Source of the DNA: Saprospirales bacterium
GTDB taxonomy: Bacteria; Bacteroidota; Bacteroidia; Chitinophagales; Saprospiraceae
Reading direction: 5' to 3'
NCBI GenBank assembly: GCA_002698985.1
Contig: PAAY01000027.1
Coordinates: 11,231 to 75,230, forward strand
Length of the DNA: 64,000 bases
Made by a program: the position numbers and the translations under genes
Notes under the pieces: generated by a model
Databases searched by the model: none
Told to the model about the DNA's origin: nothing
What the model saw: the letters and a program-made list of their open reading frames with translations, nothing else
Shown here: piece by piece, positions 1 through 64,000 of the stretch
How positions within the stretch are numbered: position 1 is the stretch's first letter
Layout of the letters: each line of letters begins with the position of its first letter

Positions 1-380
1 GATTTTGAAGGTTGTTGTAGGTTGTAGGTTGTAGGTTGTAGGTTGGCAGTAGCTAGCACTTTCATTCCTCATCCCTCATCCCTGGTTTATTGGGATTATT
101 GAGGATTATAGGGATTATGCGGTTTAGCAGGGATACTCTGCTAAACTCTGTTTTCAACTCAGATAACTCTGTGGTAAAAAAAGTGTAGAGTTTAGGGTTT
201 GGAGGCGCTAGCACTTTCATCCCTCCCCCGATGCCGATCCCGAATCCCGAAATCCTTCGGGATCGGGATATCGGCATGGGGCATCCCTCACCCCTCATCC
301 CTGACTTATGCGGTTTAGCAGAATCAGCTACGAGCTACGAGCCACAGCCTGCCCCGAGTACTCGGGGAGCTACGAGCCAC
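1..380. repeat. Mosaic intergenic repeat locus (heptamer arrays, ~95-bp core, palindromes) upstream of guaA
   Basis: Seen directly. (GTTGTAG)x4.5 at about 14-46. GCTAGC at 52-57 and 207-212. CCTCATY heptamers at 61-84. (GGATTATNNN)x3 at 91-118. Core GCGGTTTAGCAGGGATACTCTGCTAAACTCTGTTTTCAACTCAGATAACTCTGTGG...GGCGCTAGC at 119-212. Imperfect long hairpin at 229-277. CTACGAG units at 328-341 and 370-376. Perfect palindrome CCCCGAGTACTCGGGG at 352-367. The same modules recur at many other loci in the window. Confidence 0.9.
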
Positions 381-412
381 GCGCAATGTTCACCAACTTT
401 CATCGCTCTGGC

Positions 413-420
413 TATATTTG
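413..420 (+). promoter_or_regulatory. Possible Bacteroidota -7 promoter element (TAnnTTTG) 5 nt before the guaA ATG, implying a leaderless or near-leaderless mRNA
   Basis: TATATTTG matches the TAnnTTTG consensus exactly. I see no clean -33 TTG at the expected spacing, so the call is weak. Confidence 0.25.
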
Positions 421-425
421 CCGCC

Positions 426-1967
426 ATGACAGAAAAAATACTCATCCTCGACTTCGGATCCCAATACACGCAGCTGATAGCACGCCGTGTGCGGGAGTTG
501 CACACTTACTGCGAAATAGTACCCTACAACAAAGTGCCTGCCCTCGATGACACCATCAAGGGCATCATTCTTTCGGGCAGTCCCTTTTCGGTGAAAGAGC
601 CCGATGCACTGCGGCTGGACCTGAATGAACTGGTCGGAAAAAAGCCCCTGCTCGGCATTTGCTACGGGGCGCAGCTGCTCACTGATTTTTACGGCGGTGT
701 GGTACAGCGCAGCGATAAAAGGGAATACGGCAAAGCGCATCTTTCCAATGTGCGTTATCAGGATCCATTTCTCCACGGGGTGCCTGATGGTTCACAGGTG
801 TGGATGTCGCACGGTGATTCCATCATGGAGTTGCCGCCGCAGTTCGAACTGCTGGCCAGCACAGAGAGCATTCCGGTGGCGGTATTCCGCTCCAAAAAAG
901 GAGCTTTCGCAAATCCGGTTTACGGCATTCAGTTCCATCCGGAAGTGACCCACAGTGTGGACGGCCGCAACATCCTCCGCAATTTCGTTTACGACATCTG
1001 CGGCTGCTCCGGTGAATGGACGCCCGCCCATTTCGTTGAGGAAACGGTGGAGGGTTTGCGAAGAAAAATAGGCAGGGAAAGGGTGCTGATGGGTCTGTCC
1101 GGCGGAGTGGATTCCACCGTGGCAGCCGAACTGCTCCACAAGGCCATTGGCGATCAGCTGATCTGCTTTTTCATCGACAATGGTCTGCTTCGCAAAAACG
1201 AGTTTGAGGAAGTGCTCAAATCCTATGAGAGCATGGGCCTCAACGTGGTGGGCATCGACGCCAAACAGCGCTTCTGGGATGCCCTGGCCGGCGAGAGCAG
1301 CCCCGAAAAGAAGCGGAAGATCATCGGCAGGGAGTTCATCCATGTTTTCGAAGAAGAGGCGCAAAAACTGGAGGGCATTGAATGGCTGGGACAGGGCACC
1401 ATCTATCCCGACGTGATAGAATCGGTATCAGTGCATGGCCCTTCGGTAACCATCAAGTCGCACCACAACGTTGGCGGCCTGCCCGATGTGCTGAAACTGA
1501 AAATTGTGGAACCCCTGCGCATGTTGTTCAAAGATGAAGTGCGGGAGGTAGGCAAAGAGCTGGGCATTCCGATGGAAATTCTGGGGCGGCATCCTTTTCC
1601 GGGGCCGGGCCTCGGCGTCAGAATTTTGGGCGACATCACCCCTGAAAAGGTGGCCTTGCTGCAGGAAGCTGACCACATTTTCATCAGCAAACTCAAAAAA
1701 TACGGCCTTTACGACAAAGTTTGGCAGGCCGGTGCTATCTTGTTGCCCGTCCAATCCGTTGGAGTAATGGGTGATGAAAGAACCTACGAGCGCACCGCTG
1801 TGCTGCGTGCCGTCAACAGCGTTGATGGCATGACCGCAGAGTGGAGCCGCCTGCCACACGATTTCCTGGCCGATGTGTCCAGCGAGATCGTGAACAATGT
1901 AAAAGGCATCAACAGGGTTGTTTTTGACATCAGCAACAAACCACCCTCAACCATCGAATGGGAATAA
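426..1967 (+). CDS. guaA: GMP synthase (glutamine-hydrolysing)
   Basis: ORF 231..1967 trimmed to the ATG at 426 ([21 protein letters not shown]). N-terminal class-I amidotransferase region and C-terminal ATP-PPase motif SGGVDS, ending ...PPSTIEWE. The 65 upstream codons only translate intergenic repeat modules. Confidence 0.95.
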
Positions 1968-2013
1968 GCCCATCGGAATTTGAAAAAACTTTTCAGCCTG
2001 CCACCCATAGTAG

Positions 2014-2198
2014 CACAGCCTTCAGGCTGTGCAAGTAAATCGACCTTCAGGTCGATGAAAATGAAGCCTTCAGGCTGTGCAAGTAAAATCGACCTTTAGG
2101 TCGATGAAAGAGCCTTCAGGCTGTGCAAGTAAATCGACCTTCAGGTCGATGAAAAAGCCTTCAGGCTGTGCAGGCACAAGTGGCCTTCCGGTCGCAGG
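2014..2198. repeat. Tandem ~46-bp repeat (about 4 units), each unit carrying two small hairpins with TTCA loops
   Basis: The unit AGCCTTCAGGCTGTGCAAGTAAATCGACCTTCAGGTCGATGAAA is repeated head to tail. The hairpins are CACAGCC-TTCA-GGCTGTG and ATCGACC-TTCA-GGTCGAT. The last unit is degenerate. Confidence 0.9.
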
Positions 2199-2255
2199 AT
2201 AAGATGAATGGGCAGCACCGTGGACAAGGATTAACCAAGCGTCAACAACAAAACT

Positions 2256-3701
2256 ATGTTTCGAAAGGTCTCATTTTTCTCAGCTTTTTTGCTCGTCGCA
2301 ATCGGCCTGTCTCTCAGCTCATGCGATCTGTTCAAACCCGCCAAAGCTTCCGAAAAAGAAAAAGTTTACGAAGATGATGAACTGGAGGATATCCAGGGCA
2401 AGCGCGTCTTCGACCCCGTGACCGGCACCTGGCGCATCGTTCACGAAGTGACCGAAAAAGTGGATACGGTGCAATGGACCATTTTGCCGGAAGATAAGTA
2501 CCCGCCCATCACCTCTGACGGTTCCTGGGATGCCATCGATCCGAACAACACGTCAACAACGAATCCCGGCGGCATCGCCGGCACGCAGGAAGTGGTGGTC
2601 ATGCTGCCTTTCTTCGCCAACAAGCTTACCGGCGATTTTATTGACGACAATTCTTCATGGGCACTGCATTTCTACGCCGGTGCCCGCCTGGCATACGATG
2701 AACTCAGCACGGAAGGAGCAAAGCTCCACATCAGTGTTTTCGATACGGAAGGATCTGAAGCCAAAGTCAGGAACCTGCTGCGCAGGGTTGAACTGGAGAA
2801 GGCGGATGTGATCATCGGCCCCTATAAACGCGACAATGTGGTCATTTGCGAAGCCTACGCCAAAGAACACGAAACACCCCTGGTGGTGCCACACACCGCC
2901 AGCATGGGCATTCCCGAAGGAAACCCCTGGTATGTACAGGTGAATCCCTCCCTGCAAAGCCACTGTGAAGCAATCGTGAAACACGCCCGCAGCCGCTATT
3001 CACCCGAAAACATGGTACTGGTGTCGCTGGAAAGGGAAGCGGCCAGCGGTAGTTTTGAGTTTTTTCAGAAGGCCAACCTGTCGCTGAATAACTTTGGTGA
3101 CACCACCCGGCTGAAAGAGGTGCGCATTGACAACGATCCCTCCAAATTCAATGACATCGATCTGAGTGACTACATCAAAGCCGGAGAACCCAATGTTTTC
3201 CTGGTGCCCTCATGGTCAAGTGAAGCATTTGTTTACAGCCTGTTGCGCCACCTGATGGAGTTCCAGACCCAGGGCGAGGAGATCATCGTGTACGGCATGC
3301 CGCAATGGATGGGCTTTGAGCAGGTTGATTACGAATTCTTCGAGCGCCTGCAGGTGCACGTCAGCAGTTCCTCCTACCTCAACAAAGACGACGAACGCCT
3401 GCGCAACTTCCAGCGTGAATTTTTTGAAGAATACGGCACCATTCCACGGGAAGAAGCCTTCCTCGGCTACGACATCATGCGGTACTTCGGCAGCATGACG
3501 GCGCAGTACGGCAAGAATTTCGTCGGCCGCATCGATGCCATGCCTTACGACGTACTGCTGGGCCGCTTTGAGTTTTCCAGGGTCGTGCGGGAACCGGAAA
3601 AACACCGGGAGCAACTCAATTACTTCGACCAGTTGGAAAACAAGTTTGTCCACATTCTGAAATTTCAGGATTACCACTTTCAGCCAGCAGAAACGCCATG
3701 A
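2256..3701 (+). CDS. Lipoprotein, possibly type-1 periplasmic-binding-fold (LivK-like) family
   Basis: 481-aa ORF with a signal peptide and lipobox (LSLSSC). The body (VVVMLPFFANK..., ADVIIGPY) resembles PBP1-like binding proteins, but that family call is tentative. Its stop overlaps the next start (ATGA). Confidence 0.6.
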   Translation: MFRKVSFFSAFLLVAIGLSLSSCDLFKPAKASEKEKVYEDDELEDIQGKRVFDPVTGTWRIVHEVTEKVDTVQWTILPEDKYPPITSDGSWDAIDPNNTSTTNPGGIAGTQEVVVMLPFFANKLTGDFIDDNSSWALHFYAGARLAYDELSTEGAKLHISVFDTEGSEAKVRNLLRRVELEKADVIIGPYKRDNVVICEAYAKEHETPLVVPHTASMGIPEGNPWYVQVNPSLQSHCEAIVKHARSRYSPENMVLVSLEREAASGSFEFFQKANLSLNNFGDTTRLKEVRIDNDPSKFNDIDLSDYIKAGEPNVFLVPSWSSEAFVYSLLRHLMEFQTQGEEIIVYGMPQWMGFEQVDYEFFERLQVHVSSSSYLNKDDERLRNFQREFFEEYGTIPREEAFLGYDIMRYFGSMTAQYGKNFVGRIDAMPYDVLLGRFEFSRVVREPEKHREQLNYFDQLENKFVHILKFQDYHFQPAETP

Positions 3702-4339
3702 CTCCCGAACGCACAGAAAAGTTCCGGAAAGTGGTGGCCAACCGCCAGCCTGACCTGACGGTGGTGCTGGAAAACGTCCACGATCCGCATAACATCGGCG
3801 CCGTTTTGCGCAGCTGCGATGCAGTTGGTGTGCAACAGATCTTCGTGCTCTACACCGAACCACACCTGGCAAAAGACGAAATCATCATCGGCAAACGCAC
3901 CAGTTCCGGTGCCCGCCACTGGGTGGATGTGCATTACTACACCGATCCTGAAGCCTGTTTCAGGCATGTGCGCAGCATTTGTGAGCAGGTGTTTGCAACG
4001 CACCTCGGCGTTGAGAGCCGCTCGTTGCACGCCATCGATTTTACCCGCCCCACGGCCCTCATCTTCGGCAACGAGCGCGATGGGGTTTCCGAAGAAGTTT
4101 TGAAGTACGCCGACGGCAATTTTCTCATTCCGCAAGTGGGCATGGTGGAAAGCCTCAACATTTCCGTGGCCTGTGCCGTATCGCTTTACGAAGCCTTCCG
4201 CCAACGTTCCGACGCCGGATACTATTCCGGCAACAGGCCGTTGAGTCCGGAACAACAGGAGGCGCTGTTTCAGGACTACCTCCGGCGACATGCATCCAAA
4301 GGCAGCGGCAAAAACGTGGTGGTGAAAAAGAAAGGGTGA
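3698..4339 (+). CDS. SpoU/TrmH-family RNA 2'-O-methyltransferase
   Basis: Motifs NVHDPHNIGAVLRSCDAVGV, LIFGNERDGVS and IPQVGMVESLNISVACAVSLYE are typical of the SPOUT TrmH family. 4-bp overlap with the upstream gene. Confidence 0.85.
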   Translation: MTPERTEKFRKVVANRQPDLTVVLENVHDPHNIGAVLRSCDAVGVQQIFVLYTEPHLAKDEIIIGKRTSSGARHWVDVHYYTDPEACFRHVRSICEQVFATHLGVESRSLHAIDFTRPTALIFGNERDGVSEEVLKYADGNFLIPQVGMVESLNISVACAVSLYEAFRQRSDAGYYSGNRPLSPEQQEALFQDYLRRHASKGSGKNVVVKKKG

Positions 4340-4465
4340 CAAATGACAGCCCGGCACGAAATTTTTTCTTCAAAAATGTACATTTGCCCGTCCCGCCAAA
4401 CCGGTTCCAATCTGCAAACACCATCCTGCCCTAAACGCATATAAGACCGCAAAACCACTGATGCA

Positions 4466-5527
4466 ATGGTGAAACAGGCCAATTCGCAAATGACTGCCCA
4501 GTTGAGTGGAAAAGCCTTGTTGGGATGGCGCATCCTGCAATGGCTGTTTCTTGCCATTGGTCTCACCATACTCTCCCTGCTTTTCTTCGCTCCGCAAATT
4601 GGCATCCACGCTTTTTGGAACGGCCTCATTCCGGTGGCACCGCTGTTGCTGGTGCTATTGCCGGGCTTGTGGCGCAACGTATGTCCGCTGGCTTTCTCTG
4701 CCATTTTGCCGCACCGCATTGGCTTGAGCGCAAAAAAACGGCTCACCGTAGCCCGGCAGGGCAAGCTCATTCTCACCGGCGTCATCCTGCTGATGCTGAT
4801 CTTGCCCTGGAGGCACCTGGTGTTGGATAACAATGGTCCTGCCACGGGGGTGGTTCTGATCTTGCTGGGTGCCATGGCCTTTTACATGGGCACGCAATAT
4901 GAATGGAAATCCGGCTGGTGTTCCGGCATGTGCCCGGTCCATCCTGTGGAGAAGTTTTACGGATCACGGCCACTGGCACCCATGCCCAACGCCCAGTGCA
5001 CCTCCTGCCACAACTGCGTAATCCCCTGTCCTGATTCCACCAAATTGCTGCAGCCGGAAAAACAGGACAACACCCGCAACCACAAACTGGCAGCCACCCT
5101 GCTGATTGGTGGCTTTCCCGGTTACATCTGGGGCTGGTTCCACATACGGGATTATCACGGCACGGAAGGCCTGGAACACATTCTTGCCGCCTACACCCTG
5201 CCATTGGCGGGCATGGCATTCACCCTTGCAGTTTACCTCTTCCTTCGGAAAAATTCAGGGATTGAAAAGTCGCTGCTAACAAGAATTTTCGCAGCCGCAG
5301 CCGTGACCTGCTACTACTGGTACCGCCTGCCAGCGCTCATCGGATTTGGCATCTATCCTGGTGACGGCATGCTCGTGGATTTGAGTGGTCAAGTTCCGAA
5401 TTACCTACCTTTCATCCTTCAGGGCGCTGCCTTGTTGTTTTTCAGCTGGTGGCTGCTCTGGAAACCAACCCCGCAAACGAGCTGGACCATCCGGCCACCT
5501 TTTGCCAATAGGAGGAAAAGATTATGA
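4466..5527 (+). CDS. Polytopic membrane protein with one ferredoxin-like Cys cluster (CTSCHNCVIPCP)
   Basis: 353-aa ORF with multiple hydrophobic spans and a central C-x2-C-x2-C-x3-CP motif. Function unknown and start codon uncertain. Confidence 0.6.
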   Translation: MVKQANSQMTAQLSGKALLGWRILQWLFLAIGLTILSLLFFAPQIGIHAFWNGLIPVAPLLLVLLPGLWRNVCPLAFSAILPHRIGLSAKKRLTVARQGKLILTGVILLMLILPWRHLVLDNNGPATGVVLILLGAMAFYMGTQYEWKSGWCSGMCPVHPVEKFYGSRPLAPMPNAQCTSCHNCVIPCPDSTKLLQPEKQDNTRNHKLAATLLIGGFPGYIWGWFHIRDYHGTEGLEHILAAYTLPLAGMAFTLAVYLFLRKNSGIEKSLLTRIFAAAAVTCYYWYRLPALIGFGIYPGDGMLVDLSGQVPNYLPFILQGAALLFFSWWLLWKPTPQTSWTIRPPFANRRKRL

Positions 5528-5534
5528 GAATTGT

Positions 5535-5668
5535 CTGCCTGCCGCCGGGCAGGCAGGGATTATAGAGGATTATAGGGATTATTGAGGGTTATAAGGGTTA
5601 GCAGTGCAAGTCACCAGCTACGAGCCACGAGCTACAGCCTGCCCCGAGTACTCGGGGAGCTACGAGCC
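5535..5668. repeat. Mosaic intergenic repeat locus
   Basis: Perfect hairpin CTGCCTGCC-GCCG-GGCAGGCAG at 5535-5556, right after the stop codon. GGATTATNNN units, GGTTAGCAG and CTACGAG units follow. The palindrome CCCCGAGTACTCGGGG at 5642-5657 has the same context as at 352-367. Confidence 0.9.
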
Positions 5669-5673
5669 AAATC

Positions 5674-6642
5674 CTACTTAACCACCAACCGCTGCGTACT
5701 CTCCAGCGTCCCGGATTGAATTTTGACGATGTAAACACCAGAAGTGATTCCGGAAAGGTTCATTAAAGAACCATCGGCTTTGCCTTGCTCCACCAGCCTT
5801 CCCTGTGCATCGAAAATGCTGACCAGGCTGCCTGCCCATTCTTCCGGCAGTTGCACCTGCGCAGATTCACCCATTGGATTCGGAAAGATGACCGGTTCCT
5901 GAACCGATAGCTCCATGTCCACCACCACGATGGGTGAGTACTCCATGCTGCCGTCGTAATCAACTTGTTGCAGGCGGTAGTAATTCAGCCCTTTCAGAGG
6001 CTTCCTGTCTTCGAAAACATAGTGATGGAAATCGAGGCTGGTACCGTGTCCATCCACCCAGCCGATCTTTTCCCAGACGCTGCCATCGGCACTGCGCTGC
6101 ACCTCGAAGCCGGCATTGTTCAGCTCACTGGCCGAAGCCCACTCCAGCAGGATTCCCTCGTTCAATTCACTTGCAACGAAGCGGGTCAGCTCAACGGGGA
6201 GGGGAGCGGCACCGGAGGAGGTGAGTTGGGTGGGTGGAGTAAGACCGTTGACTGCACTGTAGCTAAAAATTGCAGACCCTATAGTTATAGCTGTGTTGTT
6301 TCCGTTGTTGGAAGCGGTCATGCTGCCCGAAGTAAAATTAATTACTGCAGCCGTGTGAAGTATCAATTCGCCATTATTGTGAAAGAATGAAAGTGTTCCA
6401 CCATTGATATTTATAATTGTGGCAGGATTGGCAGCCTGATTTAGATTAATTTGTGAATTTATCTCAACTGTTGCCCCTGTGGGAATGACAATGATATCTC
6501 CTGATTTTGGCTGGCAATTGCAGTCCCAGGTAGAATTGTTCGTCCAATTACCGGTTCCACTATTTGCAGTTACAGTGTTCTGTTGAGAAAATGCAGTGAA
6601 AGCCGCTGCGATCAGCATGAAAGTAAAGTAAATGCGAACCAT
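5674..6642 (-). CDS. Secreted protein with T9SS (Por) C-terminal sorting domain
   Basis: N-terminal signal peptide (MVRIYFTFMLIAAAFTAFSQ). The C-terminal ~80 aa (VIFPNP...VSIFDAQGRLV...GVYIVKIQSG...QRLVVK) matches the T9SS CTD pattern. Confidence 0.8.
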   Translation of the reverse strand: MVRIYFTFMLIAAAFTAFSQQNTVTANSGTGNWTNNSTWDCNCQPKSGDIIVIPTGATVEINSQINLNQAANPATIININGGTLSFFHNNGELILHTAAVINFTSGSMTASNNGNNTAITIGSAIFSYSAVNGLTPPTQLTSSGAAPLPVELTRFVASELNEGILLEWASASELNNAGFEVQRSADGSVWEKIGWVDGHGTSLDFHHYVFEDRKPLKGLNYYRLQQVDYDGSMEYSPIVVVDMELSVQEPVIFPNPMGESAQVQLPEEWAGSLVSIFDAQGRLVEQGKADGSLMNLSGITSGVYIVKIQSGTLESTQRLVVK

Positions 6643-6791
6643 AATGTTAAATGTAGGGGGGGGGTTAAGAATTAAATACCTTGCTAAGACGTGTATGGTC
6701 TGTTGGCGTCACTAATAAATGCAAAGATAGCCAAATTGTTTTTGGCGGTTTTAAATTTTATAGAATGTAGTCCAAGTTCCGGCGGGTACAT

Positions 6792-6829
6792 TAAAAATAG
6801 CGCCCTGCCAGCTTTCCTGGCAGGGCGCT
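6792..6829 (-). terminator. Rho-independent terminator downstream of the M14 peptidase gene
   Basis: Perfect 13-bp stem AGCGCCCTGCCAG / CTGGCAGGGCGCT with a 5-nt loop (6799-6829). On the minus strand it is followed by ATTTTTAAT. Confidence 0.75.
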
Positions 6830-6858
6830 TTGCGATTTGAAAAGTGAATAAACGCTTC

Positions 6859-9441
6859 CTATTCTCCCTGCACCGTCCGGCCGGAGATCAGGTTTCCGAA
6901 GAAAACGGCATTGGCCATGATCTTGTTGGTGCCATACCAGAAGGCCCTGAAACTGGTGTTGTCCGTCAGGCAAATGACTCGGCCGGCGCCAATGCCTCCC
7001 ACTGCAACAGAGGCACTGCCGGGAGCCAGTTCATCAAAACTTTCGTGCATGTAGCCCGCCATCAGTGGCTTGTCGCTGTAAATGATGGGGGTGGCGTAGG
7101 GGTTTTTGGCCGGCTCCAGAAAGCGGTTGGAGCTCCTGAACACCGGCAGTTTGCTGTTACGGTAGCCGTAGCACAGCGGGTGTGTCAAGTCCAGTTCTGC
7201 CTCAAAAATGGAACCCGATAGCCGCAGTGCTCCCGCGTCGTCATCGGCACCGGCGTAGGGTTTCCGGCCGGTTTCCTTTTCGTCGTTTTCCGACTTTTTG
7301 AAGTTCAGGTTCACCAGCTTTTGGTTTACGGCCCAGTTCACCGCATTTTCCAGTGCGATGAGCACATTGCCGGCTTTTACCCAGTTGCGCAAGGCATCCG
7401 TATCCAATCCTCTGATTCGCCCTCCGGGCAACACCAGCACATTGAAACGGGCCAGGGTGGACTCATTGAGGTCATTAGCTTCGATCTTCGTCACCGGCAT
7501 CTGGTAGCGGGTATCCAACAGATGCCAGATCTCACCGGCATCGTAAGAGGTGATGCCGTCCCCGACCACTAGGGCCACTTTAGGTTTTCTGACAGTGAGC
7601 ACCTTGCGGCTGCCCAGGTCATAACCGCCGGGTGTCAATCCGGTGCTGATGCCGTAGATGGGCAGTTGCCCCAGCCGGGCAGCCTCGTCCAGGATTTTGC
7701 GAAGCGAAGCCTTGTCCATGGGTTGGTTTTGCGTCGGAACAATGATGGCGCCGTAAGTGAAAGCCCTGTTACCTTCCGGGGTGACGGCCGTGAAAGGCGT
7801 TCCGGCCACTTTTACCCGCACCTTGTTTTTCTGAAGGTGGTAAAGGGCTGCCGGGGCAAGGTAGTGGTCCCAGTCGAAAGCCCATGCGTAGGCATTGCCG
7901 TCGTCTTTCACTTCGCCTGCGGCAACGGGGAGGGTGGTGCCTGTGAGTTGTTTGCCGAGCAGACCGGGCAGTGCCTCACCGGCGGCCTCGTACTTCAGGT
8001 TGAAGGCCAGCGGCATGGTCCAGGCGCTGATGTCGTAAAAGAGGCTGTCCTCGAAGCTCGTCTCCCGCTGGAAAATGCCCTGGATGAGGCGGTACTGCGG
8101 CTGATCAAATGGAATGACGTAGGCTTTGCCGGGTTCGAAGTCGGTGCCGTTGAGGGTGGTCTTTTTAGTCAGTTCGTAAACTTTGATGTCTTGCCTCAGC
8201 AGCATTTCCACGAAGCGACTCAGCCTGACGGGGTCGTAGTCATCACCTACAACGAAACCCCGGCGTTTGTCCCTGCGGGCCAGGTCCAGGCCGGTTTTAT
8301 AGTGCTCCCGCTGAAAGTCCAGCAGTTCCTTCCGCAATGCCACGATGGCCGCATGGGTGGAGAGCGCCGTGGTCACCTGGTTGCGGATGGTGAAAGGAAA
8401 GGAGAGCGGGCCGTTGTCGGTTTTCTGCAAATGCCCCCGGCTGCTGGCCTGTTCGAACAGGATGCCGATGCAACCCTGCGCATCGGGGAAGGTGGAGCCT
8501 TTGCCGTAGTAGAAATCGTCGTAACCCTCCTCGGTGTAATACAGCGAGCCGATCTTGTCCAGGGCTTTGGCGTGGAAGGTGGCGATTTTGGCGGTGAGTT
8601 CCTGGTTCTTTTTGGGTGTGATGGGATTGATGCGGCTCTGCACCCCAGGCATGAAAAAGAAGGTGCTGTTGGTGCCCATTTCGTGGTGGTCGGTCAACAC
8701 GTTGGGCTTCCATTTCTGGAACAGCGCAATGCGTCCCTGGCTTTCCGGGTGCTGTGCCGGCAGCCAGTCCCGGTTCAGGTCGAACCAGTAGTGGTTGGTG
8801 CGGCCCCGTGGCCAAACCTCATTGTACTCCCGGTCTGCCGGATCGCCAGTGAGGTTTTTGTTTTTGTGCATGTTGGTCCAGGTGCTGAAACGCTGAAATC
8901 CGTCGGGGTTGAAACAGGGATCGAAAATGATAACGGCATTCTGCAACAGGGTTTCTACCTCCTGGCTCTTTCCCGCAGCCAGGTAATAGGCCACAAGCAG
9001 TGCACCATTGGCACCGCTGGCTTCATTGCCGTGTATGCTGAAACCCTGGTAGAGCACTACGGGCATGTCGCTGATGTCCACATCTGCCGAGCGGGCGGGG
9101 TCGGTCAGCGCCACATGCTGCCGGCGGATGTCCTCCAGCCGGCCGTGGTTTTCCGGTGAGGTGATGATCAGGTGAATGAGCGGCCGGTTTTCGTAAGTGC
9201 GGCCGTGTTCTTCCAGTTTGATGCGGTCGGGAGCGGCGGCAGCAAGGGTCCGGTAGTAGTACAGCAACTGGTCGTGGCTGGCGTGCCATTCACCCACCTG
9301 GTAGCCCAATACAGATTCCGGCGTCGGAATGGCCGGGTCGTATTCGATGTCGGGCAGGTAGTAGGTGATGGGCAGCGACTGTGCCGGCATTGCGCCAGCG
9401 ATGAAAAAAACAGCAAGTAAAGTAGTGAGTAATTTGCGCAT
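6859..9441 (-). CDS. M14-family zinc metallocarboxypeptidase, secreted
   Basis: 860 aa with a signal peptide (MRKLLTTLLAVFFIAGAMPAQS). Contains FSIHGNEASG, which fits the HxxE zinc motif of M14 carboxypeptidases, followed by a long C-terminal extension. Confidence 0.85.
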   Translation of the reverse strand: MRKLLTTLLAVFFIAGAMPAQSLPITYYLPDIEYDPAIPTPESVLGYQVGEWHASHDQLLYYYRTLAAAAPDRIKLEEHGRTYENRPLIHLIITSPENHGRLEDIRRQHVALTDPARSADVDISDMPVVLYQGFSIHGNEASGANGALLVAYYLAAGKSQEVETLLQNAVIIFDPCFNPDGFQRFSTWTNMHKNKNLTGDPADREYNEVWPRGRTNHYWFDLNRDWLPAQHPESQGRIALFQKWKPNVLTDHHEMGTNSTFFFMPGVQSRINPITPKKNQELTAKIATFHAKALDKIGSLYYTEEGYDDFYYGKGSTFPDAQGCIGILFEQASSRGHLQKTDNGPLSFPFTIRNQVTTALSTHAAIVALRKELLDFQREHYKTGLDLARRDKRRGFVVGDDYDPVRLSRFVEMLLRQDIKVYELTKKTTLNGTDFEPGKAYVIPFDQPQYRLIQGIFQRETSFEDSLFYDISAWTMPLAFNLKYEAAGEALPGLLGKQLTGTTLPVAAGEVKDDGNAYAWAFDWDHYLAPAALYHLQKNKVRVKVAGTPFTAVTPEGNRAFTYGAIIVPTQNQPMDKASLRKILDEAARLGQLPIYGISTGLTPGGYDLGSRKVLTVRKPKVALVVGDGITSYDAGEIWHLLDTRYQMPVTKIEANDLNESTLARFNVLVLPGGRIRGLDTDALRNWVKAGNVLIALENAVNWAVNQKLVNLNFKKSENDEKETGRKPYAGADDDAGALRLSGSIFEAELDLTHPLCYGYRNSKLPVFRSSNRFLEPAKNPYATPIIYSDKPLMAGYMHESFDELAPGSASVAVGGIGAGRVICLTDNTSFRAFWYGTNKIMANAVFFGNLISGRTVQGE

Positions 9442-9620
9442 GAGGCAGTTGTTTTTGTTGGGCGGCTAAGATAGTTTTTTGCGGGAAGAGCGTGGCACTT
9501 CATGCCCGTCTTAGATTGAGTGAGAAACAGCACTTTGGCATCCCTTACGGGATTAGCAGGATTTAGTCAGTGGACAGAGGGGCAGAGTAGTTAATCTCTA
9601 CCTACCCCTGACATAAGTAC

Positions 9621-9735
9621 CCCCTTTGTCATCCGTCGGAGGCGGATCTTCCTAACAAGCGGTTAGGTACATGGGTGCCCACAGTGCTCTGAACTCCCCG
9701 TTGGTAGTTCCTCCTTTGGAGGATGACAAAGGGGG
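9621..9735 (+). repeat. MITE-like ~115-bp element, copy 1
   Basis: 14-bp terminal inverted repeats CCCCTTTGTCATCC ... GGATGACAAAGGGG. Subterminal hairpins ATCCGYC-GGAG-GCGGAT and TCCTCC-TTY-GGAGGA. Confidence 0.85.
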
Positions 9736-9777
9736 GAGTGGTTGCTTTCATGATTCCTGCTGTTCAGTCAAAGCTAG

Positions 9778-9892
9778 CCCTCTTTGTCATCCGCCGGAGG
9801 CGGATCTTCAAAGAAAACGGGCAGGTACATGGGCGCCGACAGTGCCCTGAAAACCTCATTGGTAGTTCCTCCTTCGGAGGATGACAAGGGGG
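9778..9892 (+). repeat. MITE-like ~115-bp element, copy 2
   Basis: Same architecture as copy 1, largely identical by eye. Immediately preceded by GCTAGC at 9773-9778. Confidence 0.85.
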
Positions 9893-9898
9893 AGGGGG

Positions 9899-9985
9899 GC
9901 CGCAGGTGGATCTTCAAAGAAAACGGGCAGGTACATGGGCACCCACAGTGCCCTGAACGCCCCGTTGGTAGTTCATCCATTGATA
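9899..9985 (+). repeat. MITE-like element, copy 3 (5'-truncated, degenerate 3' end)
   Basis: Shares GGATCTTCAAAGAAAACGGGCAGGTACATGGGCNCC-ACAGTGCCCTGAA with copy 2 but lacks the left terminal repeat. Confidence 0.75.
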
Positions 9986-10111
9986 CCGCCAACCACCAAC
10001 CAATTTGACCCTGCACTGACTTTTCTCATTGGCCCTCTTGGCCTGATTTCAGAACATTGCGGCTCATTTTCAGAACCATCTATCAAGTCCAAAACTCAAC
10101 AATAACCAACC

Positions 10112-10753
10112 ATGATTTTAGTAGGAAAAAAAGCACCGGATTTCAAAGCTGCTGCCGTGGTGAACGGCAATGAGATCGTCGAAGATTTCTCACTCTCCGA
10201 TTTCAAAGGCAAGAAGTACGTCATCCTGTTTTTCTATCCCAAAGACTTCACCTTCGTTTGCCCCACGGAGCTTTTCGCCTTTCAGGAAAAGCTGGAAGAA
10301 TTTGAAAGCCGCAACTGCCAGGTCATCGCCTGCTCTACCGACACAGAAATGTCCCACTGGGGCTGGCTCCAGATGGAGCGCAAGTTGGGTGGCATCAAGG
10401 GCGTGAAATACCCCCTGGTGGCCGACACCAACAAGACCATTGCCGCCAACTACGATGTGCTGGCCGGTGAGTGGGATTACAACGAAGAGGGAGAAATGAT
10501 CGCTACCGGCGAGATGGTGGCCTACCGCGGCCTGTTCCTCATCGACAAAGAAGGCATCGTGCGCCACCAGGTGGTCAACGACATGCCCCTTGGCCGCAGC
10601 GTGGAGGAGGCCCTCCGGGTGCTCGATGCCCTGCAGTACACCGAACAATACGGCCAGGTATGCCCCGCCAACTGGCACAAAGGCGAAGAAGCCATCCCCA
10701 CCACCCACGAAGGCGTGGCTGAATATCTGGAAAGCAAGTTCCGTCAGAACTGA
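10112..10753 (+). CDS. Typical 2-Cys peroxiredoxin (AhpC/Prx1 subfamily)
   Basis: Peroxidatic Cys motif DFTFVCPTE and resolving Cys motif VCPANW. 213 aa. Confidence 0.92.
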   Translation: MILVGKKAPDFKAAAVVNGNEIVEDFSLSDFKGKKYVILFFYPKDFTFVCPTELFAFQEKLEEFESRNCQVIACSTDTEMSHWGWLQMERKLGGIKGVKYPLVADTNKTIAANYDVLAGEWDYNEEGEMIATGEMVAYRGLFLIDKEGIVRHQVVNDMPLGRSVEEALRVLDALQYTEQYGQVCPANWHKGEEAIPTTHEGVAEYLESKFRQN

Positions 10754-10798
10754 TTTTTTATGTCCGACCCCTGCCGGATGGCAGGTGGCACCACCCGC

Positions 10799-10836
10799 AA
10801 GCCTCTCCCGTATGGAGGGGCTTGTGTGGTTTTGGA
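10799..10836 (+). terminator. Possible terminator after the peroxiredoxin gene
   Basis: Hairpin AAGCCTCTCC-CGTAT-GGAGGGGCTT with one mismatch, followed by GTGTGGTTTTGG. The T tract is weak. Confidence 0.4.
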
Positions 10837-10914
10837 GGTACAGGAGCTAACTTTCAGATAGCTCCTGTTTTCAGGTCTTACAGATGTGAATTATATCAGG
10901 CGAGTGGCGAGGAC

Positions 10915-13116
10915 TCATTCGTTACCCTTTGCTTCCCGCTCGTCCAACACGGCCAGCCCTTGGAGTACATTTTTTGAATACGGATGTTCCGCCCCCAACT
11001 TCGACAAAAAGACCGCTTTCGCCTTTTCGAGGAGGCTGCGCGCTTCACCGAACTCTTTCATGTTCATGAGCACGGCGGCCAGGTTTGAGTAACTCACAGC
11101 GGTGTTGGGATGTTCGGTGCCAAAATTTTTCTCATCAGACTCCACGGCCTTTTCCAATAGCTCCTTTGCCCCTTTGTAATCTCCGAGGGCCTTAAGCACC
11201 GAAGCCAGGTTTGAGTAAGTCACAGCGGTTGTGGGATGTTCTGGGCCAAAATTTTTCTCCGCAGATTCCATGGCCTTTTGCAATAGCCCCTTTGCCGCCT
11301 TGTAATCTCCGAGGGCCTGAAGCACCGAAGCCAGGTTTGAGTAAGTCACAGCGGTTGTGGGATGGTGGGGGCCAAAATTTTTCTCATCAGACTCCACGGC
11401 CTTTTCCAATAGCCCCTTTGCCGCCTTGTAATCTCCGAGGGCCTGAAGCACCGAAGCCAGGTTTGAGTAAGTCACAGCGGTTTTGGGATGGTGGGGGCCA
11501 AAATTTTTCTCATCAGACTCCATGGCCTTTTGCAATAGCCCCTTTGCCCCCTTGTAATCTCCGAGGTCCTTAAGCACTAAAGCCAGGTTTGAGTAACTCA
11601 CAGCGGTGTTGGGATGTTCTGGGCCAAAATTTTTCTCATCAGACTCCATGGCCTTTTCCAATAGCTCCTTTGCCGCCTTGTAATCTCCGAGGGCCTGAAG
11701 CACTAAAGCCAGGTTTGAGTAAATCACAGCGGTTTTGGGATGTTCTGGGCCAAAATTTTTCTCCGCAGATTCCATGGCCTTTTGCAATAGCCCCTTTGCC
11801 CCCTTGTAATCTCCGAGGTCCTTAAGCCTCAAACCCAAGTTGTTTCGGAGGGTAGCCTTTTCACTGAATTCGAGGTGTTCGGCGGCATCGAGCACGGCCT
11901 GCCCGTAGGGTATCCAGGGGAATTTGTCCACCGGGTTGTCTTTCGTTTGGTCTATGTAGAGTTTTTGTGTAAAAGTTTCCACCAGCGGCAGCAAGTCTTC
12001 AAGGGTGGGTGGGTGGGCATGGGCTACAATGGCTTTTATCAGCCGGTGGGTGCCGTAGCGGTGTTTGGCGGGTTGCATGAGCCAGCCTAGCTTATAAAGT
12101 GTCTGTAGGTTGTTGGCAAAGGCAGTGGTCTGCCCTTCTTCGATTTGGAACCACTCGGCCAGGTCTTTGGCGGGGTATCCTTCGGCAGTAGGGGGCAGGG
12201 CGGCCATTTGCTTCAGCAGTCGCATCAGTTCGGGGCGTTGCGCAATGCCGGAGAGGTCGAAGGCCTGCAAGAGGTGGCGGTACAAAGTGGTTTCACCGCC
12301 GGCGTGTTCCAGTTCCACGATGGTTTGCAGGCTGGCAGCATCGAGCTGGTTGTTCTTCAGGTATTCGGCTAGCTCTTCCACGGTTTCCATTATCGGGTGG
12401 GTGTCCAGGATCTTGGCAAAGAGCTCGATGCTGAGGGTGTGCCGCTCCAAAGTGTTTTCCAGAAAGTCAGTCAACGCAGCTTCATCCTGTGGCTTTTCGC
12501 AATGTTTCCGGAAGAGTGCTTTGGCGGCCTCCAGGTCGAGTTTCCCCAATTCTTTCACTTTGATGTTGCCAATGACCTGTCGTGAAGTCAGCAGCACATG
12601 CCAATTTGGACCGTGCGGTAGTTTACCCAGGGCCTCTCTACTCGACTGATCCACATTGTCGAGTACGAGCAGAGCACGTTTTCCCTCTGCACGGTTTTGC
12701 AGAGCAAGCATCATTTTTTCATAAACGGCTTCGTAAGGTTCTCCAGGCTCCTGTTTGATGCCAAGGGCTGCCTGCAAACCTGGATCATTGACCACGGATT
12801 CCTGAAGTGTCGTCTTTTGCTCGATCCAGGCAAGGTGGTCGTACTGTTCCCGGTATTTGTTGGCGTACAGCTTGGCCAGGGTAGTTTTGCCAATGCCACC
12901 TATGCCGTTCATGAGGAGCAGGCTGGAAGATTCCTCCAGCAGTGCTCTGAGGTCCGAAAGGTCATCGTCCCGGCCAATTACGTCGTTGGGATCGATGTGC
13001 GGAATCGAGGTGAGGTAGTGGGGAATTTCCGGTGACTCCGAGCCGTGCATGTGTACCGGCCCGTAATTCTTCTCAATATTGACCTGTTTGTTTGCAATAA
13101 ATTTCTTCTTTTCCAT
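10915..13116 (-). CDS. STAND NTPase: short N-terminal motif + NB-ARC P-loop domain + C-terminal TPR (kinesin-light-chain-like) repeats (NLR-like)
   Basis: Walker A GIGGIGKTTLA and Walker B LLVLDNVD, both typical of NB-ARC. At least 7 x 42-aa TPR units (NFGPEHPxTAVxYSNLAxVLxxLGDYKxAKxLLxKAxES). The N-terminus MEKKKFIANKQVNIEKNYGPVHMHG shares a motif with the upstream small protein. Confidence 0.88.
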   Translation of the reverse strand: MEKKKFIANKQVNIEKNYGPVHMHGSESPEIPHYLTSIPHIDPNDVIGRDDDLSDLRALLEESSSLLLMNGIGGIGKTTLAKLYANKYREQYDHLAWIEQKTTLQESVVNDPGLQAALGIKQEPGEPYEAVYEKMMLALQNRAEGKRALLVLDNVDQSSREALGKLPHGPNWHVLLTSRQVIGNIKVKELGKLDLEAAKALFRKHCEKPQDEAALTDFLENTLERHTLSIELFAKILDTHPIMETVEELAEYLKNNQLDAASLQTIVELEHAGGETTLYRHLLQAFDLSGIAQRPELMRLLKQMAALPPTAEGYPAKDLAEWFQIEEGQTTAFANNLQTLYKLGWLMQPAKHRYGTHRLIKAIVAHAHPPTLEDLLPLVETFTQKLYIDQTKDNPVDKFPWIPYGQAVLDAAEHLEFSEKATLRNNLGLRLKDLGDYKGAKGLLQKAMESAEKNFGPEHPKTAVIYSNLALVLQALGDYKAAKELLEKAMESDEKNFGPEHPNTAVSYSNLALVLKDLGDYKGAKGLLQKAMESDEKNFGPHHPKTAVTYSNLASVLQALGDYKAAKGLLEKAVESDEKNFGPHHPTTAVTYSNLASVLQALGDYKAAKGLLQKAMESAEKNFGPEHPTTAVTYSNLASVLKALGDYKGAKELLEKAVESDEKNFGTEHPNTAVSYSNLAAVLMNMKEFGEARSLLEKAKAVFLSKLGAEHPYSKNVLQGLAVLDEREAKGNE
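11078..11833. repeat. Six near-identical 126-bp tandem units encoding the TPR array of the NLR-like gene
   Basis: GCCAGGTTTGAGTAA recurs at 11078, 11204, 11330, 11456, 11582 and 11708, an exact 126-nt period. Degenerate units flank the array on both sides. Confidence 0.9.
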
Positions 13117-13157
13117 AGCTCGAATTTATATGGAAAATTGGGTGTTACCCTATTGTC

Positions 13158-13544
13158 TCACATGTTGATCGGTCCGTAATTCGTCTGAATATTGACGATT
13201 TTTTCGGCTGTTTGCTGGTTGAGTTGGATGATGCCGTTTTGGTGGAGATCATGGAGGTGATGGGCCAGCTGGGCCAGGAACTGTGGATCGGAAGCAGCTT
13301 TTTGTTCAATGGCCTGGGTCAACCGTTTTTCGGTCTCTGTAGTAGGTGGTTTTTGCTCCACTTCTTCGACGAGTTCGGGTTGCTCCTTCAAAAAGATGGG
13401 CCTCATCCATTCCCAAATGGCTGTGGAAAGTTCCTTGCTGGCAGTTTTGGCGCCTTCGGTCTTAGATAGGGCCTTGAGGATGTAGCCGGCTGCAGCAGCG
13501 GCAAGTGTAATGGGTTCAATCGCCATGGTTGAATTACTTTGCAA
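13158..13544 (-). CDS. Small helical protein with hydrophobic N-terminal helix and C-terminal NLR-matching motif (candidate effector/adaptor partner)
   Basis: 128 aa, located 41 bp upstream of and co-oriented with the NB-ARC/TPR gene. N-terminal IEPITLAAAAAGYILKAL. The C-terminus ...AEKIVNIQTNYGPINM-stop aligns with residues about 8-23 of the NTPase. Confidence 0.7.
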   Translation of the reverse strand: MQSNSTMAIEPITLAAAAAGYILKALSKTEGAKTASKELSTAIWEWMRPIFLKEQPELVEEVEQKPPTTETEKRLTQAIEQKAASDPQFLAQLAHHLHDLHQNGIIQLNQQTAEKIVNIQTNYGPINM

Positions 13545-13927
13545 TTTCGTAGGACTGTCAGTTTGCTCCTCTGTAGAAGCATACTATTTATTTTAATTCT
13601 TCTCGTTTTCTCTAAGCATGTCTTTTTTGCAGGAATTGCTATCACATAGCCCTGCTCATTATTCATCTGGGTGCAAGGTAAAAAAGTTTTTTAGCAATCG
13701 ATGGATGTTGGTTTTAGTTATCAACCGACGTTGCCCCGAAAAACAAAAAAACTTTTTGTTTCAAAGAGTAAAACAATCAAAAACAAAAAGTTTTAAAACT
13801 CCTTCCCGCCCCTTACCTTTGCCTCCCGGCCCACCGCCGGAGAATCGAACACGCACTCCCCGCATACAAGACTGGACCCAGTGCCCGGCGCATACATGAG
13901 TTTCCGGATCATCGGCAGCGCAGTGCA

Positions 13928-13972
13928 GCCCACTGCCTACTGCCCACTGAACACTGCCCACTGAACACTGCC
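13928..13972. repeat. Short tandem repeat (TGCCCACTGAACAC-type) abutting the dnaE2-like start codon
   Basis: CCCACTGCCTACTGCCCACTGAACACTGCCCACTGAACACTGCC. The reverse-complement module (CAGTGTTCAGTGGGCAGT) occurs inside the gene at about 14815-14832. Confidence 0.85.
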
Positions 13973-13973
13973 T

Positions 13974-16900
13974 ATGCACCTGGCATCGCACACATATTAC
14001 AGCCTGCGCTACGGCACCCTGTCGCCCCGGCAGCTGGTGGAGGCGGCGCAGGCCCGCGGGGTGGAGACCCTGGCCCTCACCGATGTGAACAACACCTCGG
14101 CGGCGGGGGAATTCGTGCGGCTGTGCCGGGAGGCGGGCATCCGGCCCCTGCTGGGCATCGACTTCTTCCGCGACGGGCAGCGGCTCTACACCGGCCTGGC
14201 CCGCAACGCCGACGGCTTCTGCGCCCTCAACCGCTTCCTGTCGGTGCACTCCATCCAGGGGCGGCCCCTGCCCACCCTGGCCAGCGAGTGGGACTGGAAC
14301 CCCGCCGAGGTGGCCTTCATCTACCCCCGCCTGGTCAAGCCCATCGAGCGCTTTGCCGGGTACGAGTACCTGGGCGTGCGGCCCGAGCACGTACACCGGC
14401 TGTTCAGCTCGCCGGTGCGCCACCACCCCGACCGGCTCATCGCCTTCAGCCCCGTGACCTTCCTCGACGAGGAGGGCTGGGAACTGCACCGCCTGCTGCG
14501 GGCCATCGACCTGAACACCCTGCTGTCGAAACTCCAACCCACCGATCACGCCCCAAAGACCGAACTCTTCCACCCGCCGGCCGTGCTGCGGGATTTTTAC
14601 AAGCTCTACCCCCGCCTGCTCGAAAACGCCGGGCGCCTCGCCGAATCCTGCGAGATCGAGCTGGAAACGGGCCTGCACATCAACCGCCAAACCTTCACCG
14701 GCAGCCGAGAGGGCGACTACAAGCTGCTCGAAAAACTCACCCTCGAGGGATTCAAAAGGCGGTTTCCGGAGTGTTCAGTGGCCCCCGATACCGAAAGCTT
14801 TCGGTATCGGGGTCAGTGTTCAGTGGGCAGTAAGCAGTTGGCAGTTGGGCGTTCCGACGCGACCAGAAAGCCCCCTCATCCCTCCCCCGATGCCGATAGC
14901 TATCGGCACGGGGCATCCCCCTCCTCGAAGGGCCCCAGGGGGCTGACCAACCCTACACCCTCAACCCTCAACTCTAAACTCTCAACCCTACACCCTACAC
15001 CCTACACCCGCCTCCACCGCGAGCTCGAGGTGATCCGCGAGATGGACTTCTGCGCCTACTTCCTCATCACCTGGGACATCGTGCGCTATGCGCAGTCGGC
15101 GGGCTACCACCACGTGGGGCGGGGCAGCGGAGCGAACTCGCTGGTGGCCTACTGCCTGGGCATCACCGACGTGGACCCGCTGGAGCTGGACCTCTACTTC
15201 GAGCGCTTCATCAACCGCAACCGGCCCTCGCCGCCGGATTTCGACATCGACTTTTCCTGGGACGAGCGCGACGACGTGACCGACTACATCTTCAAGCGCT
15301 ACGGCTGGGAGTACACGGCCCTGCTGGCCACCTACAGCACCTTCCAGTTCAACGCCGCCGTGCGCGAGGTGGGCAAGGTTTTCGGTTTGCCGAAGGAAGA
15401 AATAGACAACTTTGCCGACGAACTGCTCCGCAAGATGGGCACCGAGGATGTGCGCTACTGGAAGCGCGAGCAGGGTGGCCGGCTGTTGCGCAGCGAAGAG
15501 GAACCCAACCGCCGCCACCTGCCCTCCGACATCCACGCGCAGGTGCTTCGCTTCGCAAAACGGCTGCACGGCTTCCCCAACCACCTGTCCATCCACGCCG
15601 GCGGGGTGCTCATCTCCGAGCGGCCCATCTTCTACCACACGGCCCTGCAGATGATGCCCAAGGGCTTCCCCATCACGCACTTCGACATGCACCACGCCGA
15701 AGACCTCGGCTTCCACAAGTTCGATGTGCTCAGCCAGCGCGGCCTGGGCCACATCAAAGACGCCGTGGACCTCATCAAACTCAACCAGGGCAAGGCCGTC
15801 GACATCCACGACGTGGCCGCCATCAAAAAGGACGAGCGGGTGCGGGCTCAACTGCGCAGCGGCCACTGCATCGGCTGCTTTTACATCGAAAGCCCGGCCA
15901 TGCGGGGCCTGCTCAAAAAGCTGCGCTGCGACACCTACCACCACCTGGTGGCGGCCAGCAGCATCATCCGCCCCGGCGTGGCGCAGTCTGGCATGATGAA
16001 GGAGTACATCCGCCGCTTCCACGCACCCAATTCTTTCGACTACCTGCACCCGGTGTTCAAAGAGCACCTGGGCGAGACCTTCGGCGTCATGGTCTATCAG
16101 GAGGACGTGATGAAGATCGTACACCACTTCGCCGGCCTGGGCCTCGACGAGAGCGACATGCTGCGGCGCCTCATGAGCGGCAAAAAGCGCCAGGGCGACC
16201 AGTTCGAGCTGCTCAAGCGCAAGTACTTCGACAACTGCCGCCGCCTGGGCCACCCCGATGCGCTGGCCAAAGAGGTGTGGCGCCAGATCGAGAGCTTTGC
16301 CGGCTACTCCTTCTGCAAGGCCCACTCGGCCAGCTACGCCGTGGAGAGCTTCCAGAGCCTGTACCTGAAGACCTACTACCCGCTGGAGTTCATGGTGGCC
16401 GTCATCAACAACTTCGGCGGTTTCTACCGCACGGAGTACTACTTCCACGAGGCCCGCATGGCCGGCGCCACCATCCACGCTCCCTGCGTCAACAACAGCC
16501 AGTACCTCACTTCGCTGCGCAACAAAGACATCTACGTGGGCTTCATCCACCTCAACGGCCTGGAGCGACAGACGGCGGCCAAAATCGTGCACCAGCGCAC
16601 GGTGGGTGGCCCCTTCCGCAGCCTGGCCGATTTCATCAGCCGGGTGGACATCGGCGCCAGCCAGCTGGAGCTGCTCATCCGCATCGGGGCCTTCCGCTTC
16701 ACGGGCCTCAGCAAGGGCGCCCTGCTCTGGGAGAAAAACGCCGTGTTCAATCCCCGCGAAAAGTTCGAGGCTTCGGGCCTGCTCTTCCCCGATCCGCACG
16801 AAAACTACGAGCTGCCTCCCCTGGAGGAGGGCCCCTACGACCAGGCTTTCGACGAAATAGAACTGCTGGGCTTCCCGCTCTGCTCGCCCTTCGAGCTGCT

Positions 16901-17231
16901 GGCCGATGCCTCCTGGGCCGCCGAGGGCATCACCGCCGCCGACCTGTCCCGCAGCCTGGGCCGATACGTCACCATGATCGGCTACTACGTCTGCCGCAAG
17001 GACGTGCGCACCGTCAAAAAGGAGCTGATGCACTTCGGCACCTGGCTCGACCGCGACGGCCATTTCTTCGACACGGTGCACTTCCCCAATTTCATCAAAA
17101 ACGCTCCCTTCCGCGGCCGCGGCATCTACCGCATCGAGGGCCGCGTGGTGGAGGAGTTCGGCTTCTGCTCACTGGAAGTGGTGAAGATGGAAAAACTGCC
17201 GTTCAGGAAAGATGAGCGGTATGGAGGATGA
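13974..17231 (+). CDS. DNA polymerase III alpha-subunit family protein, DnaE2/ImuC-like (error-prone type), with an in-frame repeat-derived insertion
   Basis: 1085 aa. N-terminal PHP domain (MHLASHTYYSLRYGTLSPRQLVEAAQARGVETLALTDVNN), then REMDFCAYFLITWDIVRYA, and polymerase core motifs (HAGGVLIS, FDVLSQRGL, FCKAHSASYA). Third codon positions are almost all G/C. The subtype call (DnaE2 rather than replicative DnaE) is inferred from the N-terminal sequence type and the length. Confidence 0.85.
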   Translation: MHLASHTYYSLRYGTLSPRQLVEAAQARGVETLALTDVNNTSAAGEFVRLCREAGIRPLLGIDFFRDGQRLYTGLARNADGFCALNRFLSVHSIQGRPLPTLASEWDWNPAEVAFIYPRLVKPIERFAGYEYLGVRPEHVHRLFSSPVRHHPDRLIAFSPVTFLDEEGWELHRLLRAIDLNTLLSKLQPTDHAPKTELFHPPAVLRDFYKLYPRLLENAGRLAESCEIELETGLHINRQTFTGSREGDYKLLEKLTLEGFKRRFPECSVAPDTESFRYRGQCSVGSKQLAVGRSDATRKPPHPSPDADSYRHGASPSSKGPRGLTNPTPSTLNSKLSTLHPTPYTRLHRELEVIREMDFCAYFLITWDIVRYAQSAGYHHVGRGSGANSLVAYCLGITDVDPLELDLYFERFINRNRPSPPDFDIDFSWDERDDVTDYIFKRYGWEYTALLATYSTFQFNAAVREVGKVFGLPKEEIDNFADELLRKMGTEDVRYWKREQGGRLLRSEEEPNRRHLPSDIHAQVLRFAKRLHGFPNHLSIHAGGVLISERPIFYHTALQMMPKGFPITHFDMHHAEDLGFHKFDVLSQRGLGHIKDAVDLIKLNQGKAVDIHDVAAIKKDERVRAQLRSGHCIGCFYIESPAMRGLLKKLRCDTYHHLVAASSIIRPGVAQSGMMKEYIRRFHAPNSFDYLHPVFKEHLGETFGVMVYQEDVMKIVHHFAGLGLDESDMLRRLMSGKKRQGDQFELLKRKYFDNCRRLGHPDALAKEVWRQIESFAGYSFCKAHSASYAVESFQSLYLKTYYPLEFMVAVINNFGGFYRTEYYFHEARMAGATIHAPCVNNSQYLTSLRNKDIYVGFIHLNGLERQTAAKIVHQRTVGGPFRSLADFISRVDIGASQLELLIRIGAFRFTGLSKGALLWEKNAVFNPREKFEASGLLFPDPHENYELPPLEEGPYDQAFDEIELLGFPLCSPFELLADASWAAEGITAADLSRSLGRYVTMIGYYVCRKDVRTVKKELMHFGTWLDRDGHFFDTVHFPNFIKNAPFRGRGIYRIEGRVVEEFGFCSLEVVKMEKLPFRKDERYGG
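14768..15008. repeat. Intergenic-type repeat modules embedded in frame within the polymerase gene
   Basis: Perfect 30-bp palindrome CCCCGATACCGAAAGCTTTCGGTATCGGGG at 14783-14812. ATGCCGATAGCTATCGGCAc at 14890-14909. CCTCATCCCTCCCC and (CTACACC)x3 at about 14985-15008. It encodes a low-complexity ~75-aa stretch (CSVAPDTESFRYRGQ...STLHPTPY). Confidence 0.85.
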
Positions 17232-17310
17232 AATAGGGATGAGGGATGAGGGATGAGGGATGAAGGCGCTAGCGCTCTCTACTCTCTACTCCCTACTCTC
17301 TACTCCCTAC
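17232..17310. repeat. Mosaic repeat locus filling the convergent gap between dnaE2-like and the FG-GAP gene
   Basis: (GGGATGA)x4, GGCGCTAGCGC, then (TCTCTAC/TCCCTAC)x5. The array supplies the stop codon and the last ~6 codons (RVGSRE) of the minus-strand gene. Confidence 0.9.
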
Positions 17311-19038
17311 CCTAACTTTCACTGCCGTCGTCCATCCATCGCCGGTCAGGTTCAGGATGAGTATTTGGTCGGGGGCGAGACCGGCGGTGTTTATGGAAAA
17401 GCTGTTCTCTCCCGGATGGGCCTCGATTTCTTCTTCGTAAACGAGGCGGCCGGTCAGGGTGTGGAGGCGGGCCAGGTAGCGGCCGGCTTTCGGGCTGTTG
17501 AATGTTGCGACGAAAAAGCCATGAGAGGGGTTGGGCATTACCCGAAGGGAAATGTTTGAGGCAGATTGCTGTTCGGCGGTGGCGGTGGCATTGCCGAAGA
17601 GGATGCCCTCTTGCGGCTCATTGCCTTCGGTGATGGTGTAGTACTTGCCGGGGGCAGGCGGCGTGATGGATTGTACCAGTCCGGAAGGCCAGTGGATGGT
17701 CATGGCGGTGATGGCATCGGCGGTGCCCAGGCCGAATAGGAAATGCCGGCTGCCCTGGCTGAGCCAGCCGTTGCCGGCGGTGAGCTCGTCATAATGCAGT
17801 TTACCGGTGTTGTCGGTCATTTCGATGCGGGCGCCGATGGCCTGGCGGTTGCTCTGCACGCCGATGAGTTTGATGCCGATCCAGTTGCCCGAAGGGCCGT
17901 CATTGTGGAAAACCTGTGCCTGTTCGCTGTCGCTGCGGTTGGCCACGGCGATGTCGGGGCGGCCGTCGAGGTCCAGGTCGAAAACGGCGTTGCCGTAGCT
18001 CTGGTACTGGTTGCAGACGGGGCCGGTGGTATCGGCCTTTTCGAAGGTCAGGTCACCCCTGTTGCGGAAGAGGAGGTTGGGGAAGGGGGAGAATTTGTAG
18101 TCGTTGCAGAGGTAGAGGTCCTGCTGGACGTCGAGGTCGAAATCGAGGAAGCTGATGCCCCAGCCCATGCCGAGGTCGCCCACGCCGGCGCTGCTGCTGA
18201 TGTCGGTGAAGCCGGTGCCGGAGCCGTCGTTCAGGAGCAGTAAATTCTGGTACAGGTTGGCGATGGCGATGTCGGGCCAGCCGTCGTTGTTCACATCGCC
18301 GATGTCCACGCCCATGGCGAAGCTGGCTGTGTTGGCGCCGGTGCTGACACCCACCTCGGTGAAATGGCCGCTGCCGTCGTTTTGGTAGAGCAGGTTGGGT
18401 TCGTTGCCATCGTGAACGAGGTAGAGGTCGGCGTCACCGTCTTTGTCGAAGTCAAAAAAGATGGCGCCCATGGCCTTGCCTTCGTCCACGGCACCGGATT
18501 GGATGGTGTTGTCGGAAAATGTCAGATCGCCGTTGTTGAGCAGCAGCAGATTTTGTTCCTGAAAATTGGCCACGTAAATATCGAGGAAGCCGTCGCCGTT
18601 TACGTCTGCCATGTTGAGCGACTGCGGCCAGCCCAGTTGGCCGATGCCGGCACTTGTGCTGATGTCGGTGAATGACTGCCCCTGGTTGTTTTTGAAAAGC
18701 CGGTCGGGTGCGCCTTTGTTGGCGAGGTAGAGGTCGAGCCAGCCGTCGTTGTCGATATCGCCCCAGATGGCGGCTTTGGTGTTGTCAGCGGCGCTGAGGT
18801 CAAGCCCCAGATCGGGTGCCACGTTGGTGAAGGTGCCGTCGCCGTTGTTGCGCCAGAGCTGGTTCGGGTAATTGGGGAAACTCAGGTAGAGGTCCTCATA
18901 ACCGTCGTTGTTGTAGTCGCCTGCGGCAATGCCTTCGGCACCGGGGGAGGGGGGAAGACCGGGGATTTCGGAATAGAAATTCTGGGCCTGAATGTTCAGG
19001 CAGAAAAGCATTGCCAGGGTGAAGAGTGGCCATTTCAT
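17293..19038 (-). CDS. FG-GAP/VCBS-repeat (ASPIC/UnbV-like) secreted protein with T9SS C-terminal sorting domain
   Basis: Signal peptide MKWPLFTLAMLFCLNIQAQ. Repeated DxNxDGxxD(L/I)Y FG-GAP calcium motifs. C-terminal LRVMPNPSHGFF...LHTLTGRLVYEEE... fits a T9SS CTD. Confidence 0.85.
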   Translation of the reverse strand: MKWPLFTLAMLFCLNIQAQNFYSEIPGLPPSPGAEGIAAGDYNNDGYEDLYLSFPNYPNQLWRNNGDGTFTNVAPDLGLDLSAADNTKAAIWGDIDNDGWLDLYLANKGAPDRLFKNNQGQSFTDISTSAGIGQLGWPQSLNMADVNGDGFLDIYVANFQEQNLLLLNNGDLTFSDNTIQSGAVDEGKAMGAIFFDFDKDGDADLYLVHDGNEPNLLYQNDGSGHFTEVGVSTGANTASFAMGVDIGDVNNDGWPDIAIANLYQNLLLLNDGSGTGFTDISSSAGVGDLGMGWGISFLDFDLDVQQDLYLCNDYKFSPFPNLLFRNRGDLTFEKADTTGPVCNQYQSYGNAVFDLDLDGRPDIAVANRSDSEQAQVFHNDGPSGNWIGIKLIGVQSNRQAIGARIEMTDNTGKLHYDELTAGNGWLSQGSRHFLFGLGTADAITAMTIHWPSGLVQSITPPAPGKYYTITEGNEPQEGILFGNATATAEQQSASNISLRVMPNPSHGFFVATFNSPKAGRYLARLHTLTGRLVYEEEIEAHPGENSFSINTAGLAPDQILILNLTGDGWTTAVKVRVGSRE

Positions 19039-19087
19039 GCGCTGGATGTTTTTGTGTGAATGGAAAATCCAGGCGCCAATTTAATGG

Positions 19088-19133
19088 AAAGGTTGAGAAA
19101 GGTTGAGAGGGGTTTAGAGGAGTTTAGAGGAGT
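19088..19133. repeat. Short tandem decamers (GGTTGAGARR x2, RGTTTAGAGG x2)
   Basis: Seen directly in the intergenic gap. The GTTTAG word is shared with other repeat modules. Confidence 0.8.
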
Positions 19134-19160
19134 TCCGAACCCCTGCCTGCGTTGGGGGCT

Positions 19161-19502
19161 TCATGGATCATGCTTCCAGATGAGGGTTTGTTTGAGGTTG
19201 GGGAAATCGGGGCAGGTGCCGTCGCCACCGCCGCCAAAGCCGCCGTCAGGGGCGCAGATCCGATCGCAATTGTCGTCGTAAAGGAAGTGGAAGCAGTCGA
19301 AGCAATCGGCGGTGTTGAGGTAATAGCCCTTGCCGCCTTCCCATTCCCATTTCCAGAGCTCAGAGGCATAGGGCTGCTTTTTGAGGAAGATGACTTTGTC
19401 CACCATGCACCGGGGCAGCTTGTCGAATTCGTCCTCTTTGTTGCACGAAGTGCCAAGGACAAAGAAAAGCAGGAGCAAAACGGAAATGACTTTTGTATTC
19501 AT
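19161..19502 (-). CDS. Small Cys-rich lipoprotein, function unknown
   Basis: ORF trimmed to MNTKVISVLLLLFFVLGTSC (lipobox). 113 aa with 8 Cys. Confidence 0.6.
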   Translation of the reverse strand: MNTKVISVLLLLFFVLGTSCNKEDEFDKLPRCMVDKVIFLKKQPYASELWKWEWEGGKGYYLNTADCFDCFHFLYDDNCDRICAPDGGFGGGGDGTCPDFPNLKQTLIWKHDP

Positions 19503-19792
19503 GATCGCAGGGTTTGAGGGTTCTGGAAGGCTGTAAAGCCAGACGGAATTAGCTGTCTCAGGGTTGGGGATGCGCCACAATTCAACGCTATTGGTTTTTG
19601 GCTTTCCGGGATTGAACACTCACTTTAGCGCCCTTCAAAGTTTTATGCAATCGTAAATTTCAACTTTAGATTTACATAAAAAACCGCCGGCGGAATTGGC
19701 TGTTCATCTCCAGCGGCTGCTTTTTCTCAACCTGCTTATTCCGTTCCGGCAAATTGCTTTCTATTTGCAGTTCCGGAAAAAATTTGCCTTGT

Positions 19793-20188
19793 ATGAAAAG
19801 CCTTTCGATTGTGTTTTCTGTGTTTCTCGTGGCCTTGCTCGCTGCCTGCCACGACAATCCGTACAAACAGGGCGAACTGTACTACACCAACCTGTGCGCC
19901 AACTGCCACATGGAAGACGGTGGTGGACTGGAACTGCTGGTGCCACCCCTTGCCGGCGCCGATTTTGTCAGAGACCATCCGGAAAAGGTGGCTTGCATCA
20001 TCCGCCATGGCATGAGCGGCAAAGTGGTGGTGAACGGCATAGAATACGAAGGCGAAATGCCCGCCGTGCCAGAATTGACCGATTTCGAAATCGTCAATGT
20101 GATCAACTTCATCAACAAGGCCTGGGGCAATGACTACCCGCCGGTGACCTACGAACAGGTGAAATCAGCCCTCGAAAATTGTGAATGA
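19793..20188 (+). CDS. Class I c-type cytochrome (lipoprotein)
   Basis: ORF trimmed to MKSLSIVFSVFLVALLAAC. Heme-binding CANCH motif and a downstream Met ligand region (GEMPAV). Confidence 0.85.
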   Translation: MKSLSIVFSVFLVALLAACHDNPYKQGELYYTNLCANCHMEDGGGLELLVPPLAGADFVRDHPEKVACIIRHGMSGKVVVNGIEYEGEMPAVPELTDFEIVNVINFINKAWGNDYPPVTYEQVKSALENCE

Positions 20189-20232
20189 CGGGAACCCTTT
20201 GGGCTGGCCGCTGTTACTGCCCAAAAAATACC

Positions 20233-20691
20233 ATGCACCGTTTCCAATGTCAGCAAACCCTCCCCATCAGTCTCGATGAAGCCTGGGAATTTTTTTCCTC
20301 TCCGGCCAACCTGCAACTGATGACCCCACCGGAACTGAACCTGGTGCCCCTCACCGAAATTCCGGAAGAAATGTATGAAGGCATGTTCGTGACCTACCGG
20401 GTCAAACCCCTTGCGGGCATTCCCATGACCTGGGTCACGGAAATCACCCACCTGAAACACCGCCAGTATTTCGTCGACGAGCAACGGCTGGGGCCTTACA
20501 GCATCTGGCACCACCAGCACCTCTTCAAAGAAGTGCCGGGCGGGGTGGAAATGACCGATATCGTGGATTACAGGGTGCCGCTGGGGCCGCTGGGGATTTT
20601 GCTCCAAAAACTTGTCGTTGGAAAAAAGGTGGAGGGGATTTTCGAATACCGCCGAAAGCGGCTCATTGAGTTGTTTGGAGAGGGTAAATAA
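20233..20691 (+). CDS. SRPBCC-superfamily protein
   Basis: ORF trimmed to MHRFQCQQTLPISLDEAWEFFSSPANL. Length and pattern fit the START/Bet v1-like SRPBCC fold family. Confidence 0.65.
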   Translation: MHRFQCQQTLPISLDEAWEFFSSPANLQLMTPPELNLVPLTEIPEEMYEGMFVTYRVKPLAGIPMTWVTEITHLKHRQYFVDEQRLGPYSIWHHQHLFKEVPGGVEMTDIVDYRVPLGPLGILLQKLVVGKKVEGIFEYRRKRLIELFGEGK

Positions 20692-20692
20692 A

Positions 20693-20723
20693 CAACTGAC
20701 AGCACGGCGAGTGCTGTCAGTTG
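20693..20723. terminator. Hairpin between convergent genes, possibly a bidirectional terminator
   Basis: Perfect 13-bp stem CAACTGACAGCAC / GTGCTGTCAGTTG with loop GGCGA. Flanking T tracts are weak. Confidence 0.5.
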
Positions 20724-20735
20724 GGCATGGTGTAA

Positions 20736-21758
20736 TTACTTCGTGCGTTTCTTCACCACGGGTTGCATTTTGGGGTTCTTGTTCCTTTTCTTCAGCGCTC
20801 TGCGCAATTTCCTTTCAACCAGTTTGCGGTCTTTTTCCAGTTGCTTTTTGGCTTTCAGTTTTTGCTTGCGCTGGTATTTGAGGGAGCGCTTTTTCTTCAG
20901 CTCCCTTTTGAGTTTTTCAGGGTCGGGTTGTTTGAGGTGGTCCTTGAAGGGCTCGTATTTGGGATCGAAGTCGATGCCGTATTTGTCGGTCAGGTTCACC
21001 GTCAGGTTGATGCCGGCGAAAAAGTACCAGTCCTTGTTGTTGGGGTTGCCCCGCATCTGGCCCATTGGGTCTTCGGTAAATTCCCCGGTCAGCTCAGGAG
21101 TTCTGTACGACAGGGCCGCATTCAGCGGGGCGTAAGAGCGCATGCCAATTACGTCCGGGTAGCGGTTGCTAACGTCGTCCAGGTAGTCGGTGAAGGTTTT
21201 GCGGGCTCCAAACTCAAAACCGAAATTGGCTTTGTAGGAAAGGTTGAATTTCATTCCGATGCCAAAAGGGATGGCCACGATGGTGCGCTTGTAATCCACA
21301 CCCTCAGTGTGCCGCGGATGCAGATCGTACCATTGGCCGTGCATCTGGGCTTCGGGGTTGAAGCTGGTCAGTGCCAGTCCTGCAAAAAGGTAAGGCACTC
21401 CGGTTTTCTGGTCGCGTATGTTGTAGGGCGTCAGGTTGTATTCACCCATCACAGAAAACTCATACACCTGCGAGCGGAAGTGCAGGTTGCGCATCCTCGT
21501 TGCCGGCGAAAGGGAATTCTGATCGTTGCCGCTGATGGTGGCCCGTGTCAGGCCCGCTCTGGCCGAAAACGTAGGTGTAAAGTTGTACCTCGCCATGATG
21601 CCCATCATCAGGTTGGTTTCTTCCGGAACGATGCGCTGCGAGCTGAGGTCGCCCATGTAGTTGGCACCGCCGAAGAGAATTCCGGCTTCCATGTACTGGG
21701 CACGCATCAGCGTGCTTGCGAGGAGTGAGAGGATGAAAAGGGTGAATAGTCTTTTCAT
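20736..21758 (-). CDS. Outer-membrane beta-barrel protein with a highly basic Lys-rich C-terminal tail
   Basis: Signal peptide MKRLFTLFILSLLASTLMRAQ. Alternating beta-strand pattern with aromatic ends. The last ~75 aa are K/R-rich (KLKRELKKKRSLKYQRKQKLKAKKQLEKDRKL...). Confidence 0.65.
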   Translation of the reverse strand: MKRLFTLFILSLLASTLMRAQYMEAGILFGGANYMGDLSSQRIVPEETNLMMGIMARYNFTPTFSARAGLTRATISGNDQNSLSPATRMRNLHFRSQVYEFSVMGEYNLTPYNIRDQKTGVPYLFAGLALTSFNPEAQMHGQWYDLHPRHTEGVDYKRTIVAIPFGIGMKFNLSYKANFGFEFGARKTFTDYLDDVSNRYPDVIGMRSYAPLNAALSYRTPELTGEFTEDPMGQMRGNPNNKDWYFFAGINLTVNLTDKYGIDFDPKYEPFKDHLKQPDPEKLKRELKKKRSLKYQRKQKLKAKKQLEKDRKLVERKLRRALKKRNKNPKMQPVVKKRTK

Positions 21759-21875
21759 GATTATTGGCTCATTTAAAACATGTGTTCAGCTCTGCGAAAC
21801 AGAGTTTTTCATATTATAAATAAGCAAATAAGAAGCCAAAATCGGCGAGATTCACCCTTCTTATGAAAAAAAATA

Positions 21876-23219
21876 CTAATTGATTTCCTCCTCATCAGCA
21901 GTTTTGAGGAGTTCCGGGGGCATGTTTTTGGTGGTTTTGGCACCCAGGTCTTTGATGCGCTGTGCCCTGCCAACCACCGTATCGCCGAAGCGGCTGGAGT
22001 TGTTGAGCTTGTTCATGGCAGCGGTATAGGCTCGCTGCGCCTGGTCCATTCGTTGGCCGAGTTCTTTCAAATCTTCTATGAAGGCCACCAGCTTGTCATA
22101 GAGCTTCCCGCTTTCCCTTGCGATCTTGTCCACGTTTTTCCGCTGGTCGTCTTGTTTCCAGATGAAAGAGACGGTGCGCATGGTGGCCAGCAGGGTGGAG
22201 GGGCTCACCAGCACGATGTTGTTGTCCAGCCCAAACTGAAAGAGGCCCAGGTCGTTTTGCACAGCGGTGATGAAAGCCGGCTCGATGGGCACGAACAGCA
22301 GCACATAATCCGGGCTGTTGATCTGGTAAAGTTGCTGGTAGTTTTTAGCGGCCAGGCCTTTGACGTGTTTGCGGAGGCTGTCCAGGTGGGTCAGCAGGTG
22401 TTTTGCCTTCTTATTTTCATCCTCTTCGTTGAAATACCGCTCATAAGCCGTCAGCGACACCTTGCAGTCGATCACCAGGTTTTTCCCTTCGGGTAAATGA
22501 ATGATGAAGTCGGGCCGCACATTTTTACCGTCATCGGTTTTGTAGGTGTCCTGGGTAGCGAAGTGGATGCCTTTTTGGAGGCCGGCGGCTTCCAGCAGTC
22601 GCTCCAGTTGCATCTCGCCCCAGTCGCCCTGGGTTTTGGAATCGCCTTTCAGGGCCAGGGCCAGGTTTCGGGCATCGCTGCTCACCTGCTGGTTGAGCTC
22701 TTTCAGGTGTTCGATTTCTTTTTTCAGCGAAACCACATCTTTAGCCTCTTCGGAAAAGCGCTTTTCGATGTCCTGCCCGAATTCCCGGATTCGCTCACGC
22801 AATGGGTTGAGGATGTCGTTGAGCTGCTTCTGGTTTTCGTTTGTGAACTTTTTGGATTTTTCTTCCAAAATCCTGTTGGCCAGGTTTTCAAACTCCAGTT
22901 TCGACTGCTTTTGCAATTCCGCCATTTGCAGTTCCCAGGTGTCCAGTTTTTCCTGCATATGCCGCAGGTCGGATTTTCTGGCTGCCAGTTCACGTTCAGC
23001 CACCAGCAGCTGTTCATTGGTTTGCTGAAGCGCTTGCCGTGACTGCGCCAGTTGTTCTTGAACAGCCTGGTGCTGCTCTTTGCTCACATGGCTTTTTTCC
23101 AGTTCCCCTCGGGAAATGTAGCGGGAAGAAAGGCTCAGTTTCGTGTAAAGCCAGACGATGAGTCCTCCGAGCAACAAGCCAATCAACAGGGGCAGCAGCA
23201 GCGTTTCTGAATATTCCAT
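21876..23219 (-). CDS. rmuC: DNA recombination protein RmuC
   Basis: ORF trimmed to MEYSETLLLPLLIGLLLGGLIVWLY (N-terminal TM). Long coiled coil, then the RmuC nuclease-like C-terminal domain (RPDFIIHLPEGKNLVIDCKVSLTAY). Confidence 0.85.
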   Translation of the reverse strand: MEYSETLLLPLLIGLLLGGLIVWLYTKLSLSSRYISRGELEKSHVSKEQHQAVQEQLAQSRQALQQTNEQLLVAERELAARKSDLRHMQEKLDTWELQMAELQKQSKLEFENLANRILEEKSKKFTNENQKQLNDILNPLRERIREFGQDIEKRFSEEAKDVVSLKKEIEHLKELNQQVSSDARNLALALKGDSKTQGDWGEMQLERLLEAAGLQKGIHFATQDTYKTDDGKNVRPDFIIHLPEGKNLVIDCKVSLTAYERYFNEEDENKKAKHLLTHLDSLRKHVKGLAAKNYQQLYQINSPDYVLLFVPIEPAFITAVQNDLGLFQFGLDNNIVLVSPSTLLATMRTVSFIWKQDDQRKNVDKIARESGKLYDKLVAFIEDLKELGQRMDQAQRAYTAAMNKLNNSSRFGDTVVGRAQRIKDLGAKTTKNMPPELLKTADEEEIN

Positions 23220-23290
23220 GAGACGAAAAGTTTGATTCAGGCCCGAAAGGTATGTATTTGTTTGAATTTGTGAAACAAAATGTTTTGGGG

Positions 23291-23335
23291 CGTGACACGT
23301 GACACGTGACTCATTGAGTTGGCCTGGCGTCAGCA
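23291..23335. repeat. GTGACAC/GTGACTC heptamer module with an ATTGAGTTGGCCTG tail
   Basis: CGTGACACGTGACACGTGACTCATTGAGTTGGCCTG. A second copy at 25475-25522 is the target of the IS insertion. Confidence 0.85.
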
Positions 23336-23420
23336 TGTCCAACCCTCGTCTCTCCAGACGGACAGGGACAAGCTGGACAGATGAGCCTGGGAGGCTACAC
23401 TTTACTTTCATTAGCCATTG

Positions 23421-23450
23421 GAAGATCCGCCTTCGGCGGATGACAAAACG
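23421..23450 (-). repeat. Fragment of the MITE-like element (left end), inverted orientation
   Basis: GAAGATCCGCCTTCGGCGGATGACAAA is the reverse complement of TTTGTCATCCGCCGGAGGCGGATCTTC from the 9.6-9.9 kb copies. Confidence 0.75.
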
Positions 23451-23576
23451 GTACCTGCCTTCTTAGTGGTACCTGGCTCATAAAGTGGGTGTCTTTTTCC
23501 TACTCTACACTACCGTCGGGCTCTGTAAACCTGGCGGGCAAGGGCAGACTTCAGAATTCTGATAATTCAGCTATGA

Positions 23577-23812
23577 GTGATGAAAAAGCTAGCGCTTCCA
23601 AACTCTACACCCTACACTCTCAACCCTACACTTTTCTAACCACAGAGTTATCAGAGTTGAAAACAGAGTATAGCAGAGTATTCCTGCTAAACCTTATAAT
23701 CCTCCATAATCCTCCATAATCCTCCATAATCCTCCATAATCCTCCATAATCCTCATAATCCTCATAATCCCACAACCGGCAACCGCCAACCGGTAACCGA
23801 AAACCCCTATCT
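23577..23812 (-). repeat. Mosaic repeat locus (core in minus orientation plus decamer, nonamer and heptamer arrays)
   Basis: GATGAAAAAGCTAGCGC, CTACACC-type units, then the core ...AACCACAGAGTTATCAGAGTTGAAAACAGAGTATAGCAGAGTATTCCTGCTAAACC. Arrays follow: (ATAATCCTCC)x5, (ATAATCCTC)x2 and (CAACCGN)x4. Confidence 0.9.
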
Positions 23813-23844
23813 TTCGCCCGCATTTTTGACGAAGAAAAAACTCC

Positions 23845-25479
23845 ATGAAAGAACTTACCGGGAACATCATCGACCTGCACAAGCGGCGTATTTATTACGG
23901 GCGGGTGCAGTTTGCCGAAGGAAAAATAATTTCAATCACAGAAGAGGAGGGCAGGAGCGAGCGGTACATCCTGCCCGGCTTTGTGGATGCGCATGTCCAC
24001 GTCGAAAGCAGCATGCTCATTCCCTCCGAATTTGCCCGGCTGGCGGTGGTGCATGGCACCGTGGCCACGGTTTCCGATCCGCACGAAATTGCCAATGTGG
24101 TGGGGGTGCCGGGCGTGGAGTTCATGATTGAAAACGGGCGGCAGGTGCCGTTCAAGTTCAATTTCGGGGCGCCTTCCTGTGTGCCGGCCACGGCCTTTGA
24201 AACTGCGGGTGCCGTGCTGGACGTGGAGGCGGTGACGGCGCTGCTGAAAAAGCCGGAAATCCGCTACCTGTCGGAAATGATGAATTATCCCGGCGTGATA
24301 TTTCAGGATGCGCAGGTCTTGGCAAAACTGGCTGCGGCCAAAGCCTTGAACAAACCCATAGACGGGCATGCACCGGGGCTGAGGGGCGAAGACGCTCGAA
24401 AGTATTTTGCCGAAGGCATCAGTACTGACCACGAGTGCTTCACCTATGAAGAGGGGCGGGAAAAGGCGCAGCTCGGGGTGAAAATCCTGATCCGTGAGGG
24501 CAGTGCAGCCCGGAACTTCGAAGCCCTCATCCCGCTGTTAGAGGAGTTTCCGGAGCAGATCATGTTTTGTTCCGACGACAAACACCCCGACGACCTGATT
24601 CTTGGCCACATTAATCAGTTGGTGGCCCGGGCCCTGGCCAAAGGCTGCGACCTCATCAGCACCTTGCGAGCTGCCTGTGTGCATCCGGTGGAGCATTACA
24701 AGCTGCCCGTCGGCTTGTTGCGGGAGGGCGATCCGGCCGATTTCATCGTGACTTCCGACCTCGAAGACTTTCGAATCGATCAAACCTGGATCAACGGCGA
24801 ACTGGTGGCAGAAAACGGCCGAAGCCTGATTCAACAGGTGGCTTGCCAGCCCATCAATAATTTTCAGACGGAAAAGAAAAGCCCCGAAGATTTTCGCCTC
24901 ACTGCCTCCGGCAGCAACATGCGGGTTATCAAAGCCCTGGATGGGGAGCTGATCACGGAGGAGTTCATGGCTCCGGTGATTGCCCCGGATGGTTTTGCCG
25001 AAGGCGATGAAGAAAAAGATATTTTGAAATTCACCGTCGTCAACCGCTACCAGGATGTGCCACCGGCGATAGCCTTTATCAACGGCTTCAACATCAGGGG
25101 CGGGGCCATCGCCTCTTGTGTGGGGCACGACAGCCACAACATCCTGGCCGTGGGCAGCAACGATGAACTGCTCTGCCGGGCTGTCAACCTTATCGTCGAA
25201 AACAAGGGCGGCATCAGTGCAGTGGCTGCGGATGGAACCGAGATGGTGCTGCCGCTGCCCGTGGCCGGCATCATGACCACCGCCGACGGTTACGAAGTGG
25301 CGAAACTGTATTCCGAGATTGACAAATTTGTGAAAACCAAACTGGGCAGTACCTTGCGGGCGCCGTTTATGACCCTGTCGTTCATGGCGCTGCTGGTCAT
25401 CCCGCAACTGAAACTCAGTGACAAGGGCCTTTTTGATGGAAAGACTTTCCGATTTGTGGATTTGTTTGAAAAGCCGTGA
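23845..25479 (+). CDS. ade: Adenine deaminase
   Basis: 544 aa. Amidohydrolase metal motif [14 protein letters not shown] and a typical Ade C-terminal domain. The stop codon lies inside the first GTGAC heptamer of the downstream repeat. Confidence 0.9.
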
Positions 25480-25522
25480 CTCGTGACTCGTGACACGTAA
25501 CGCGTGACTCGTTGAGTTGGCC
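25475..25522. repeat. GTGACTC heptamer module, interrupted by the IS3-family element
   Basis: CGTGACTCGTGACTCGTGACACGTAACGCGTGACTCGTTGAGTTGGCC. The remainder (AAGTCACGTGAAAGG) continues after the IS at 26919. Confidence 0.85.
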
Positions 25523-25556
25523 TGAAATAAGTTGCCCAAAAAAAGCAACTTAAATC

Positions 25557-25976
25557 ATGGCAAAGATCAAAAAAAGCCAACTTGAGATTCGCAAAAGGCG
25601 TATCTTTAGTGAAGAGTTCAAGCGCCAGAAAGTCCAACAAATTGTTGAAAAAAAGCTCTCCATTGCTGAGGTATCTGAGCTCTATGGCGTTGCTCGCATG
25701 ACTGTTTACAGATGGCTCTATAAATTCTCTCCCCATCATAAAAAAGGGACAACCCAGGTGATTCAAATGGAAAGTGAAGAACACAAAACAAAGCAACTGC
25801 TGAAGAAGGTAGCAGAGTTGGAACAAGCCATTGGGCGCAAACAACTCCACATTGACTACCTGGAAAAACTCATTGCCATTTGCAGTGACGAGCTGAAAAT
25901 AGATCTTAAAAAAAATTTCGGTCAATCACACTCGAATGGTTCCGACAGCATCAAGACCAAACACCCTGGACAATGA
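25557..25976 (+). CDS. IS3-family transposase OrfA (HTH DNA-binding part)
   Basis: 139 aa with an HTH region (LSIAEVSELYGVARMTVYRWL) and a leucine-zipper-like helix. Confidence 0.85.
   Translation: MAKIKKSQLEIRKRRIFSEEFKRQKVQQIVEKKLSIAEVSELYGVARMTVYRWLYKFSPHHKKGTTQVIQMESEEHKTKQLLKKVAELEQAIGRKQLHIDYLEKLIAICSDELKIDLKKNFGQSHSNGSDSIKTKHPGQ
25908..25916 (+). other. Candidate -1 programmed ribosomal frameshift site (A8 run)
   Basis: CTT AAA AAA AAT in the OrfA frame. The -1 frame has a TAA at 25907-25909 and is open from 25910 onward, so only a slip within the A run can join OrfA to OrfB. Confidence 0.6.
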
Positions 25977-26893
25977 CAGCTCTTTATCGAACAGCCGGAA
26001 TCAGTAAACAGGCCCACTTGTCCTACATCAAAAGGCACCAGCAAAGGCAGTACAAATTCCTGATGCTCCAACTTCGACTGGACGATGAACGCAGCAAGCA
26101 TCCGGCTATGTCACTCAAGAAACTCTACAAGCGCATGTCCCCACAGTTTATTGGACGGGACTTGTTCATAGCGTATTGCCAGGAGCATGGCTATGAGACC
26201 ATATTGCCCCGTAAAACCCACTCTTCCAGACCTTTATCTGAAAAGGCACCTTACCCAAACCGTTGTGTGGATTTGGTGCTCATTGATATTAACCAGCTAT
26301 GGGTTAGCGACATTACCTATTTCAAAATTGGGAACGTGTTCTTTTACATCGTTCTGATCATGGATGTCTATTCCAGAAGAATTCTGGGCTATAATGCTAG
26401 TGCCAATATGTTCGCACAAGCCAATTTCAAGGCCCTTCAGATGGCACTCAAGCAAAGGAATATCGACCACTACAAAGACCGACTCATTCATCATTCAGAC
26501 AAAGGGAGCCAATACAAGAGTCTGCTATATGTAGAACATCTAAGAGATAAAGGCATCCTGGTCAGTATGGGGAATTGCTGTTTTGACAATGCACACATGG
26601 AGAGCCTTAACGGCATCTTGAAAAACGAGTACCTAAAGCACAGACCAATACACTCTGCACAAGACCTTGTAAAGTTTCTCAAACAAGATGTGCGCCTCTA
26701 TAACGAGGAACGCCCGCATGGCAGCCTAGGCAAAAGAACCCCTGTTGAATTTGAACGTTACATTTGTAACATACCTTTAGAAGAACGGACACGTTTGCCC
26801 ATTTTCGCCGACAAGGTTAAAGCAAACAAATTGTTGGTTTCTTCGACTGACCCTAAACAACTTAAAATCAATTTTCCAAATTTTATTCTGTAA
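25973..26893 (+). CDS. IS3-family transposase OrfB (DDE/rve integrase core), probably expressed as an OrfAB fusion by -1 frameshift
   Basis: DDE-type motifs LWVSDITYF, HHSDKGSQYKS and ESLNGILKNEY, then ...YNEERPHGSL. The frame is -1 relative to OrfA and is open from 25910. Confidence 0.88.
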   Translation: MTALYRTAGISKQAHLSYIKRHQQRQYKFLMLQLRLDDERSKHPAMSLKKLYKRMSPQFIGRDLFIAYCQEHGYETILPRKTHSSRPLSEKAPYPNRCVDLVLIDINQLWVSDITYFKIGNVFFYIVLIMDVYSRRILGYNASANMFAQANFKALQMALKQRNIDHYKDRLIHHSDKGSQYKSLLYVEHLRDKGILVSMGNCCFDNAHMESLNGILKNEYLKHRPIHSAQDLVKFLKQDVRLYNEERPHGSLGKRTPVEFERYICNIPLEERTRLPIFADKVKANKLLVSSTDPKQLKINFPNFIL

Positions 26894-26953
26894 CAACCTG
26901 GGCAACTTATTTCAGGCCAAGTCACGTGAAAGGACTGCTAAACTGCACAATAC

Positions 26954-27220
26954 AGGGATGAGGGGTGAGGGATGAGGGATGAAAAAGCTAGCGCCTCAAA
27001 ACTCTACACTCAAAACCCTACATCCTAAACTTTTTTAACCACAGAGTTAAGCAGAGTTGTTACACGGAGTTGCTCAGAGTTTTGACACGGAGTTTAACGG
27101 AGCTAGCGCCCCCAAACTCTACACCCTAAACCCTACACCCTAAACTCTTTAAAAAACAGAGTATCCCTGCTGAACCCCATAATCCCCATAATCCTCTATA
27201 ATCTTCTATAATCCTCTATA
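26954..27220 (-). repeat. Mosaic repeat locus, long double-GCTAGC variant, minus orientation
   Basis: (GGGATGA/GGGGTGA)x4, AAAAAGCTAGCGC, CTACAC-type units, the core with phased AACTCYG units, a second GCTAGC at about 27102, then CATAATCC/CTATAATC arrays ending 3 nt before the next ATG. Confidence 0.9.
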
Positions 27221-27223
27221 AAT

Positions 27224-27988
27224 ATGCTTTTGTTCGAAAAACACGACAAGGTAGGCTGGCTGACGCTCAACCGGCCGGATGTTTACAATGCCTTCAACCG
27301 GGAAATGGCACTTGCCGTGCAGGATGCCCTCAAGGATTGCGAAGCTGACAAAGCGGTGCGGGCTATTTACCTGACGGGAGCCGGCAAGGCTTTTTGTGCC
27401 GGGCAGGACCTGCAGGAGGCCATGCAGACGGAGAGTTTGCACACCATTCTGCACGAGCATTACAACCCCATCATCCGGCTGTTGCGCAGCATCGAAAAAC
27501 CCATCGTTTGTGCGGTGAACGGCGTGGCTGCCGGCGCCGGCGCCAACATTGCCCTGGCCTGCGATATTACGGTGGCAACGGCTTCGGCATCTTTCATTCA
27601 GGCTTTCAGCAAAATTGGCCTGATACCTGACAGCAGCGGCACTTTCTTCCTGCCCAGAATCGTGGGCTTCCAGCGGGCCTCGGCATTGATGATGCTGGGC
27701 GACAAGGTGAACGCTGCGGATGCAGAGACCATGGGCATGATTTACCGCTGTATTCCGGATGAGCAGTTTTCCGAAGAGAGTAAAAAACTGGTGCTCAAAC
27801 TGTCGGATATGCCCACCAAAGGTCTGGGTCTGACCAAGCGTGCCCTCAACGCTTCTTTCCAAAACAACCTTGAACAGCAACTCCAACTGGAAGATGAACT
27901 CCAGTCAGAGGCCGGAAAAACCTACGACTACAACGAGGGTGTTAAGGCCTTTTTGGAAAAGCGCAGGCCGGAGTTTAGGGGGGAATAA
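27224..27988 (+). CDS. Enoyl-CoA hydratase/isomerase family protein (PaaG-like)
   Basis: 254 aa. Crotonase motifs LTLNRPDVYNAF, LTGAGKAFCAGQDL and AVNGVAAGAGANIALACD. Confidence 0.85.
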   Translation: MLLFEKHDKVGWLTLNRPDVYNAFNREMALAVQDALKDCEADKAVRAIYLTGAGKAFCAGQDLQEAMQTESLHTILHEHYNPIIRLLRSIEKPIVCAVNGVAAGAGANIALACDITVATASASFIQAFSKIGLIPDSSGTFFLPRIVGFQRASALMMLGDKVNAADAETMGMIYRCIPDEQFSEESKKLVLKLSDMPTKGLGLTKRALNASFQNNLEQQLQLEDELQSEAGKTYDYNEGVKAFLEKRRPEFRGE

Positions 27989-27990
27989 AG

Positions 27991-28106
27991 GTTTAATTGT
28001 TTAAGCCTTCGGCGTTTAGCGGCTTCGCCGGTTTAGTCCGCCTGCTGGCGGAGTTTAGGCCTTTGGCGTTTAGCGGCTTCGCCGGTTTAGGCCTTTGGAC
28101 GTTTAT
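27991..28106. repeat. GTTTAR-punctuated array of 9-16-nt mini-hairpins
   Basis: GTTTAA GCCTTCGGC GTTTAG CGGCTTCGCCG GTTTAG TCCGCCTGCTGGCGGA GTTTAG GCCTTTGGC GTTTAG CGGCTTCGCCG GTTTAG GCCTTTGGAC GTTTAT. Starts directly after the stop codon. Confidence 0.85.
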
Positions 28107-28138
28107 TTGGGAATGATGGTCTTGACCAGGGTTTACAG

Positions 28139-28210
28139 CCTCATCCCTCATTCCTCATTCCTCATTCCTCATTCCTCATTCCTCATTCCTCATCCCTCAT
28201 TCCTCATCCC
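28139..28210. repeat. Heptamer array (CCTCATT/CCTCATC) x10
   Basis: Seen directly: ten head-to-tail heptamers between convergent genes. Confidence 0.95.
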
Positions 28211-28267
28211 TTCTTATTGCGTGCAGCTGTTGTTTGATGGGAGCCCTAATGAAGAGTAAATACCTGT

Positions 28268-29182
28268 TCAGGATAGTCTCACCTTTCGTTCCACCTCTGC
28301 CAGCCAGCCAAAGAAAATCCGGTGGGAGGCGGCATCCGGCCGAAACCAGCCGGCGCTGTCCAGGTGGTTGCCGCCGGGCAGGATTTCCAAACGGGTTTCG
28401 GCCTGGTTGAGTTCTTTAAGCTTTTCAGCAAAGGCGATGACGCTGTCAGTTTCCACCAATCCGTCATTTTCGCCGTGCATGATGAGCACTGGCAGCTTGA
28501 CGGGGCCGGAGAGGTGGCGGTAGGGATTTGCGTTGCGGAACCGGTCGGAATTTCTTCTGCCGGCCAGCAGGTAGAGGGGAGGGGAGTGCCACATCATTTC
28601 CAGATGCACGGGGGCACCCAGCAGGAAAAGACCGTGAATGGCAGCAGCCTCGGGGCCCGCCTCTTTGCGCAGCGAGGCATCAAAAGCAAAAAGCGCCGAC
28701 AAATGCCCGCCGGACGAAGAGCCACCCAAAATGACGGGCCAATGGCCAATGTCTTCCACCGCCATCAAGGAGCGGATGGTGGCCATGATTCTGACCATGT
28801 CTTGCCGCATGTGCGGGATGAAGTGCCTCGGCAGCCGCCGGTGGGAGGGCATGAAAACCCGGTAGCCCGCCTGCGTGAGCCGGAAGGCATTGGCCCTGAA
28901 CATTTCAGGGCTGCCAAACATCCAGCCGCCCCCGTGGATGTACACGATGACCAGCTCTTTTGTGGGATGCCCCGGCGGAGGAGCAAACTCCAGGATGTAT
29001 TGCCGGCGGTGCGTGCCGTATCGGTGCCGCTGTTCCAGCATCGGCCGGCGGGGGGCAGCATAAAGTTTTGGAAGCCAAAGCGGGATGCGAAGGATCTCGT
29101 ACAGGAAGATGCCCTTTGGACACAGTGCCAGGCCGAGCAGGTAAATCAAAATGATTGTTCCAAAAATCTTCACTAACAGCAT
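28268..29182 (-). CDS. Alpha/beta hydrolase (esterase/lipase-like, fold-3)
   Basis: HGGGW oxyanion motif and the nucleophile elbow GGSSSGGH. N-terminal membrane anchor. Confidence 0.8.
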   Translation of the reverse strand: MLLVKIFGTIILIYLLGLALCPKGIFLYEILRIPLWLPKLYAAPRRPMLEQRHRYGTHRRQYILEFAPPPGHPTKELVIVYIHGGGWMFGSPEMFRANAFRLTQAGYRVFMPSHRRLPRHFIPHMRQDMVRIMATIRSLMAVEDIGHWPVILGGSSSGGHLSALFAFDASLRKEAGPEAAAIHGLFLLGAPVHLEMMWHSPPLYLLAGRRNSDRFRNANPYRHLSGPVKLPVLIMHGENDGLVETDSVIAFAEKLKELNQAETRLEILPGGNHLDSAGWFRPDAASHRIFFGWLAEVERKVRLS

Positions 29183-29239
29183 TTGGCTTGTTTTCTTTGT
29201 CGCTGCGCAATGTAAGTATTCGCTTTAAATCCACTGACC

Positions 29240-29737
29240 GTGAAAAGAGTTCAGTTGCTTGTTTTGTCAGTTTTTATCGTCGCAATGGCGGGCTGCTATT
29301 CCTTCAAAGGCATCAGCATACCGCCTGATGTGAACACTTTTTATGTATCGCTTTTCGAAGACCAAAGCCAGGCTTCCATCCCCACCTTGCCACGGGATTT
29401 TACCGAACAACTGAAAGACAAAATCCGGCGTGAAACCCGCCTCAGCTACAACGATGAGGAACCGGACATTGAATTTCACGGTGCCATCACCGGCTTCCGG
29501 GTGCAGGCCGAAGCTCCAAAGGCCGATCAGCAAATCGGTTTCAACAAGCTCACCGTCACCGTGCGGGTGGAGTTCATCAACAACAAAAACGAAAAGGCCA
29601 ACTGGAAACAGCAGTTCAGCTACGATGAATTCTTCGAACCCGACCAGAACCTCCTCGACGTGCAGGACCAACTCCTCGAAACCATCAACAAAGAACTCAT
29701 CGACCAGATCTTCAACCGGGCATTTACGAATTGGTAG
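29240..29737 (+). CDS. Lipoprotein, LptE-like
   Basis: GTG start. Signal peptide plus lipobox (VAMAGC). Size and pattern (CYSFKGISIPPDVNTFYV) resemble Bacteroidota LptE-family proteins. The family call is tentative. Confidence 0.55.
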   Translation: MKRVQLLVLSVFIVAMAGCYSFKGISIPPDVNTFYVSLFEDQSQASIPTLPRDFTEQLKDKIRRETRLSYNDEEPDIEFHGAITGFRVQAEAPKADQQIGFNKLTVTVRVEFINNKNEKANWKQQFSYDEFFEPDQNLLDVQDQLLETINKELIDQIFNRAFTNW

Positions 29738-29740
29738 TTG

Positions 29741-30212
29741 ATTGGGGATTATGGTGTTGTAAGTTGTAGGTTGTAAGTTGTAAGTTGACGCAGGAACACT
29801 CCGTTTAACTCTGTTTTTAACGCTTATAACTCTGTGGTTAATTGAGGATTATGGAGGATTATGAAGGATTATGCGGTTCAGCAGGAACACTCTGTTCAAC
29901 TCTGTTTTCAACTCCGATAACTCTGTGGTTTAAAAAGTTTAGGGTGTAGGGTTTGGGGGCTCTAGCTCCGTTAAACTCCGTGTCAAAACTCTGTGCAACT
30001 CTGTGAAATAACTCTGCTCAACTCTGCGGTTAAAAAAGTTTAGAGTGTAGGGTTTAGGTTGTAGAGTTTGGGAGCGCTAGCTTTTTCATCCCTCATCCCT
30101 CATCCCTCATCCCTCATCTCTCATCCCTCATCCCTGATTATGGGGATTATAGGGATTATGGGGTTCAGCAGAACTTGCTACGAGCTACGAGCTACGAGCT
30201 ACGAGCTACGCC
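29741..30212 (+). repeat. Largest mosaic repeat locus, ~470 bp, plus orientation
   Basis: GTTGTAR heptamers (about 29755-29790), two core copies, (GGATTATNNN) units, GCTCTAGC at about 29959 and GCGCTAGC at about 30074, phased AACTCYG units at 29973-30029, (TCATCCC)x7 at about 30087-30136 and (CTACGAG)x4.5 at 30178-30210. Confidence 0.92.
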
Positions 30213-30276
30213 TCACGCTTTCCTAAAAATCAAATTCCCTACATTTGGCCGTCATTTCACAAAAACCACTTTGCGC

Positions 30277-31578
30277 ATGGACTTTTTGATCACCCTTGTA
30301 CGGGCATTGTTTGGACTGGCGGTCATGATCGCTTTCCTGTATGCACTCAGTTACGACCGCAAATCCATCAACTGGCGGCTGGTGGGAGCCGGGCTGCTGT
30401 TGCAACTCGTCTTGGGGGTGCTGGTGCTGAAAGTGGACATGATTACACACATTTTTGATGGGATCGCTCACTTTTTTGTGAAGGTGCTGGACTTTACCCA
30501 TGCGGGTACTGACTTCCTGCTCACCCCTTTTGGCGCAGCCGAAGTGGACACGGCCCTGAACAATTTTGTTTTCAAAATTTTGCCGACCATCGTGTTCTTT
30601 TCGGCGGTTTCTTCCATGCTCTATTATTTCGGAATACTGCAATTGATCACCAAAGGCATTGCCTGGGTGATGAGCAAAACCATGAAGCTGACCGGAGCTG
30701 AGAGCCTGGCCGCCGCCGCCAATGTTTTCATCGGACAAACAGAGGCGCCGCTGGTCATCAGGCCCTACCTGGAGGGCATGTCCCGCTCGGAGATCATGTG
30801 CCTGATGACGGGGGGCTTTGCCACCATAGCGGGCAGTGTGTTTGCGGCCTACGTTGGCTTCCTCGGGGGTGATGACCCGGCGGAGCAGCAGCTTTTTGCC
30901 CGACACCTGCTCAATGCCTCCATCATGTCGGCACCGGCGGCCATTGTGGCTGCCAAGATCCTGTACCCCTTGAAAGGGGAAATTCCATTGGAAGCTCAAA
31001 AACTGGATGTTCCTAAAGAAAAATCCGGCAACAACGTGCTGGATGCCATCACCCGTGGCTCTACCGATGGCTTCCGGCTGGCGGTGAACGTGGGCATCAT
31101 GCTGCTGGTGTTCACGGCTTTCATCAGCATGATCAATTACGGACTGGAGCACGGCTTCGGCGATTGGTTCGGCTGGAACGAGGCCATTGCAAAAAGCACG
31201 GACGGACGCTTTTCCGGTTTCACCATCGAGTATGTGCTGGGGGTTGTGTTTGCACCGGTGGCCTGGCTGTTGGGTGTGCCCTGGGAGGACTGTACGGTGG
31301 TGGGGCAGTTGCTCGGCATGAAAACGGCCATCAATGAATTTTACGCTTATGCCCAGATACCGTCCGTTGCACCGGTTCTGCAGGAAAAGTCAATTCTGAT
31401 AGCCACCTATGCCTTGTGCGGCTTTGCCAACTTTGCTTCCATCGGCATTCAGATCGGTGGTATCAGTGCGCTGGCACCGGGCCAACGCCAAAACCTGACG
31501 GAGCTGAGCTTCAAGGCCATGATCGGTGGTACCATTGCGGCATTCTTCACGGCCATTTTTGCAAGCCTTCTCGTTTAG
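30277..31578 (+). CDS. NupC/NupG-family concentrative nucleoside transporter
   Basis: ORF trimmed to MDFLITLVRALFGLAVMIAF. Conserved CNT motifs (AAANVFIGQTEAPL, GGFATIAGSV, LCGFANFASIGI). Confidence 0.9.
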   Translation: MDFLITLVRALFGLAVMIAFLYALSYDRKSINWRLVGAGLLLQLVLGVLVLKVDMITHIFDGIAHFFVKVLDFTHAGTDFLLTPFGAAEVDTALNNFVFKILPTIVFFSAVSSMLYYFGILQLITKGIAWVMSKTMKLTGAESLAAAANVFIGQTEAPLVIRPYLEGMSRSEIMCLMTGGFATIAGSVFAAYVGFLGGDDPAEQQLFARHLLNASIMSAPAAIVAAKILYPLKGEIPLEAQKLDVPKEKSGNNVLDAITRGSTDGFRLAVNVGIMLLVFTAFISMINYGLEHGFGDWFGWNEAIAKSTDGRFSGFTIEYVLGVVFAPVAWLLGVPWEDCTVVGQLLGMKTAINEFYAYAQIPSVAPVLQEKSILIATYALCGFANFASIGIQIGGISALAPGQRQNLTELSFKAMIGGTIAAFFTAIFASLLV

Positions 31579-32123
31579 GCCCTTCGGCTGGCGCCAACGG
31601 CTTTCAGGGTCCTTTCGATTTGTTTCCGGTGCCTGTTGAAGTGACCGGAGAAGAACTGAAACATCCCGTCGAGGGTCAGTCTGCCTGCCATGGCGTGTTT
31701 GTAAATGTTGCTGTCTTGCAACTCCGGTGGAATCTCGTTCAACAATTTGCCCATCTCTGTCCTGATCTCTCTCCATTTGGTAGCCAGGGTCTCAAAATCC
31801 ACATCATTGCTGAATTTCTGTTCTGAAACAATGGAGGGTGCCTTGAATTTGATGGGTGCATCCATGAAAAAACGCAACAGCAGCAGCCTGACCCTGTTCT
31901 CGATGCCGGGCTTTTTCAATCCGTGTGGATATTGGATTTTTTTGCGGACGTAGCCCACCGACAACCGCTCTGCCAGCATCAGGTGCTGCATCACTTCCAC
32001 CACCGACCAGGCAGTGGGGGAGGGCTTCTCCTTGAGTTTTTCCGAAGGGAAAGAAGAAAGGTAAGCGAGCAGGGATTCAAGATCCTGGTTCAGGCGATCC
32101 AGCTTTGATTGGTACTTCGACAT
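31575..32123 (-). CDS. DinB-family protein
   Basis: ORF trimmed to MSKYQSKLDRLNQ. Four-helix DinB pattern with a His triad (WSVVEVMQHL..., HFNRHRKQI). The 3' end overlaps the nupC-like stop by 4 nt (convergent). Confidence 0.7.
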   Translation of the reverse strand: MSKYQSKLDRLNQDLESLLAYLSSFPSEKLKEKPSPTAWSVVEVMQHLMLAERLSVGYVRKKIQYPHGLKKPGIENRVRLLLLRFFMDAPIKFKAPSIVSEQKFSNDVDFETLATKWREIRTEMGKLLNEIPPELQDSNIYKHAMAGRLTLDGMFQFFSGHFNRHRKQIERTLKAVGASRRA

Positions 32124-32175
32124 GAGGGTGCAATTTGTGATTGAATGAGCAAATGTACCTTTCAAAAGCCGGAAC

Positions 32176-32835
32176 TCATTTTCTGGCCCTGGTCATTTCT
32201 CTTTTGCCGGGAGGTCCGGGAAGGGCTTCCACCTCAAAACCAGCGCTTTTCAATGCCCGTTTAAAGGCACTTTTGGCGCAGTAAGTTACCAGCACTCCAC
32301 CTTGTATGAGCGAATCGTACATGTTTTGCATGATTTCAGGGGTCCACAATTCGGGCTGGCTGCTGGGTGCAAATGCATCGTAATAAATAAGGTCGTAGGT
32401 GTTTTCCGAGCGCCAGGCTTCAGCCTTGGCGTTTTTCTTCAGCAAATTGAATCCTTCGGTAACGGAGGTTTCCACCTCCCAATCGCATTGGTGTAGTTGA
32501 AGAAACAGCTCACGGGTCGCAGGCTCATTCAGGAATTGAGCATAGTCGAGTGCGGTAAAAATCTCGGGCGGCAGGGGCTTGGTATCCAGTGCCGTATAGT
32601 GCACGTTAAGGGTTAGGCGGTCCACCTCCAGGCATGTAAGAAAAGTGTTAAGTCCGGTTCCAAATCCCACCTCCAGGATACTCAGCTCCTTTTTGGTGAC
32701 GGCCTTGTAATACAGGCCTGCTTCGATGAAGACATGCTGGCTTTCCTGCACGGCACCGTACCGCGAGTGGTAAGTAACCCCCTCAGCCTCAAGTCTTATG
32801 GTTGGTGAACCGTCTTGTGTCTTAATTACTTCCAT
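32176..32835 (-). CDS. SAM-dependent tRNA U34 methyltransferase, MnmD-like
   Basis: ORF trimmed to MEVIKTQDGSPTIRLEAEGVTYHSRYGAVQES. SAM motif ILEVGFGTGLN and YDLIYYDAFAP. Confidence 0.7.
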   Translation of the reverse strand: MEVIKTQDGSPTIRLEAEGVTYHSRYGAVQESQHVFIEAGLYYKAVTKKELSILEVGFGTGLNTFLTCLEVDRLTLNVHYTALDTKPLPPEIFTALDYAQFLNEPATRELFLQLHQCDWEVETSVTEGFNLLKKNAKAEAWRSENTYDLIYYDAFAPSSQPELWTPEIMQNMYDSLIQGGVLVTYCAKSAFKRALKSAGFEVEALPGPPGKREMTRARK

Positions 32836-33470
32836 CTTTTGTGGTTTTCTGGATTGCTTGCAATTAACGGAAGAATCTGGAATTGTCTGGGGTGCCATTG
32901 CTGACAGTCAGTTCAATTTTTTGTCTGAGAATTCTGAAAAAGGCCTTTAACCTTGGACTTGACTGCGATTGTGGGTGGTTTGGAGGAGTTTACCTCATAC
33001 CGACTTAAACGCTTTCAACGACCGAAGTTACTTTTTGCAGATCAATCATTTCTCAGAATGAAAAGAAAACAGTGCTTCTGAATTGGGTAGATGCAAGGAA
33101 AACGAACAGGTAACCAAGTTGGAAAAGTTGCGTACACCTCAGCTTGAAGACTAACAGCATTTGGAGGCCACAACCTGATTGCAGGGGGTAAAGGTCTGAT
33201 TTCTTCTCTTCTTTCCGAAAAATCCTGCGGTCATTTTCTTTTTCTGTTCTCACAAACACGCCTGACGGACACAAAAGCTTTTTAAGCTCATCTTTACTGA
33301 AGTACAAATTCAAAGTTGGAACAATATTTGAATTTCTCTCATGTGTTATTGATCGCCACACTAAGACAGACAAATACAGATTGAAATTTTGTTAAAACAA
33401 ACAACACTGGTGAACAACCTAAACCATCCCCTGCGGTGTTAAGTAAGATGCTCGATGGCAGGGGTGTCCC

Positions 33471-34544
33471 ATGAACATTTTAAAACAAAATCCCATGCTA
33501 TTGACAAAAAGACTTCCGTTGATTGTCAGTTTGACCAGTGCCCTGACCTTGGCTTGTTTGACCGTTTATCAATCGGATGTTATCAATGACCTCAGAAACC
33601 TGCTCCAGACGACCAACGAAAAGCTGGTGAAAACCAGGGGGCAATTGGAAATCGAGGTTCAGAAAAACGAAGACCTGGAACGCCAGGTGCTCGTGCTGAA
33701 CGATTCCATCAGCCTGCTTAATGCCAGAATAGAAGATTTCAAAGTTGAGATCAACCGGCTGAAGTCAAAGGTCAAGCAACTGAATGGCAGGATTCAGCAG
33801 CAGGAAGACAAAGTGAAACAGCTTACGGCGGCCATCAACAAGCTCAAAGCCGACAACTCCGAAAAAAGTGCCCAGGTGGCCAAATTGGAAGAGGAACGGA
33901 ACAAGTTGCTCATTTCCATGGAAGCCGCTGACAAAGTGCGCATTGAGATGCAGGAGGAAATCAACAGACTGAGGGCACAGTTGGGTTTGGCGAGCGAGCA
34001 GGCCGAAGCAACTGAAAGCAGGCTCGATGAAATAAGGCCGGCAATCAAGGAAGAGCCGGCACCGCCAATGACCGGCATCGAAGATGAAAAAGTGGAACAC
34101 GCACCCCAGAAAAAGCTGGCATCCATCCTCGGTTTTACCGAAGTGCAATTTGGTGAAATTGTGGTCAAGGAAGACCAGAACGGCCCGGCCCTGAAGCGGG
34201 CAGGCAACAATTGGCAATATGTAATGCTCAATTTCGTATTGAATCATCAGGACCCCGAAGTGCTGGTAGGCGAGGAATTCCTCGTTCAGGTTTACGACCT
34301 CGATCAGCACAAAGTGGTGCCATTCAATGAGTTCAATCCGGAGTACCCCGACAGCCCTGTGGGCAACAAAGGATATTCTTTTGTTTACCAGGGACAGCCC
34401 GTTGGAATCAAGTATTTCAACAGCCAGAAAAAGGAGAGCAAGAATTACGAATTGCGCCTGTACTACTACAAAGACGGAATGATCTATCAATTGCGGAACA
34501 ACCGTGTCAAGATCATCGAGCGTGGAAAAGTGGTAACCAGGTAA
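33471..34544 (+). CDS. Membrane-anchored coiled-coil protein, function unknown
   Basis: 357 aa. N-terminal TM, ~170 aa of heptad-rich coiled coil, then a C-terminal beta-rich domain. Confidence 0.6.
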   Translation: MNILKQNPMLLTKRLPLIVSLTSALTLACLTVYQSDVINDLRNLLQTTNEKLVKTRGQLEIEVQKNEDLERQVLVLNDSISLLNARIEDFKVEINRLKSKVKQLNGRIQQQEDKVKQLTAAINKLKADNSEKSAQVAKLEEERNKLLISMEAADKVRIEMQEEINRLRAQLGLASEQAEATESRLDEIRPAIKEEPAPPMTGIEDEKVEHAPQKKLASILGFTEVQFGEIVVKEDQNGPALKRAGNNWQYVMLNFVLNHQDPEVLVGEEFLVQVYDLDQHKVVPFNEFNPEYPDSPVGNKGYSFVYQGQPVGIKYFNSQKKESKNYELRLYYYKDGMIYQLRNNRVKIIERGKVVTR

Positions 34545-34607
34545 AACCCGCCGGAGTTATCCGGCCCCTGAATCGGAAAGCCTTTATCTCAATAGAAGTT
34601 GTTTTTG

Positions 34608-34637
34608 GGCAGTAGCTTCGGCTGCTGCCTTTTTTTA
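34608..34637 (+). terminator. Rho-independent terminator
   Basis: GGCAGTAGC-TTCG-GCTGCTGCC (one G-U pair) followed by TTTTTTTA. Confidence 0.7.
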
Positions 34638-34660
34638 TCTTGGGGCCCGAACAAAGCCCA

Positions 34661-36118
34661 ATGCGCTGGATGAACTACCCCTGCCTTCGCTCCGCAATGA
34701 TTCTGACTGCCATTTTTTTGGTGGGATGTACTCCTGTGAAGCGCCTTTACCAGGTTGCGGAACCAGCCAGCCATCCACCGGGGGCCCCAAAATACAGCGA
34801 TGTTTGTTTCTCGAGTCGTGTGCCCCATCCGAAGAACAGTGCCGACAGCCTTGACACGTTTCGGGCGGCAGCTCAGTTTCACGCCACCTACCTCAACTGG
34901 GTTTACACCACTGATGCCGGATTTATCAGAAAAGCCGATTCCCTCGGCTTAAAAGTTCAGGTTACCTTGTCGCCAACCCTGCCCGATCTTTCCTCCGACC
35001 CACCACAAAGAAATACCGGCCGCATCCTGGATGCTGAAGGCAAAAAAGTGAGCGCCCCCTGGATGAAGGGCTGGGGCTATTGGTGGGGCTGCGTCAACCA
35101 TCCGGATTTCCGAAAATTATGGCTGACTTACATCCGGAATGCCATCGATGCCGGTGCCCACGGTTTCCAGGTGGACGATCCCGCTTTCAGTCAGTTATTT
35201 CTTCGCAACAAATGGGCGGACGTGTGCTATTGTGAACATTGCAAGGCCAAAGCAGACAGCCTGGGGATGACTCCCCCTGAAATTCAGGAGCAATCCGTAG
35301 TGGATTTTCACCGGTGGGCGAAACAACAGGCCAATGCTTACGCAGGCCGGGAGGTGCCTTTCTCCTGTAACAATTTTCGGGGCGAGTGGGAGCTTTTCCC
35401 CTTCGATGAGTTTGTTTACGGTGTTGCCGAATTGCCGGAACGGCGAGCCAATCCGGAATACATATATGCCTCCCTTCGGGAAACCCGGCGGCGGGGCAAG
35501 GCACAGGTCTTTTCCTTCGCCAATGACCGTGCTTTTCTGACGGAAAAAGTCATTGCCACAGTTTATGCCTGCGGTGGCAACCCATTGGTTCCCTGGGATG
35601 TGTGGATGGGCAGCGGAAAAGACCGCTATTACGGAAAACCGGAAGATTTTGCCCCTTTGTTCGGATTTGCAAGGGCCATAGCCCCCTGGCTCGACGGCTA
35701 TGAAGATGCCTTTTATGCCAACACGCAGGATGAATTTCGCTACACGGATGTTCGGAAACTCCCGGTTTTTTTCAGAGATTACCGCCGGCAAATTCACGCC
35801 TTCGTTCGGGCTAAACCAGGTGAGCATCATGCTCCGGTTGTGGTTCATCTGGTGGACTGGGAAGTGCTGACACAGCCTTTTGATATTTTTTTCAACGAAA
35901 AAGCATTTTTCAAAAGCGGAATCGGAAGAATAGAATTGTTGGTGCCAAAAGTATATGAGGAGTCAGAACACGATTTAGCGCAGAAGAAAAAGGATTTTTC
36001 CTCCCTGGTAATGAGGAGAGAATTACAGTCCGAGAGGGGTAACAACAAGCTTAAAGTAACGATTCCTGCCATAGAGAGAAGTTGGGCAGTACTGGTACTG
36101 TATCCGGGAAGACCTTGA
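34661..36118 (+). CDS. Lipoprotein, function unknown
   Basis: ORF trimmed to the ATG at 34661 (MRWMNYPCLRSAMILTAIFLVGC, lipobox) because the earlier ATG overlaps the terminator T tract. No confident family. Confidence 0.6.
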   Translation: MRWMNYPCLRSAMILTAIFLVGCTPVKRLYQVAEPASHPPGAPKYSDVCFSSRVPHPKNSADSLDTFRAAAQFHATYLNWVYTTDAGFIRKADSLGLKVQVTLSPTLPDLSSDPPQRNTGRILDAEGKKVSAPWMKGWGYWWGCVNHPDFRKLWLTYIRNAIDAGAHGFQVDDPAFSQLFLRNKWADVCYCEHCKAKADSLGMTPPEIQEQSVVDFHRWAKQQANAYAGREVPFSCNNFRGEWELFPFDEFVYGVAELPERRANPEYIYASLRETRRRGKAQVFSFANDRAFLTEKVIATVYACGGNPLVPWDVWMGSGKDRYYGKPEDFAPLFGFARAIAPWLDGYEDAFYANTQDEFRYTDVRKLPVFFRDYRRQIHAFVRAKPGEHHAPVVVHLVDWEVLTQPFDIFFNEKAFFKSGIGRIELLVPKVYEESEHDLAQKKKDFSSLVMRRELQSERGNNKLKVTIPAIERSWAVLVLYPGRP

Positions 36119-36166
36119 TGCGATGGCCATTGGCTTCGTTATATACAACCACTCAAACTCATCCTG

Positions 36167-39100
36167 ATGAAAAAAAAGATCCTTTTCCTTATTCTGCTAT
36201 TACCGGTTTTACTATTTGCCGACAACCCTCTTAAACCAGTTTGGGAAGCCCTCGAAAACCAGGACAGGGCCCTCGCCAGAAAGCTTCTGAACGATGCTTT
36301 GTCGGACCCGCAACACGGGGCAGACGCCATGGCGACCTTGTTGTATCTCAATAAACTGGAAGGCAATGAAAGTTCCGGGGACTTGTTCCGGGAGTGGTAC
36401 GATAAACTGCCGGATCCTTCGCCATACCTCTACGCTCTTTGGTACGAGGAAGCAGTCGCCGGAGATCCACCGGTATTTGAGTCCAAGGATATTCGGTTTT
36501 TGCAAAAGATCTCTGAGGATGCCAGGGTTCACGAGTCGGTGAAAAGTTCCTGCTATTATTCTCTGGGGATGTCGTACCTCTTGCAATGGAAAGAGAAAAA
36601 AGCACTGCCCTTGTTTGACCAAATCGGTTCGCTCAAAAACTGGCAGGTAACCGGTCCTTTTGACAACACCAACGGAAGTGGTCACGATACGGATTATCCT
36701 CCCATTCAACATCCTGAGCAGGGGGCAAAATTTGAAACCAGGGCCGGGCTGACCGTCGGCTGGTTCACTCCGACGATCTTAAGGGATCAGGGCTGGTCCG
36801 CTGTGGATGAACTTTTCGATGAAAGGGTCGGAACGGCTTATTTTCAAACCTTCGTAAAAAGCCCTGCGGATCAGAAAGTGCTGCTGTCATTGGGCGGGTA
36901 TGGTAAAATGAAAGTGTGGCTGAACGATGCACTTGCCATTGACGTAGACAAAGAGCGGCGGACCGACATGGATGTATTTGTAAGGGAAGTCAATCTGAAA
37001 CAAGGGTACAACAGAATCCTGGTACAGGTGAGTTTCACTGGGAATGTCACATATCCCAATTTCATTGTGCGGCTGCTGGATGAGAACTACAAAGTCGTCA
37101 GCGGCCTCGAGCACCAGGCTGCTTATGCCGCTTATCCCAAAGCCTCTGCCGGAGACATTGGAGAAGTTCGCCCCCATTTTGCAGAAGAATATTTCAGGAA
37201 AAAACTGGAAAATGACCCTGCCGGTGTTCAGAATTACCTCTTGTTGGCCACAGCTTATTTGAGGAGCCAGGATTTTGACCGTGCGATAAAAGTCCTCAGA
37301 AATGGACTGGAGATGTATCCCAACAACCCCTTGCTGAATTATGAGCTGATAATGACCTATCAGGAAAAAGGCAACAGGACTGAAACGCTGAGGCAATTGG
37401 AAAAACTACGTGAGTTGTCAGCTGATCTACCGGTATTTTACATGTATGATTTTGATCAGCTGTATGAGAATGAGGAGTTTCAAAAAGCCGAACAATTGAT
37501 TGACAAACTGGCTGCATTCATCGGTGATGACCACGAGAAGATTCATCAAATGCGGGTGCAGCTGATGGCTGCCCGCCAGGAGAATGAAAAACTCGTGAAA
37601 GCCATTAACCTGGGCTACCGTAAATTTAAATATAATCCATTCTTCATAAGGCTTTGGTACCTCGTTCAGAAAAATATGACCAACAATGTTTCTTATGCAA
37701 GCAACATCCTGGAAAATTTTCTGCTGGAAAGGTTCAATAGCAGCCTTTGTGATTTGCTCATCAACGAGAAAAAGTCGGTGGGCGAAATGAAGGATGCCTT
37801 GAGGTGGATAAAGAAAAGCATATTCATTTCTCCGGATGATTATGGTCCGAAAGGAATGCTCATCAATTATTACTACAACAAAAAGGACTATGACAAGGCC
37901 CTCGATGTGGTGCAGGAATTGTTTGAATTGAATCCATACCGTTCTGGAATCTGGGTAGACAAAGGCAGGATCTACGAAGCCATGGGAGAGGAAGACGAGG
38001 CAATTAGGGCGTACAAAAGGGCCTTGCAGATAAACCCGAACCTTTTTTCGGAACGGGCAAAGTTGAGAGAACTCGAGGGCAAAGGTTCCATTTACGATTA
38101 TTTTGAAAAAAAGAATGTTTACCCGGAAATATCCAGGGCGCTGGAAGCTCCCCTGGATGAGAATTACAACTTTGAATATGTTTTTTACGAAGAGAACTAT
38201 GTTGTTTATCCCGGCGGCGCATACAATAAGTACGGCACCCTCTGTGCCCGGATATTCAACCAGTCAGGGCTTGATTATTGGAAAGAAAGTGGGGTGGGCT
38301 ATCGCAACAATGAGGATTTGAATATTGACAAAGCAGAGGTTGTCAAGAAAAACGGTGAAAAAATCCGGGCCGAGATCAAGGGTAACAAAATCGTCTTTCC
38401 TTCACTGGAAGTGGGCGATGCCATTTACCTGGTGTATAAAATTGATGGGTATGCGCTCGGGCGGTTGAGTAATGAATTCTGGTACGAGTGGTTTGCCAAT
38501 TCATTCACCCCCATACGGCATTCGGTTTTCAGGCTGATGATGCCAAAGGACCTTGCACCTCAAATTGTGGTGAAAAATCTTGAAAATGACTACAAACAGG
38601 AAGCCGTTGAAGATTTCGTGAAATATGAATGGATAATTGAAAACCCTGAAGTTCTGAAAGATGAACCCTACATGCCGGCCTTCTCAGAGCTGGCAAAGCA
38701 GGTGCAGGTTTCTACCGTTGAAAGCTGGGACGAAATCGCCGAATGGTATCATTATGTTGGCTTGTCGAGTGCGGAAGAAGATATTTTTGTGGAGGATGCC
38801 TACGACGCAATATTTGGGGAAAACAATTACGAAAAACCCGTTGAAAAGGCCAGGGCCATTTACGACTATCTCTGCAATAACATCCGATATAGCTATGTTG
38901 ATTTCAGGCAAAGTGGTCAAATTCCGCAAATACCTTCGCAAACCATTACGACGCAATTGGGCGATTGCAAGGATCTTGCGACACTGTATCACGTACTGGC
39001 CAAAAAGGCAGGCCTGGAAACCCATTTGGTGCTGGTTACGACGCGTGACAACGGTGAGCAAAATATGCTGCTGCCCACTGACCAGTTTAACCATGCCATC

Positions 39101-39916
39101 ATCGCCATCGATCTACCGGAGGGGCGCCTGTTTCAGGAATTGACCGATTCGAAATTGCCCTTTGGGGCGATGCCCAATTCAAATGTGAATGCCCAGGCAC
39201 TGGTGATTCCCAACAATGGGGAGCTGGAGCAGCAAAACGATCTGATCAACCTGCCGGAGCACGGCTGGATAAAACCGGTGGATCACAACAACGTTTCGGT
39301 TTCCATAGAAGGTACCAAACTGGTGGTTAGCAACCGGATGCACGCCGTTGGCAGCGAGGCAAGTATTTACAGGAATTATCTGGCAGGATTGACCCAGGAT
39401 CGCGAGAAGGAGGAAGTGACCGGATTGATGGGAAGGCACTTCAGCAATCCGATCGAACTGGATGATTATCAGATTAAAAACCTGAATGCCAACAGCGATA
39501 CCTTTTCGATCGATGCCAGATTTTATGTAACCGGTGGAGTGCTGAAACTGGGTGGCATGTATGCTTTCAAAGTGCCTTATTTGGCGAAAATAGTGGACAG
39601 TAAAACCTTTGCCCTGACTGACAGGAAATGGCCGTTTACCTATTGGAATTACGAGTCTGCGGATGAATATGTCACGGAAGTCAGCATCAACTTGCCGGAG
39701 GGTGTTGAGATAACGGAAATGCCCGCCAATTTGACCATTCAGAATGACCTCATGGATTACCAACTGAGTTTTGAAGCTGTCAGCGGTAATCAGATCGAGG
39801 TCAGGCGGAATGTGAGAACCAACAGGAGTACCATTCCGGCATCTGAATACGATAGGCTGAAAGCGCTGGCCCAGCAAATTTTGGAGGCAGAAGAACAGCA
39901 CATTGTGTTCCGGTAA
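36167..39916 (+). CDS. Large secreted TPR + transglutaminase-like (DUF3857/DUF3858-type) protein
   Basis: 1249 aa with a signal peptide. Central TPR block. Transglutaminase-like catalytic signature GDCKDLATLYHVLAKKAGL with downstream FNHAIIAI. Confidence 0.75.
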   Translation: MKKKILFLILLLPVLLFADNPLKPVWEALENQDRALARKLLNDALSDPQHGADAMATLLYLNKLEGNESSGDLFREWYDKLPDPSPYLYALWYEEAVAGDPPVFESKDIRFLQKISEDARVHESVKSSCYYSLGMSYLLQWKEKKALPLFDQIGSLKNWQVTGPFDNTNGSGHDTDYPPIQHPEQGAKFETRAGLTVGWFTPTILRDQGWSAVDELFDERVGTAYFQTFVKSPADQKVLLSLGGYGKMKVWLNDALAIDVDKERRTDMDVFVREVNLKQGYNRILVQVSFTGNVTYPNFIVRLLDENYKVVSGLEHQAAYAAYPKASAGDIGEVRPHFAEEYFRKKLENDPAGVQNYLLLATAYLRSQDFDRAIKVLRNGLEMYPNNPLLNYELIMTYQEKGNRTETLRQLEKLRELSADLPVFYMYDFDQLYENEEFQKAEQLIDKLAAFIGDDHEKIHQMRVQLMAARQENEKLVKAINLGYRKFKYNPFFIRLWYLVQKNMTNNVSYASNILENFLLERFNSSLCDLLINEKKSVGEMKDALRWIKKSIFISPDDYGPKGMLINYYYNKKDYDKALDVVQELFELNPYRSGIWVDKGRIYEAMGEEDEAIRAYKRALQINPNLFSERAKLRELEGKGSIYDYFEKKNVYPEISRALEAPLDENYNFEYVFYEENYVVYPGGAYNKYGTLCARIFNQSGLDYWKESGVGYRNNEDLNIDKAEVVKKNGEKIRAEIKGNKIVFPSLEVGDAIYLVYKIDGYALGRLSNEFWYEWFANSFTPIRHSVFRLMMPKDLAPQIVVKNLENDYKQEAVEDFVKYEWIIENPEVLKDEPYMPAFSELAKQVQVSTVESWDEIAEWYHYVGLSSAEEDIFVEDAYDAIFGENNYEKPVEKARAIYDYLCNNIRYSYVDFRQSGQIPQIPSQTITTQLGDCKDLATLYHVLAKKAGLETHLVLVTTRDNGEQNMLLPTDQFNHAIIAIDLPEGRLFQELTDSKLPFGAMPNSNVNAQALVIPNNGELEQQNDLINLPEHGWIKPVDHNNVSVSIEGTKLVVSNRMHAVGSEASIYRNYLAGLTQDREKEEVTGLMGRHFSNPIELDDYQIKNLNANSDTFSIDARFYVTGGVLKLGGMYAFKVPYLAKIVDSKTFALTDRKWPFTYWNYESADEYVTEVSINLPEGVEITEMPANLTIQNDLMDYQLSFEAVSGNQIEVRRNVRTNRSTIPASEYDRLKALAQQILEAEEQHIVFR

Positions 39917-39925
39917 ATTCCTCAG

Positions 39926-39968
39926 GCCCCGGTGGAGTTCCCAATCCCCACCGGGGCTTGTATCTTTG
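39926..39968 (+). terminator. Probable terminator after the transglutaminase-like gene
   Basis: 10-bp perfect stem GCCCCGGTGG / CCACCGGGGC with a 12-nt loop, followed by TTGTATCTTTG. Confidence 0.55.
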
Positions 39969-39991
39969 CCAGGCACCAAAGCCGGCACAGC

Positions 39992-41092
39992 TTGCACTTA
40001 GAAAAGCTCATACTCACCCATTTCCGCAATTACGAATTTCAATCCCTGGAATTTGCGCCCAGGCTCAACCTGGTGGTAGGCCTCAACGGCATGGGCAAAA
40101 CCAACCTGCTGGATGCGGTTTATTACCTGTGCATGGGCAAAAGCCAGTTCAGTGGCAATGACCGAAATGTGCGTCAGAAAGGTGCTGACTTTTTTCGCCT
40201 GGAGGGATATTTTCAAAATAACGGCGGCCAGCAAAAAGTGGTGGCCAAAGTGATTCCGGGACAGCTCAAGCAACTTGAACTGGACGACAAAGCCTACGAC
40301 AAACTGAGCGACCATGTGGGACATTTCCCGGTGGTGTTCAAAGCCCCTGACGATACCGCACTGGCGCTGGAAGGCAGCGAGGAACGGCGGCGCTTTGTTG
40401 ACAATACCCTGTGCCAGTTGGACAATCGCTACCTGGCCGAACTTATGGAGTACAACCGCCTGCTGCAAAGGCGCAACGCCGCCCTCAAACAAATGGCCGA
40501 GCAACACCGCTGGGACCCGACCCTGCTCCAGGTTTACGACGAAAAAATGAAAGTGCCGGCAGAGTACATCCTCCAACGGCGCACGTCTTTTGTGCAGGAT
40601 TTCGAACCGGTGTTCAACCGGCAGTTTACAGTGATCAGCGGAGGCAAAGAGCAGGTGCACATCAAATTCAAATCTCAGCTTCAGGATACGGGATTCAAGA
40701 GCCTGATGGAGGCCAACCGTGAAAAAGATCGCATTCTGCAACGGACCACCGGCGGCATTCACAAAGACGACCTGGGCTTCCAACTCAATGACATGCCCCT
40801 GAAGCGATTCGCTTCGCAAGGGCAACTCAAATCTTTCGTGCTGGCACTGAAGCTGGCGCAATACGAATTGCTGAAACAACAAAAACAATTCAAACCCATC
40901 CTCCTGCTGGATGACCTCTTCGACAAACTGGACGACGAGCGGGTGAACCATCTCATCCGCCTGCTCGTAGAAGGGGATTTCGGGCAGGTCTTCATCACCG
41001 ATACCCACCCCGAAAAAGCAGAGGCCATTGCCCGCAACTTCGGTGGTGAATACCGCAAATTTGTGGTTGAGGCGGGAACGGTGGCGGTGTGA
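39992..41092 (+). CDS. recF: DNA replication and repair protein RecF
   Basis: Walker A GLNGMGKTNLLDA and signature/Walker B region LLLDDLFDKLD. Start placed at the TTG at 39992 (HLEKLILTHFRNY), because the ATG at 39932 would lie inside the upstream terminator hairpin. The start remains uncertain. Confidence 0.85.
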   Translation: MHLEKLILTHFRNYEFQSLEFAPRLNLVVGLNGMGKTNLLDAVYYLCMGKSQFSGNDRNVRQKGADFFRLEGYFQNNGGQQKVVAKVIPGQLKQLELDDKAYDKLSDHVGHFPVVFKAPDDTALALEGSEERRRFVDNTLCQLDNRYLAELMEYNRLLQRRNAALKQMAEQHRWDPTLLQVYDEKMKVPAEYILQRRTSFVQDFEPVFNRQFTVISGGKEQVHIKFKSQLQDTGFKSLMEANREKDRILQRTTGGIHKDDLGFQLNDMPLKRFASQGQLKSFVLALKLAQYELLKQQKQFKPILLLDDLFDKLDDERVNHLIRLLVEGDFGQVFITDTHPEKAEAIARNFGGEYRKFVVEAGTVAV

Positions 41093-41132
41093 TCCGCCGG
41101 CTGGCGGATGAGGAACTGAGGATTTGAGGAAC
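41092..41132. repeat. Hairpin plus GAGGAACT-type octamer module
   Basis: ATCCGCC-GGCT-GGCGGAT overlaps the recF stop. GAGGAACTGAGGATTTGAGGAAC follows; it is the reverse complement of the octamers at about 43990-44030. Confidence 0.75.
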
Positions 41133-41294
41133 CCCTGTTGTTGCCATTGAAAACCCTGTGGCTCGTCACGAGCTTTGCTCGTTGACGCTTTTAAGTTGCG
41201 GCCTCTGGCCGCTTCATGGTCTTTTGATAGGCGACACAGGATATTAGAAAGCGATGAATCACAACACATTAACCATTAATCAATCACAGCATCC

Positions 41295-41972
41295 GTGGTC
41301 GTAGATCTAAAAGAAGTTGACATTTTTCAGGGCGGCAAGCTCGTTCTCGAAAAAGTGAATTTGCAAATCAGCAAGGGCGAATTCGTTTACCTCATTGGCA
41401 AAACCGGAAGCGGCAAAAGTAGCCTGCTGAAAACCCTGTACGCCGCCCTGCCGCTGGAAAAGGGCCGTGGCACAGTGGCCGGCTTCGACCTTGCGAAACT
41501 CAACCGCAAGACCATACCGCTTTTGCGACGGAAGCTCGGCATCGTCTTTCAGGATTTCAACCTCCTCGATGACCGCAGCGTGGAAGACAACCTCCTTTTT
41601 GCCCTGAAAGCCAGTGGCTGGAAAGACCAGAATAAAATGAAGCAGCGCATCGATGAATTGTTGAAGAAAGTCGGACTGGAGGGCAAAAACGGGCACATGC
41701 CGCACACCATTTCCGGTGGGGAGCAGCAGCGGGTGGTCATCGCCCGGGCACTGCTCAACGATCCCGAACTCATCATTGCCGACGAGCCTACCGGAAACCT
41801 GGACCCCGAAACCAGTGACGACATCCTTCTGCTGCTTCGCAAACTGGCCAGCGAAAACAACACCGCCGTCCTCTTTGCCACCCACGACTACCGGATTCTG
41901 GAAAGCTTTCCCGCCCGCATCCTGCGCTGCCACGACCGCCGTGTTTTTGACGAAGATGAGGTGATGATCTGA
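41295..41972 (+). CDS. ftsE: FtsE-like ABC transporter ATP-binding protein
   Basis: GTG start. Walker A GKTGSGKSS, signature ISGGEQQRV and Walker B LIIADEPTGNLD. No FtsX gene is adjacent. Confidence 0.7.
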   Translation: MVVDLKEVDIFQGGKLVLEKVNLQISKGEFVYLIGKTGSGKSSLLKTLYAALPLEKGRGTVAGFDLAKLNRKTIPLLRRKLGIVFQDFNLLDDRSVEDNLLFALKASGWKDQNKMKQRIDELLKKVGLEGKNGHMPHTISGGEQQRVVIARALLNDPELIIADEPTGNLDPETSDDILLLLRKLASENNTAVLFATHDYRILESFPARILRCHDRRVFDEDEVMI

Positions 41973-42005
41973 GAACCTTTCTGCTGATTTGCGGTTGTTG
42001 CCTGC

Positions 42006-43325
42006 ATGAAAAACTGCGCCATATTCTGGTTCCGCCGGGACCTGCGGCTTGAAGACAATGCCGGCCTTTACCACGCACTCCGGAGCGGCCTTCCGGTTCT
42101 GCCAATTTTTATTTTTGACACCAACATTCTGGATGAATTGCCCGACAGGGATGATGCCCGGGTGACCTTTATCCATCGGGAAGTGAGCCGCCTTTCCGGT
42201 GAACTGAAAAAACTGGGCAGTTCCCTGCTCGTCTTGCATGGGAAGCCTTTGGATATCTGGCAGGAGCTCATCAAAAACCACCAGCCCAAAGCCGTTTTTA
42301 CCAACTCCGATTACGAACCGTACGCCCGGGAGCGCGATGCCGCTGTGGAGAAATTGCTGAAAGGCAAAGGCATTCCCTTTTACACTTTCAAAGACCAGGT
42401 CATCTTCGAGAAAGATGAGGTGCTCAAAGACAATGGCGAGCCGTACACCGTTTTCACACCTTACTCCAAAAAGTGGAAGCAAAAGCTGGATTTACCTGCC
42501 TTCGGCCAAAACTCACCCGCTTTGCAAGCCTTCCCTTCGGAGAAATACCTCGACAATTTTTTGAAGATTGGGCCGCAACCACTGCCTTCCCTGGAGGCAC
42601 TGGGTTTCAAGGCTTCAGGCATCGAGTTTCCGCCAAAGTCGGTGCCGCAGAAGCTGATCATGAATTACGACAAGACCCGGGATTTTCCCGGCCTGGATGC
42701 CACCTCCCGGCTGGGGGTGCACTTCCGTTTCGGAACCATCAGCATCCGTGAAAAGGCCCGGAAAGCACTCCAGCTGAATCAGACCTTCCTCAATGAACTC
42801 ATCTGGCGGGAATTTTACAGTATGATCCTTTGGCACTTTCCCCAGGTGGTCACCAATGCTTTTAAACCAAAATACGATCTCATTCGCTGGCGCAACGACG
42901 AGGAGGATTTCCGGCGCTGGTGCGAGGGCCTGACGGGGTTTCCCCTGGTGGACGCAGGTATGCGGCAATTGAAAGCCACTGGCCACATGCACAACCGGGT
43001 GCGCATGCTGGCCGCCAGTTTTCTGACGAAAGACCTGCTGATTGATTGGCGATGGGGCGAGGCCTGGTTTGCCCGCTACCTGCTCGATTTCGAGCTGGCC
43101 AGCAACAACGGTGGCTGGCAATGGGCGGCAGGCTGCGGCACCGATGCGGCCCCCTATTTCCGGATTTTCAACCCGGAAACCCAGCTTAAAAAATTCGACC
43201 CCGATTTGACTTATGTAAAAAAATGGATACCGGAATACGGCACATCGGAATACCCCGCTCCCATGCTCGATCACAGCGAGGCCAGAAAGCGCTGTCTGGA
43301 GGTGTACCGGGAGGCGCTGCGCTGA
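42006..43325 (+). CDS. Deoxyribodipyrimidine photolyase / cryptochrome-family protein
   Basis: N-terminal IFWFRRDLRLEDNAGL and C-terminal FAD-binding motifs (GFPLVDAGMRQL, MHNRVRM, WQWAAGCGTDAAPYFRIFNP). Confidence 0.88.
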   Translation: MKNCAIFWFRRDLRLEDNAGLYHALRSGLPVLPIFIFDTNILDELPDRDDARVTFIHREVSRLSGELKKLGSSLLVLHGKPLDIWQELIKNHQPKAVFTNSDYEPYARERDAAVEKLLKGKGIPFYTFKDQVIFEKDEVLKDNGEPYTVFTPYSKKWKQKLDLPAFGQNSPALQAFPSEKYLDNFLKIGPQPLPSLEALGFKASGIEFPPKSVPQKLIMNYDKTRDFPGLDATSRLGVHFRFGTISIREKARKALQLNQTFLNELIWREFYSMILWHFPQVVTNAFKPKYDLIRWRNDEEDFRRWCEGLTGFPLVDAGMRQLKATGHMHNRVRMLAASFLTKDLLIDWRWGEAWFARYLLDFELASNNGGWQWAAGCGTDAAPYFRIFNPETQLKKFDPDLTYVKKWIPEYGTSEYPAPMLDHSEARKRCLEVYREALR

Positions 43326-43329
43326 GGCT

Positions 43330-43851
43330 TCATTCCTCCGGCTGGAATTTCAAGGCAGCAGAATTGATGCAATAGCGCAGTCCCGTGGGCTTGGGGCCAT
43401 CTTCAAACACATGCCCCAGGTGGCCGCCGCAGCGGGCACAGCGCACCTCTGTCCGCACCATTCCGAAGCTGGTATCTTTAACTTCCTCGATGCAGTAATC
43501 GTTGAGCGGCTGGTAGTAGCTTGGCCAGCCCGTGCCGCTTTCAAACTTCGTTTCCGACGAAAACAGCGGAAAGCCGCAGGCCCGGCAGGTGTAGATTCCG
43601 TCCTCGTGGTTGTTCCAGTACTCGCCGGTAAAGGCCCTTTCGGTGCCTCCCTCCCGCAGTACGTAATACTCAAAAGGCGCCAGCACCTCTTTCCATTCTT
43701 CCTTGCTTTTGATCACTTTTTGAATGGTGTCGCCTTCCGGCGTAATGATTGGACTGGCATCCACGGCCATGCTGTGTGCCTGCTGCGCCTGGTTGCAGCC
43801 AGGACCCAGCAGCAGAATTAGAAGTGGCAGGTAGTTTATGATGCGGTGCAT
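43330..43851 (-). CDS. msrB: Peptide-methionine (R)-S-oxide reductase MsrB (exported/lipoprotein form)
   Basis: Two CxxC zinc motifs ([20 protein letters not shown]) and the catalytic RYCINS. N-terminal signal with LLGPGC. Confidence 0.9.
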
Positions 43852-44062
43852 TTTGTTATGATTATGAGGATTATGGAGGATTATATGGATTATGGAGGAT
43901 TATATGGATTATGGAGGTTGTTGTCGGTTGTCGGTTCCTTAATTTCTGAGCCCCTCATGCCGATAGCTATCGGCATCGGTATCGGGGCTCAGTTCCTCAG
44001 TTCCTCGGTTCCTCAAATCTTCAAATCTTCAAATCTTCAGTTCTTCAGTTCTTCAATTCCTC
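43852..44062 (+). repeat. Mosaic repeat locus, left member of an inverted pair
   Basis: (GGATTATNNN)-type units, (GTTGTCG)x2, a unique stretch GTTCCTTAATTTCTGAGCCCCTC, the perfect 20-bp palindrome ATGCCGATAGCTATCGGCAT at 43957-43976, then octamer arrays (AGTTCCTC, AAATCTTC, AGTTCTTC). Confidence 0.9.
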
Positions 44063-44621
44063 ATTCCTCCAACACCAATCTAATGTTCCAGTTCACGCTT
44101 TGGCCGGTTCTTTCTTCGAAGGTCTTCCAATCGCCGTCGGTGCTGAGGAAGAGCCAGTCGCCGTCGTTTTTGCGGGGGCCGGCATCGCAGCCGATGGACT
44201 GTTGTTCGGCCGGGTGCTGCACCTGAACGGATACCCAAAGGTCTTCATCACCGATGGTGAGGTCAGGGCCGATGGTATGGGTATTCCATGCAGGGGTGTT
44301 CAGGTCATTGGTGACAGTGGCCTGGTACAGGCTGGAGCCGGGTTGGGTGGCCGTGCCCTGGCCGTAAATCCGCACCTTGCAGTCTGCCGGGTTGTTGCCG
44401 GCAAAAAAGCTGACGGCCTGAATTCGTTTGCCCTTGTGGGCAGCCAGATCAGCAGCGGGGAATCTCACAGCCAGTTCGTGAATGCCGGGTGCCAGCAAGG
44501 GTCCCGAAAAATTATCGCCGTCGTAATGCAGCACATTGTTTCCGGTGGGGGCGGGGCTTTCGTCTTTTTGGCAGGAAAGGGTCAGGGTCAGCATTGCAAT
44601 TGCGAAGAAAAAATACTTCAT
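44061..44621 (-). CDS. Lipoprotein, function unknown
   Basis: MKYFFFAIAMLTLTLSC lipobox. 186 aa, beta-rich. Confidence 0.6.
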   Translation of the reverse strand: MKYFFFAIAMLTLTLSCQKDESPAPTGNNVLHYDGDNFSGPLLAPGIHELAVRFPAADLAAHKGKRIQAVSFFAGNNPADCKVRIYGQGTATQPGSSLYQATVTNDLNTPAWNTHTIGPDLTIGDEDLWVSVQVQHPAEQQSIGCDAGPRKNDGDWLFLSTDGDWKTFEERTGQSVNWNIRLVLEE

Positions 44622-44769
44622 GGTCAGACAGGTTTTGGTGTAAAGCTATCTCCCACCAACATTTGCCGTAGGCGAAGCCGGGATAATTAACAGCCTTTTA
44701 GCAGCTGCAGGCAGATTTGACCTAAAAGGAATCCTGAGCCGGTTATCTTTGGCGCCAAATAAAATCAAC

Positions 44770-47184
44770 ATGAAGTTCATTTTTACCTTTTTTACCGCCA
44801 CCTTATTTGTTCTCACTTCGGCCTTCGGCCAACTGACCAGCCTGAGCAAACCCGTCAACAACAGTCCGCTGACCATAACCCAGTTCATGCAGGGCGAGCG
44901 CTTCGTCGGCTTCCTGCCGGAAGACATCCGCTGGTCTTTGGACAGCAAGACCATCTACTTCTCCTGGAACCCCGATGGCGACACATTGCGCAGCGATTAC
45001 AAAATCAGCCTTGACGACAAGGGCAGGGCAGGGGAGCCCCTGAAAGTGGAGCTGGAAGAGCTGAGAACATTGCCCGAAACGGGCGACTACAACAAGGCGC
45101 GCAATGCCCTGCTGTACGATAAAAATGGCGACATCTTTCTGGCTACCCTTTCGGCCTCCGGCCAATGGGAAAGCAGGCAACTGACCAATACCCTGGACCG
45201 GGAAGGAAATCCCCGTTTCAGTGGTGACGAGCAGCAGGTCATTTTCCAGAACGGCGACAACCTGTTCAGTTGGGACCTCAACAGCCACGAACTGAGCCAG
45301 TTAACGGACTTCCGTTCCGGAAAAGAGCGGGGAGAGCGCCCATCTCCGCCACATGAGGCCTGGCTGGAAACTGAAAATATGGAACTGTTCGAGGTGTTGG
45401 CGGAACGCAAACAAAAAGGCGAACTCAGAAGAGAACGCCGCAAGGCCCTCGCGCCTGACAGACCTCTCACCTGGCGATACGGTGATGCCAACATCGGCAA
45501 CCTGCAGGTAACGCCTGATCTTCATTTTGTCACCTTCCGGCTTTACCACGATAGCGACGGAAAAGGCACCGAAGTGCCCAACTATGTGACCGAATCCGGT
45601 CAGGTGGAAATGCTCCGCTCCCGTGAGAAGGTGGGCAGTCCGCAAGGCTGGACGGAACTGGGCATTTACGACCGCCAGCGCGATACGGTGTACCTGGTGG
45701 AGGTGGAGCAGATCGAGGGCATTTACGACAAGCCGGAATTCTTGCGGGAATACCACAAGGATACCACGGAGTACAATCCCAAATACGACAAGCCCCGCAA
45801 GGTGATCTTCAACGGCCCGGTGTTTTCGGAAGACGGGAAAGCCGTGGTGGTCATTCGCAGCCTGGACAACAAAGACCGCTGGATCATGCTTCTAAACCTG
45901 GAAAACGGAAAACTGGAGTTGATCGACCGGCAACGGGACGAAGCCTGGGTGGGCGGCCCCGGCATCAGCGGCTGGAATTTTTCCACCGGAACCCTGGGCT
46001 GGCTGCCGGATAACAAAACCCTTTATTTTCAATCGGAAGAGAGCGGCTTTTCGCACCTGTACCTCTACAATGTTGAGACGAAAAAGAAAAAGCAGTTGAC
46101 CTCCGGCAATTTTGAAATTCTGGATGTGCAGCTTTCCAACGACGGCAAGCTGTTTTACCTGCGCTCCAACCGGGAGAGCCCTTTTGAGCAGCACCTTTAC
46201 AGCCTGCCCGTTGCCGGAGGCGAAATGAAAAAAATTACTTCCCTTCCGGGAAATCACGAGACCTACCTCTCACCCGATGAGCGCTGGATCGCGGTTCGAT
46301 ACTCCTACAGCAACAAGCCCTGGGAGCTGTACCTGATGCCCAATGAAGCCGGAGCGAAAGCTGTTCAACTGACCCGCTCCACCACCAAAGATTTTGAAGC
46401 CTACCCCTGGCGGGAACCTGAGCTGGTGTGGTTCGAGGCCGCCGACGGGGTGAAGGTGCCGGCCCGGCTCTACCGCCCGGAAGCCCCTAAGCGCAACGGT
46501 GCCGCCGTGGTCTTTGTGCATGGCGCCGGCTATCTTCAGAACGTGCACCGCTGGTGGAGCAGTTATTACCGGGAGTACATGTTCCACAACTTCCTGGCGG
46601 ACAACGGCTACACGGTGCTGGACATCGACTACCGGGCCAGCAGCGGCTACGGCCGTGACTGGCGCACCGCCATCTACCGGTACATGGGCGGCAAAGACCT
46701 CTCCGACCAGGTGGATGGCGCCCGCTACCTGGTGGCAGAGCACGGCATCGATGCCGACAGGATTGGAATTTACGGGGGCAGCTACGGCGGCTTCATCACC
46801 CTCATGGCGCAGTTCACGGCACCGGGTGTTTTCAAAAGCGGCGCTGCGCTTCGTTCCGTAACGGACTGGGCGCATTACAACCACGGCTACACCTCCAACA
46901 TCCTCAACACCCCGGTGGAAGACAGCATTGCCTACCGGCGCTCCTCTCCCATTTATTTTGCCGAAGGGCTGAAAGGACACCTGCTCATCCTGCACGGCAT
47001 GGTGGATGTGAACGTGCAGTTTCAGGATGTGGTACGCCTTTCGCAAAGGCTCATCGAACTCGGCAAAGACAACTGGGAAATGGCCGTCTTCCCCATGGAA
47101 GACCACGGCTTCATAGAGCCCAGCAGCTGGGCCGATGAGTACAAACGGATTTACCGGCTGTTTGATAAAACGCTGAGGAAGTGA
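44770..47184 (+). CDS. S9-family serine peptidase (prolyl oligopeptidase / dipeptidyl peptidase type)
   Basis: ORF trimmed to MKFIFTFFTATLFVLTSAFGQ. N-terminal beta-propeller region. C-terminal alpha/beta hydrolase with GGSYGG nucleophile elbow and terminal D/H region (HGMVDVNV, EDHGF). Confidence 0.88.
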   Translation: MKFIFTFFTATLFVLTSAFGQLTSLSKPVNNSPLTITQFMQGERFVGFLPEDIRWSLDSKTIYFSWNPDGDTLRSDYKISLDDKGRAGEPLKVELEELRTLPETGDYNKARNALLYDKNGDIFLATLSASGQWESRQLTNTLDREGNPRFSGDEQQVIFQNGDNLFSWDLNSHELSQLTDFRSGKERGERPSPPHEAWLETENMELFEVLAERKQKGELRRERRKALAPDRPLTWRYGDANIGNLQVTPDLHFVTFRLYHDSDGKGTEVPNYVTESGQVEMLRSREKVGSPQGWTELGIYDRQRDTVYLVEVEQIEGIYDKPEFLREYHKDTTEYNPKYDKPRKVIFNGPVFSEDGKAVVVIRSLDNKDRWIMLLNLENGKLELIDRQRDEAWVGGPGISGWNFSTGTLGWLPDNKTLYFQSEESGFSHLYLYNVETKKKKQLTSGNFEILDVQLSNDGKLFYLRSNRESPFEQHLYSLPVAGGEMKKITSLPGNHETYLSPDERWIAVRYSYSNKPWELYLMPNEAGAKAVQLTRSTTKDFEAYPWREPELVWFEAADGVKVPARLYRPEAPKRNGAAVVFVHGAGYLQNVHRWWSSYYREYMFHNFLADNGYTVLDIDYRASSGYGRDWRTAIYRYMGGKDLSDQVDGARYLVAEHGIDADRIGIYGGSYGGFITLMAQFTAPGVFKSGAALRSVTDWAHYNHGYTSNILNTPVEDSIAYRRSSPIYFAEGLKGHLLILHGMVDVNVQFQDVVRLSQRLIELGKDNWEMAVFPMEDHGFIEPSSWADEYKRIYRLFDKTLRK

Positions 47185-47362
47185 GCCCCGAAGCCGATGC
47201 CGATAGCTATCGGCATGAGGGACTCAGGAATTAAGGAACCGACAACCGACAACAACCTCCATAACCCATATAATCCATATAATCCATATAATCCATATAA
47301 TCCTCCATAATCCTCCATAATCCTCCATAATCCCCATAATCCATATAACCCCACAACAACAC
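47185..47362 (-). repeat. Mosaic repeat locus, right member of the inverted pair
   Basis: Reverse complement of 43856-43992. Palindrome ATGCCGATAGCTATCGGCAT at 47197-47216, then TTAAGGAACCGACAACCGACAACAACCTCC and CATATAATC / CATAATCCTC arrays. Begins at the S9 peptidase stop codon. Confidence 0.9.
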
Positions 47363-47365
47363 CCC

Positions 47366-48388
47366 ATGCAACTGACCATCCACCCCTACACCCTGAAACT
47401 GAAAGAGACCTTTACCATTGCCCGGGGGGCTTACAGCGAGCGCAAGGTTCTGTTTGTTGGCCTCAGTGCTGCGGGCAAAACAGGCTACGGCGAGGCCGGC
47501 GAACACGAGTATTACGGCGTCAGAATAGATGATTTACTGGCAGGAGCTGAAAAGTTGAAGCCCATCGTTCAGGGCTATGCATTCGACAATCCCGCCAACT
47601 TCCACGAGTACATCAAACCCCATTGCGAAGGCAACACTTTTCTGCTGGCGGCATTGGACGAGGCCGCCCACGACCTGTACGGGAAACTGGGAAACAAACC
47701 CTGTTTCGAGCTTTGGGGCTGGCAGCCCGAAGCAGCTCCGAAAAGCTGTTACACCCTGCCCATCGATGATCCGGATACCATGCTTCGAAAACTGCGGGAG
47801 ACGGACTTCAGCATTTACAAGGTGAAGCTGGGAAGCAGCAAAGACCTGGAAGTGATGCGGATGCTGCGGGACAATACCGATGCCATTTTACGAGTGGATG
47901 CCAATTGCGCCTGGACGGTGAAAGAGGCCATTGATAGGTCCGAAAAATTGGCGGAACTGAAGGTGGAGTTCATCGAACAGCCGCTGGCCCATGACAACTG
48001 GGAAGGGATGAAAGAACTGGCCCGCCACAGTGCCCTGCCGCTCATTGCCGACGAATCCTGCCGGACACCGGATGACTTGGAGCGCTGCGCCGAGGTTTTC
48101 AATGGCATCAACATAAAATTGGTGAAATGCGGCGGCCCGACCGCAGCCCTGAAAATGATCAAACTGGCCCGCTCTCTGGATTTGAAAATCATGGGTGGTT
48201 GCATGGTGGAGAGCAGCGTGGCCATTTCGGCCATGGCGCACCTGGCTCCCGCTCTCGATTACCTGGACATCGACGGACCGCTCTTGCTGGCCAACGATCC
48301 CGCAAGCGGTATCCGGCTGGATGAGCAGGGTGGGGTGCATTTCAATGGAAAGCCCGGCTTCGGTACCGACCTGCTTGTGCAGGGTTAG
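47366..48388 (+). CDS. Dipeptide epimerase (L-Ala-D/L-Glu epimerase type, enolase superfamily)
   Basis: MR/MLE-type motifs: KVKLG, RVDANCAWT, IEQPL, IADES and INIKLVKCGG. Confidence 0.82.
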   Translation: MQLTIHPYTLKLKETFTIARGAYSERKVLFVGLSAAGKTGYGEAGEHEYYGVRIDDLLAGAEKLKPIVQGYAFDNPANFHEYIKPHCEGNTFLLAALDEAAHDLYGKLGNKPCFELWGWQPEAAPKSCYTLPIDDPDTMLRKLRETDFSIYKVKLGSSKDLEVMRMLRDNTDAILRVDANCAWTVKEAIDRSEKLAELKVEFIEQPLAHDNWEGMKELARHSALPLIADESCRTPDDLERCAEVFNGINIKLVKCGGPTAALKMIKLARSLDLKIMGGCMVESSVAISAMAHLAPALDYLDIDGPLLLANDPASGIRLDEQGGVHFNGKPGFGTDLLVQG

Positions 48389-48477
48389 TTATTGCGACGA
48401 AAAAGAAACACGTCATGCCAACCGCCAATTCACACCATCGAATACCTTTGTAAGCAGACTCAACCACTTTCCTCTCA

Positions 48478-48933
48478 ATGATCAAAAAAGCCGCCGAAAA
48501 ACTCGACGAATTTCAACAGCGCCTTTTGGAGCAGTACCAAAAGAGCGGGAAAACCCTGCGGCGGCATGCTACCAAATTGCTGAAGGTGCCGCAAAGACTG
48601 CTCTGGGCTTTCGTTACCGAGGGGGTTGAGACCAAAGACATGATGGTCACCTTCGTGAAACACGGAAAACGGGTGGTGATCAAAAATGCCGGCGAGGATG
48701 GCCCTTCCGAAGAGGAGCTCCAAAAGGCACTGGCACAACTCAAAGACATTCCGCGGATGTTGCCTTTCTTTATCGTGACCGTGGTTCCGGCACCCGGCAT
48801 TACCGAAGGCTATGTGGTGCTGGCGCTCACAGTGGAGAAATGGCTGGGAAAGAAAATCAGCCTGCTGCCATCGGGTTTCCGCAACCTTTTTGGAGGAAAA
48901 GAAGAAAAGAATGAAAACCCTGAAAAGGATTAA
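48478..48933 (+). CDS. Hypothetical protein
   Basis: 151-aa ORF with coding-like composition. Overlaps the next gene by 23 nt. No confident family. Confidence 0.5.
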   Translation: MIKKAAEKLDEFQQRLLEQYQKSGKTLRRHATKLLKVPQRLLWAFVTEGVETKDMMVTFVKHGKRVVIKNAGEDGPSEEELQKALAQLKDIPRMLPFFIVTVVPAPGITEGYVVLALTVEKWLGKKISLLPSGFRNLFGGKEEKNENPEKD

Positions 48934-50353
48934 GGCCGGCCACCTCATCATCCTGTTTTTCCTGTTGAGGCTGTACGGCATCACCAACCCGCCGCTGGAG
49001 CGTAACCACAACTGGCGCCAGGCCACCACCAACATGTACGCCCGCAATTTTCTGGAGGTGGACAACAACATCCTGTACGCCCGGGTGGACATGGCCGGCG
49101 ACCTCACCGGCATCACTGCCAAGGAGTTTCCGCTTTTCAACTACAGCATTTACCTCACGGCCCGGGCTTTTGGCTGGCAACACTGGTACGGCCGGCTCAT
49201 CAACCTCATCATCTCTTCCCTCGGCGTCTGGTTCTTTTACCTCATTCTGAAAAAATACCTGGAACCACGGCTGCCCCACCTCGAGAACCTGGCATTCTAT
49301 TCCACCATCTTTCTGTTGGCGGGTATCTGGTTCGGACATTCCCGGGCCATCCTGCCCGATACCTTCAGCACTTCGCTGGTGCTGATTGGCTTGTTTTACG
49401 GACTGGAATACCTGTACAGGGGCAGGTGGTACCAGTTGCTGCTGTTCTTCCTTATGGCCACTGCCGGGGTGCTCAGCAAACTGCCCTCCGGATTCCTGCT
49501 GGCTGCCTTGTGCCTGCCGGTTTTCGGAAGGGAGGTGCCGCTGAAAAGGACCCTTGCACTGGCGGCCCCCGCCGGACTGATGCTGGACATGGCCGGCTGG
49601 TGGTACTTTTACTGGATTCCGCATGTGGTCAGCACCTACGGTTATGAGCATTACCCCATGCGGGATTTGCTGACGGGCCTTCGGGAAATCCTCTCAGACC
49701 TGCCCGAAACGGCCGAGCGCTTTTATGTGAGTGCCACCAAGGGCTTCACCTATTTTGCTTTGTACCTGGCAGGCCTGGTTTTGCTTTTTCGTCGCAAAAA
49801 CCGCTTGCTGCTCAGGTTGTGGCTGGTGTTGTCCTTCGTCTTCCTGTTTTACATGTTCAAGGCCGGCGCCAGCTTTTACCACCACAACTATTATATCGTT
49901 CCCTTTGCGCCGGTGATGGCACTGGTGGCCTCTGTCGCCATTTGCCATATCAGGAAGGTGAAATGGAGAGTGTTGCTGCTTTTGGCGGTACTGGCCGAGG
50001 GCATCGGCAACCAGCAGGATGCCTTTCGCATCCGGGATGATGAAAAGCCAAAGCTGAGCCTCGAAACGATTGCGGATTCGCTGTCGCAACGGCAGGATCT
50101 CGTTGCCTTCTTTACCGATGACGGCAATCCGCAGGAGCTGTACTTTGCCCACCGGAAGGGCTGGGTCTCCAATCGGGCTGAGCTGCTCAACCCCGACTAC
50201 ATCGAGCTATTGCGAAGCAAAGGATGCCGGCTCATCTTCATCAACAAGCGGCAGTGGGCGGCTGAGTCTCCTCCCGGTTTGCCCCTCGTTTACGAAGATG
50301 AAAACTATTGGGTGTTCGGCCTGGGCAATGAAAAAGTAGCACCTTCCCAATAG
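48911..50353 (+). CDS. Polytopic membrane glycosyltransferase, GT39/ArnT-like
   Basis: ORF trimmed to MKTLKRIKAGHLIILFFLLRLYG. About 10 or more hydrophobic spans with a first-loop pattern like PMT/ArnT-family enzymes. The family call is tentative. Confidence 0.6.
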   Translation: MKTLKRIKAGHLIILFFLLRLYGITNPPLERNHNWRQATTNMYARNFLEVDNNILYARVDMAGDLTGITAKEFPLFNYSIYLTARAFGWQHWYGRLINLIISSLGVWFFYLILKKYLEPRLPHLENLAFYSTIFLLAGIWFGHSRAILPDTFSTSLVLIGLFYGLEYLYRGRWYQLLLFFLMATAGVLSKLPSGFLLAALCLPVFGREVPLKRTLALAAPAGLMLDMAGWWYFYWIPHVVSTYGYEHYPMRDLLTGLREILSDLPETAERFYVSATKGFTYFALYLAGLVLLFRRKNRLLLRLWLVLSFVFLFYMFKAGASFYHHNYYIVPFAPVMALVASVAICHIRKVKWRVLLLLAVLAEGIGNQQDAFRIRDDEKPKLSLETIADSLSQRQDLVAFFTDDGNPQELYFAHRKGWVSNRAELLNPDYIELLRSKGCRLIFINKRQWAAESPPGLPLVYEDENYWVFGLGNEKVAPSQ

Positions 50354-50396
50354 ACCGGAACCTCGATGCGTTTGTGAGGCCATTCAAGCATCAACC

Positions 50397-50876
50397 ATGA
50401 AAGCATACCTCCTCACCCTCGTCCTTTTTTCTTTTTGTTCTTCGCTGCGCAACGAAGCCAACCCTGTTGCGGCCCCCGAATCCTGGCAAGCCGAAGTGCT
50501 CCGGCTGGTGAACCAGGCCCGGGTGAGCGGTTGCTCCTGCGGCGGCAAGCGCATGTCACCGGCGCCGGTTTTGCGGTTCAGCGATGACCTCACCCGCATT
50601 GCAAAAGGTCATGCCGATTATCTTCGCAAAAGGGGATACATCACCCACCGGGGCCGTGGTGGCACACGGGTGGGGCAGCGCGCCAGCCGTGCCGGTTACC
50701 GGTGGAGGGCCATAGGCGAAAACATTGCCAGCGGCTATACTACACCTCGTGCAGTGGTGGAGTCCTGGCTGGAAAGCCCCGGCCACTGCCGGAACATCAT
50801 GGACGCCAGTTATACGCAAATGGGTGTCGCCCGGTCGGGCAACATCTACGTCCAGGTTTTGGCGAAGCCGATGTAA
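50397..50876 (+). CDS. CAP (SCP/PR-1-like) domain protein, secreted
   Basis: Signal peptide. CAP motifs HRGRGG..., GENIASG and SPGHCRNIMD...MGVA. Confidence 0.8.
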   Translation: MKAYLLTLVLFSFCSSLRNEANPVAAPESWQAEVLRLVNQARVSGCSCGGKRMSPAPVLRFSDDLTRIAKGHADYLRKRGYITHRGRGGTRVGQRASRAGYRWRAIGENIASGYTTPRAVVESWLESPGHCRNIMDASYTQMGVARSGNIYVQVLAKPM

Positions 50877-51002
50877 GGATGCACGCATATGCAATCTATT
50901 TGTCATTTTAGAAAAAAATACCAACTCTCGAAAACCCGAATCAGAATGTGCTGTTAGGCGCCCGTATTTAATCATCCTTTCTAACCAAAAAAGTTTCTCA
51001 TT

Positions 51003-51935
51003 ATGAAGAACCTGACAAATGTGTTGGGAGTAACCCTGCTTGTCCTTTTCGGAATTTTCACCACTGCATGTAGCGACGATGACAACCAGGTACAACAGCC
51101 CCAAACCATCTCCCAGATTGCCGCAGGCGATGCCCAATTCAGTACGCTCGTGGGTGCACTCGATCGTGTAGGTTTGGTATCTGTACTCGATGGAGCTGGA
51201 ACATTCACTGTTTTTGCACCAACCAATGCAGCCTTCGATGCCCTCGGTGTCGATTTGAACACGCTTACTGACGACCAACTCAAAGACATTCTTCTTTACC
51301 ACGTATTGGGCGCACAGGTGATGTCAACTGATCTTTCCGAGGGGCAAACGTATGCATCCACGGCCAGCACCTCTGGCCCCAATGGAACAGCTCTTTCCGT
51401 GCTCATCGAAAAAAGCAGCTCCGGCGTCAAAGTGAACAATGTTGCCAATGTAACCACTGCCGATATCGAGGCTTCAAATGGCGTAATCCATGTCATTGAC
51501 AATGTGATCTTGCCCTTGGATATCGTTGGACATGCAGCGGCTAACAGTAATTTCACAGAGCTTGTCGGAGCCCTGGGTGCTGCAAGTGGAGACCTTGTAA
51601 CCGTTCTTAGTGGTGATGGTCCATTTACGGTTTTTGCACCCCTCAACAGTGCCTTCGAAGCCATTTCAGACGTAACGGCAACATTGACTGCTGATCAGCT
51701 TGCCAAAGTGCTCACCTATCACGTGGTTGCAGGTAATGTGCTTTCCAGCCAGCTCAGCAACGGGATGACAGTTGCTACCGTCAATGGCGAATCGTTCACC
51801 ATCAACATCAACGGATCTGCTGTGACCATTACTGATGCCAATGGCAATGTTGCCAATGTCGTGCTTACCGATGTGCAAGCCACCAACGGTGTGATTCATG
51901 TGCTTGACAAAGTGATTCTCCCTGAGAGTCTGTAA
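51003..51935 (+). CDS. Fasciclin (FAS1) domain protein, two FAS1 domains, lipoprotein
   Basis: Lipobox FTTAC. Motifs appear twice: TVFAPTNAAF / TVFAPLNSAF and NGVIHVID / NGVIHVLD. Confidence 0.9.
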   Translation: MKNLTNVLGVTLLVLFGIFTTACSDDDNQVQQPQTISQIAAGDAQFSTLVGALDRVGLVSVLDGAGTFTVFAPTNAAFDALGVDLNTLTDDQLKDILLYHVLGAQVMSTDLSEGQTYASTASTSGPNGTALSVLIEKSSSGVKVNNVANVTTADIEASNGVIHVIDNVILPLDIVGHAAANSNFTELVGALGAASGDLVTVLSGDGPFTVFAPLNSAFEAISDVTATLTADQLAKVLTYHVVAGNVLSSQLSNGMTVATVNGESFTININGSAVTITDANGNVANVVLTDVQATNGVIHVLDKVILPESL

Positions 51936-52011
51936 ATGCTAGTTTTTCTCAGTCAGCGTGCTGGAATCTGACCCCAGTTAAGCTGGGAAATTTGCAGAAT
52001 TGCGAAAATGC

Positions 52012-52039
52012 AATGGCCCGGGTCGAGTCCCGGGCCATT
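52012..52039. terminator. Bidirectional terminator hairpin between fasciclin and the giant gene
   Basis: Perfect 11-bp stem AATGGCCCGGG / CCCGGGCCATT with loop TCGAGT. Followed by TGTGTTTTGG on the plus strand and GCATTTTCG on the minus strand. Confidence 0.6.
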
Positions 52040-52063
52040 TGTGTTTTGGATGGGTTGGTATTA

Positions 52064-55000
52064 TCAGGGTAGTTTCTCGGTCACTATATAGTTGGCCAGC
52101 AGGGCCGAATTTTCCGGGTGCTTCAGAATGGTGAAGAACAGGATCATGCTGCGGTCGTTGTTCGGGCCCTGGTAAATGGTCCTTCCGTCCAGGTTTACAT
52201 CGAAGTTGTTGTAGGACTGGCATATGAAGTTGGCCAGGTTCAGATCATTGCCCTGGAAGGTCATCACGTAGAAGAACATGCCGAACACGTCGTTGTATGG
52301 CCCCTGGTAGATGACCTTGTGGTCGCCGTTGAGGTCGCCGGGCCACAGGGCGTATTTACCATCAAAAGTGGTCGTGGTTGAATGACTGCCGTACAGGCTG
52401 TGGTCGTTGCCGGTAAAGTCAATCTCGGTTGGCACCGGAGACAGCGTCAGCGGGTTTTCGGTGGTCACGCCGAGGTGGTTGCGGTGGCGGAGCACGACAT
52501 AGTATTCACCGCTCGGGATGGAATCAAACATCAGTATTGGATTACCATCCGTGCTGGTGACTTCTCCGTCTCGTTCCAGCAAGGCTGTTTTGGTGGCGAG
52601 TACCGTTTTGGGTGCACTGGAGGGGCGCAATTCCACGAATACCCAATCAACAATTGAGCTCTCAGCCTTGTCGTCAAATGTTCCTGCAGGCAGTGGCGTT
52701 TGCCCATTGTTTTCCAGGTTGGTGTAGGTTGGCATGGCTGAGTAGGGTTCTGTTGTCGGAATCAGGTCTTTGGCTCGCAGGTCATCCCGCATCAGCGTGT
52801 CAGCACCTACGCCCATCATGGCACCGTAGAGCTTGACTTTCAGCTTCACAGCCACGCCGATACAATTTGCATTGAGGTAGGGGTCGCAGGGATCCCGCGG
52901 GTCACTTTCCAGCGGTTCGTCCACCTCGCCGTCCTGGTTGGCATCTTCCACCCCGTCAATGAGGGTGTCACCATCGGTGTCGGGGTTCAGCGGGTCGGTT
53001 TCCGGCCCCACGTCGTAAACGCCGTCTTTGTCGGTATCCTCGATGCCGTCGATGATGTAGTCATCGTCGCTGTCCTCGTCGAGGTAGCCGGTTTCACCTT
53101 CATCCTGGCGGCCGTTGAGGTTTTTGTCCTCGATGTTGTCGGGCAGCAGGTCGTTGTCACTGTCGAGGTCCAGGAAGTTGGGGATGTTGTCGCCGTCGTC
53201 GTCCGCGTCGGGTTCCAGATTCAGATCACCGAAGGTGCCGTCTGGATAAAAGGAGACGTAGGCACTGGTGCTGACATCCAGACCATCTTCTGGTCTTCCG
53301 TCCGGTGTCAGGCCGTCGGATTCGGTCATCATGCGGCCAACCAGGGTGTCCACCATGCCGTCCAGGTTGGCGTCTGTCAGCAGGTCGCTGATACCGTCCC
53401 CATCCAGGTCGAAGTCGAAGTTGCCGCATTCGTAGATGTCCACGATGCCGTCGCCGTCGCTTTCCAGGTCGCGGCGGTTGGGTTGGCCGTCCAGGTCTTT
53501 GTCGTCGGAAACGAGGGCGCCGTCGTCATTGTAGTCATAAGGCCGGCCATCGTTTTCATCAAGGGTGTTGATGTCTGTTTTGACGAGGGGCAGGTTTTCA
53601 TACACATCAGCCATGCCAGTGGAATCGCTGTCTTCGTAAACAGCCGCATCCACGATGCCATCGCCATCGGAATCCACCCCGCCGCTTTCCAGCAGGTCGG
53701 AGATGCCGTCGTTGTCGCTGTCCCTGTCGAGGAAGTCGGGCACGCCGTCACCGTCGAAGTCAGGATTGAAGCCGGTGGTGCCGCTGGCCAACTCATCGGT
53801 GGGCAGGGAGTACAGCAGCGCCATTTGCAGTTTGTCCGTTCCGTAAATTCCGTCGAAATCGGTGTCGTACCAGTCGCAGAATCCATCGCCATCGTCATCG
53901 GGCATGGAGCCGGGGTCAGAAGGCACGGGGTAGTCAATTACACCGTTACCATCCACGTCCAGTCCGCCGTTTTCGATGAGATCGGGAATGCCGTCGTTGT
54001 CGCTGTCGGCATCCAGGAAGTTGGGCACGCCATCTCCGTCACGATCGTGCTGGAAGTCGGTCCGGTTGTAGTTGTCTGAAGCAAGCAGAGAGGTATCCAG
54101 GTCGTTGGCGTCGTACTCGTTGGCAAGGCCGTCGCCATCGGTGTCCCAGTCGGGTTCGCCGAATGAATCCACCACACCATCGCCGTTCAGGTCCGTAAAG
54201 CCGGTTTCGAGGATGTCGGGCACGCCGTCGTTGTCAGCGTCCAGGTCCAGGTAGTTGGGGATGCCGTCACCATCGCGGTCTGTCGTTGTTTCATCCACGT
54301 CAGGAATACCGTCGTTGTCGTCGTCCAGGTCAAAAGGATCCGGCACACCGTCGTCGTCGTTGTCGTTGGGGTTGAACACGGTGATGCGCTGCACCTTGGT
54401 CACCATGTTTCCGCAGCGATCTATTAGCGACCAGGTACGCAGGATGTATCCTGCACAGCCGTTCAGGAAGTTGTAGTTGTCCACGTAGGTGGCTTGCAGG
54501 TTCTCTGTGCAGTTGTCCCACTCATCGGTCACATCACCTGTGATGCTCAGGTCGTGGATGTCATCGGTGCAGGGAATGGTAATGTCCGCCGGCACCGTAA
54601 AGGTGGGCATGGTGGTGTCACTCAGCACGAAATACTGCGTGTAGGCGGTGATGTTGCCACACTCATCCTGCACGTAATAGGTGCGGCTGTGTGTGGTGTC
54701 GCTGCCGCAATCGAAAGTCGATGGGCTTTCGATTATGGTAAGCGGTACGGTATTGTCGCAGTTGTCCACTGTGAAGATCTCCGTTCCGTAATTCAGCGGT
54801 GCGGGTATTTCGGAACACTCCACATGGGTGTCGAAAGGCACGCTGCCCTCCACCACGATGTAGGTCAATTCTTCGGCCGGGTGGGTTTCGCTGAGATAAT
54901 TCCAGGCATCAATGTGCACTTCGAAAGACTTGGTCGTGACATTGCGTGCCCGGATGGTAGCCGGAGTGCCGTTCGTTCCTCTGAAGCCTCCCAACAGTAC

Positions 55001-58000
55001 CACCGGGTTTTGGTAGCTGTGCTGCAAGTTGACGGTGGTGAAATTGTGGTCAACACTCACGGTTCCGAATTCACCGAACACCTCTCCCGTTTCCGTTTTC
55101 AAGGCTCCGTCTCCCTCGATGGCCATGTAGCCGAGGTATTCCAGACCGTGATTCGTTTCCGGATCGAGGGAGGTTTCCTCCTGACAGCGGATGTTCACCA
55201 TGTTGCCGTTCAGCGAACTGATCAGCGGATAAACCGGGTTGTTCTCGTTGTAGGTCATTACCGAGGGGAGCAGTCCTGGAGCACTGAAGTTTTGCGTCCA
55301 ATAAATCTGAGTGGGCGAGCTGTCGAACAACTTCTTCCCGGCCTCCAGAATGACGCCGTTGTCATCAAAAGCACCTTCCTCGATGGCAATCCAGGCAACA
55401 CTTTCTTCGGCGTGTGTTCCATCTGCTGCTTCTTCCTCCTGCACCCGCAATTGGAACTGGGTGGTGGAAACATTGCGCAAGCGAGGCGCAACAGCCGCTG
55501 CATCATTTTCCGAAACAATTTGCGTCAGCACCACAGGCTGTGTGGTGAACTGAATCGGGAAGCCGACTGTCTTCCAGCGGTTGGTTACGTTGTGCATGAC
55601 CCCGGCCACCATGCGTTTGCCGTTGGGCAGGGTGTACACCCGGTAGATGTTGGGTGCCGTGAGGTCCTGCACGGTGATGACCTGCTGGTCGCTAATGCTG
55701 TTGCCGCAATAATCCACGGCCACCCAGGTGCGTGTGAACTGGTAACTGTACAACGAACAACTGTCAATGCCGATGGTAGCTTCTTCCTCCATGGACAGTG
55801 AAACACTCTGGCAATTTTCCCAGGCAGTCACCGTGGGTGCCAGTGGAAATTCTTCGTCGCAATGGATGGTCAGGTCAGCCGGAACATCCTGCAATATCGG
55901 CTTCTCTTTGTCCGTCAGGTCAATGAAGCACTGTGCCTGTACACAGCAGGAGGTGCCATCCACACAAACCTGGTAGATGAAAGCCTCAAAGCCACAGAAA
56001 GCACTGTTGGGTGTATAGAAAAATTCCCCGTTGGGATCCATCTCCACCACGCCGTTGGTTGCCTGTGTGACCAGCGAGTAGGTCACTGCCATTGTGGCTG
56101 TGTCGTTGTCGGCCACATTGCCGTAGAAGACAAATCCAGGGCAGGCGGCGTTGTAGCTGTCGTTCAGCACCGCAGGCAGCGGTGTGTATAGTTTCGTCAC
56201 AATGTTGGAGTAGGCCCAATCGCCGCAGGGTTGGCGGCGCACTTTCCGGCGGTACTGGGTGGTGACGTTGATGCTGCCGGGGGTATAGGTGGCCTCGTTG
56301 GCACCGGCTATATCCTGCCAGGCCGTCCAACCGCCGTTGCCGTCGCTCTCGCGCTTCTCCCACTGGTATTCTGTGCTGCCACCCCATCCTCCTGAAGGCT
56401 CACCAGCCACGATGATGGTTTTGGGTGTGGAGGTGCCGCAGAGGTCTTCGTCACTGCCGATGCTTCCGCCATCGGTAAAGTTGGAAACGATGGCAAGGCT
56501 GGTGTCTTTGGTGCTTTGACACCCATCGAGGGTCAGTGAAAGAACCACTTGCTTTTCTCCACCAGCATTATAGGTTACGTTGTGAGGTCCTGTTCCTGTT
56601 GCAGTGGCAGGGCTGGCACCTGCGCCGAAGTTCCAGCTCATGGTCGGGTTGGTATTCCCTTCGGGCAAAGCCTGAATGATGACCGTGGTACCCAGGCAGG
56701 TGGTATCCGTTGAGAGGATGATGTTAGCCGAAGGCGGAGTGGGCTCATTCAGTGAAACACTGGTTCCGGAAACGGCACAATCGCCACCGGCATACCGCAC
56801 CTGAACGTTGTAAAGTCCTGCAGGCAAGTTGCTGAAGGTCAGCGGTTCAGCCTGCCAGGTGGCACCACCGTCGATGCTGGCCTCCAGGCTGGTGCCTGTT
56901 GGGTGTGTGGCGCTGATGCTGATTTGTCCGTCGGACAAACCACAGCCACTTGGGCCTGTGCCCTCTGCATGGATGTTGGTTAACTCCGGCCTTACATTGA
57001 AGCTCTTGCTGTCCGTGTCCTGGCAGCCGAAACGGTTCACAGTCAGTTGTACATTGACGGTGGTGGACGGATTGAGTTGCGAAACATCAAAGGTGACGAA
57101 ATGCGGGCCGGGTCCGCTGGCGGTAGCGGGTGTTGCCGCCGATCCGAAGTTCCAGGAATAGGTTGCCCCGAAACCGCCAGATGCTGCTGCGAATTCATAG
57201 GTCGTGTTTTCGCAGAGGTAGTTGCCCCCTGTGGGGTAGGTGCTTATTTGCGCTGTCAGGTCGGGTAGCACCGTTTTGGTTACCACGTTGGAGTTGATCC
57301 AGTTGGAGCAGGGGGTGCGAACGGCCTGCCTGCGGTAATGGGTGGTTTGGCTGATGGTGGGTGGATCGTAATAAGCCGTGCTCACCCCGGATATGGTGGT
57401 CCAGTTGATGCCGTCGGTGCTTTGCTGCCAACGGTACACGAGGTAACCGCCGCTGCCGCCATCGGCGTCAAAGTCGTTGATGATCAGGTCGGGGTCATAG
57501 CTGCCGCAGTTGCTCTCATCACCGGCTATCAATCCACCGTCGTTGGTGTTTTTGACCACGGTCTTTACCACAGAATTGGTATAGCTGAACCCAGTGCATG
57601 GTGAGCGCCTTGCACCTCTGCGGTACCAGGTGGTCTGCAGGATGCTTCCCGGGTTGTAGGTCTCGAAAATGGCTCCCGGAATGTCGTACCAGTAGTAGTT
57701 GTCAATGCTGTATTGCCATTGGTATTCCAATTGACCGAATGCTCCTCCTGTGGCTTCTACCACACTGGTAATCTCAGCCGGGTCAAAGGGGCCACAGTTG
57801 TCTTCATTGCCGGCAATGGCACCTGGGTCGCTGATGTTCTCCACTACGTATTTTGCCACCGGTGTGGTGTAAATGTAGTTGCTGCAACCGTACTCCGTAG
57901 CACCCCGGCGGTACCAGGTAGTTTGGCTGATGGCCGGAGGATCGTAATTCTCCTGATTGGCTCCCGGGATCAGGGTCCAGTTAGCGCCATTGTCGGTGCT

Positions 58001-61000
58001 TTGTTCCCAAATGTAGCTGGGGTTCGGGTTGTCATTGCCCGAAGGAGCTTCAAGACTGCTGATGATGGCCGGGTCATAGCCACCACACAGGGTTTCTTCC
58101 CCGCCGATGGTACCTGGATTGGTGAGGTCGTCTTTGAATGTCTTGATCACAATGTTTGAATACAGCCAGTCGCTGCATCCATAGATACGGGCTCCGCGGC
58201 GGAACCAGGTTTCCTGGGTGATGGCCGGTGGGTCGTAAAATGCACTGTCGGCGTTGGGGATCACTGCCCAGTTCTGGCCTCCATCGGTGCTGGATTCCCA
58301 TTTGTATTCGATGCTGCCGTTGATGCCGCCTGATGGCAGGCTGGCCTGGGTGATGATGGCAGGGTCAAAGGGTGATTCGCAAGCGGTCTCATCGCCCCAG
58401 ATGGCGCCACCGTCGGTGAAGTTGCCGCTGCTCTCGATGGTGAATGACTGCTGGATGAGGCAGCCGGAAGCTGAACTGATGGCTACGGAATAAGCGCCGG
58501 GTGTCAGGTTCTGACGGTTGTTGTATCCCTGCGCCATTTCGGCGATCACATTTGCCGGAACGGCCTGCTCAAAGAAATAGCGAACGTCGTCCATCCGGCC
58601 CGTGTAATAATTGCCGCTGCCGGTAATGCAGGAGCCATTCACTGCGGCACCGAGACCTCCGTTGTTTCCGTGATTTTTCACACTGTTGAAAGAAGCAGTC
58701 ACAGTGGTGCCGGGATTGCCATCCAGGTAGAGGGTGTATTGCCCGTTGTCAAATACAGCGGCCACGTGGTGCCATTTTCCATCGTTGGGGAAGCTGTGGT
58801 TGCCGGCCTCGAACAGCGGTCCGGTTTTAACGGCGGCTCTGAGCAGGTTGTCGTCCAAAAAGATGATCATGCCGTTGCCACTGCCACCTTCTTCGTAAAG
58901 CACCTGGGTGCCATGCAGGTCATCCGGTTTTACCCACATGCTCACGGTGAGCTGGCTGAATTCAACCTCCATGAAATTGTTGTCCACACTGTATCGGACA
59001 TAAGTGCTGCCGTTGAAGTAAGCTGATTGCTTGCCCTGTACGGCGTCATCGTCGTAGATCAGGTACCCGTCAACACCATTGTCGTGGTGGTTGTTTCCGG
59101 ACAGGTCGTCTGGATTGCCTTCAAAAGTCCACCAGGCGGTTTCGGGGTAGTCGCTCCAGGTGCAAGTGTAGGGGGCGTCGTTGCCCGAGGCAGTGATCTC
59201 GATGGCTCCCACATCATTGCCACAGTTTGCATTGATGACATTGTATGTGAAATTGTTGCCATTGTCGCCGCAATCAGGGTCGGCACAGTCCACCAATCCG
59301 TCCAGGTCGTCGTCGATTCCGTTGTCGCAGATTTCCGGCTCACAAACCGGAATCAGGGCAGATCCCGGAATGATGGTCCAGGTATTGATGCCAGGTCCTT
59401 GCCAGTAAACCTGGAAGTGATCGCCGCCACCTCCTTCCTTGTGCAGCAATTCGATGTAATACTTCTCGCCCTGTACCAGGGCAATGGAGGCAGAGGTCTG
59501 TTCCGGATACTTGTTGTGTTCGGTAGTGCCGGTCCAGCCAGAGACCCCGGCAATTTGAACCTTGTTGCTGAAAGTGGAATCCGTGCTCAGGTACAGGCGG
59601 GTTTCATCGTCGGAAGTGACATTGAAGGTGTAGTTTCCTGTTGCCGGAGGCACTAGCCATCCCATGACCCTGGTTCCGTAATTGTCGTCGGAATTGGCCG
59701 GCCACTGGAAACTGTTCAGCAAGCCCTTTTCATCGAAGTTATTGGGGTAGTTGGCATTGGTGATCAGGTCTGCCACCGTTGATCCACCGATACCGCCCCA
59801 CTTCTGGTAAGAGAGGCCTCCCGTTCCGCAATCCGTTTCCTGAAGGCAGTTAACTTTTGAGAGATAGACTGCGTCGATGGCTACACCTACATCTTCCCTC
59901 GATGAGGTGAACACAAAGTTGGAAATGGGATCCTGGCTGTCGTAGGTGAAGGTGTACTCATATTTCTTCCAGGCCAGGTTGCTAAAGCTTTTACTTTGCG
60001 GAACCGACCATTGGGCAACTGATGAAAACCCACTTACAAAGGTGAATTCAAGTTTCAATACACCCGATTTTTGGGTTGCCGGACCACCATCAGGAAGTCC
60101 GTTTGAACCGATGGATTCTGCCCAGGATGCTGCATAGAAACAGAAGGTATAGGTTTCTCCATCCTCCAGTTTCAGTTGGTTGGAGAAATCCGTCGAGGAC
60201 ACCCAGCAATCGTCGCTGTTGGGCAGCCATACGAAATAGTCGCCCTCCGGGTTGTTTACATTGTCCTGTGTGTCGTCGATGAGGAACATGTAGTCGCTGG
60301 TCAAACCCGGCGTCCAGGGTTTTACGGTTTGGTTACCGTTGCCGAGGGCCATGGCCGGGCTGCCCTGGATGTTGAGGTTGAAATTGGGACTGAAGAGTTC
60401 TTCAAAGCCACCATTTGGCACCAGGTTGTCAGAACAGCCACAGGTAAGGTCATAGGGGCCGCCACCCGGTGGGCTTGTGACGGTGATACAAAAATCATCC
60501 ACGAAAAGTGAGCTGTTGGAGCCCCCTTCTTTGTAGGCACCTATCTCTACTTTGGCGGTGCCGGCCGGTGCCGTTCCGACGAAAGAAAAGAAAGTGTATT
60601 CGGTGAGGTTATTCTGAATGGGTTGGATGATGTAATCCCCCAGCAACTGGTCGTTGGCATCGAGGAAACCGAAATAGAGCTCGGCATAGCTGGTTGGCTC
60701 ATCGCTGATCTTTGCCCAGGCTGACACTTCATAAGTCACACCTGCTGAAGCATCGATGATCTGATAAAGTTGAGCGCTGTAACTGTCGAGGCTGGCTGCC
60801 AGGGTTCCGCTGTAGGCATCACTGGAGGTTATCACGTCGTTGTCAACCGTCCAACCGGTCAGTCCGTATTCGAAGCCTGCGTTGACAATCGCTCCGCAAC
60901 CACAGCTTGCGTGGTTCTCGCAATCCGGATCTTCGCAATCGGTCAGGCCATCTCCGTCGTCATCGATACCGTTTCCGCAGAGTTCATTGGCTTGAAAGCC

Positions 61001-64000
61001 GAAGTCCACCGTCAGGTCGTAGTTGTCATCGTCGGCAGCATCCATGTCGTTGCCGTCACCGGTTTCGGTGCCGGCATCGGTGGGTTCGGCGTTGGCCGTC
61101 AGGCTGATCACAGCACTTGAAATACCCGTACTGGCCGGATTGACCGCATCCAGTCCGTTTTCATCGGCATCGTCGTCCAGTTGGTTGTCGCCGCCGCCGC
61201 CGGCAATGGAGAACATGCCATCCAGAGGCGCTCCCGGACCGAATTCAGAAGCAGGAATGTGGACGAAGTAATCGCCCTCTTCCAGGTTTTCGAAGAGGTA
61301 ACGCCCGCCAAATGCCGTGTAAGTCTCATGAACGGGAATACCGTTTTGCGGATCCTGACCGGAAGCAAAAAGCTGGATTTTTACATAGTCCTTGCCTTCG
61401 CCGGCATCGCAAATGCCATTTTTATTGGCATCGTAAAAGACGAGGTTGCCGATACCGGTTTTTTCTGCCGGGCAGGCATTGAACATGGCCGATGCCTCAA
61501 AGTCGGGGTCGGAAGGCATACCAGGCGCACCGAGGAATGTGGAAAGCTCCACGTTGTTGCCATTGGAACCGATGGTCACTTCGATGAATTTGTGGTTCTT
61601 GTTGTCAACGGCAATGAGCTTGTTGTGGAGGAAGTCCCAGGTCAGGGATTCGATGTCGGTGTTGCTGGCCACACCGCCGGGCATGTTGTTGTCGGCAATG
61701 GCAATGATGGCTCCGGTATTTTTATCTATTTCATACAATTCCTGATCGGTGCCGTCGGCCACATACAGGCGGCCGTCGTTGGTGATCTCCATGCCATCTA
61801 CGTATTTGTTGGCCTCACCAAGCCCCGATATCGGTCCAACATAGTTTAGTGAAGTGACGGCCATCACATTGCTGTTCAAGTCCCCCAGGCTCAGGTAGTA
61901 AAGGTCGTCTGTGGTGCTGCTTGAATTTTGTGAGCCATCCTTTGGGTCGGAAGTATAAAGTCGATTGGTCTCTGGGTCAAAGGCTAGATTTTCCATGGCA
62001 TGACCACTTGGCTGCAGCACATGGCCCAATAGCGTCAGAATGATATTCCCGGCATTGTCCTCGGCTTCGTTGAGGTCATAAGTCCACAAAGATTGTGAAT
62101 CATCCGGGGCACCATCAATGTGGTCAGAGGAAAAGATGTAGGCCCTGCCAGTGTATTTGTTCACTGCCATGGCTTCGATGTCGCCTCCCTGGGCAATATC
62201 AGTGATCTGGCCGGTTTGAGGATGAATGAACTTGAGGCGGCCGAAGTCAACGGCCGTATTCACCGGATCATTGTAATCGTAAAATGCCCAAAGGTGGAGA
62301 TGGTCTGAACCATCACTTTCTTCGTCAATGAGCCAAATTGGAAGTTGATTTGGTACGGAGTTGCAGTCAAAACTGCTGTTATAGCAGTTTACATCCACCC
62401 AAACAGTTCCTGCCAAAACGAAGGATTGTCCATTGCCCGAAGGGGAATTGATTTCAACGGTGAGCAACTGAGTTTCCGGAGCAACATCTTGCAATACGAT
62501 TTCAACGATGTCAATGCAACATCCGTTGGGGAATCCGCTTCCGTTGGGTCCCCATTTCTTCGTCAAACTCGTGGTAACATTGCCGGCTGTGGCGGTGAAG
62601 TTGAGTATTCTGTCGTCGTAGGTCAATTCCGAAACGGGAAGGCGCAGGGTGATGTCCCTCGGCTCTGTGCCGGTGGGGATCATGAAATTGAGGGTCTCGG
62701 TGGTGTTGTAACCGCCGATGGTGGTGAACTCGGTCACAGCGCTTTTTCCGGAACTGCCACTTTTGTAAATAAAGGCTACGATCGACTGTGCATTGCTTTC
62801 GGAGCTTTGGTTGTCGTAATAAACATAGGTAGTCGGCGGCAACTTGGTCCGGTAAACATATGCTCCGGAACCTACCGGTATGCGGCTAGCTGTGTAACCG
62901 TCGTTGTTGTCGTCGTAAATGGTGATGGTGGAACCTGGGTTTCCGGACTTGTAAACGATTTCAACGAATACAGAATCCATGTTGGCAGTGGAACCCAACT
63001 GAAGTGTTTTGGGAACCACATTTTTCAGCCCCTCCCATACGAGTTCAATGGTCCGGTTCTCTCCGCACTCAATTTCAGGCGTGAATTCATTGCCGCCACA
63101 ACAGGCACCGGCCTGGTAGTTTTGCAGGACTTCTGCTGCACTGATGGCCTTGTTGTAGAAAGCTACTGAATGGATATCGCCAAGCCAGGTCCGGTCTTGG
63201 GTCAGTTCATTGCCAAAGGCGAGTTTGTAAGTGTCATCCCAATTGGAGATGTTGCCGCTTCTGGTTCCGCTGTATTTTTCGATGCCATCCACGTATAGTT
63301 TTTCCGTTCCGGAATTGGCATCCCAGGTGTACACCACATGCTGGGCAGCGGCTGAACTCAATCCACCGGCCACAGCTTCGGGCATGCCGTTGTTGTCTCC
63401 GCCGCTGGTGGTTCTGTTTCTTACAATGTAGTTGGTGTTGGTTTGGCCGAGTGTAAAGTTTCTTTCGTAGGGATTCTTTGAAATGGTGACAATTCTGGCC
63501 GGGCCTGATTGCGACTGGCTTGCTGGCTTCACCCAGGCCTCCACGGTCATGGCATTTGTTGATTTAAGGGCTGAAATGACCTTGGAAGCTGCACCTCCCG
63601 TTTGGATAATGGTTCCACTGTTGATGGATAAACCGCAGTCCTGGTTCCAGGATATATTCGATGGGTTGAGCACAGTCAGGTGAAGGGGGCTGCCGCTGCT
63701 TGTCACGTCGTGAATGGTGGCGCCATTTCCTTCCCTGAAGTTGTAATAGGCGATAAGTCCGGTATTGATCCTTGCACTGCAAGTGTCCGGCTGGCAGTCG
63801 GAGCAACTTGGGTCAGCGCAGTCAATCAGCCCATCCCCATCGTCGTCAATGCCATTGTCACAATCTTCCGTGCCACATTCGGGTGTAAACCATACCGCAT
63901 CAAGGTCAACGTTGTAAACATTCAGTGTGGTGAATCTGAGGTAGCGGAAGTTGCTTTGAGCTGAAAGTGTCTGTGTGAAATAAGTAGTGGAAGAAAATGA
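52064..64000 (-). CDS. Giant multidomain surface protein/adhesin (5' end outside window; >3,978 codons)
   Basis: I translated the frame by hand from 63707 to 64000 and found no stop, so the GTG at 63706 in the ORF track is not the start. Domains recognised by motif: two LamG-like jelly rolls (about 63180-63700 and 58560-59130), three CxNGIDDDxDGLxDCxDPxC modules, a beta-propeller-like region, an SdrD-B/Cna-B-like domain, CBM-like domains, PA14 (about 59385-59835), 4+1 copies of a ~95-aa repeat, PKD-like and HYR-like domains, a ~500-aa Asp-rich TSP3-like calcium-binding region (about 52880-54375) and a dockerin-like C-terminus. Confidence 0.88.
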   Translation of the reverse strand, partial: SFSSTTYFTQTLSAQSNFRYLRFTTLNVYNVDLDAVWFTPECGTEDCDNGIDDDGDGLIDCADPSCSDCQPDTCSARINTGLIAYYNFREGNGATIHDVTSSGSPLHLTVLNPSNISWNQDCGLSINSGTIIQTGGAASKVISALKSTNAMTVEAWVKPASQSQSGPARIVTISKNPYERNFTLGQTNTNYIVRNRTTSGGDNNGMPEAVAGGLSSAAAQHVVYTWDANSGTEKLYVDGIEKYSGTRSGNISNWDDTYKLAFGNELTQDRTWLGDIHSVAFYNKAISAAEVLQNYQAGACCGGNEFTPEIECGENRTIELVWEGLKNVVPKTLQLGSTANMDSVFVEIVYKSGNPGSTITIYDDNNDGYTASRIPVGSGAYVYRTKLPPTTYVYYDNQSSESNAQSIVAFIYKSGSSGKSAVTEFTTIGGYNTTETLNFMIPTGTEPRDITLRLPVSELTYDDRILNFTATAGNVTTSLTKKWGPNGSGFPNGCCIDIVEIVLQDVAPETQLLTVEINSPSGNGQSFVLAGTVWVDVNCYNSSFDCNSVPNQLPIWLIDEESDGSDHLHLWAFYDYNDPVNTAVDFGRLKFIHPQTGQITDIAQGGDIEAMAVNKYTGRAYIFSSDHIDGAPDDSQSLWTYDLNEAEDNAGNIILTLLGHVLQPSGHAMENLAFDPETNRLYTSDPKDGSQNSSSTTDDLYYLSLGDLNSNVMAVTSLNYVGPISGLGEANKYVDGMEITNDGRLYVADGTDQELYEIDKNTGAIIAIADNNMPGGVASNTDIESLTWDFLHNKLIAVDNKNHKFIEVTIGSNGNNVELSTFLGAPGMPSDPDFEASAMFNACPAEKTGIGNLVFYDANKNGICDAGEGKDYVKIQLFASGQDPQNGIPVHETYTAFGGRYLFENLEEGDYFVHIPASEFGPGAPLDGMFSIAGGGGDNQLDDDADENGLDAVNPASTGISSAVISLTANAEPTDAGTETGDGNDMDAADDDNYDLTVDFGFQANELCGNGIDDDGDGLTDCEDPDCENHASCGCGAIVNAGFEYGLTGWTVDNDVITSSDAYSGTLAASLDSYSAQLYQIIDASAGVTYEVSAWAKISDEPTSYAELYFGFLDANDQLLGDYIIQPIQNNLTEYTFFSFVGTAPAGTAKVEIGAYKEGGSNSSLFVDDFCITVTSPPGGGPYDLTCGCSDNLVPNGGFEELFSPNFNLNIQGSPAMALGNGNQTVKPWTPGLTSDYMFLIDDTQDNVNNPEGDYFVWLPNSDDCWVSSTDFSNQLKLEDGETYTFCFYAASWAESIGSNGLPDGGPATQKSGVLKLEFTFVSGFSSVAQWSVPQSKSFSNLAWKKYEYTFTYDSQDPISNFVFTSSREDVGVAIDAVYLSKVNCLQETDCGTGGLSYQKWGGIGGSTVADLITNANYPNNFDEKGLLNSFQWPANSDDNYGTRVMGWLVPPATGNYTFNVTSDDETRLYLSTDSTFSNKVQIAGVSGWTGTTEHNKYPEQTSASIALVQGEKYYIELLHKEGGGGDHFQVYWQGPGINTWTIIPGSALIPVCEPEICDNGIDDDLDGLVDCADPDCGDNGNNFTYNVINANCGNDVGAIEITASGNDAPYTCTWSDYPETAWWTFEGNPDDLSGNNHHDNGVDGYLIYDDDAVQGKQSAYFNGSTYVRYSVDNNFMEVEFSQLTVSMWVKPDDLHGTQVLYEEGGSGNGMIIFLDDNLLRAAVKTGPLFEAGNHSFPNDGKWHHVAAVFDNGQYTLYLDGNPGTTVTASFNSVKNHGNNGGLGAAVNGSCITGSGNYYTGRMDDVRYFFEQAVPANVIAEMAQGYNNRQNLTPGAYSVAISSASGCLIQQSFTIESSGNFTDGGAIWGDETACESPFDPAIITQASLPSGGINGSIEYKWESSTDGGQNWAVIPNADSAFYDPPAITQETWFRRGARIYGCSDWLYSNIVIKTFKDDLTNPGTIGGEETLCGGYDPAIISSLEAPSGNDNPNPSYIWEQSTDNGANWTLIPGANQENYDPPAISQTTWYRRGATEYGCSNYIYTTPVAKYVVENISDPGAIAGNEDNCGPFDPAEITSVVEATGGAFGQLEYQWQYSIDNYYWYDIPGAIFETYNPGSILQTTWYRRGARRSPCTGFSYTNSVVKTVVKNTNDGGLIAGDESNCGSYDPDLIINDFDADGGSGGYLVYRWQQSTDGINWTTISGVSTAYYDPPTISQTTHYRRQAVRTPCSNWINSNVVTKTVLPDLTAQISTYPTGGNYLCENTTYEFAAASGGFGATYSWNFGSAATPATASGPGPHFVTFDVSQLNPSTTVNVQLTVNRFGCQDTDSKSFNVRPELTNIHAEGTGPSGCGLSDGQISISATHPTGTSLEASIDGGATWQAEPLTFSNLPAGLYNVQVRYAGGDCAVSGTSVSLNEPTPPSANIILSTDTTCLGTTVIIQALPEGNTNPTMSWNFGAGASPATATGTGPHNVTYNAGGEKQVVLSLTLDGCQSTKDTSLAIVSNFTDGGSIGSDEDLCGTSTPKTIIVAGEPSGGWGGSTEYQWEKRESDGNGGWTAWQDIAGANEATYTPGSINVTTQYRRKVRRQPCGDWAYSNIVTKLYTPLPAVLNDSYNAACPGFVFYGNVADNDTATMAVTYSLVTQATNGVVEMDPNGEFFYTPNSAFCGFEAFIYQVCVDGTSCCVQAQCFIDLTDKEKPILQDVPADLTIHCDEEFPLAPTVTAWENCQSVSLSMEEEATIGIDSCSLYSYQFTRTWVAVDYCGNSISDQQVITVQDLTAPNIYRVYTLPNGKRMVAGVMHNVTNRWKTVGFPIQFTTQPVVLTQIVSENDAAAVAPRLRNVSTTQFQLRVQEEEAADGTHAEESVAWIAIEEGAFDDNGVILEAGKKLFDSSPTQIYWTQNFSAPGLLPSVMTYNENNPVYPLISSLNGNMVNIRCQEETSLDPETNHGLEYLGYMAIEGDGALKTETGEVFGEFGTVSVDHNFTTVNLQHSYQNPVVLLGGFRGTNGTPATIRARNVTTKSFEVHIDAWNYLSETHPAEELTYIVVEGSVPFDTHVECSEIPAPLNYGTEIFTVDNCDNTVPLTIIESPSTFDCGSDTTHSRTYYVQDECGNITAYTQYFVLSDTTMPTFTVPADITIPCTDDIHDLSITGDVTDEWDNCTENLQATYVDNYNFLNGCAGYILRTWSLIDRCGNMVTKVQRITVFNPNDNDDDGVPDPFDLDDDNDGIPDVDETTTDRDGDGIPNYLDLDADNDGVPDILETGFTDLNGDGVVDSFGEPDWDTDGDGLANEYDANDLDTSLLASDNYNRTDFQHDRDGDGVPNFLDADSDNDGIPDLIENGGLDVDGNGVIDYPVPSDPGSMPDDDGDGFCDWYDTDFDGIYGTDKLQMALLYSLPTDELASGTTGFNPDFDGDGVPDFLDRDSDNDGISDLLESGGVDSDGDGIVDAAVYEDSDSTGMADVYENLPLVKTDINTLDENDGRPYDYNDDGALVSDDKDLDGQPNRRDLESDGDGIVDIYECGNFDFDLDGDGISDLLTDANLDGMVDTLVGRMMTESDGLTPDGRPEDGLDVSTSAYVSFYPDGTFGDLNLEPDADDDGDNIPNFLDLDSDNDLLPDNIEDKNLNGRQDEGETGYLDEDSDDDYIIDGIEDTDKDGVYDVGPETDPLNPDTDGDTLIDGVEDANQDGEVDEPLESDPRDPCDPYLNANCIGVAVKLKVKLYGAMMGVGADTLMRDDLRAKDLIPTTEPYSAMPTYTNLENNGQTPLPAGTFDDKAESSIVDWVFVELRPSSAPKTVLATKTALLERDGEVTSTDGNPILMFDSIPSGEYYVVLRHRNHLGVTTENPLTLSPVPTEIDFTGNDHSLYGSHSTTTTFDGKYALWPGDLNGDHKVIYQGPYNDVFGMFFYVMTFQGNDLNLANFICQSYNNFDVNLDGRTIYQGPNNDRSMILFFTILKHPENSALLANYIVTEKLP

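Follow-up and report, generated by a model that had tools for sequence, protein, structure and literature searches.

For decades, intergenic DNA rich in heptamers has been on record from heterocystous cyanobacteria, Xanthomonas and Beggiatoaceae, and we know of no agreed origin or function for it. Cyanobacteria reportedly carry short tandemly repeated repetitive (STRR) heptamers, whose units in the heterocystous hosts are CCCCAGT, TTGGTCA and CAACAGT, and the small dispersed repeats (SDR) of Nostocaceae are said to be elements of ~21-27 nt nested in other repeats. In BIMEs, palindromes lie within a mosaic of conserved linker motifs in a stereotyped order, whilst REPINs are inverted REP doublets at fixed spacing with a conserved head tetranucleotide, and RAYT is a Y1 transposase (PF01797) whose gene is typically flanked by REPs. 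A MITE is a short, non-coding, IS-derived element flanked by terminal inverted repeats and target-site duplications.

REP/BIME mosaics and REPINs are mobilised by RAYT transposases (PMC3116915). The work of Elhai et al. (2008, Genome Res 18:1484) on the SDR of Nostocaceae is referred to in PMC3116915 and PMC5861425. Genomes rich in heptamers of the "long SSR" (LSSR) kind were treated by Mrazek (2007), in so far as that work is summarised in PMC4679880 and PMC4692102. The GGGAATC repeats of Xanthomonas differ in length and sequence among close relatives and keep their position (PMC4692102). TAACTGA repeats, a single heptamer found in Beggiatoaceae, Cyanobacteria and a few Bacteroidetes, show a strong bias to positions upstream of start codons and to the forward orientation (PMC4679880).

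Here, we describe a repeat family in a 64,000-nt stretch of DNA (the window) from an uncultured marine (Tara Oceans) population of Saprospiraceae, in agreement with the Bacteroidota host that an earlier note on this DNA had supposed. That note had also proposed a single modular family with a common vocabulary, a proposal that the analysis bears out.

The element in the lptE-nupC spacer

The focal element lies between lptE (start codon at 29285) and nupC; it begins 4 nt past the lptE stop codon and extends to ~28 nt before the nupC promoter box. Its grammar can be written as D A4 F2 D3 E F3 G2 (B') F5 G2 A B C6 D2 E H4, and its parts, with arrays called by Tandem Repeats Finder (TRF), are as follows.

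29741..30212, +, focal composite element, sense orientation, filling the lptE-nupC spacer
29756..29787, +, A module (GTTGTAR) x4.6 (TRF)
29788..29841, +, partial core with AACTCYG-type 10-12-mers only, 3 mismatches (nhmmer 29790-29841, E=7e-11)
29844..29873, +, D module (GAGGATTATG) x3 (TRF)
29873..29884, +, E connector GCGGTTCAGCAG
29885..29966, +, core type 1, with three AACTCYG units at 9-12-nt spacing, an A-rich turn, GTTTAGG/GTGTAGG heptamers and the hub variant GCTCTAGC
29967..30081, +, core type 2, with five AACTCYGTG-type units and G heptamers, and a terminal GCGCTAGC at 30074-30081
30086..30135, +, C module (TCATCCC) x7.1 (TRF)
30136..30163, +, D module (GATTATGGG) x3.1 (TRF)
30160..30171, +, E connector variant GGGGTTCAGCAG
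30177..30210, +, H module (GCTACGA) x4.9 (TRF)
30240..30247, +, TACATTTG, outside the element, candidate nupC -7 box

Core type 2 has an inverted paralogue at 26954-27131 (90.4% identity over 178 nt). The consensus of the Bacteroidetes -7 promoter box is TAnnTTTG, and judging by its sequence TACATTTG is likely to be the box of this type that serves nupC. Alignable conservation with a sister species (L001) starts at 30213, beyond the element.

The vocabulary comprises tandem units of 7-12 nt, GCTAGC as a hub, GGTTYAGCAG as a connector, a core of ~90-115 bp and GC-rich palindromes. Every part of the mosaic is a run of short units, of which there are at least 10 kinds, and even the core is built as an array, with AACTCYG-type 10-12-mers first and GTKTAGG heptamers after them. 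In sequence, the order is (GTTGTAG)n, GCTAGC, (TCATYCC)n, (GGATTATNN)n, GGTTYAGCAG and core, and after the core GCTAGC, (TCATYCC)n, (GGATTATNN)n, GGTTYAGCAG and (GCTACGA)n. The modules had been thought to be shuffled in both order and orientation. Orientation does vary between loci, as does completeness, but the order is largely conserved as A-B-C-D-E-core-B-C-D-E-H, being kept as C-D-E followed by either core-B or H. This grammar is conserved among loci, strains and species. The units are contiguous 7-12-mers, with none of the unique intervening spacers of a CRISPR array, in which identical repeats of 25-40 nt alternate at regular distances with spacers of about their own size.

Extent and abundance

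Arrays of period 7-10 were found by TRF at each of the loci listed earlier; there are dozens in the window, with copy numbers reaching 10.4. Besides the focal element and a site within a DnaE-family gene (see below), the loci are the following.

1..380, +, composite element, sense, upstream of guaA, with the grammar A5 B C3 D3 E core B C [57-nt nested palindrome] C E H3 [16-nt palindrome] H
5535..5668, +, partial element with palindrome, D3, E-like motif and H array with a CCCCGAGTACTCGGGG insert
13928..13972, +, K module (GCCCACTGAACACT) x3.2, stopping 1 nt short of the start codon of the dnaE-family gene; the same K array is carried by L129
17232..17310, -, C x4, GCGCTAGCGC hub and CTCTCTA array, filling a convergent spacer and providing the stop codon of an FG-GAP gene
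19088..19133, +, 10-nt array, GGTTGAGAGG-like (TRF)
23291..23335, -, I module, (GTCACGT) array with GGCCAACTCA leader, upstream of rmuC (start at 23219 by gene calls)
23577..23812, -, composite element Q, D x8, E, core, B, antisense on the + strand and sense with rmuC
25475..25522, +, (CGTGACT) array adjoining the left end of an IS3 element
26922..27221, -, composite element D3 E short-core B core-2 B C4, terminating 2 nt before the start codon of an enoyl-CoA hydratase gene
27991..28211, +, GTTTAG units alternating with 9-16-nt UUCG-type mini-hairpins, then (CCTCATT) x10.4
41092..41132, +, palindrome TCCGCCGGCTGGCGGA and (GAGGAACT)-type octamer array, at the recF stop codon
43852..44069, +, second composite type, with D5, A/Q, 70-nt linker, ATGCCGATAGCTATCGGCAT palindrome and octamer arrays
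47185..47362, -, inverted paralogue of the 43852 element, 91-93% identity

As had been claimed, arrays begin or end at stop or start codons, for example at 17232, 13972, 27221, 43852 and 47185. Divergent, convergent and tandem spacers are all occupied, and the two orientations are about equally frequent in the window.

The expectation for module counts was taken from dinucleotide shuffles. A core 30-mer matched 4 times (0.00 expected), GCGGTTYAGCAG 6 times with at most one mismatch (0.57 expected) and GCGCTAGC 7 times (1.03 expected). A map of dispersed repeats in the window at k=14 recovered the same blocks:

62-381, 5540-5669, 13938-13970, 14814-14908, 17235-17264, 23579-23769, 26899-27221, 28150-28211, 29826-30210, 43860-43979, 47194-47348

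The vocabulary occupies 13 of the 33 window spacers of at least 30 bp, together with one intragenic site. The family's density had been put at roughly 5% of the window, but the listed loci total 2,643 bp, or 4.1%; of the 7,920 intergenic bases, it makes up about 30%. A strict tandem mask covers 9.7% of intergenic vs 0.17% of coding bases. The family also extends across 10 kb upstream of the window. "Pervasive", the word that had been applied to it, holds for ~74 kb of a single contig, for one further locus and for related genomes, and not as a statement about the whole genome.

All three perfect palindromes noted earlier were found, in the copy numbers given at the time. Overall, the palindromes range from 16 to 57 nt:

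244-263, 352-367, 5535-5556, 5642-5657, 43957-43976, 47197-47216, palindromes in spacers
14783-14812, 14891-14908, palindromes within the DnaE-family gene

They end in CCCCG...CGGGG or GCCTGTC...GACAGGC. A given palindrome family keeps to a single array type and a single register, and this register is fixed, as TCATCCCT^CATCCC, in four of four cases. No REPIN doublets were seen among the palindromes examined, which stand singly inside arrays. Taken together, the conserved module order and the fixed palindrome register hint at a specific activity or constraint beyond slippage alone.

The earlier note knew of no description of the family, and the searches agree: Rfam gave 0 hits in the window (at the focal locus there was one chance-level hit, E=0.73, below the gathering score), and a full-text literature search returned no description for Saprospiraceae.

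Strains, a sister species and wider distribution

A second strain (L102), whose genes are ~97.5% identical, has 3 additional GTTGTAG units, clean palindrome-bearing indels of 33, 30, 21 and 21 nt, and an unbroken (TCATTCC)n where the window strain holds the 57-nt palindrome. A third strain (L117, ~96% identical) has ~4 fewer CCTCATT units than the 27991..28211 array, and one assembly is without a 54-bp higher-order unit of that locus. The differences in L088, L091 and L117 may be part artefact, given that short-read assemblies collapse or mis-join repeats; we set aside L091 and L117 as evidence of rearrangement, for which chimeric assembly via common repeats is at least as likely an explanation. 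The MAGs to which contigs L102, L117 and L129 belong are GCA_054681935.1, GCA_003694615.1 and GCA_900174565.1, respectively.

In the sister species L001 (NupC 98% identical in amino acids, genes ~84% in nucleotides), the lptE-nupC and recF-downstream spacers hold the same vocabulary as the window. BLAST finds no alignment anywhere in the lptE-nupC spacer, and the two sequences align again exactly from the promoter on; the site orthologous to 41092..41132 has identical octamers and different palindromes. A syntenic relative, L113, has short spacers that lack arrays.

A profile search of 130 loci (1.65 Mb) found the core only in the source population, the second strain, L001 and L081, and the family was missing from ~80 other Saprospiraceae/Bacteroidota loci (~1.3 Mb). 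It is present, beyond the source, in other strains, one sister species and one unrelated metagenome contig. The exact core 30-mer had 0 matches in a set of one genome per GTDB species, in which the source species is unrepresented or the sequence variable. A core 21-mer had 4 matches in JGI metagenomes; L081 alone truly belongs to the family, and three are chance or coding matches.

A repeat block within a DnaE-family gene

The one coding site seen for the family lies in a polymerase gene.

14768..15008, +, in-frame repeat block in the DnaE-family gene, with an inverted K array, a 30-nt palindrome, C units with palindrome and inverted G heptamers

Its heptamer arrays translate as repeats of 21 nt, or 7 amino acids. 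The insert differs among strains and its frame is intact throughout. The block occupies, in frame, a putative loop of the polymerase. The in-frame copy offers a built-in readout of selection.

Origin and possible function

The anatomy of the family and its enrichment, its polymorphism among strains, its persistence in position with turnover in sequence, and its restriction to one clade are all matters of observation. For their explanation we lean, by somewhat more than an even chance, towards a lineage-specific mosaic family of a marine Saprospiraceae clade, made up of fast-evolving and largely neutral or selfish spacer DNA. As mechanisms we infer slippage, recombination and hairpin-mediated indels, and with them an absence of function. 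Arrays would gain and lose units through slipped-strand mispairing or unequal recombination. Segments of 21-33 nt that bear palindromes would come and go discretely at fixed registers within arrays, and whole blocks of ~100-200 bp would be copied into other spacers, in many cases close by and in inverted form, through recombination, template switching or some transposition activity. The family would persist at unconstrained sites, namely gaps between stop codons and promoters, convergent spacers and one tolerant protein loop, in which only frame-preserving variants would survive.

We consider it rather unlikely that the blocks are instead non-autonomous elements, like MITEs, REPINs or SDRs, copied by a transposase encoded elsewhere (a RAYT or IS200/IS605-type Y1 enzyme acting on hairpins, or an IS3-family enzyme), with slippage only later modifying the arrays. 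Paralogous blocks in the genome are ~90% identical and gap-free over 140-178 nt, unique linker included, and therefore predate the strain split, which we count in favour of the reading above. Such dispersed copies also speak for transposition, as does the clean presence or absence of palindrome-bearing segments between strains. The fixed register for each array type recalls the way in which IS200/IS605 and REP elements insert at specific targets without duplicating them. An IS3-family element is located within a block, and L001 has a solo IS3 terminal 16-mer adjoining the same GTCACG array. However, the mobilising enzyme of RAYT or IS200-IS605 TnpA type that the earlier note proposed to look for was not found, nor was any other, in ~84 kb; the Pfam-scanned ORFs of the window and the gene calls of the 10 kb upstream contained none. 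The only transposase there is the single IS3 element, which sits at one and the same site in all assemblies and so could not serve as a probe of other genome regions. On inspection, the composite blocks end in different arrays and have none of the terminal inverted repeats or target-site duplications of a MITE. Slippage can delete palindromes flanked by array units, which makes an enzyme unnecessary, and the occupied orthologous spacers shared by two species fit inheritance with turnover in place better than repeated insertion.

A role in cis, as protein-binding platforms, terminators or insulators, or as G-quadruplex or structured RNA, with copy number tuning how strongly neighbouring genes are expressed, in the manner of phase variation, seems to us quite unlikely. 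The retention of the family at the same spacers across the species split means that a function could exist, and blocks stop just before the conserved TAnnTTTG boxes of nupC and guaA, with one array abutting a start codon. Yet the family shows no preference for orientation or spacer type, the orthologous spacer is unalignable between the two species, L113 manages without arrays, and the same units are tolerated within a coding region. Predicted folding is stronger for the sense strand (-21.7 to -30 kcal/mol) than for the antisense (-8.3 to -20.8 kcal/mol), and one core copy reaches z=-3.0 (RNAfold). AACUCUG units of the core sense strand can, by prediction, pair with UAGAGUU units, and the sense strand folds better than the antisense because of G.U pairs. 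However, two of three sense-strand z-scores are not significant and the 7 core copies have no compensatory changes, so that these mixed predictions do not support the core as a structured RNA. Of the five G4 motifs in the window, four fall inside arrays, but five motifs against 3.5 in shuffles is no overall enrichment, and we rejected G-quadruplexes as a general property.

There is also a slim prospect that a dedicated enzymatic system, either a hairpin-recognising single-strand transposase or a templated repeat-adding activity, rewrites ordered repeat mosaics; the fixed order, the array-specific palindrome register and the restriction to a narrow clade could be read in this way. Were it true, a new type of system for generating repeats in bacteria, as opposed to passive slippage, would be writing in spacers and in frame into a polymerase gene, and the mosaics might serve as a cis-acting code, for example as binding platforms or insulators.

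We give a negligible probability to the idea that the repeats are an assembly error or a misassembled low-complexity region, since, although breaks and mis-joins of short-read contigs are frequent at the blocks, several Tara Oceans and other samples, assembled independently, give identical full spacers with both flanking genes, and other strains and another species carry related yet different versions. Independent ENA, NCBI and Logan assemblies reproduce the sequence, with many contigs terminating within blocks, and the repeat sequence is genuine.

The family makes this Saprospiraceae clade an unusually rich and tractable case, with ~30% of spacer DNA involved, an explicit grammar, palindrome gain and loss between strains of 96-97.5% identity, and complete turnover of spacer sequence in the sister species. 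The population is abundant in Tara Oceans data, and slippage rates, insertion sites and a possible mobilising gene are therefore measurable from existing reads. In practical terms, short-read MAG assemblies of marine Saprospiraceae are broken up and wrongly joined by the blocks.

Comparison with known systems

The earlier note saw a combination of STRR and REP/BIME features. The heptamer arrays and the hairpin mosaic stand up to scrutiny, but the units are not STRR sequences, and the RAYT link finds no support in the ~84 kb covered. As with STRR, tandem heptanucleotides are dispersed over the intergenic regions of the window, and as with LSSRs, near-perfect or perfect head-to-tail units of 5-11 nt run longer than chance (TRF, shuffles), with units that are not multiples of 3 and a tandem mask strongly biased to intergenic DNA, the one coding site keeping its frame. 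STRR, long SSR and the present repeats share many kinds of mostly intergenic tandem heptamers per genome, and polymerase slippage as the proposed driver. Unlike STRR, the unit sequences are unrelated and the host is a Bacteroidota: STRR1-3, TAACTGA, GGGAATC and GGGGATT had 0 tandem copies in the window and 9.6 kb upstream. The arrays here are, moreover, chained in a fixed order with a non-heptamer core, hub and connector, an arrangement that to our knowledge is not described for STRR.

Like the GGGAATC arrays of Xanthomonas (PMC4692102), those described here vary in length and sequence and hold their position. Like TAACTGA (PMC4679880), they form heptamer arrays between the genes of filamentous or gliding lineages, Bacteroidetes among them, and some adjoin start codons; unlike it, they draw on many unit types, show no bias in orientation and are composite in architecture.

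The indels of 21, 21, 30 and 33 nt between ~97.5% identical strains are SDR-like, in that very small hairpin-capable elements are nested in other repeats and variably present among related genomes. The host differs from that of SDR, as the sequences probably do, and each palindrome family here is bound to one array type and register; mobility is deduced from presence and absence between strains, and the likeness is one of behaviour. With REP/BIME the family shares multiple extragenic imperfect palindromes (of the 20-40 nt class, here 16-57 nt) amid ordered linker motifs, dense in spacers and targets of IS elements (here IS3). Unlike REP/BIME, it is mostly tandem SSR, as opposed to palindromic units, with no RAYT in ~84 kb and no REPIN-type doublets or GTAG-like head evident. 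The link to REP/RAYT is thus one of analogy and not of membership, because no RAYT or IS200-type transposase lies in those ~84 kb.

For the DnaE-family block, Borg tandem repeats (PMC9879509) and Rickettsia palindromic elements are likewise repeat DNA in frame within genes, and the outcome is similar, with added, probably disordered and fast-evolving loop segments. Unlike those elements, only one such site was seen here, and it has the same vocabulary as the intergenic family. By analogy, the best reading is that the family would work like STRR/SDR repeats and the BIME mosaics of enterobacteria, as a member of neither.

Extent of the family

Tandem Repeats Finder returned arrays of period 7-10 at every locus where the earlier note had listed repeat modules, and the copy numbers that it gave for three named palindromes were all matched in the window. 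In a k-mer map of the window, 14-mers recurring >300 bp apart marked the same family blocks and little besides. The sole other large block, at 11078-11827, is a coding TPR tandem within an NB-ARC/TPR gene (126-bp unit, six copies, 91% identity), and is unrelated to the intergenic family. When compared with dinucleotide shuffles, a 30-mer of the core had four matches (0.00 expected), the connector GCGGTTYAGCAG had six (0.57 expected), and GCGCTAGC had seven (1.03 expected). The loci listed in the earlier note add up to 2,643 bp (4.1% of the window); as the gene calls assign 7,920 bases to intergenic DNA, the family amounts to roughly 30% of spacer DNA. Of the 33 spacers that are 30 bp or longer, 13 contain it.

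Modules and their order

The whole family is composed of short units, which are lettered as read in the orientation of the focal locus.

Modules of the repeat family
A: (GTTGTAG)n
B: GCTAGC hub, mostly GCGCTAGC
C: (TCATYCC)n
D: (GGATTATNN)n
E: connector GGTTYAGCAG
F: AACTCYG units, 9-12 nt spacing
G: (GTTTAGG/GTGTAGG)n
H: (GCTACGA)n
I: (GTCACGN)n
K: (CCCACTGAACACTG)n
Q: (GGTTGYC)n
O: octamers (AGTTCYTC)n

In the core, F units are followed by an A-rich turn that leads into G units and a closing B; two subtypes exist, one after E and the other after B.

Module strings
1-380: AAAAA B CCC DDD E FF GG B C..C E HHH
29741-30212 (+), focal locus: D AAAA FF DDD E FFF GG (B') FFFFF GG A B CCCCCC DD E HHHH
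23588-23785 and 26851-27215: same module order, opposite strand

The matching strings indicate that the order C-D-E-(core-B or H) is conserved, and not shuffled as had been proposed; what varies between loci is their orientation, completeness, and copy number. A second composite type, an inverted pair at 43852 and 47185, comprises D, A/Q, a 70-nt unique linker, a ATGCCGATAGCTATCGGCAT palindrome and, last, octamers. The palindromes are located within arrays and belong to the families CCCCG...CGGGG (assembled from CCGAT/CCGAA units), GCCTGTC...GACAGGC, and 9-nt UUCG/GAAG mini-hairpins. Those in C arrays always have the register TCATCCCT^CATCCC (window ~226 and ~14876, strain L102, and metagenome contig L081). 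The spacer between guaA and the next gene (2017-2172), which was absent from the earlier list, holds 3.4 copies of a 45-bp unit with two hairpins per copy (GCACAGCCTTCAGGCTGTGC, ATCGACCTTCAGGTCGAT), and this array may be a related hairpin-array module.

Genomic setting

The window carries ordinary Bacteroidota housekeeping genes and a T9SS (type IX secretion) C-terminal sorting domain; no tRNA was found in it, and neither the window nor the focal locus gave an Rfam match. A giant ORF (52064-64000, reverse strand) runs off the window end and, in gene calls on the source contig, encodes 4,594 aa with Laminin_G_3, SdrD_B, and PA14 domains.

Features of the window
25516-26921: IS3-family element (orfA 25557-25976, orfB 25973-26893)
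25516-25538 and 26899-26921: its 23-nt terminal inverted repeats
29285-29737: lptE, 5' neighbour of the focal block
30240-30247: box TACATTTG, fitting the Bacteroidetes -7 promoter consensus
30277-31578: NupC-type nucleoside transporter gene, the other neighbour

The focal block occupies the whole lptE-nupC spacer, ending at 30212. The Bacteroidetes -7 promoter consensus is TAnnTTTG, and the TACATTTG box, together with the 64 nt preceding the nupC ATG, is conserved in two other species; guaA is arranged likewise, with TATATTTG at 413-420. Family blocks occur in divergent, convergent, and tandem spacers, with both orientations about equal. The sole transposase in the window is that of the IS3-family element, which is inserted within a repeat block. 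The element adjoins GTCACG arrays and occupies the same site in all assemblies, and in the sister species a solo copy of its terminal 16-mer (L001:1371-1386) lies beside the same kind of array. A (ATAATCCTCT)n array (27179-27223) reaches within 2 nt of the enoyl-CoA hydratase start codon and makes several TATAAT hexamers. Because only 84 bp separates this gene from adenine deaminase in a syntenic relative (L113), its transcription may have been changed by the IS and the repeats.

Distribution across genomes

Exact-protein matches place the window within a 144-kb marine metagenome contig (ena:ERZ27288367:k119_1311333), and identical contigs were recovered from several Tara Oceans samples. Upstream of the window, 9.6 kb of further sequence (L099) has family blocks in four more spacers, and in L091, a contig of low coverage, a block is joined to a cation-transporter gene that the window does not contain, which implies at least one more copy elsewhere. 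The earlier description of the family as pervasive holds over ~74 kb, with scattered evidence beyond, which is less than the whole genome. The join to the transporter gene, of cation-diffusion type (L091:1980-2881), and a join of the lptE spacer to sequence upstream of rmuC in another short contig (L117:1894-2139), are probably chimeric assemblies through shared repeats, and possibly real rearrangements.

A scan with NupC across GTDB, with each species represented by one genome, gave 80 loci, mostly from Saprospiraceae, and the family vocabulary was found only in L001, a Saprospiraceae MAG whose NupC protein is 98% identical and whose genes are ~84% identical in DNA. An nhmmer search of all 130 fetched loci (1.65 Mb) with a core profile matched only this population with its upstream 10 kb, strain L102, sister species L001, and one unrelated metagenome contig, L081; there was no match in L002-L080, L111, L113, L114, or L129. 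In L113, where synteny extends from the polymerase gene as far as nupC, the spacers are short and contain no array. We conclude from these results that the family is limited to a narrow clade. A more distant relative (L114) has perfect heptamer arrays of its own, CAGTAGG, AAGACTG, and TCATCAA (6358-6382, 9969-9995, and 10307-10340), one of them within its DnaE-family gene, and heptamer proliferation with different vocabularies may thus be recurrent in the group.

Variation between strains, species, and paralogues

Genes of strain L102 (GCA_054681935.1) are ~97.5% identical to those of the window strain. Upstream of guaA, L102 has eight GTTGTAG units rather than five; its first C array contains a palindrome-bearing insert of 33 nt, absent from the window strain, and its D array a 30-nt insert with an 18-nt palindrome. 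The 57-nt nested palindrome of the window strain corresponds in L102 to an uninterrupted (TCATTCC)7(TCATCCC)2 array, and L102 is without a 21-nt segment that holds CCCCGAGTACTCGGGG. A second L102 spacer differs by a clean hairpin-bearing indel of 21 nt and by a block swapped at a GCTAGC hub. Strain L117 (GCA_003694615.1, ~96% identical) has ~4 fewer CCTCATT units, and a 54-bp higher-order unit is missing from one assembly, which could be assembly collapse.

The lptE-nupC spacers of L001 and the window gave no BLAST alignment, though both flanking genes align. Both spacers begin with GGATTAT units; that of L001 holds GGTTGTC arrays, CCCCG...CGGGG palindromes within arrays, the core, and GTGTAGG heptamers, and terminates in a different array, CACGCGT/CACGTGT. 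Downstream of recF, GAGGAACT-type octamers are common to both species and the palindromes differ. Gap-free alignments of 140-178 nt between paralogous blocks of the one genome show ~90% identity; the blocks are often inverted and 1-3 kb apart. Taken together, these comparisons indicate that block duplication predates the strain split, and that changes in array length and palindrome gain and loss are ongoing.

Three inverted paralogous pairs, 0.8-3.3 kb apart, each surround 1-3 genes or a gene segment, and could promote inversions or reflect local template-switch duplication.

Inverted paralogous pairs
26954-27131 and 29937-30114
~43860-44000 and ~47173-47312
13928-13972 and 14768-14850

A copy inside a DnaE-family polymerase gene

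The ORF at 13974-17231 encodes a DnaE-family polymerase with PHP, PolIII-alpha, finger, and HHH domains, which clears the NCBIfam cut-off at superfamily level only. A hypervariable repeat block (14768-15008) lies in frame in the PHP-palm interval; at this point, typical Saprospiraceae homologues (~980 aa) have a six-residue linker, and the closest relatives have unrelated inserts of ~15-70 residues. Outside the insert, a variant protein from contig L129 (P0121) is 99.5% identical. Its insert is made up solely of arrays, (CAGTGGG-type) x16 and (CCCTCAT) x17, which translate into seven-residue repeats. At this place the window strain carries two palindromes together with an inverted G array, likewise in frame. 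These two intact, differing alleles argue that only frame-preserving changes survive in the insert, although the alleles retrieved were predicted full-length proteins and frameshifted ones would escape. The gene is a GC-rich island (0.63-0.66 vs. ~0.52) and is 95% DNA-identical to the copy at L129:10001-13300, whereas identity drops to 70-77% in the neighbouring genes of L129, a contrast that suggests recent transfer of the gene. Upstream of the L129 polymerase gene (7858-9774), a hairpin-rich unit of 88 bp is repeated in long arrays (up to 4.8 copies, 97% identity); this is a different repeat family in a different Saprospiraceae genome.

Origin and possible function

The reading with the best support, which we favour with modest confidence, is that of a mosaic repeat family specific to this lineage and for the most part neutral or selfish. 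Its arrays would be kept up by slippage or unequal recombination, small palindromes would be gained and lost in a hairpin-associated manner, whole blocks would occasionally be copied, and the family would be restricted to sequence that can vary freely. The leading alternative, non-autonomous transposition by an enzyme encoded elsewhere, would fit both the palindromes, with their fixed register, and the dispersed blocks of 90% identity, but we consider it unlikely, given that the blocks are without TIRs and TSDs, that ~84 kb hold no candidate enzyme, and that occupied spacers are inherited across species.

A cis-regulatory or structural role appears less likely still. In the sense-strand RNA of the core, F units can pair with G units via G.U pairs, and this strand folds better than the antisense; its fold is significant in one of three copies (z = -0.26, -3.02, and -0.95), and seven aligned core copies show no compensatory changes. 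G-quadruplex motifs are not enriched (5 vs. 3.5 in shuffles) and the family has no orientation bias. RNA folding, G-quadruplex, and orientation tests thus lend no positive support to a function, though they would be compatible with one. An assembly artefact is ruled out, since numerous independent assemblies from ENA, NCBI, and Logan reproduce the sequence along with the genes that flank it at either end. Family blocks are the end points of many short contigs.

Comparison with known repeat systems

A literature search returned nothing on Saprospiraceae or on the architecture of the family. The work on heptamer repeats that it turned up dealt with Beggiatoaceae, Cyanobacteria, and a few Bacteroidetes in one case (PMC4679880) and with Xanthomonas and Nostoc in another (PMC4692102). 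The observation in the earlier note was confirmed; its interpretation, a combination of STRR and REP ideas, stands in part. By sequence and host the family falls outside the STRRs, it does not form the doublets of REPINs, and, as it is without TIRs and TSDs, it is not a MITE. No RAYT gene turned up in the ~84 kb covered. It does fit the descriptive definition of long SSRs, and it works like cyanobacterial STRR heptamers and SDR-type nested mini-elements combined. It resembles BIME mosaics in the stereotyped order of motifs around palindromes, and its in-frame copy within a gene recalls both the Rickettsia palindromic elements and the tandem repeats of Borgs (PMC9879509).

Follow-up and report, generated by a model that had tools for sequence, protein, structure and literature searches.

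Inverted repeat copies around a lipoprotein/S9 peptidase gene pair in a Saprospirales bacterium: probable local copying between two loci of a mosaic repeat family

Two inverted repeat copies bracket a lipoprotein gene and an S9 peptidase gene in a 64,000-nt stretch of DNA from a Saprospirales bacterium (the window), and they are probably two ordinary neighbouring loci of a genome-wide, junk-like and rapidly changing non-coding mosaic family, one locus having received a copy of the other, the block between them being neither mobile nor invertible. The family combines arrays of short units (7-10 nt) with GC-rich palindromic hairpin modules embedded in them. The last ancestor shared with the sister species, G008, would already have had arrays of this kind in both spacers; within the lineage of the present species, a non-reciprocal transfer of ~50-100 nt would have bridged the 3.2 kb between the spacers, in either direction, and the copied stretch would comprise a hairpin with odd asymmetric arms together with a unique AATTAAGG unit. 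I infer that gene conversion or template switching, with priming by the homologous arrays on either side, would most likely have been the mechanism. This account removes the tempting reading of the genes as a mobile or invertible cassette, and it gives the inverted orientation of the copies no special meaning, because the family is compositionally self-complementary, so that a copy suits any spacer in both orientations, and near pairs are direct about as often.

On the left, the msrB gene (SelR domain; 43330-43851, minus strand; Pfam SelR 1.1e-52) has its start codon (CAT, 43849-43851) adjoining the left repeat, which opens with a 9/10-nt GGATTAT(AT)GGA tandem array (module A, 43852-43915; repeat search and sequence) and continues with module B, GGTTGTTGTCGGTTGTCGGTT (43916-43936; motif search and sequence), and a linker, CCTTAATTT (43937-43945), a degenerate 8-mer unit that reads AATTAAGG on the gene-sense strand and is present in these two copies only. 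Next come the hairpin module CTGAGCCCC...GGGGCTCAG (43946-43992; DNA fold -17.3 kcal/mol, z -6.0), which holds the palindrome at 43957-43976, and module D (43993-44060; repeat search and sequence), whose 8-nt arrays TTCCTCAG, TTCAAATC and TTCAGTTC reach the lipoprotein stop codon. The 186-aa lipoprotein (44061-44621, minus strand) has an LTLSC lipobox, falls in no Pfam family and has 96 homologues in Saprospiraceae/Lewinellaceae; the S9 family peptidase (44770-47184, plus strand) combines a DPP IV N-terminal propeller with an S9 catalytic domain (Pfam DPPIV_N 2.3e-24 and Peptidase_S9 5.2e-46). Its TGA stop codon occupies 47182-47184, and the right hairpin module, GAGCCCC...GGGACTC (47183-47225, with the palindrome at 47197-47216; DNA fold -12.2 kcal/mol, z -3.3), starts its GAGCCCC stem at 47183, the first two bases of the hairpin being the last two of that stop codon and the inverted arm reaching 12 nt into the coding end. 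There follow the linker AGGAATTAAGG with the reverse complement of module B (AACCGACAACCGACAACAACC; 47226-47257; motif search, alignment and sequence) and the reverse complement of module A (47258-47365; repeat search and sequence), in which CCATAATCC and CCATATAATCC arrays give way to CCCACAACAACACCCC up to the start codon of an enolase-superfamily racemase/epimerase (47366-48388, plus strand; Pfam MR_MLE_C 3e-35; best NCBIfam match DgcA / L-Ala-D/L-Glu epimerase, below the cut-off), which adjoins the right repeat.

A repeat search of the window returned the inverted arms at 43897-44000 and 47173-47276, 104 nt long, 94% complementary and 3.2 kb apart, and both the msrB-lipoprotein spacer (43852-44060) and the S9 peptidase-racemase spacer (47185-47365) are filled by the repeats, which measure 181-209 nt as wholes, consist of arrays and a hairpin and hold no real ORF. 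From CTGAGGAA to ATATAATCC, a gapped alignment of the copies gives 100 matches and 6 mismatches; the 20-bp perfect palindrome ATGCCGATAGCTATCGGCAT, with 0 matches expected by chance (100 shuffles), is exact at 43957 and 47197 and has a 1-mismatch copy at 14890 in the window, where GGTTGTTGTCGGTTGTCGGTTCCTTAATT is found in these two spacers only, in opposite orientations. The original prediction, that inverted copies carrying a perfect 20-bp palindrome surround a lipoprotein gene and an S9 peptidase gene, is thereby borne out, together with both gene identities, the start of the right copy at the peptidase stop codon and the unequal length of the GGATTAT-type 9/10-mer arrays (~64 nt on the left vs ~92 nt on the right). 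MITEs, for example those of the Correia/NEMIS type, have defined inverted repeats at their termini and a target-site duplication. No terminal inverted repeats of the whole 181-209 nt repeat were found; the hairpin module alone has the ends GAGCCCC/GGGGCTC and similar 7-mers on both sides, and those 7-mers are array units.

A stretch of linker and hairpin, 56-60 nt long, has two matches in the whole 4.83-Mb assembly, and these are the two spacers; the AATTAAGG unit and an CATGAGGG arm are common to the left and right copies and occur nowhere else in the genome, the palindrome itself being present at ~9 loci. Each of the two copies has its closest relative in the other. They differ at 6/106 positions, yet the strains are only ~1% apart in the flanking genes, and therefore the copying would predate the strain split, with losses and swaps at the left site coming later, or else the donor would have been a third copy outside the genomes compared.

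The lipoprotein/S9 gene pair is older than the repeats; it is conserved down to 62-70% identity, and distant relatives (62-78% identity) keep the pair without them, beside different neighbours and with short, ordinary flanks. In G008, whose S9 peptidase has 88% amino-acid identity and whose lipoprotein gene is ~14% different in nucleotides, the msrB, lipoprotein, S9 and racemase genes stand in identical order and orientation, the divergent lipoprotein/S9 promoter region is conserved and free of repeats, and spacers of 307 and 355 nt hold members of this repeat family at the two corresponding sites, with different hairpins and modules. The arrays are thus long-lived at these spacers, occupying the same two sites in two species, and the hairpins are gained, lost and replaced among strains at 96-99%.

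Genome-wide, TRF found 3950 arrays, mostly of period 6-12, the GGATTAT(AT)GGA unit family has 385 pattern matches, and ~100 CCCCG...CGGGG hairpins are present, 84 of them intergenic; on the rough gene map used for the genome-wide statistics, made with a home-made ORF caller, intergenic arrays number 1278 of 1697. The family has hundreds of unit types, 7-10 nt in length, that occur together with hairpin modules and cores of ~100 nt, and each spacer shows a flip in strand composition from one side to the other. Neighbouring loci share modules far above chance, with 21 pairs of similar non-tandem cores no more than 10 kb apart against 2.0 expected (~10x; the maximum in 500 permutations was 6), 13 of them direct and 8 inverted, so that the suggested general behaviour of the family survives as sharing between neighbours and not as an inverted bracket that acts as a unit. 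The best reading is that this mosaic repeat family is confined to the present species and G008, and a description of such a family in Saprospiraceae was not found in the literature. A rule by which the repeats would be oriented by the genes (stop, purine-rich array, hairpin, G-poor array, start) was fitted by 817 arrays vs 250 that did not fit, and it was dropped because it is mathematically identical, for every gene arrangement, to a top strand that is G-rich on the left and C-rich on the right; a test of gene polarity by stop-codon content gave the symmetric pattern again, and the cores point at random with respect to the genes (84 vs 102). The hairpin is itself a weak marker of the strand-composition flip, 22 hairpins being G-rich on the left and C-rich on the right vs 7 the reverse, and many lying inside one array.

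Among strains whose lipoprotein genes are 96-100% identical in nucleotides, the hairpin slot turns over within the time of strain divergence, and the variation sits in the repeat, not in the gene block. The left slot has four states, namely this palindrome, no hairpin (two strains), another hairpin (one strain) and a module of at least 430 nt (another strain); the right slot has two, a strain at 96% carrying that other hairpin, and array units gained or lost set the length of the right spacer at 181, 190 or 200 nt. Slot alleles of the strains at 96-99% always share the left boundary between GAGGAACT and GAG, all centre modules, the long one included, have GAG[C/T]CCC at the start and its complement at the end, and the flanking genes are intact where the hairpin is lost or replaced. 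Strain-level module swapping and the probable local copying are new for the family. A possible but tentative reading of them is that the array slot is actively exchanged, palindromic modules from 30-nt hairpins to those of at least 430 nt, with GAG[C/T]CCC/complement ends, being inserted, excised and swapped between nearby spacers within the time of strain divergence; the array units would serve as targets, and the left/right pair would be local hopping caught in the act.

It is rather unlikely that a very small non-autonomous mobile element, made up of the hairpin module GAGCCCC...GGGGCTC and perhaps a single flanking 8-mer, inserted independently or by local hopping into array units at both spacers, in which case the copies would share a master copy and owe nothing to conversion. 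The presence/absence and replacement alleles with their constant left boundary would suit such an element, as would the uniform ends of every centre module, even the long one, and the degenerate 7-nt direct repeats beside the modules (AGGAACT/AGGAACT in L107 and L113; AGGAAGT/AGGAATT at the right copy), but these flanking 'duplications' are array units and so are not diagnostic. The genome does encode a single RAYT-type transposase (on C58; NF047646, 98 bits), which is, however, flanked by a different palindrome, GTAGCGGCCTCTGGCCGC, together with a ~150-nt unit, and this GTAG-tagged palindrome has 28 copies in the genome and 0 in these spacers. The similarity of the left and right copies, moreover, extends past the hairpin, and the variant is at two loci of the genome only, whereas a dispersing element would leave more. 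Gene conversion is not distinguishable here from the transposition of a small hairpin element together with a single flanking unit.

REP elements form RNA hairpins that end or stabilise upstream transcripts, and the promoter consensus of Bacteroidota differs from the sigma-70-like one. I consider it improbable that the palindrome is a cis element under selection, whether as the operator of a dimeric regulator or as an RNA hairpin ending or stabilising the lipoprotein and S9 transcripts, even though its 20 bp are perfectly palindromic and fold stably, both copies follow a stop codon on the transcribed strand (the right one directly at the S9 stop), and CCGACA-17-TATAAT is in both copies, facing the downstream gene. 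The left site is lost or replaced in strains at 96-99% and the right site replaced in the strain at 96%, with no damage to the flanking genes; no T-run follows the palindrome, and 0 terminator-like matches fall on it; the promoter-like matches do not exceed shuffle expectation and follow a sigma-70-like consensus, scans for sigma-70-like promoters and intrinsic terminators at the hairpins gave nothing above chance, and an Rfam search returned no credible match to the repeats.

Very improbable, and already largely refuted, is a cassette model in which the inverted copies would let the lipoprotein-S9 block transpose like a composite transposon or flip via its arms, which at 104 nt, 94% and 3.2 kb apart are in principle a possible substrate for homologous recombination, but no transposase, recombinase or invertase gene was found among the neighbouring genes in or beside the block, no target duplication was found at its outer ends, where variable arrays adjoin start codons, gene order and orientation are unchanged in G008 and in ~12/12 junction-spanning contigs, and distant relatives conserve the pair without these repeats. 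The original prediction had proposed insertion or deletion of the block through the repeats, to be recognised by related strains that lack the segment and keep a solo copy, and this part fails: a missing block, a solo repeat copy or a flipped block was seen in 0 of the ~12 assembled junction-spanning contigs (strains 96-100%) and not in G008, the gene pair predates the repeats, and near pairs are also direct. It had further named, as evidence that would count against it, the two genes in the same context without flanking repeats and without structural polymorphism; the pair does lack the repeats in distant relatives, beside other neighbours, and structural polymorphism does exist, but inside the repeats, not the block. 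Contig L106, in which the S9 gene is not beside the lipoprotein gene, was considered as an 'empty' state and rejected, its breakpoint lying in the divergent promoter region, away from the repeats; its lipoprotein-msrB spacer is without any repeats.

STRR are intergenic heptamer arrays of cyanobacteria. TAACTGA direct repeats are likewise intergenic heptamer arrays, described in Beggiatoaceae, cyanobacteria and five Bacteroidetes (MacGregor 2015, PMC4679880). The arrays here are intergenic short tandem arrays of this type, often running right up to stop or start codons, one strand being closed by stops in every frame and the other open, and with strains that differ by whole-unit indels (spacer 181/190/200 nt); unlike TAACTGA and STRR arrays, they comprise many unit types (7-10 nt) rather than one heptamer, their unit sequences differ from those published, and they are combined with hairpin modules, ~100-nt cores and a strand-composition flip. 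The enterobacterial BIMEs, formed from REP palindromes, are similarly extragenic mosaics of imperfect palindromes and other short motifs in variable arrangement, mostly between co-directional or convergent genes, with many copies per genome and differences between strains, but they are without the 7-10-nt tandem arrays that make up the bulk here. A REP, on the definition given in PMC3733652, is an imperfect palindrome of 20-40 nt, one end of which bears a conserved tag (GTAG or CGTC), and by that definition the GAGCCCC...GGGGCTC hairpin differs in having neither tag. REPINs and their RAYT genes (Bertels and Rainey 2011, PMC3116915) resemble the present case in that the repeats are short, palindromic and non-autonomous and the genome has a single RAYT gene, but the palindrome here is not the one that flanks the RAYT gene, has ~9 loci and forms no inverted REP doublet. 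Composite transposons and invertible segments are alike only in topology, with inverted repeats on either side of genes, and unlike them the block here lacks both a transposase or invertase and a target duplication, and shows no polymorphism in its presence or orientation.

With nearby loci exchanging sequence, the pair shows how an undescribed Saprospiraceae repeat family evolves, and its spacers offer, in a marine bacterium that is uncultured, a natural system for the study of gene conversion over short distances or of micro-transposition. There is also a practical warning, in that assemblies are interrupted at these repeats, where gene callers also yield antisense phantom ORFs: the spurious look-alike ORFs that had been expected do exist at both copies, with LMPIAIGIG in the left one only, and they are antisense read-through of the arrays, overlapping real genes.

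The lipoprotein/S9 peptidase pair lies in a region of the source assembly (contig C33, positions 11231-75230; 4.83 Mb in 102 contigs, 52% G+C), whose S9 homologues place it in the Saprospiraceae/Lewinellaceae, with the order msrB (43330-43851, minus strand), a 186-aa lipoprotein with lipobox LTLSC and without Pfam family (44061-44621, minus), an S9/DPP-IV-type peptidase (44770-47184, plus) and an enolase-superfamily racemase/epimerase (47366-48388, plus). Each of the two spacers considered here (left, 43852-44060; right, 47185-47365) is the stop-to-start gap of a co-directional gene pair, these pairs being on opposite strands and flanking the divergent pair, and repeats take up the whole of both gaps. 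The original prediction that inverted copies with the same 20-bp palindrome bracket the divergent lipoprotein (minus) and S9 (plus) genes is borne out: a repeat scan of the window gave inverted arms of 104 nt, 94% complementary, at 43897-44000 and 47173-47276, a gapped alignment of the two copies has 6 mismatches in 106 columns, and the perfect palindrome ATGCCGATAGCTATCGGCAT, for which the chance expectation is none, stands at 43957 and 47197 (with a one-mismatch copy at 14890). The right copy does start at the S9 stop codon, which its hairpin overlaps, and the predicted look-alike ORFs exist in both copies; they arise where the arrays are read through on the strand opposite the real genes. 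In gene-sense orientation, the modules of each spacer are, in order, 8-mer arrays of GAGGAACT type, a hairpin GAGCCCC...GGGGCTC with the palindrome inside, a single odd unit AATTAAGG, then AACCGACAACCGACAACAACC and 9/10-mer arrays of CCATAATCC type. The final codons of the lipoprotein gene (44061-44075, GGAGGAATGA) and of S9 (47173-47184, CTGAGGAAGTGA) resemble the 8-mer units beyond them, and the last residue varies among strains (K/N in S9; a lipoprotein one Glu shorter), so arrays may grow out of, or into, gene ends.

Several characters are exclusive to these two copies: the 29-nt GGTTGTTGTCGGTTGTCGGTTCCTTAATT (inverted, within the window), and, genome-wide, the 56-60-nt linker and hairpin stretch, the AATTAAGG unit, an asymmetric arm that bears an additional CCGAT unit, as well as CATGAGGG replacing CATCGGGG; from these we infer that left and right are copies of one another. 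The junction between module B (the short stretch between array and linker) and module A (the GGATTAT-type arrays) is family-wide and is found at both spacers of the sister species G008 too, so homologous arrays were already in place at both sites and could have primed conversion. Strain contigs were collected by exact-protein look-ups from many metagenome assemblies (lipoprotein-gene identity to the window, 96.3-100%); they are short and from different samples, left and right states sharing one contig in just two cases, the window type and L111, and being linked in L107/L113 through a common assembly. The window type (100%) has left 209 nt and right 181 nt, both identical to the window (left spanned by L096-L099, right by L096 too). 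Left spacers of 134 nt in L109 (99.1%) and 161 nt in L110 (96.3%) hold arrays without hairpin, the right being off contig; L111 (98.7%) has another hairpin, of CCGAAAGCTTTCGG type, in a left spacer of 129 nt, and the window palindrome and linker in a right one of 200 nt; palindrome and linker recur at right in L107/L113 (GCA_054681935.1, 99.3%; 190 nt) and L114 (~97% over S9 end and racemase gene; 200 nt), and L115 (~96% over the same stretch) carries the other hairpin in a right spacer of 142 nt, the left being off contig in L114 and L115. This distribution favours copying from right to left, since at the right site every strain of 97-100% identity has the palindrome, and at the left site the window type alone does. 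An older copy from left to right, after which the left site was remodelled, is favoured by the 6% divergence between the copies and by the presence of a related hairpin, GCCGATAATAATCGGC, in the left spacer of G008. In L107:7583-7727 and L113:1-150, the hairpin slot is occupied by other DNA, at least 430 nt long and spread over two contig ends, with inverted termini CTGAGTCC[C/A]CTGCAAAAA and, in common, a subterminal CAAACAAAATTTGGT. The source genome has 51 copies of the terminal motif GAGTSCMCTGCAAAAAG, mostly just after 8-mer arrays and ahead of ~100-nt cores of several classes, and this DNA resembles a MITE-like layer within the repeat family.

That the block was gained or lost through its repeats, leaving a solo copy in relatives, was not upheld: no junction-spanning strain contig has it missing or inverted, and flanking gene ends are intact, with changes limited to the last residue. 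G008 (S9 88% amino acid identity, lipoprotein gene 86.5% nucleotide identity) keeps the order and orientation of all four genes and the ordinary divergent promoter region, while its spacers (307 and 355 nt) belong to the same repeat family with different hairpins and array lengths and extra modules. In relatives of 62-78% identity, the divergent pair persists with other neighbours and short, ordinary flanks, and in L106 (~86% lipoprotein-gene identity), where no S9 adjoins the lipoprotein gene and the gap to msrB is 55 nt without repeats, the breakpoint is elsewhere than at repeats. The pair is therefore older than the repeats, which do not mark the limits of the block. In L106 (positions 1-1452), the place of S9 is taken by a co-directional esterase-like protein of 380 aa, with a probable C-terminal T9SS sorting domain, preceding the lipoprotein gene, and the spacer to msrB is free of arrays, with just a plain GC hairpin. 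Membership in a composite transposon, an inverton or REP/REPIN was rejected, the defining tests having failed.

Inverted bracketing had also been proposed as a general behaviour of the family, of which the local sharing stands and the orientation does not. In an all-versus-all comparison of source-genome spacers up to 700 nt (at least 60 nt, 85% identity and 45 non-tandem bases), counted on a home-made gene map (3223 ORFs, 85% genome coverage), 557 pairs were similar, 21 of them no more than 10 kb apart against 2.0 expected (maximum 6 over 500 permutations), and these were 13 direct and 8 inverted; nearness thus counts for similarity and orientation does not. On the top strand, arrays at the left of spacers are G-rich and those at the right C-rich (411+406 versus 137+113, or 817 versus 250), in any gene arrangement, and stop-codon content has the same symmetric pattern, so in composition the family is self-complementary, and its elements fit into a spacer either way round. 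A gene-directed polarity was dropped as equivalent to this rule. The G-rich strand always points 5' to 3' toward the spacer middle, for example at 43852-44060 and 47185-47365, and the common units AGGGTTT, AGGGTGT and AGGGAGT resemble telomere-type G-strand repeats.

Genome-wide, TRF found 3950 arrays, with periods mostly of 6-12 and hundreds of unit types, and strict CCCCG...CGGGG hairpins number ~100 (84 intergenic), the longer ones resembling nested extensions of shorter ones. With 34 copies, CCCCGAAAGCTTTCGGGG has an extended form, CCCCGATACCGAAAGCTTTCGGTATCGGGG; the palindrome at hand, whose type occupies ~9 loci, is composed of inverted CCGATN hexamers flanking AGCT. This nesting, together with the hexamers, suggests that hairpins grow by symmetric addition of units. 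Among 31 genomes searched, GGATTATGGA arrays and the palindrome were found only in the source genome and G008, apart from three palindrome matches in G015. Assemblies of the window's species break at these repeats; metagenome contigs often stop or turn chimeric within GGATTAT arrays (L098-L104), and in L098:1-185 (ERZ907883 k127_1404811) the right array runs on into unrelated AT-rich sequence.

A regulatory role for the hairpins is unlikely. Their single-strand folds are stable (z -6.0 and -3.3), neither has a T-run, Rfam gave no match on the repeats, and both are dispensable in close strains. CCGACA-17-TATAAT occurs in both copies as chance-level matches, and Bacteroidota are not known to rely on promoters of this type. 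The system works much as a mosaic of BIME type (PMC3733652) would when joined to heptamer arrays such as those of TAACTGA (PMC4679880) or STRR. The single RAYT gene of the source genome (C58:22362-23015 = L112:1360-2013; NF047646, 98 bits) has on either side a ~150-nt unit carrying GCTCGTCACGAGC and the GTAG-tagged palindrome GTAGCGGCCTCTGGCCGC, which has 28 genome copies, one at window position 41195, and differs from the palindrome of the left and right copies.
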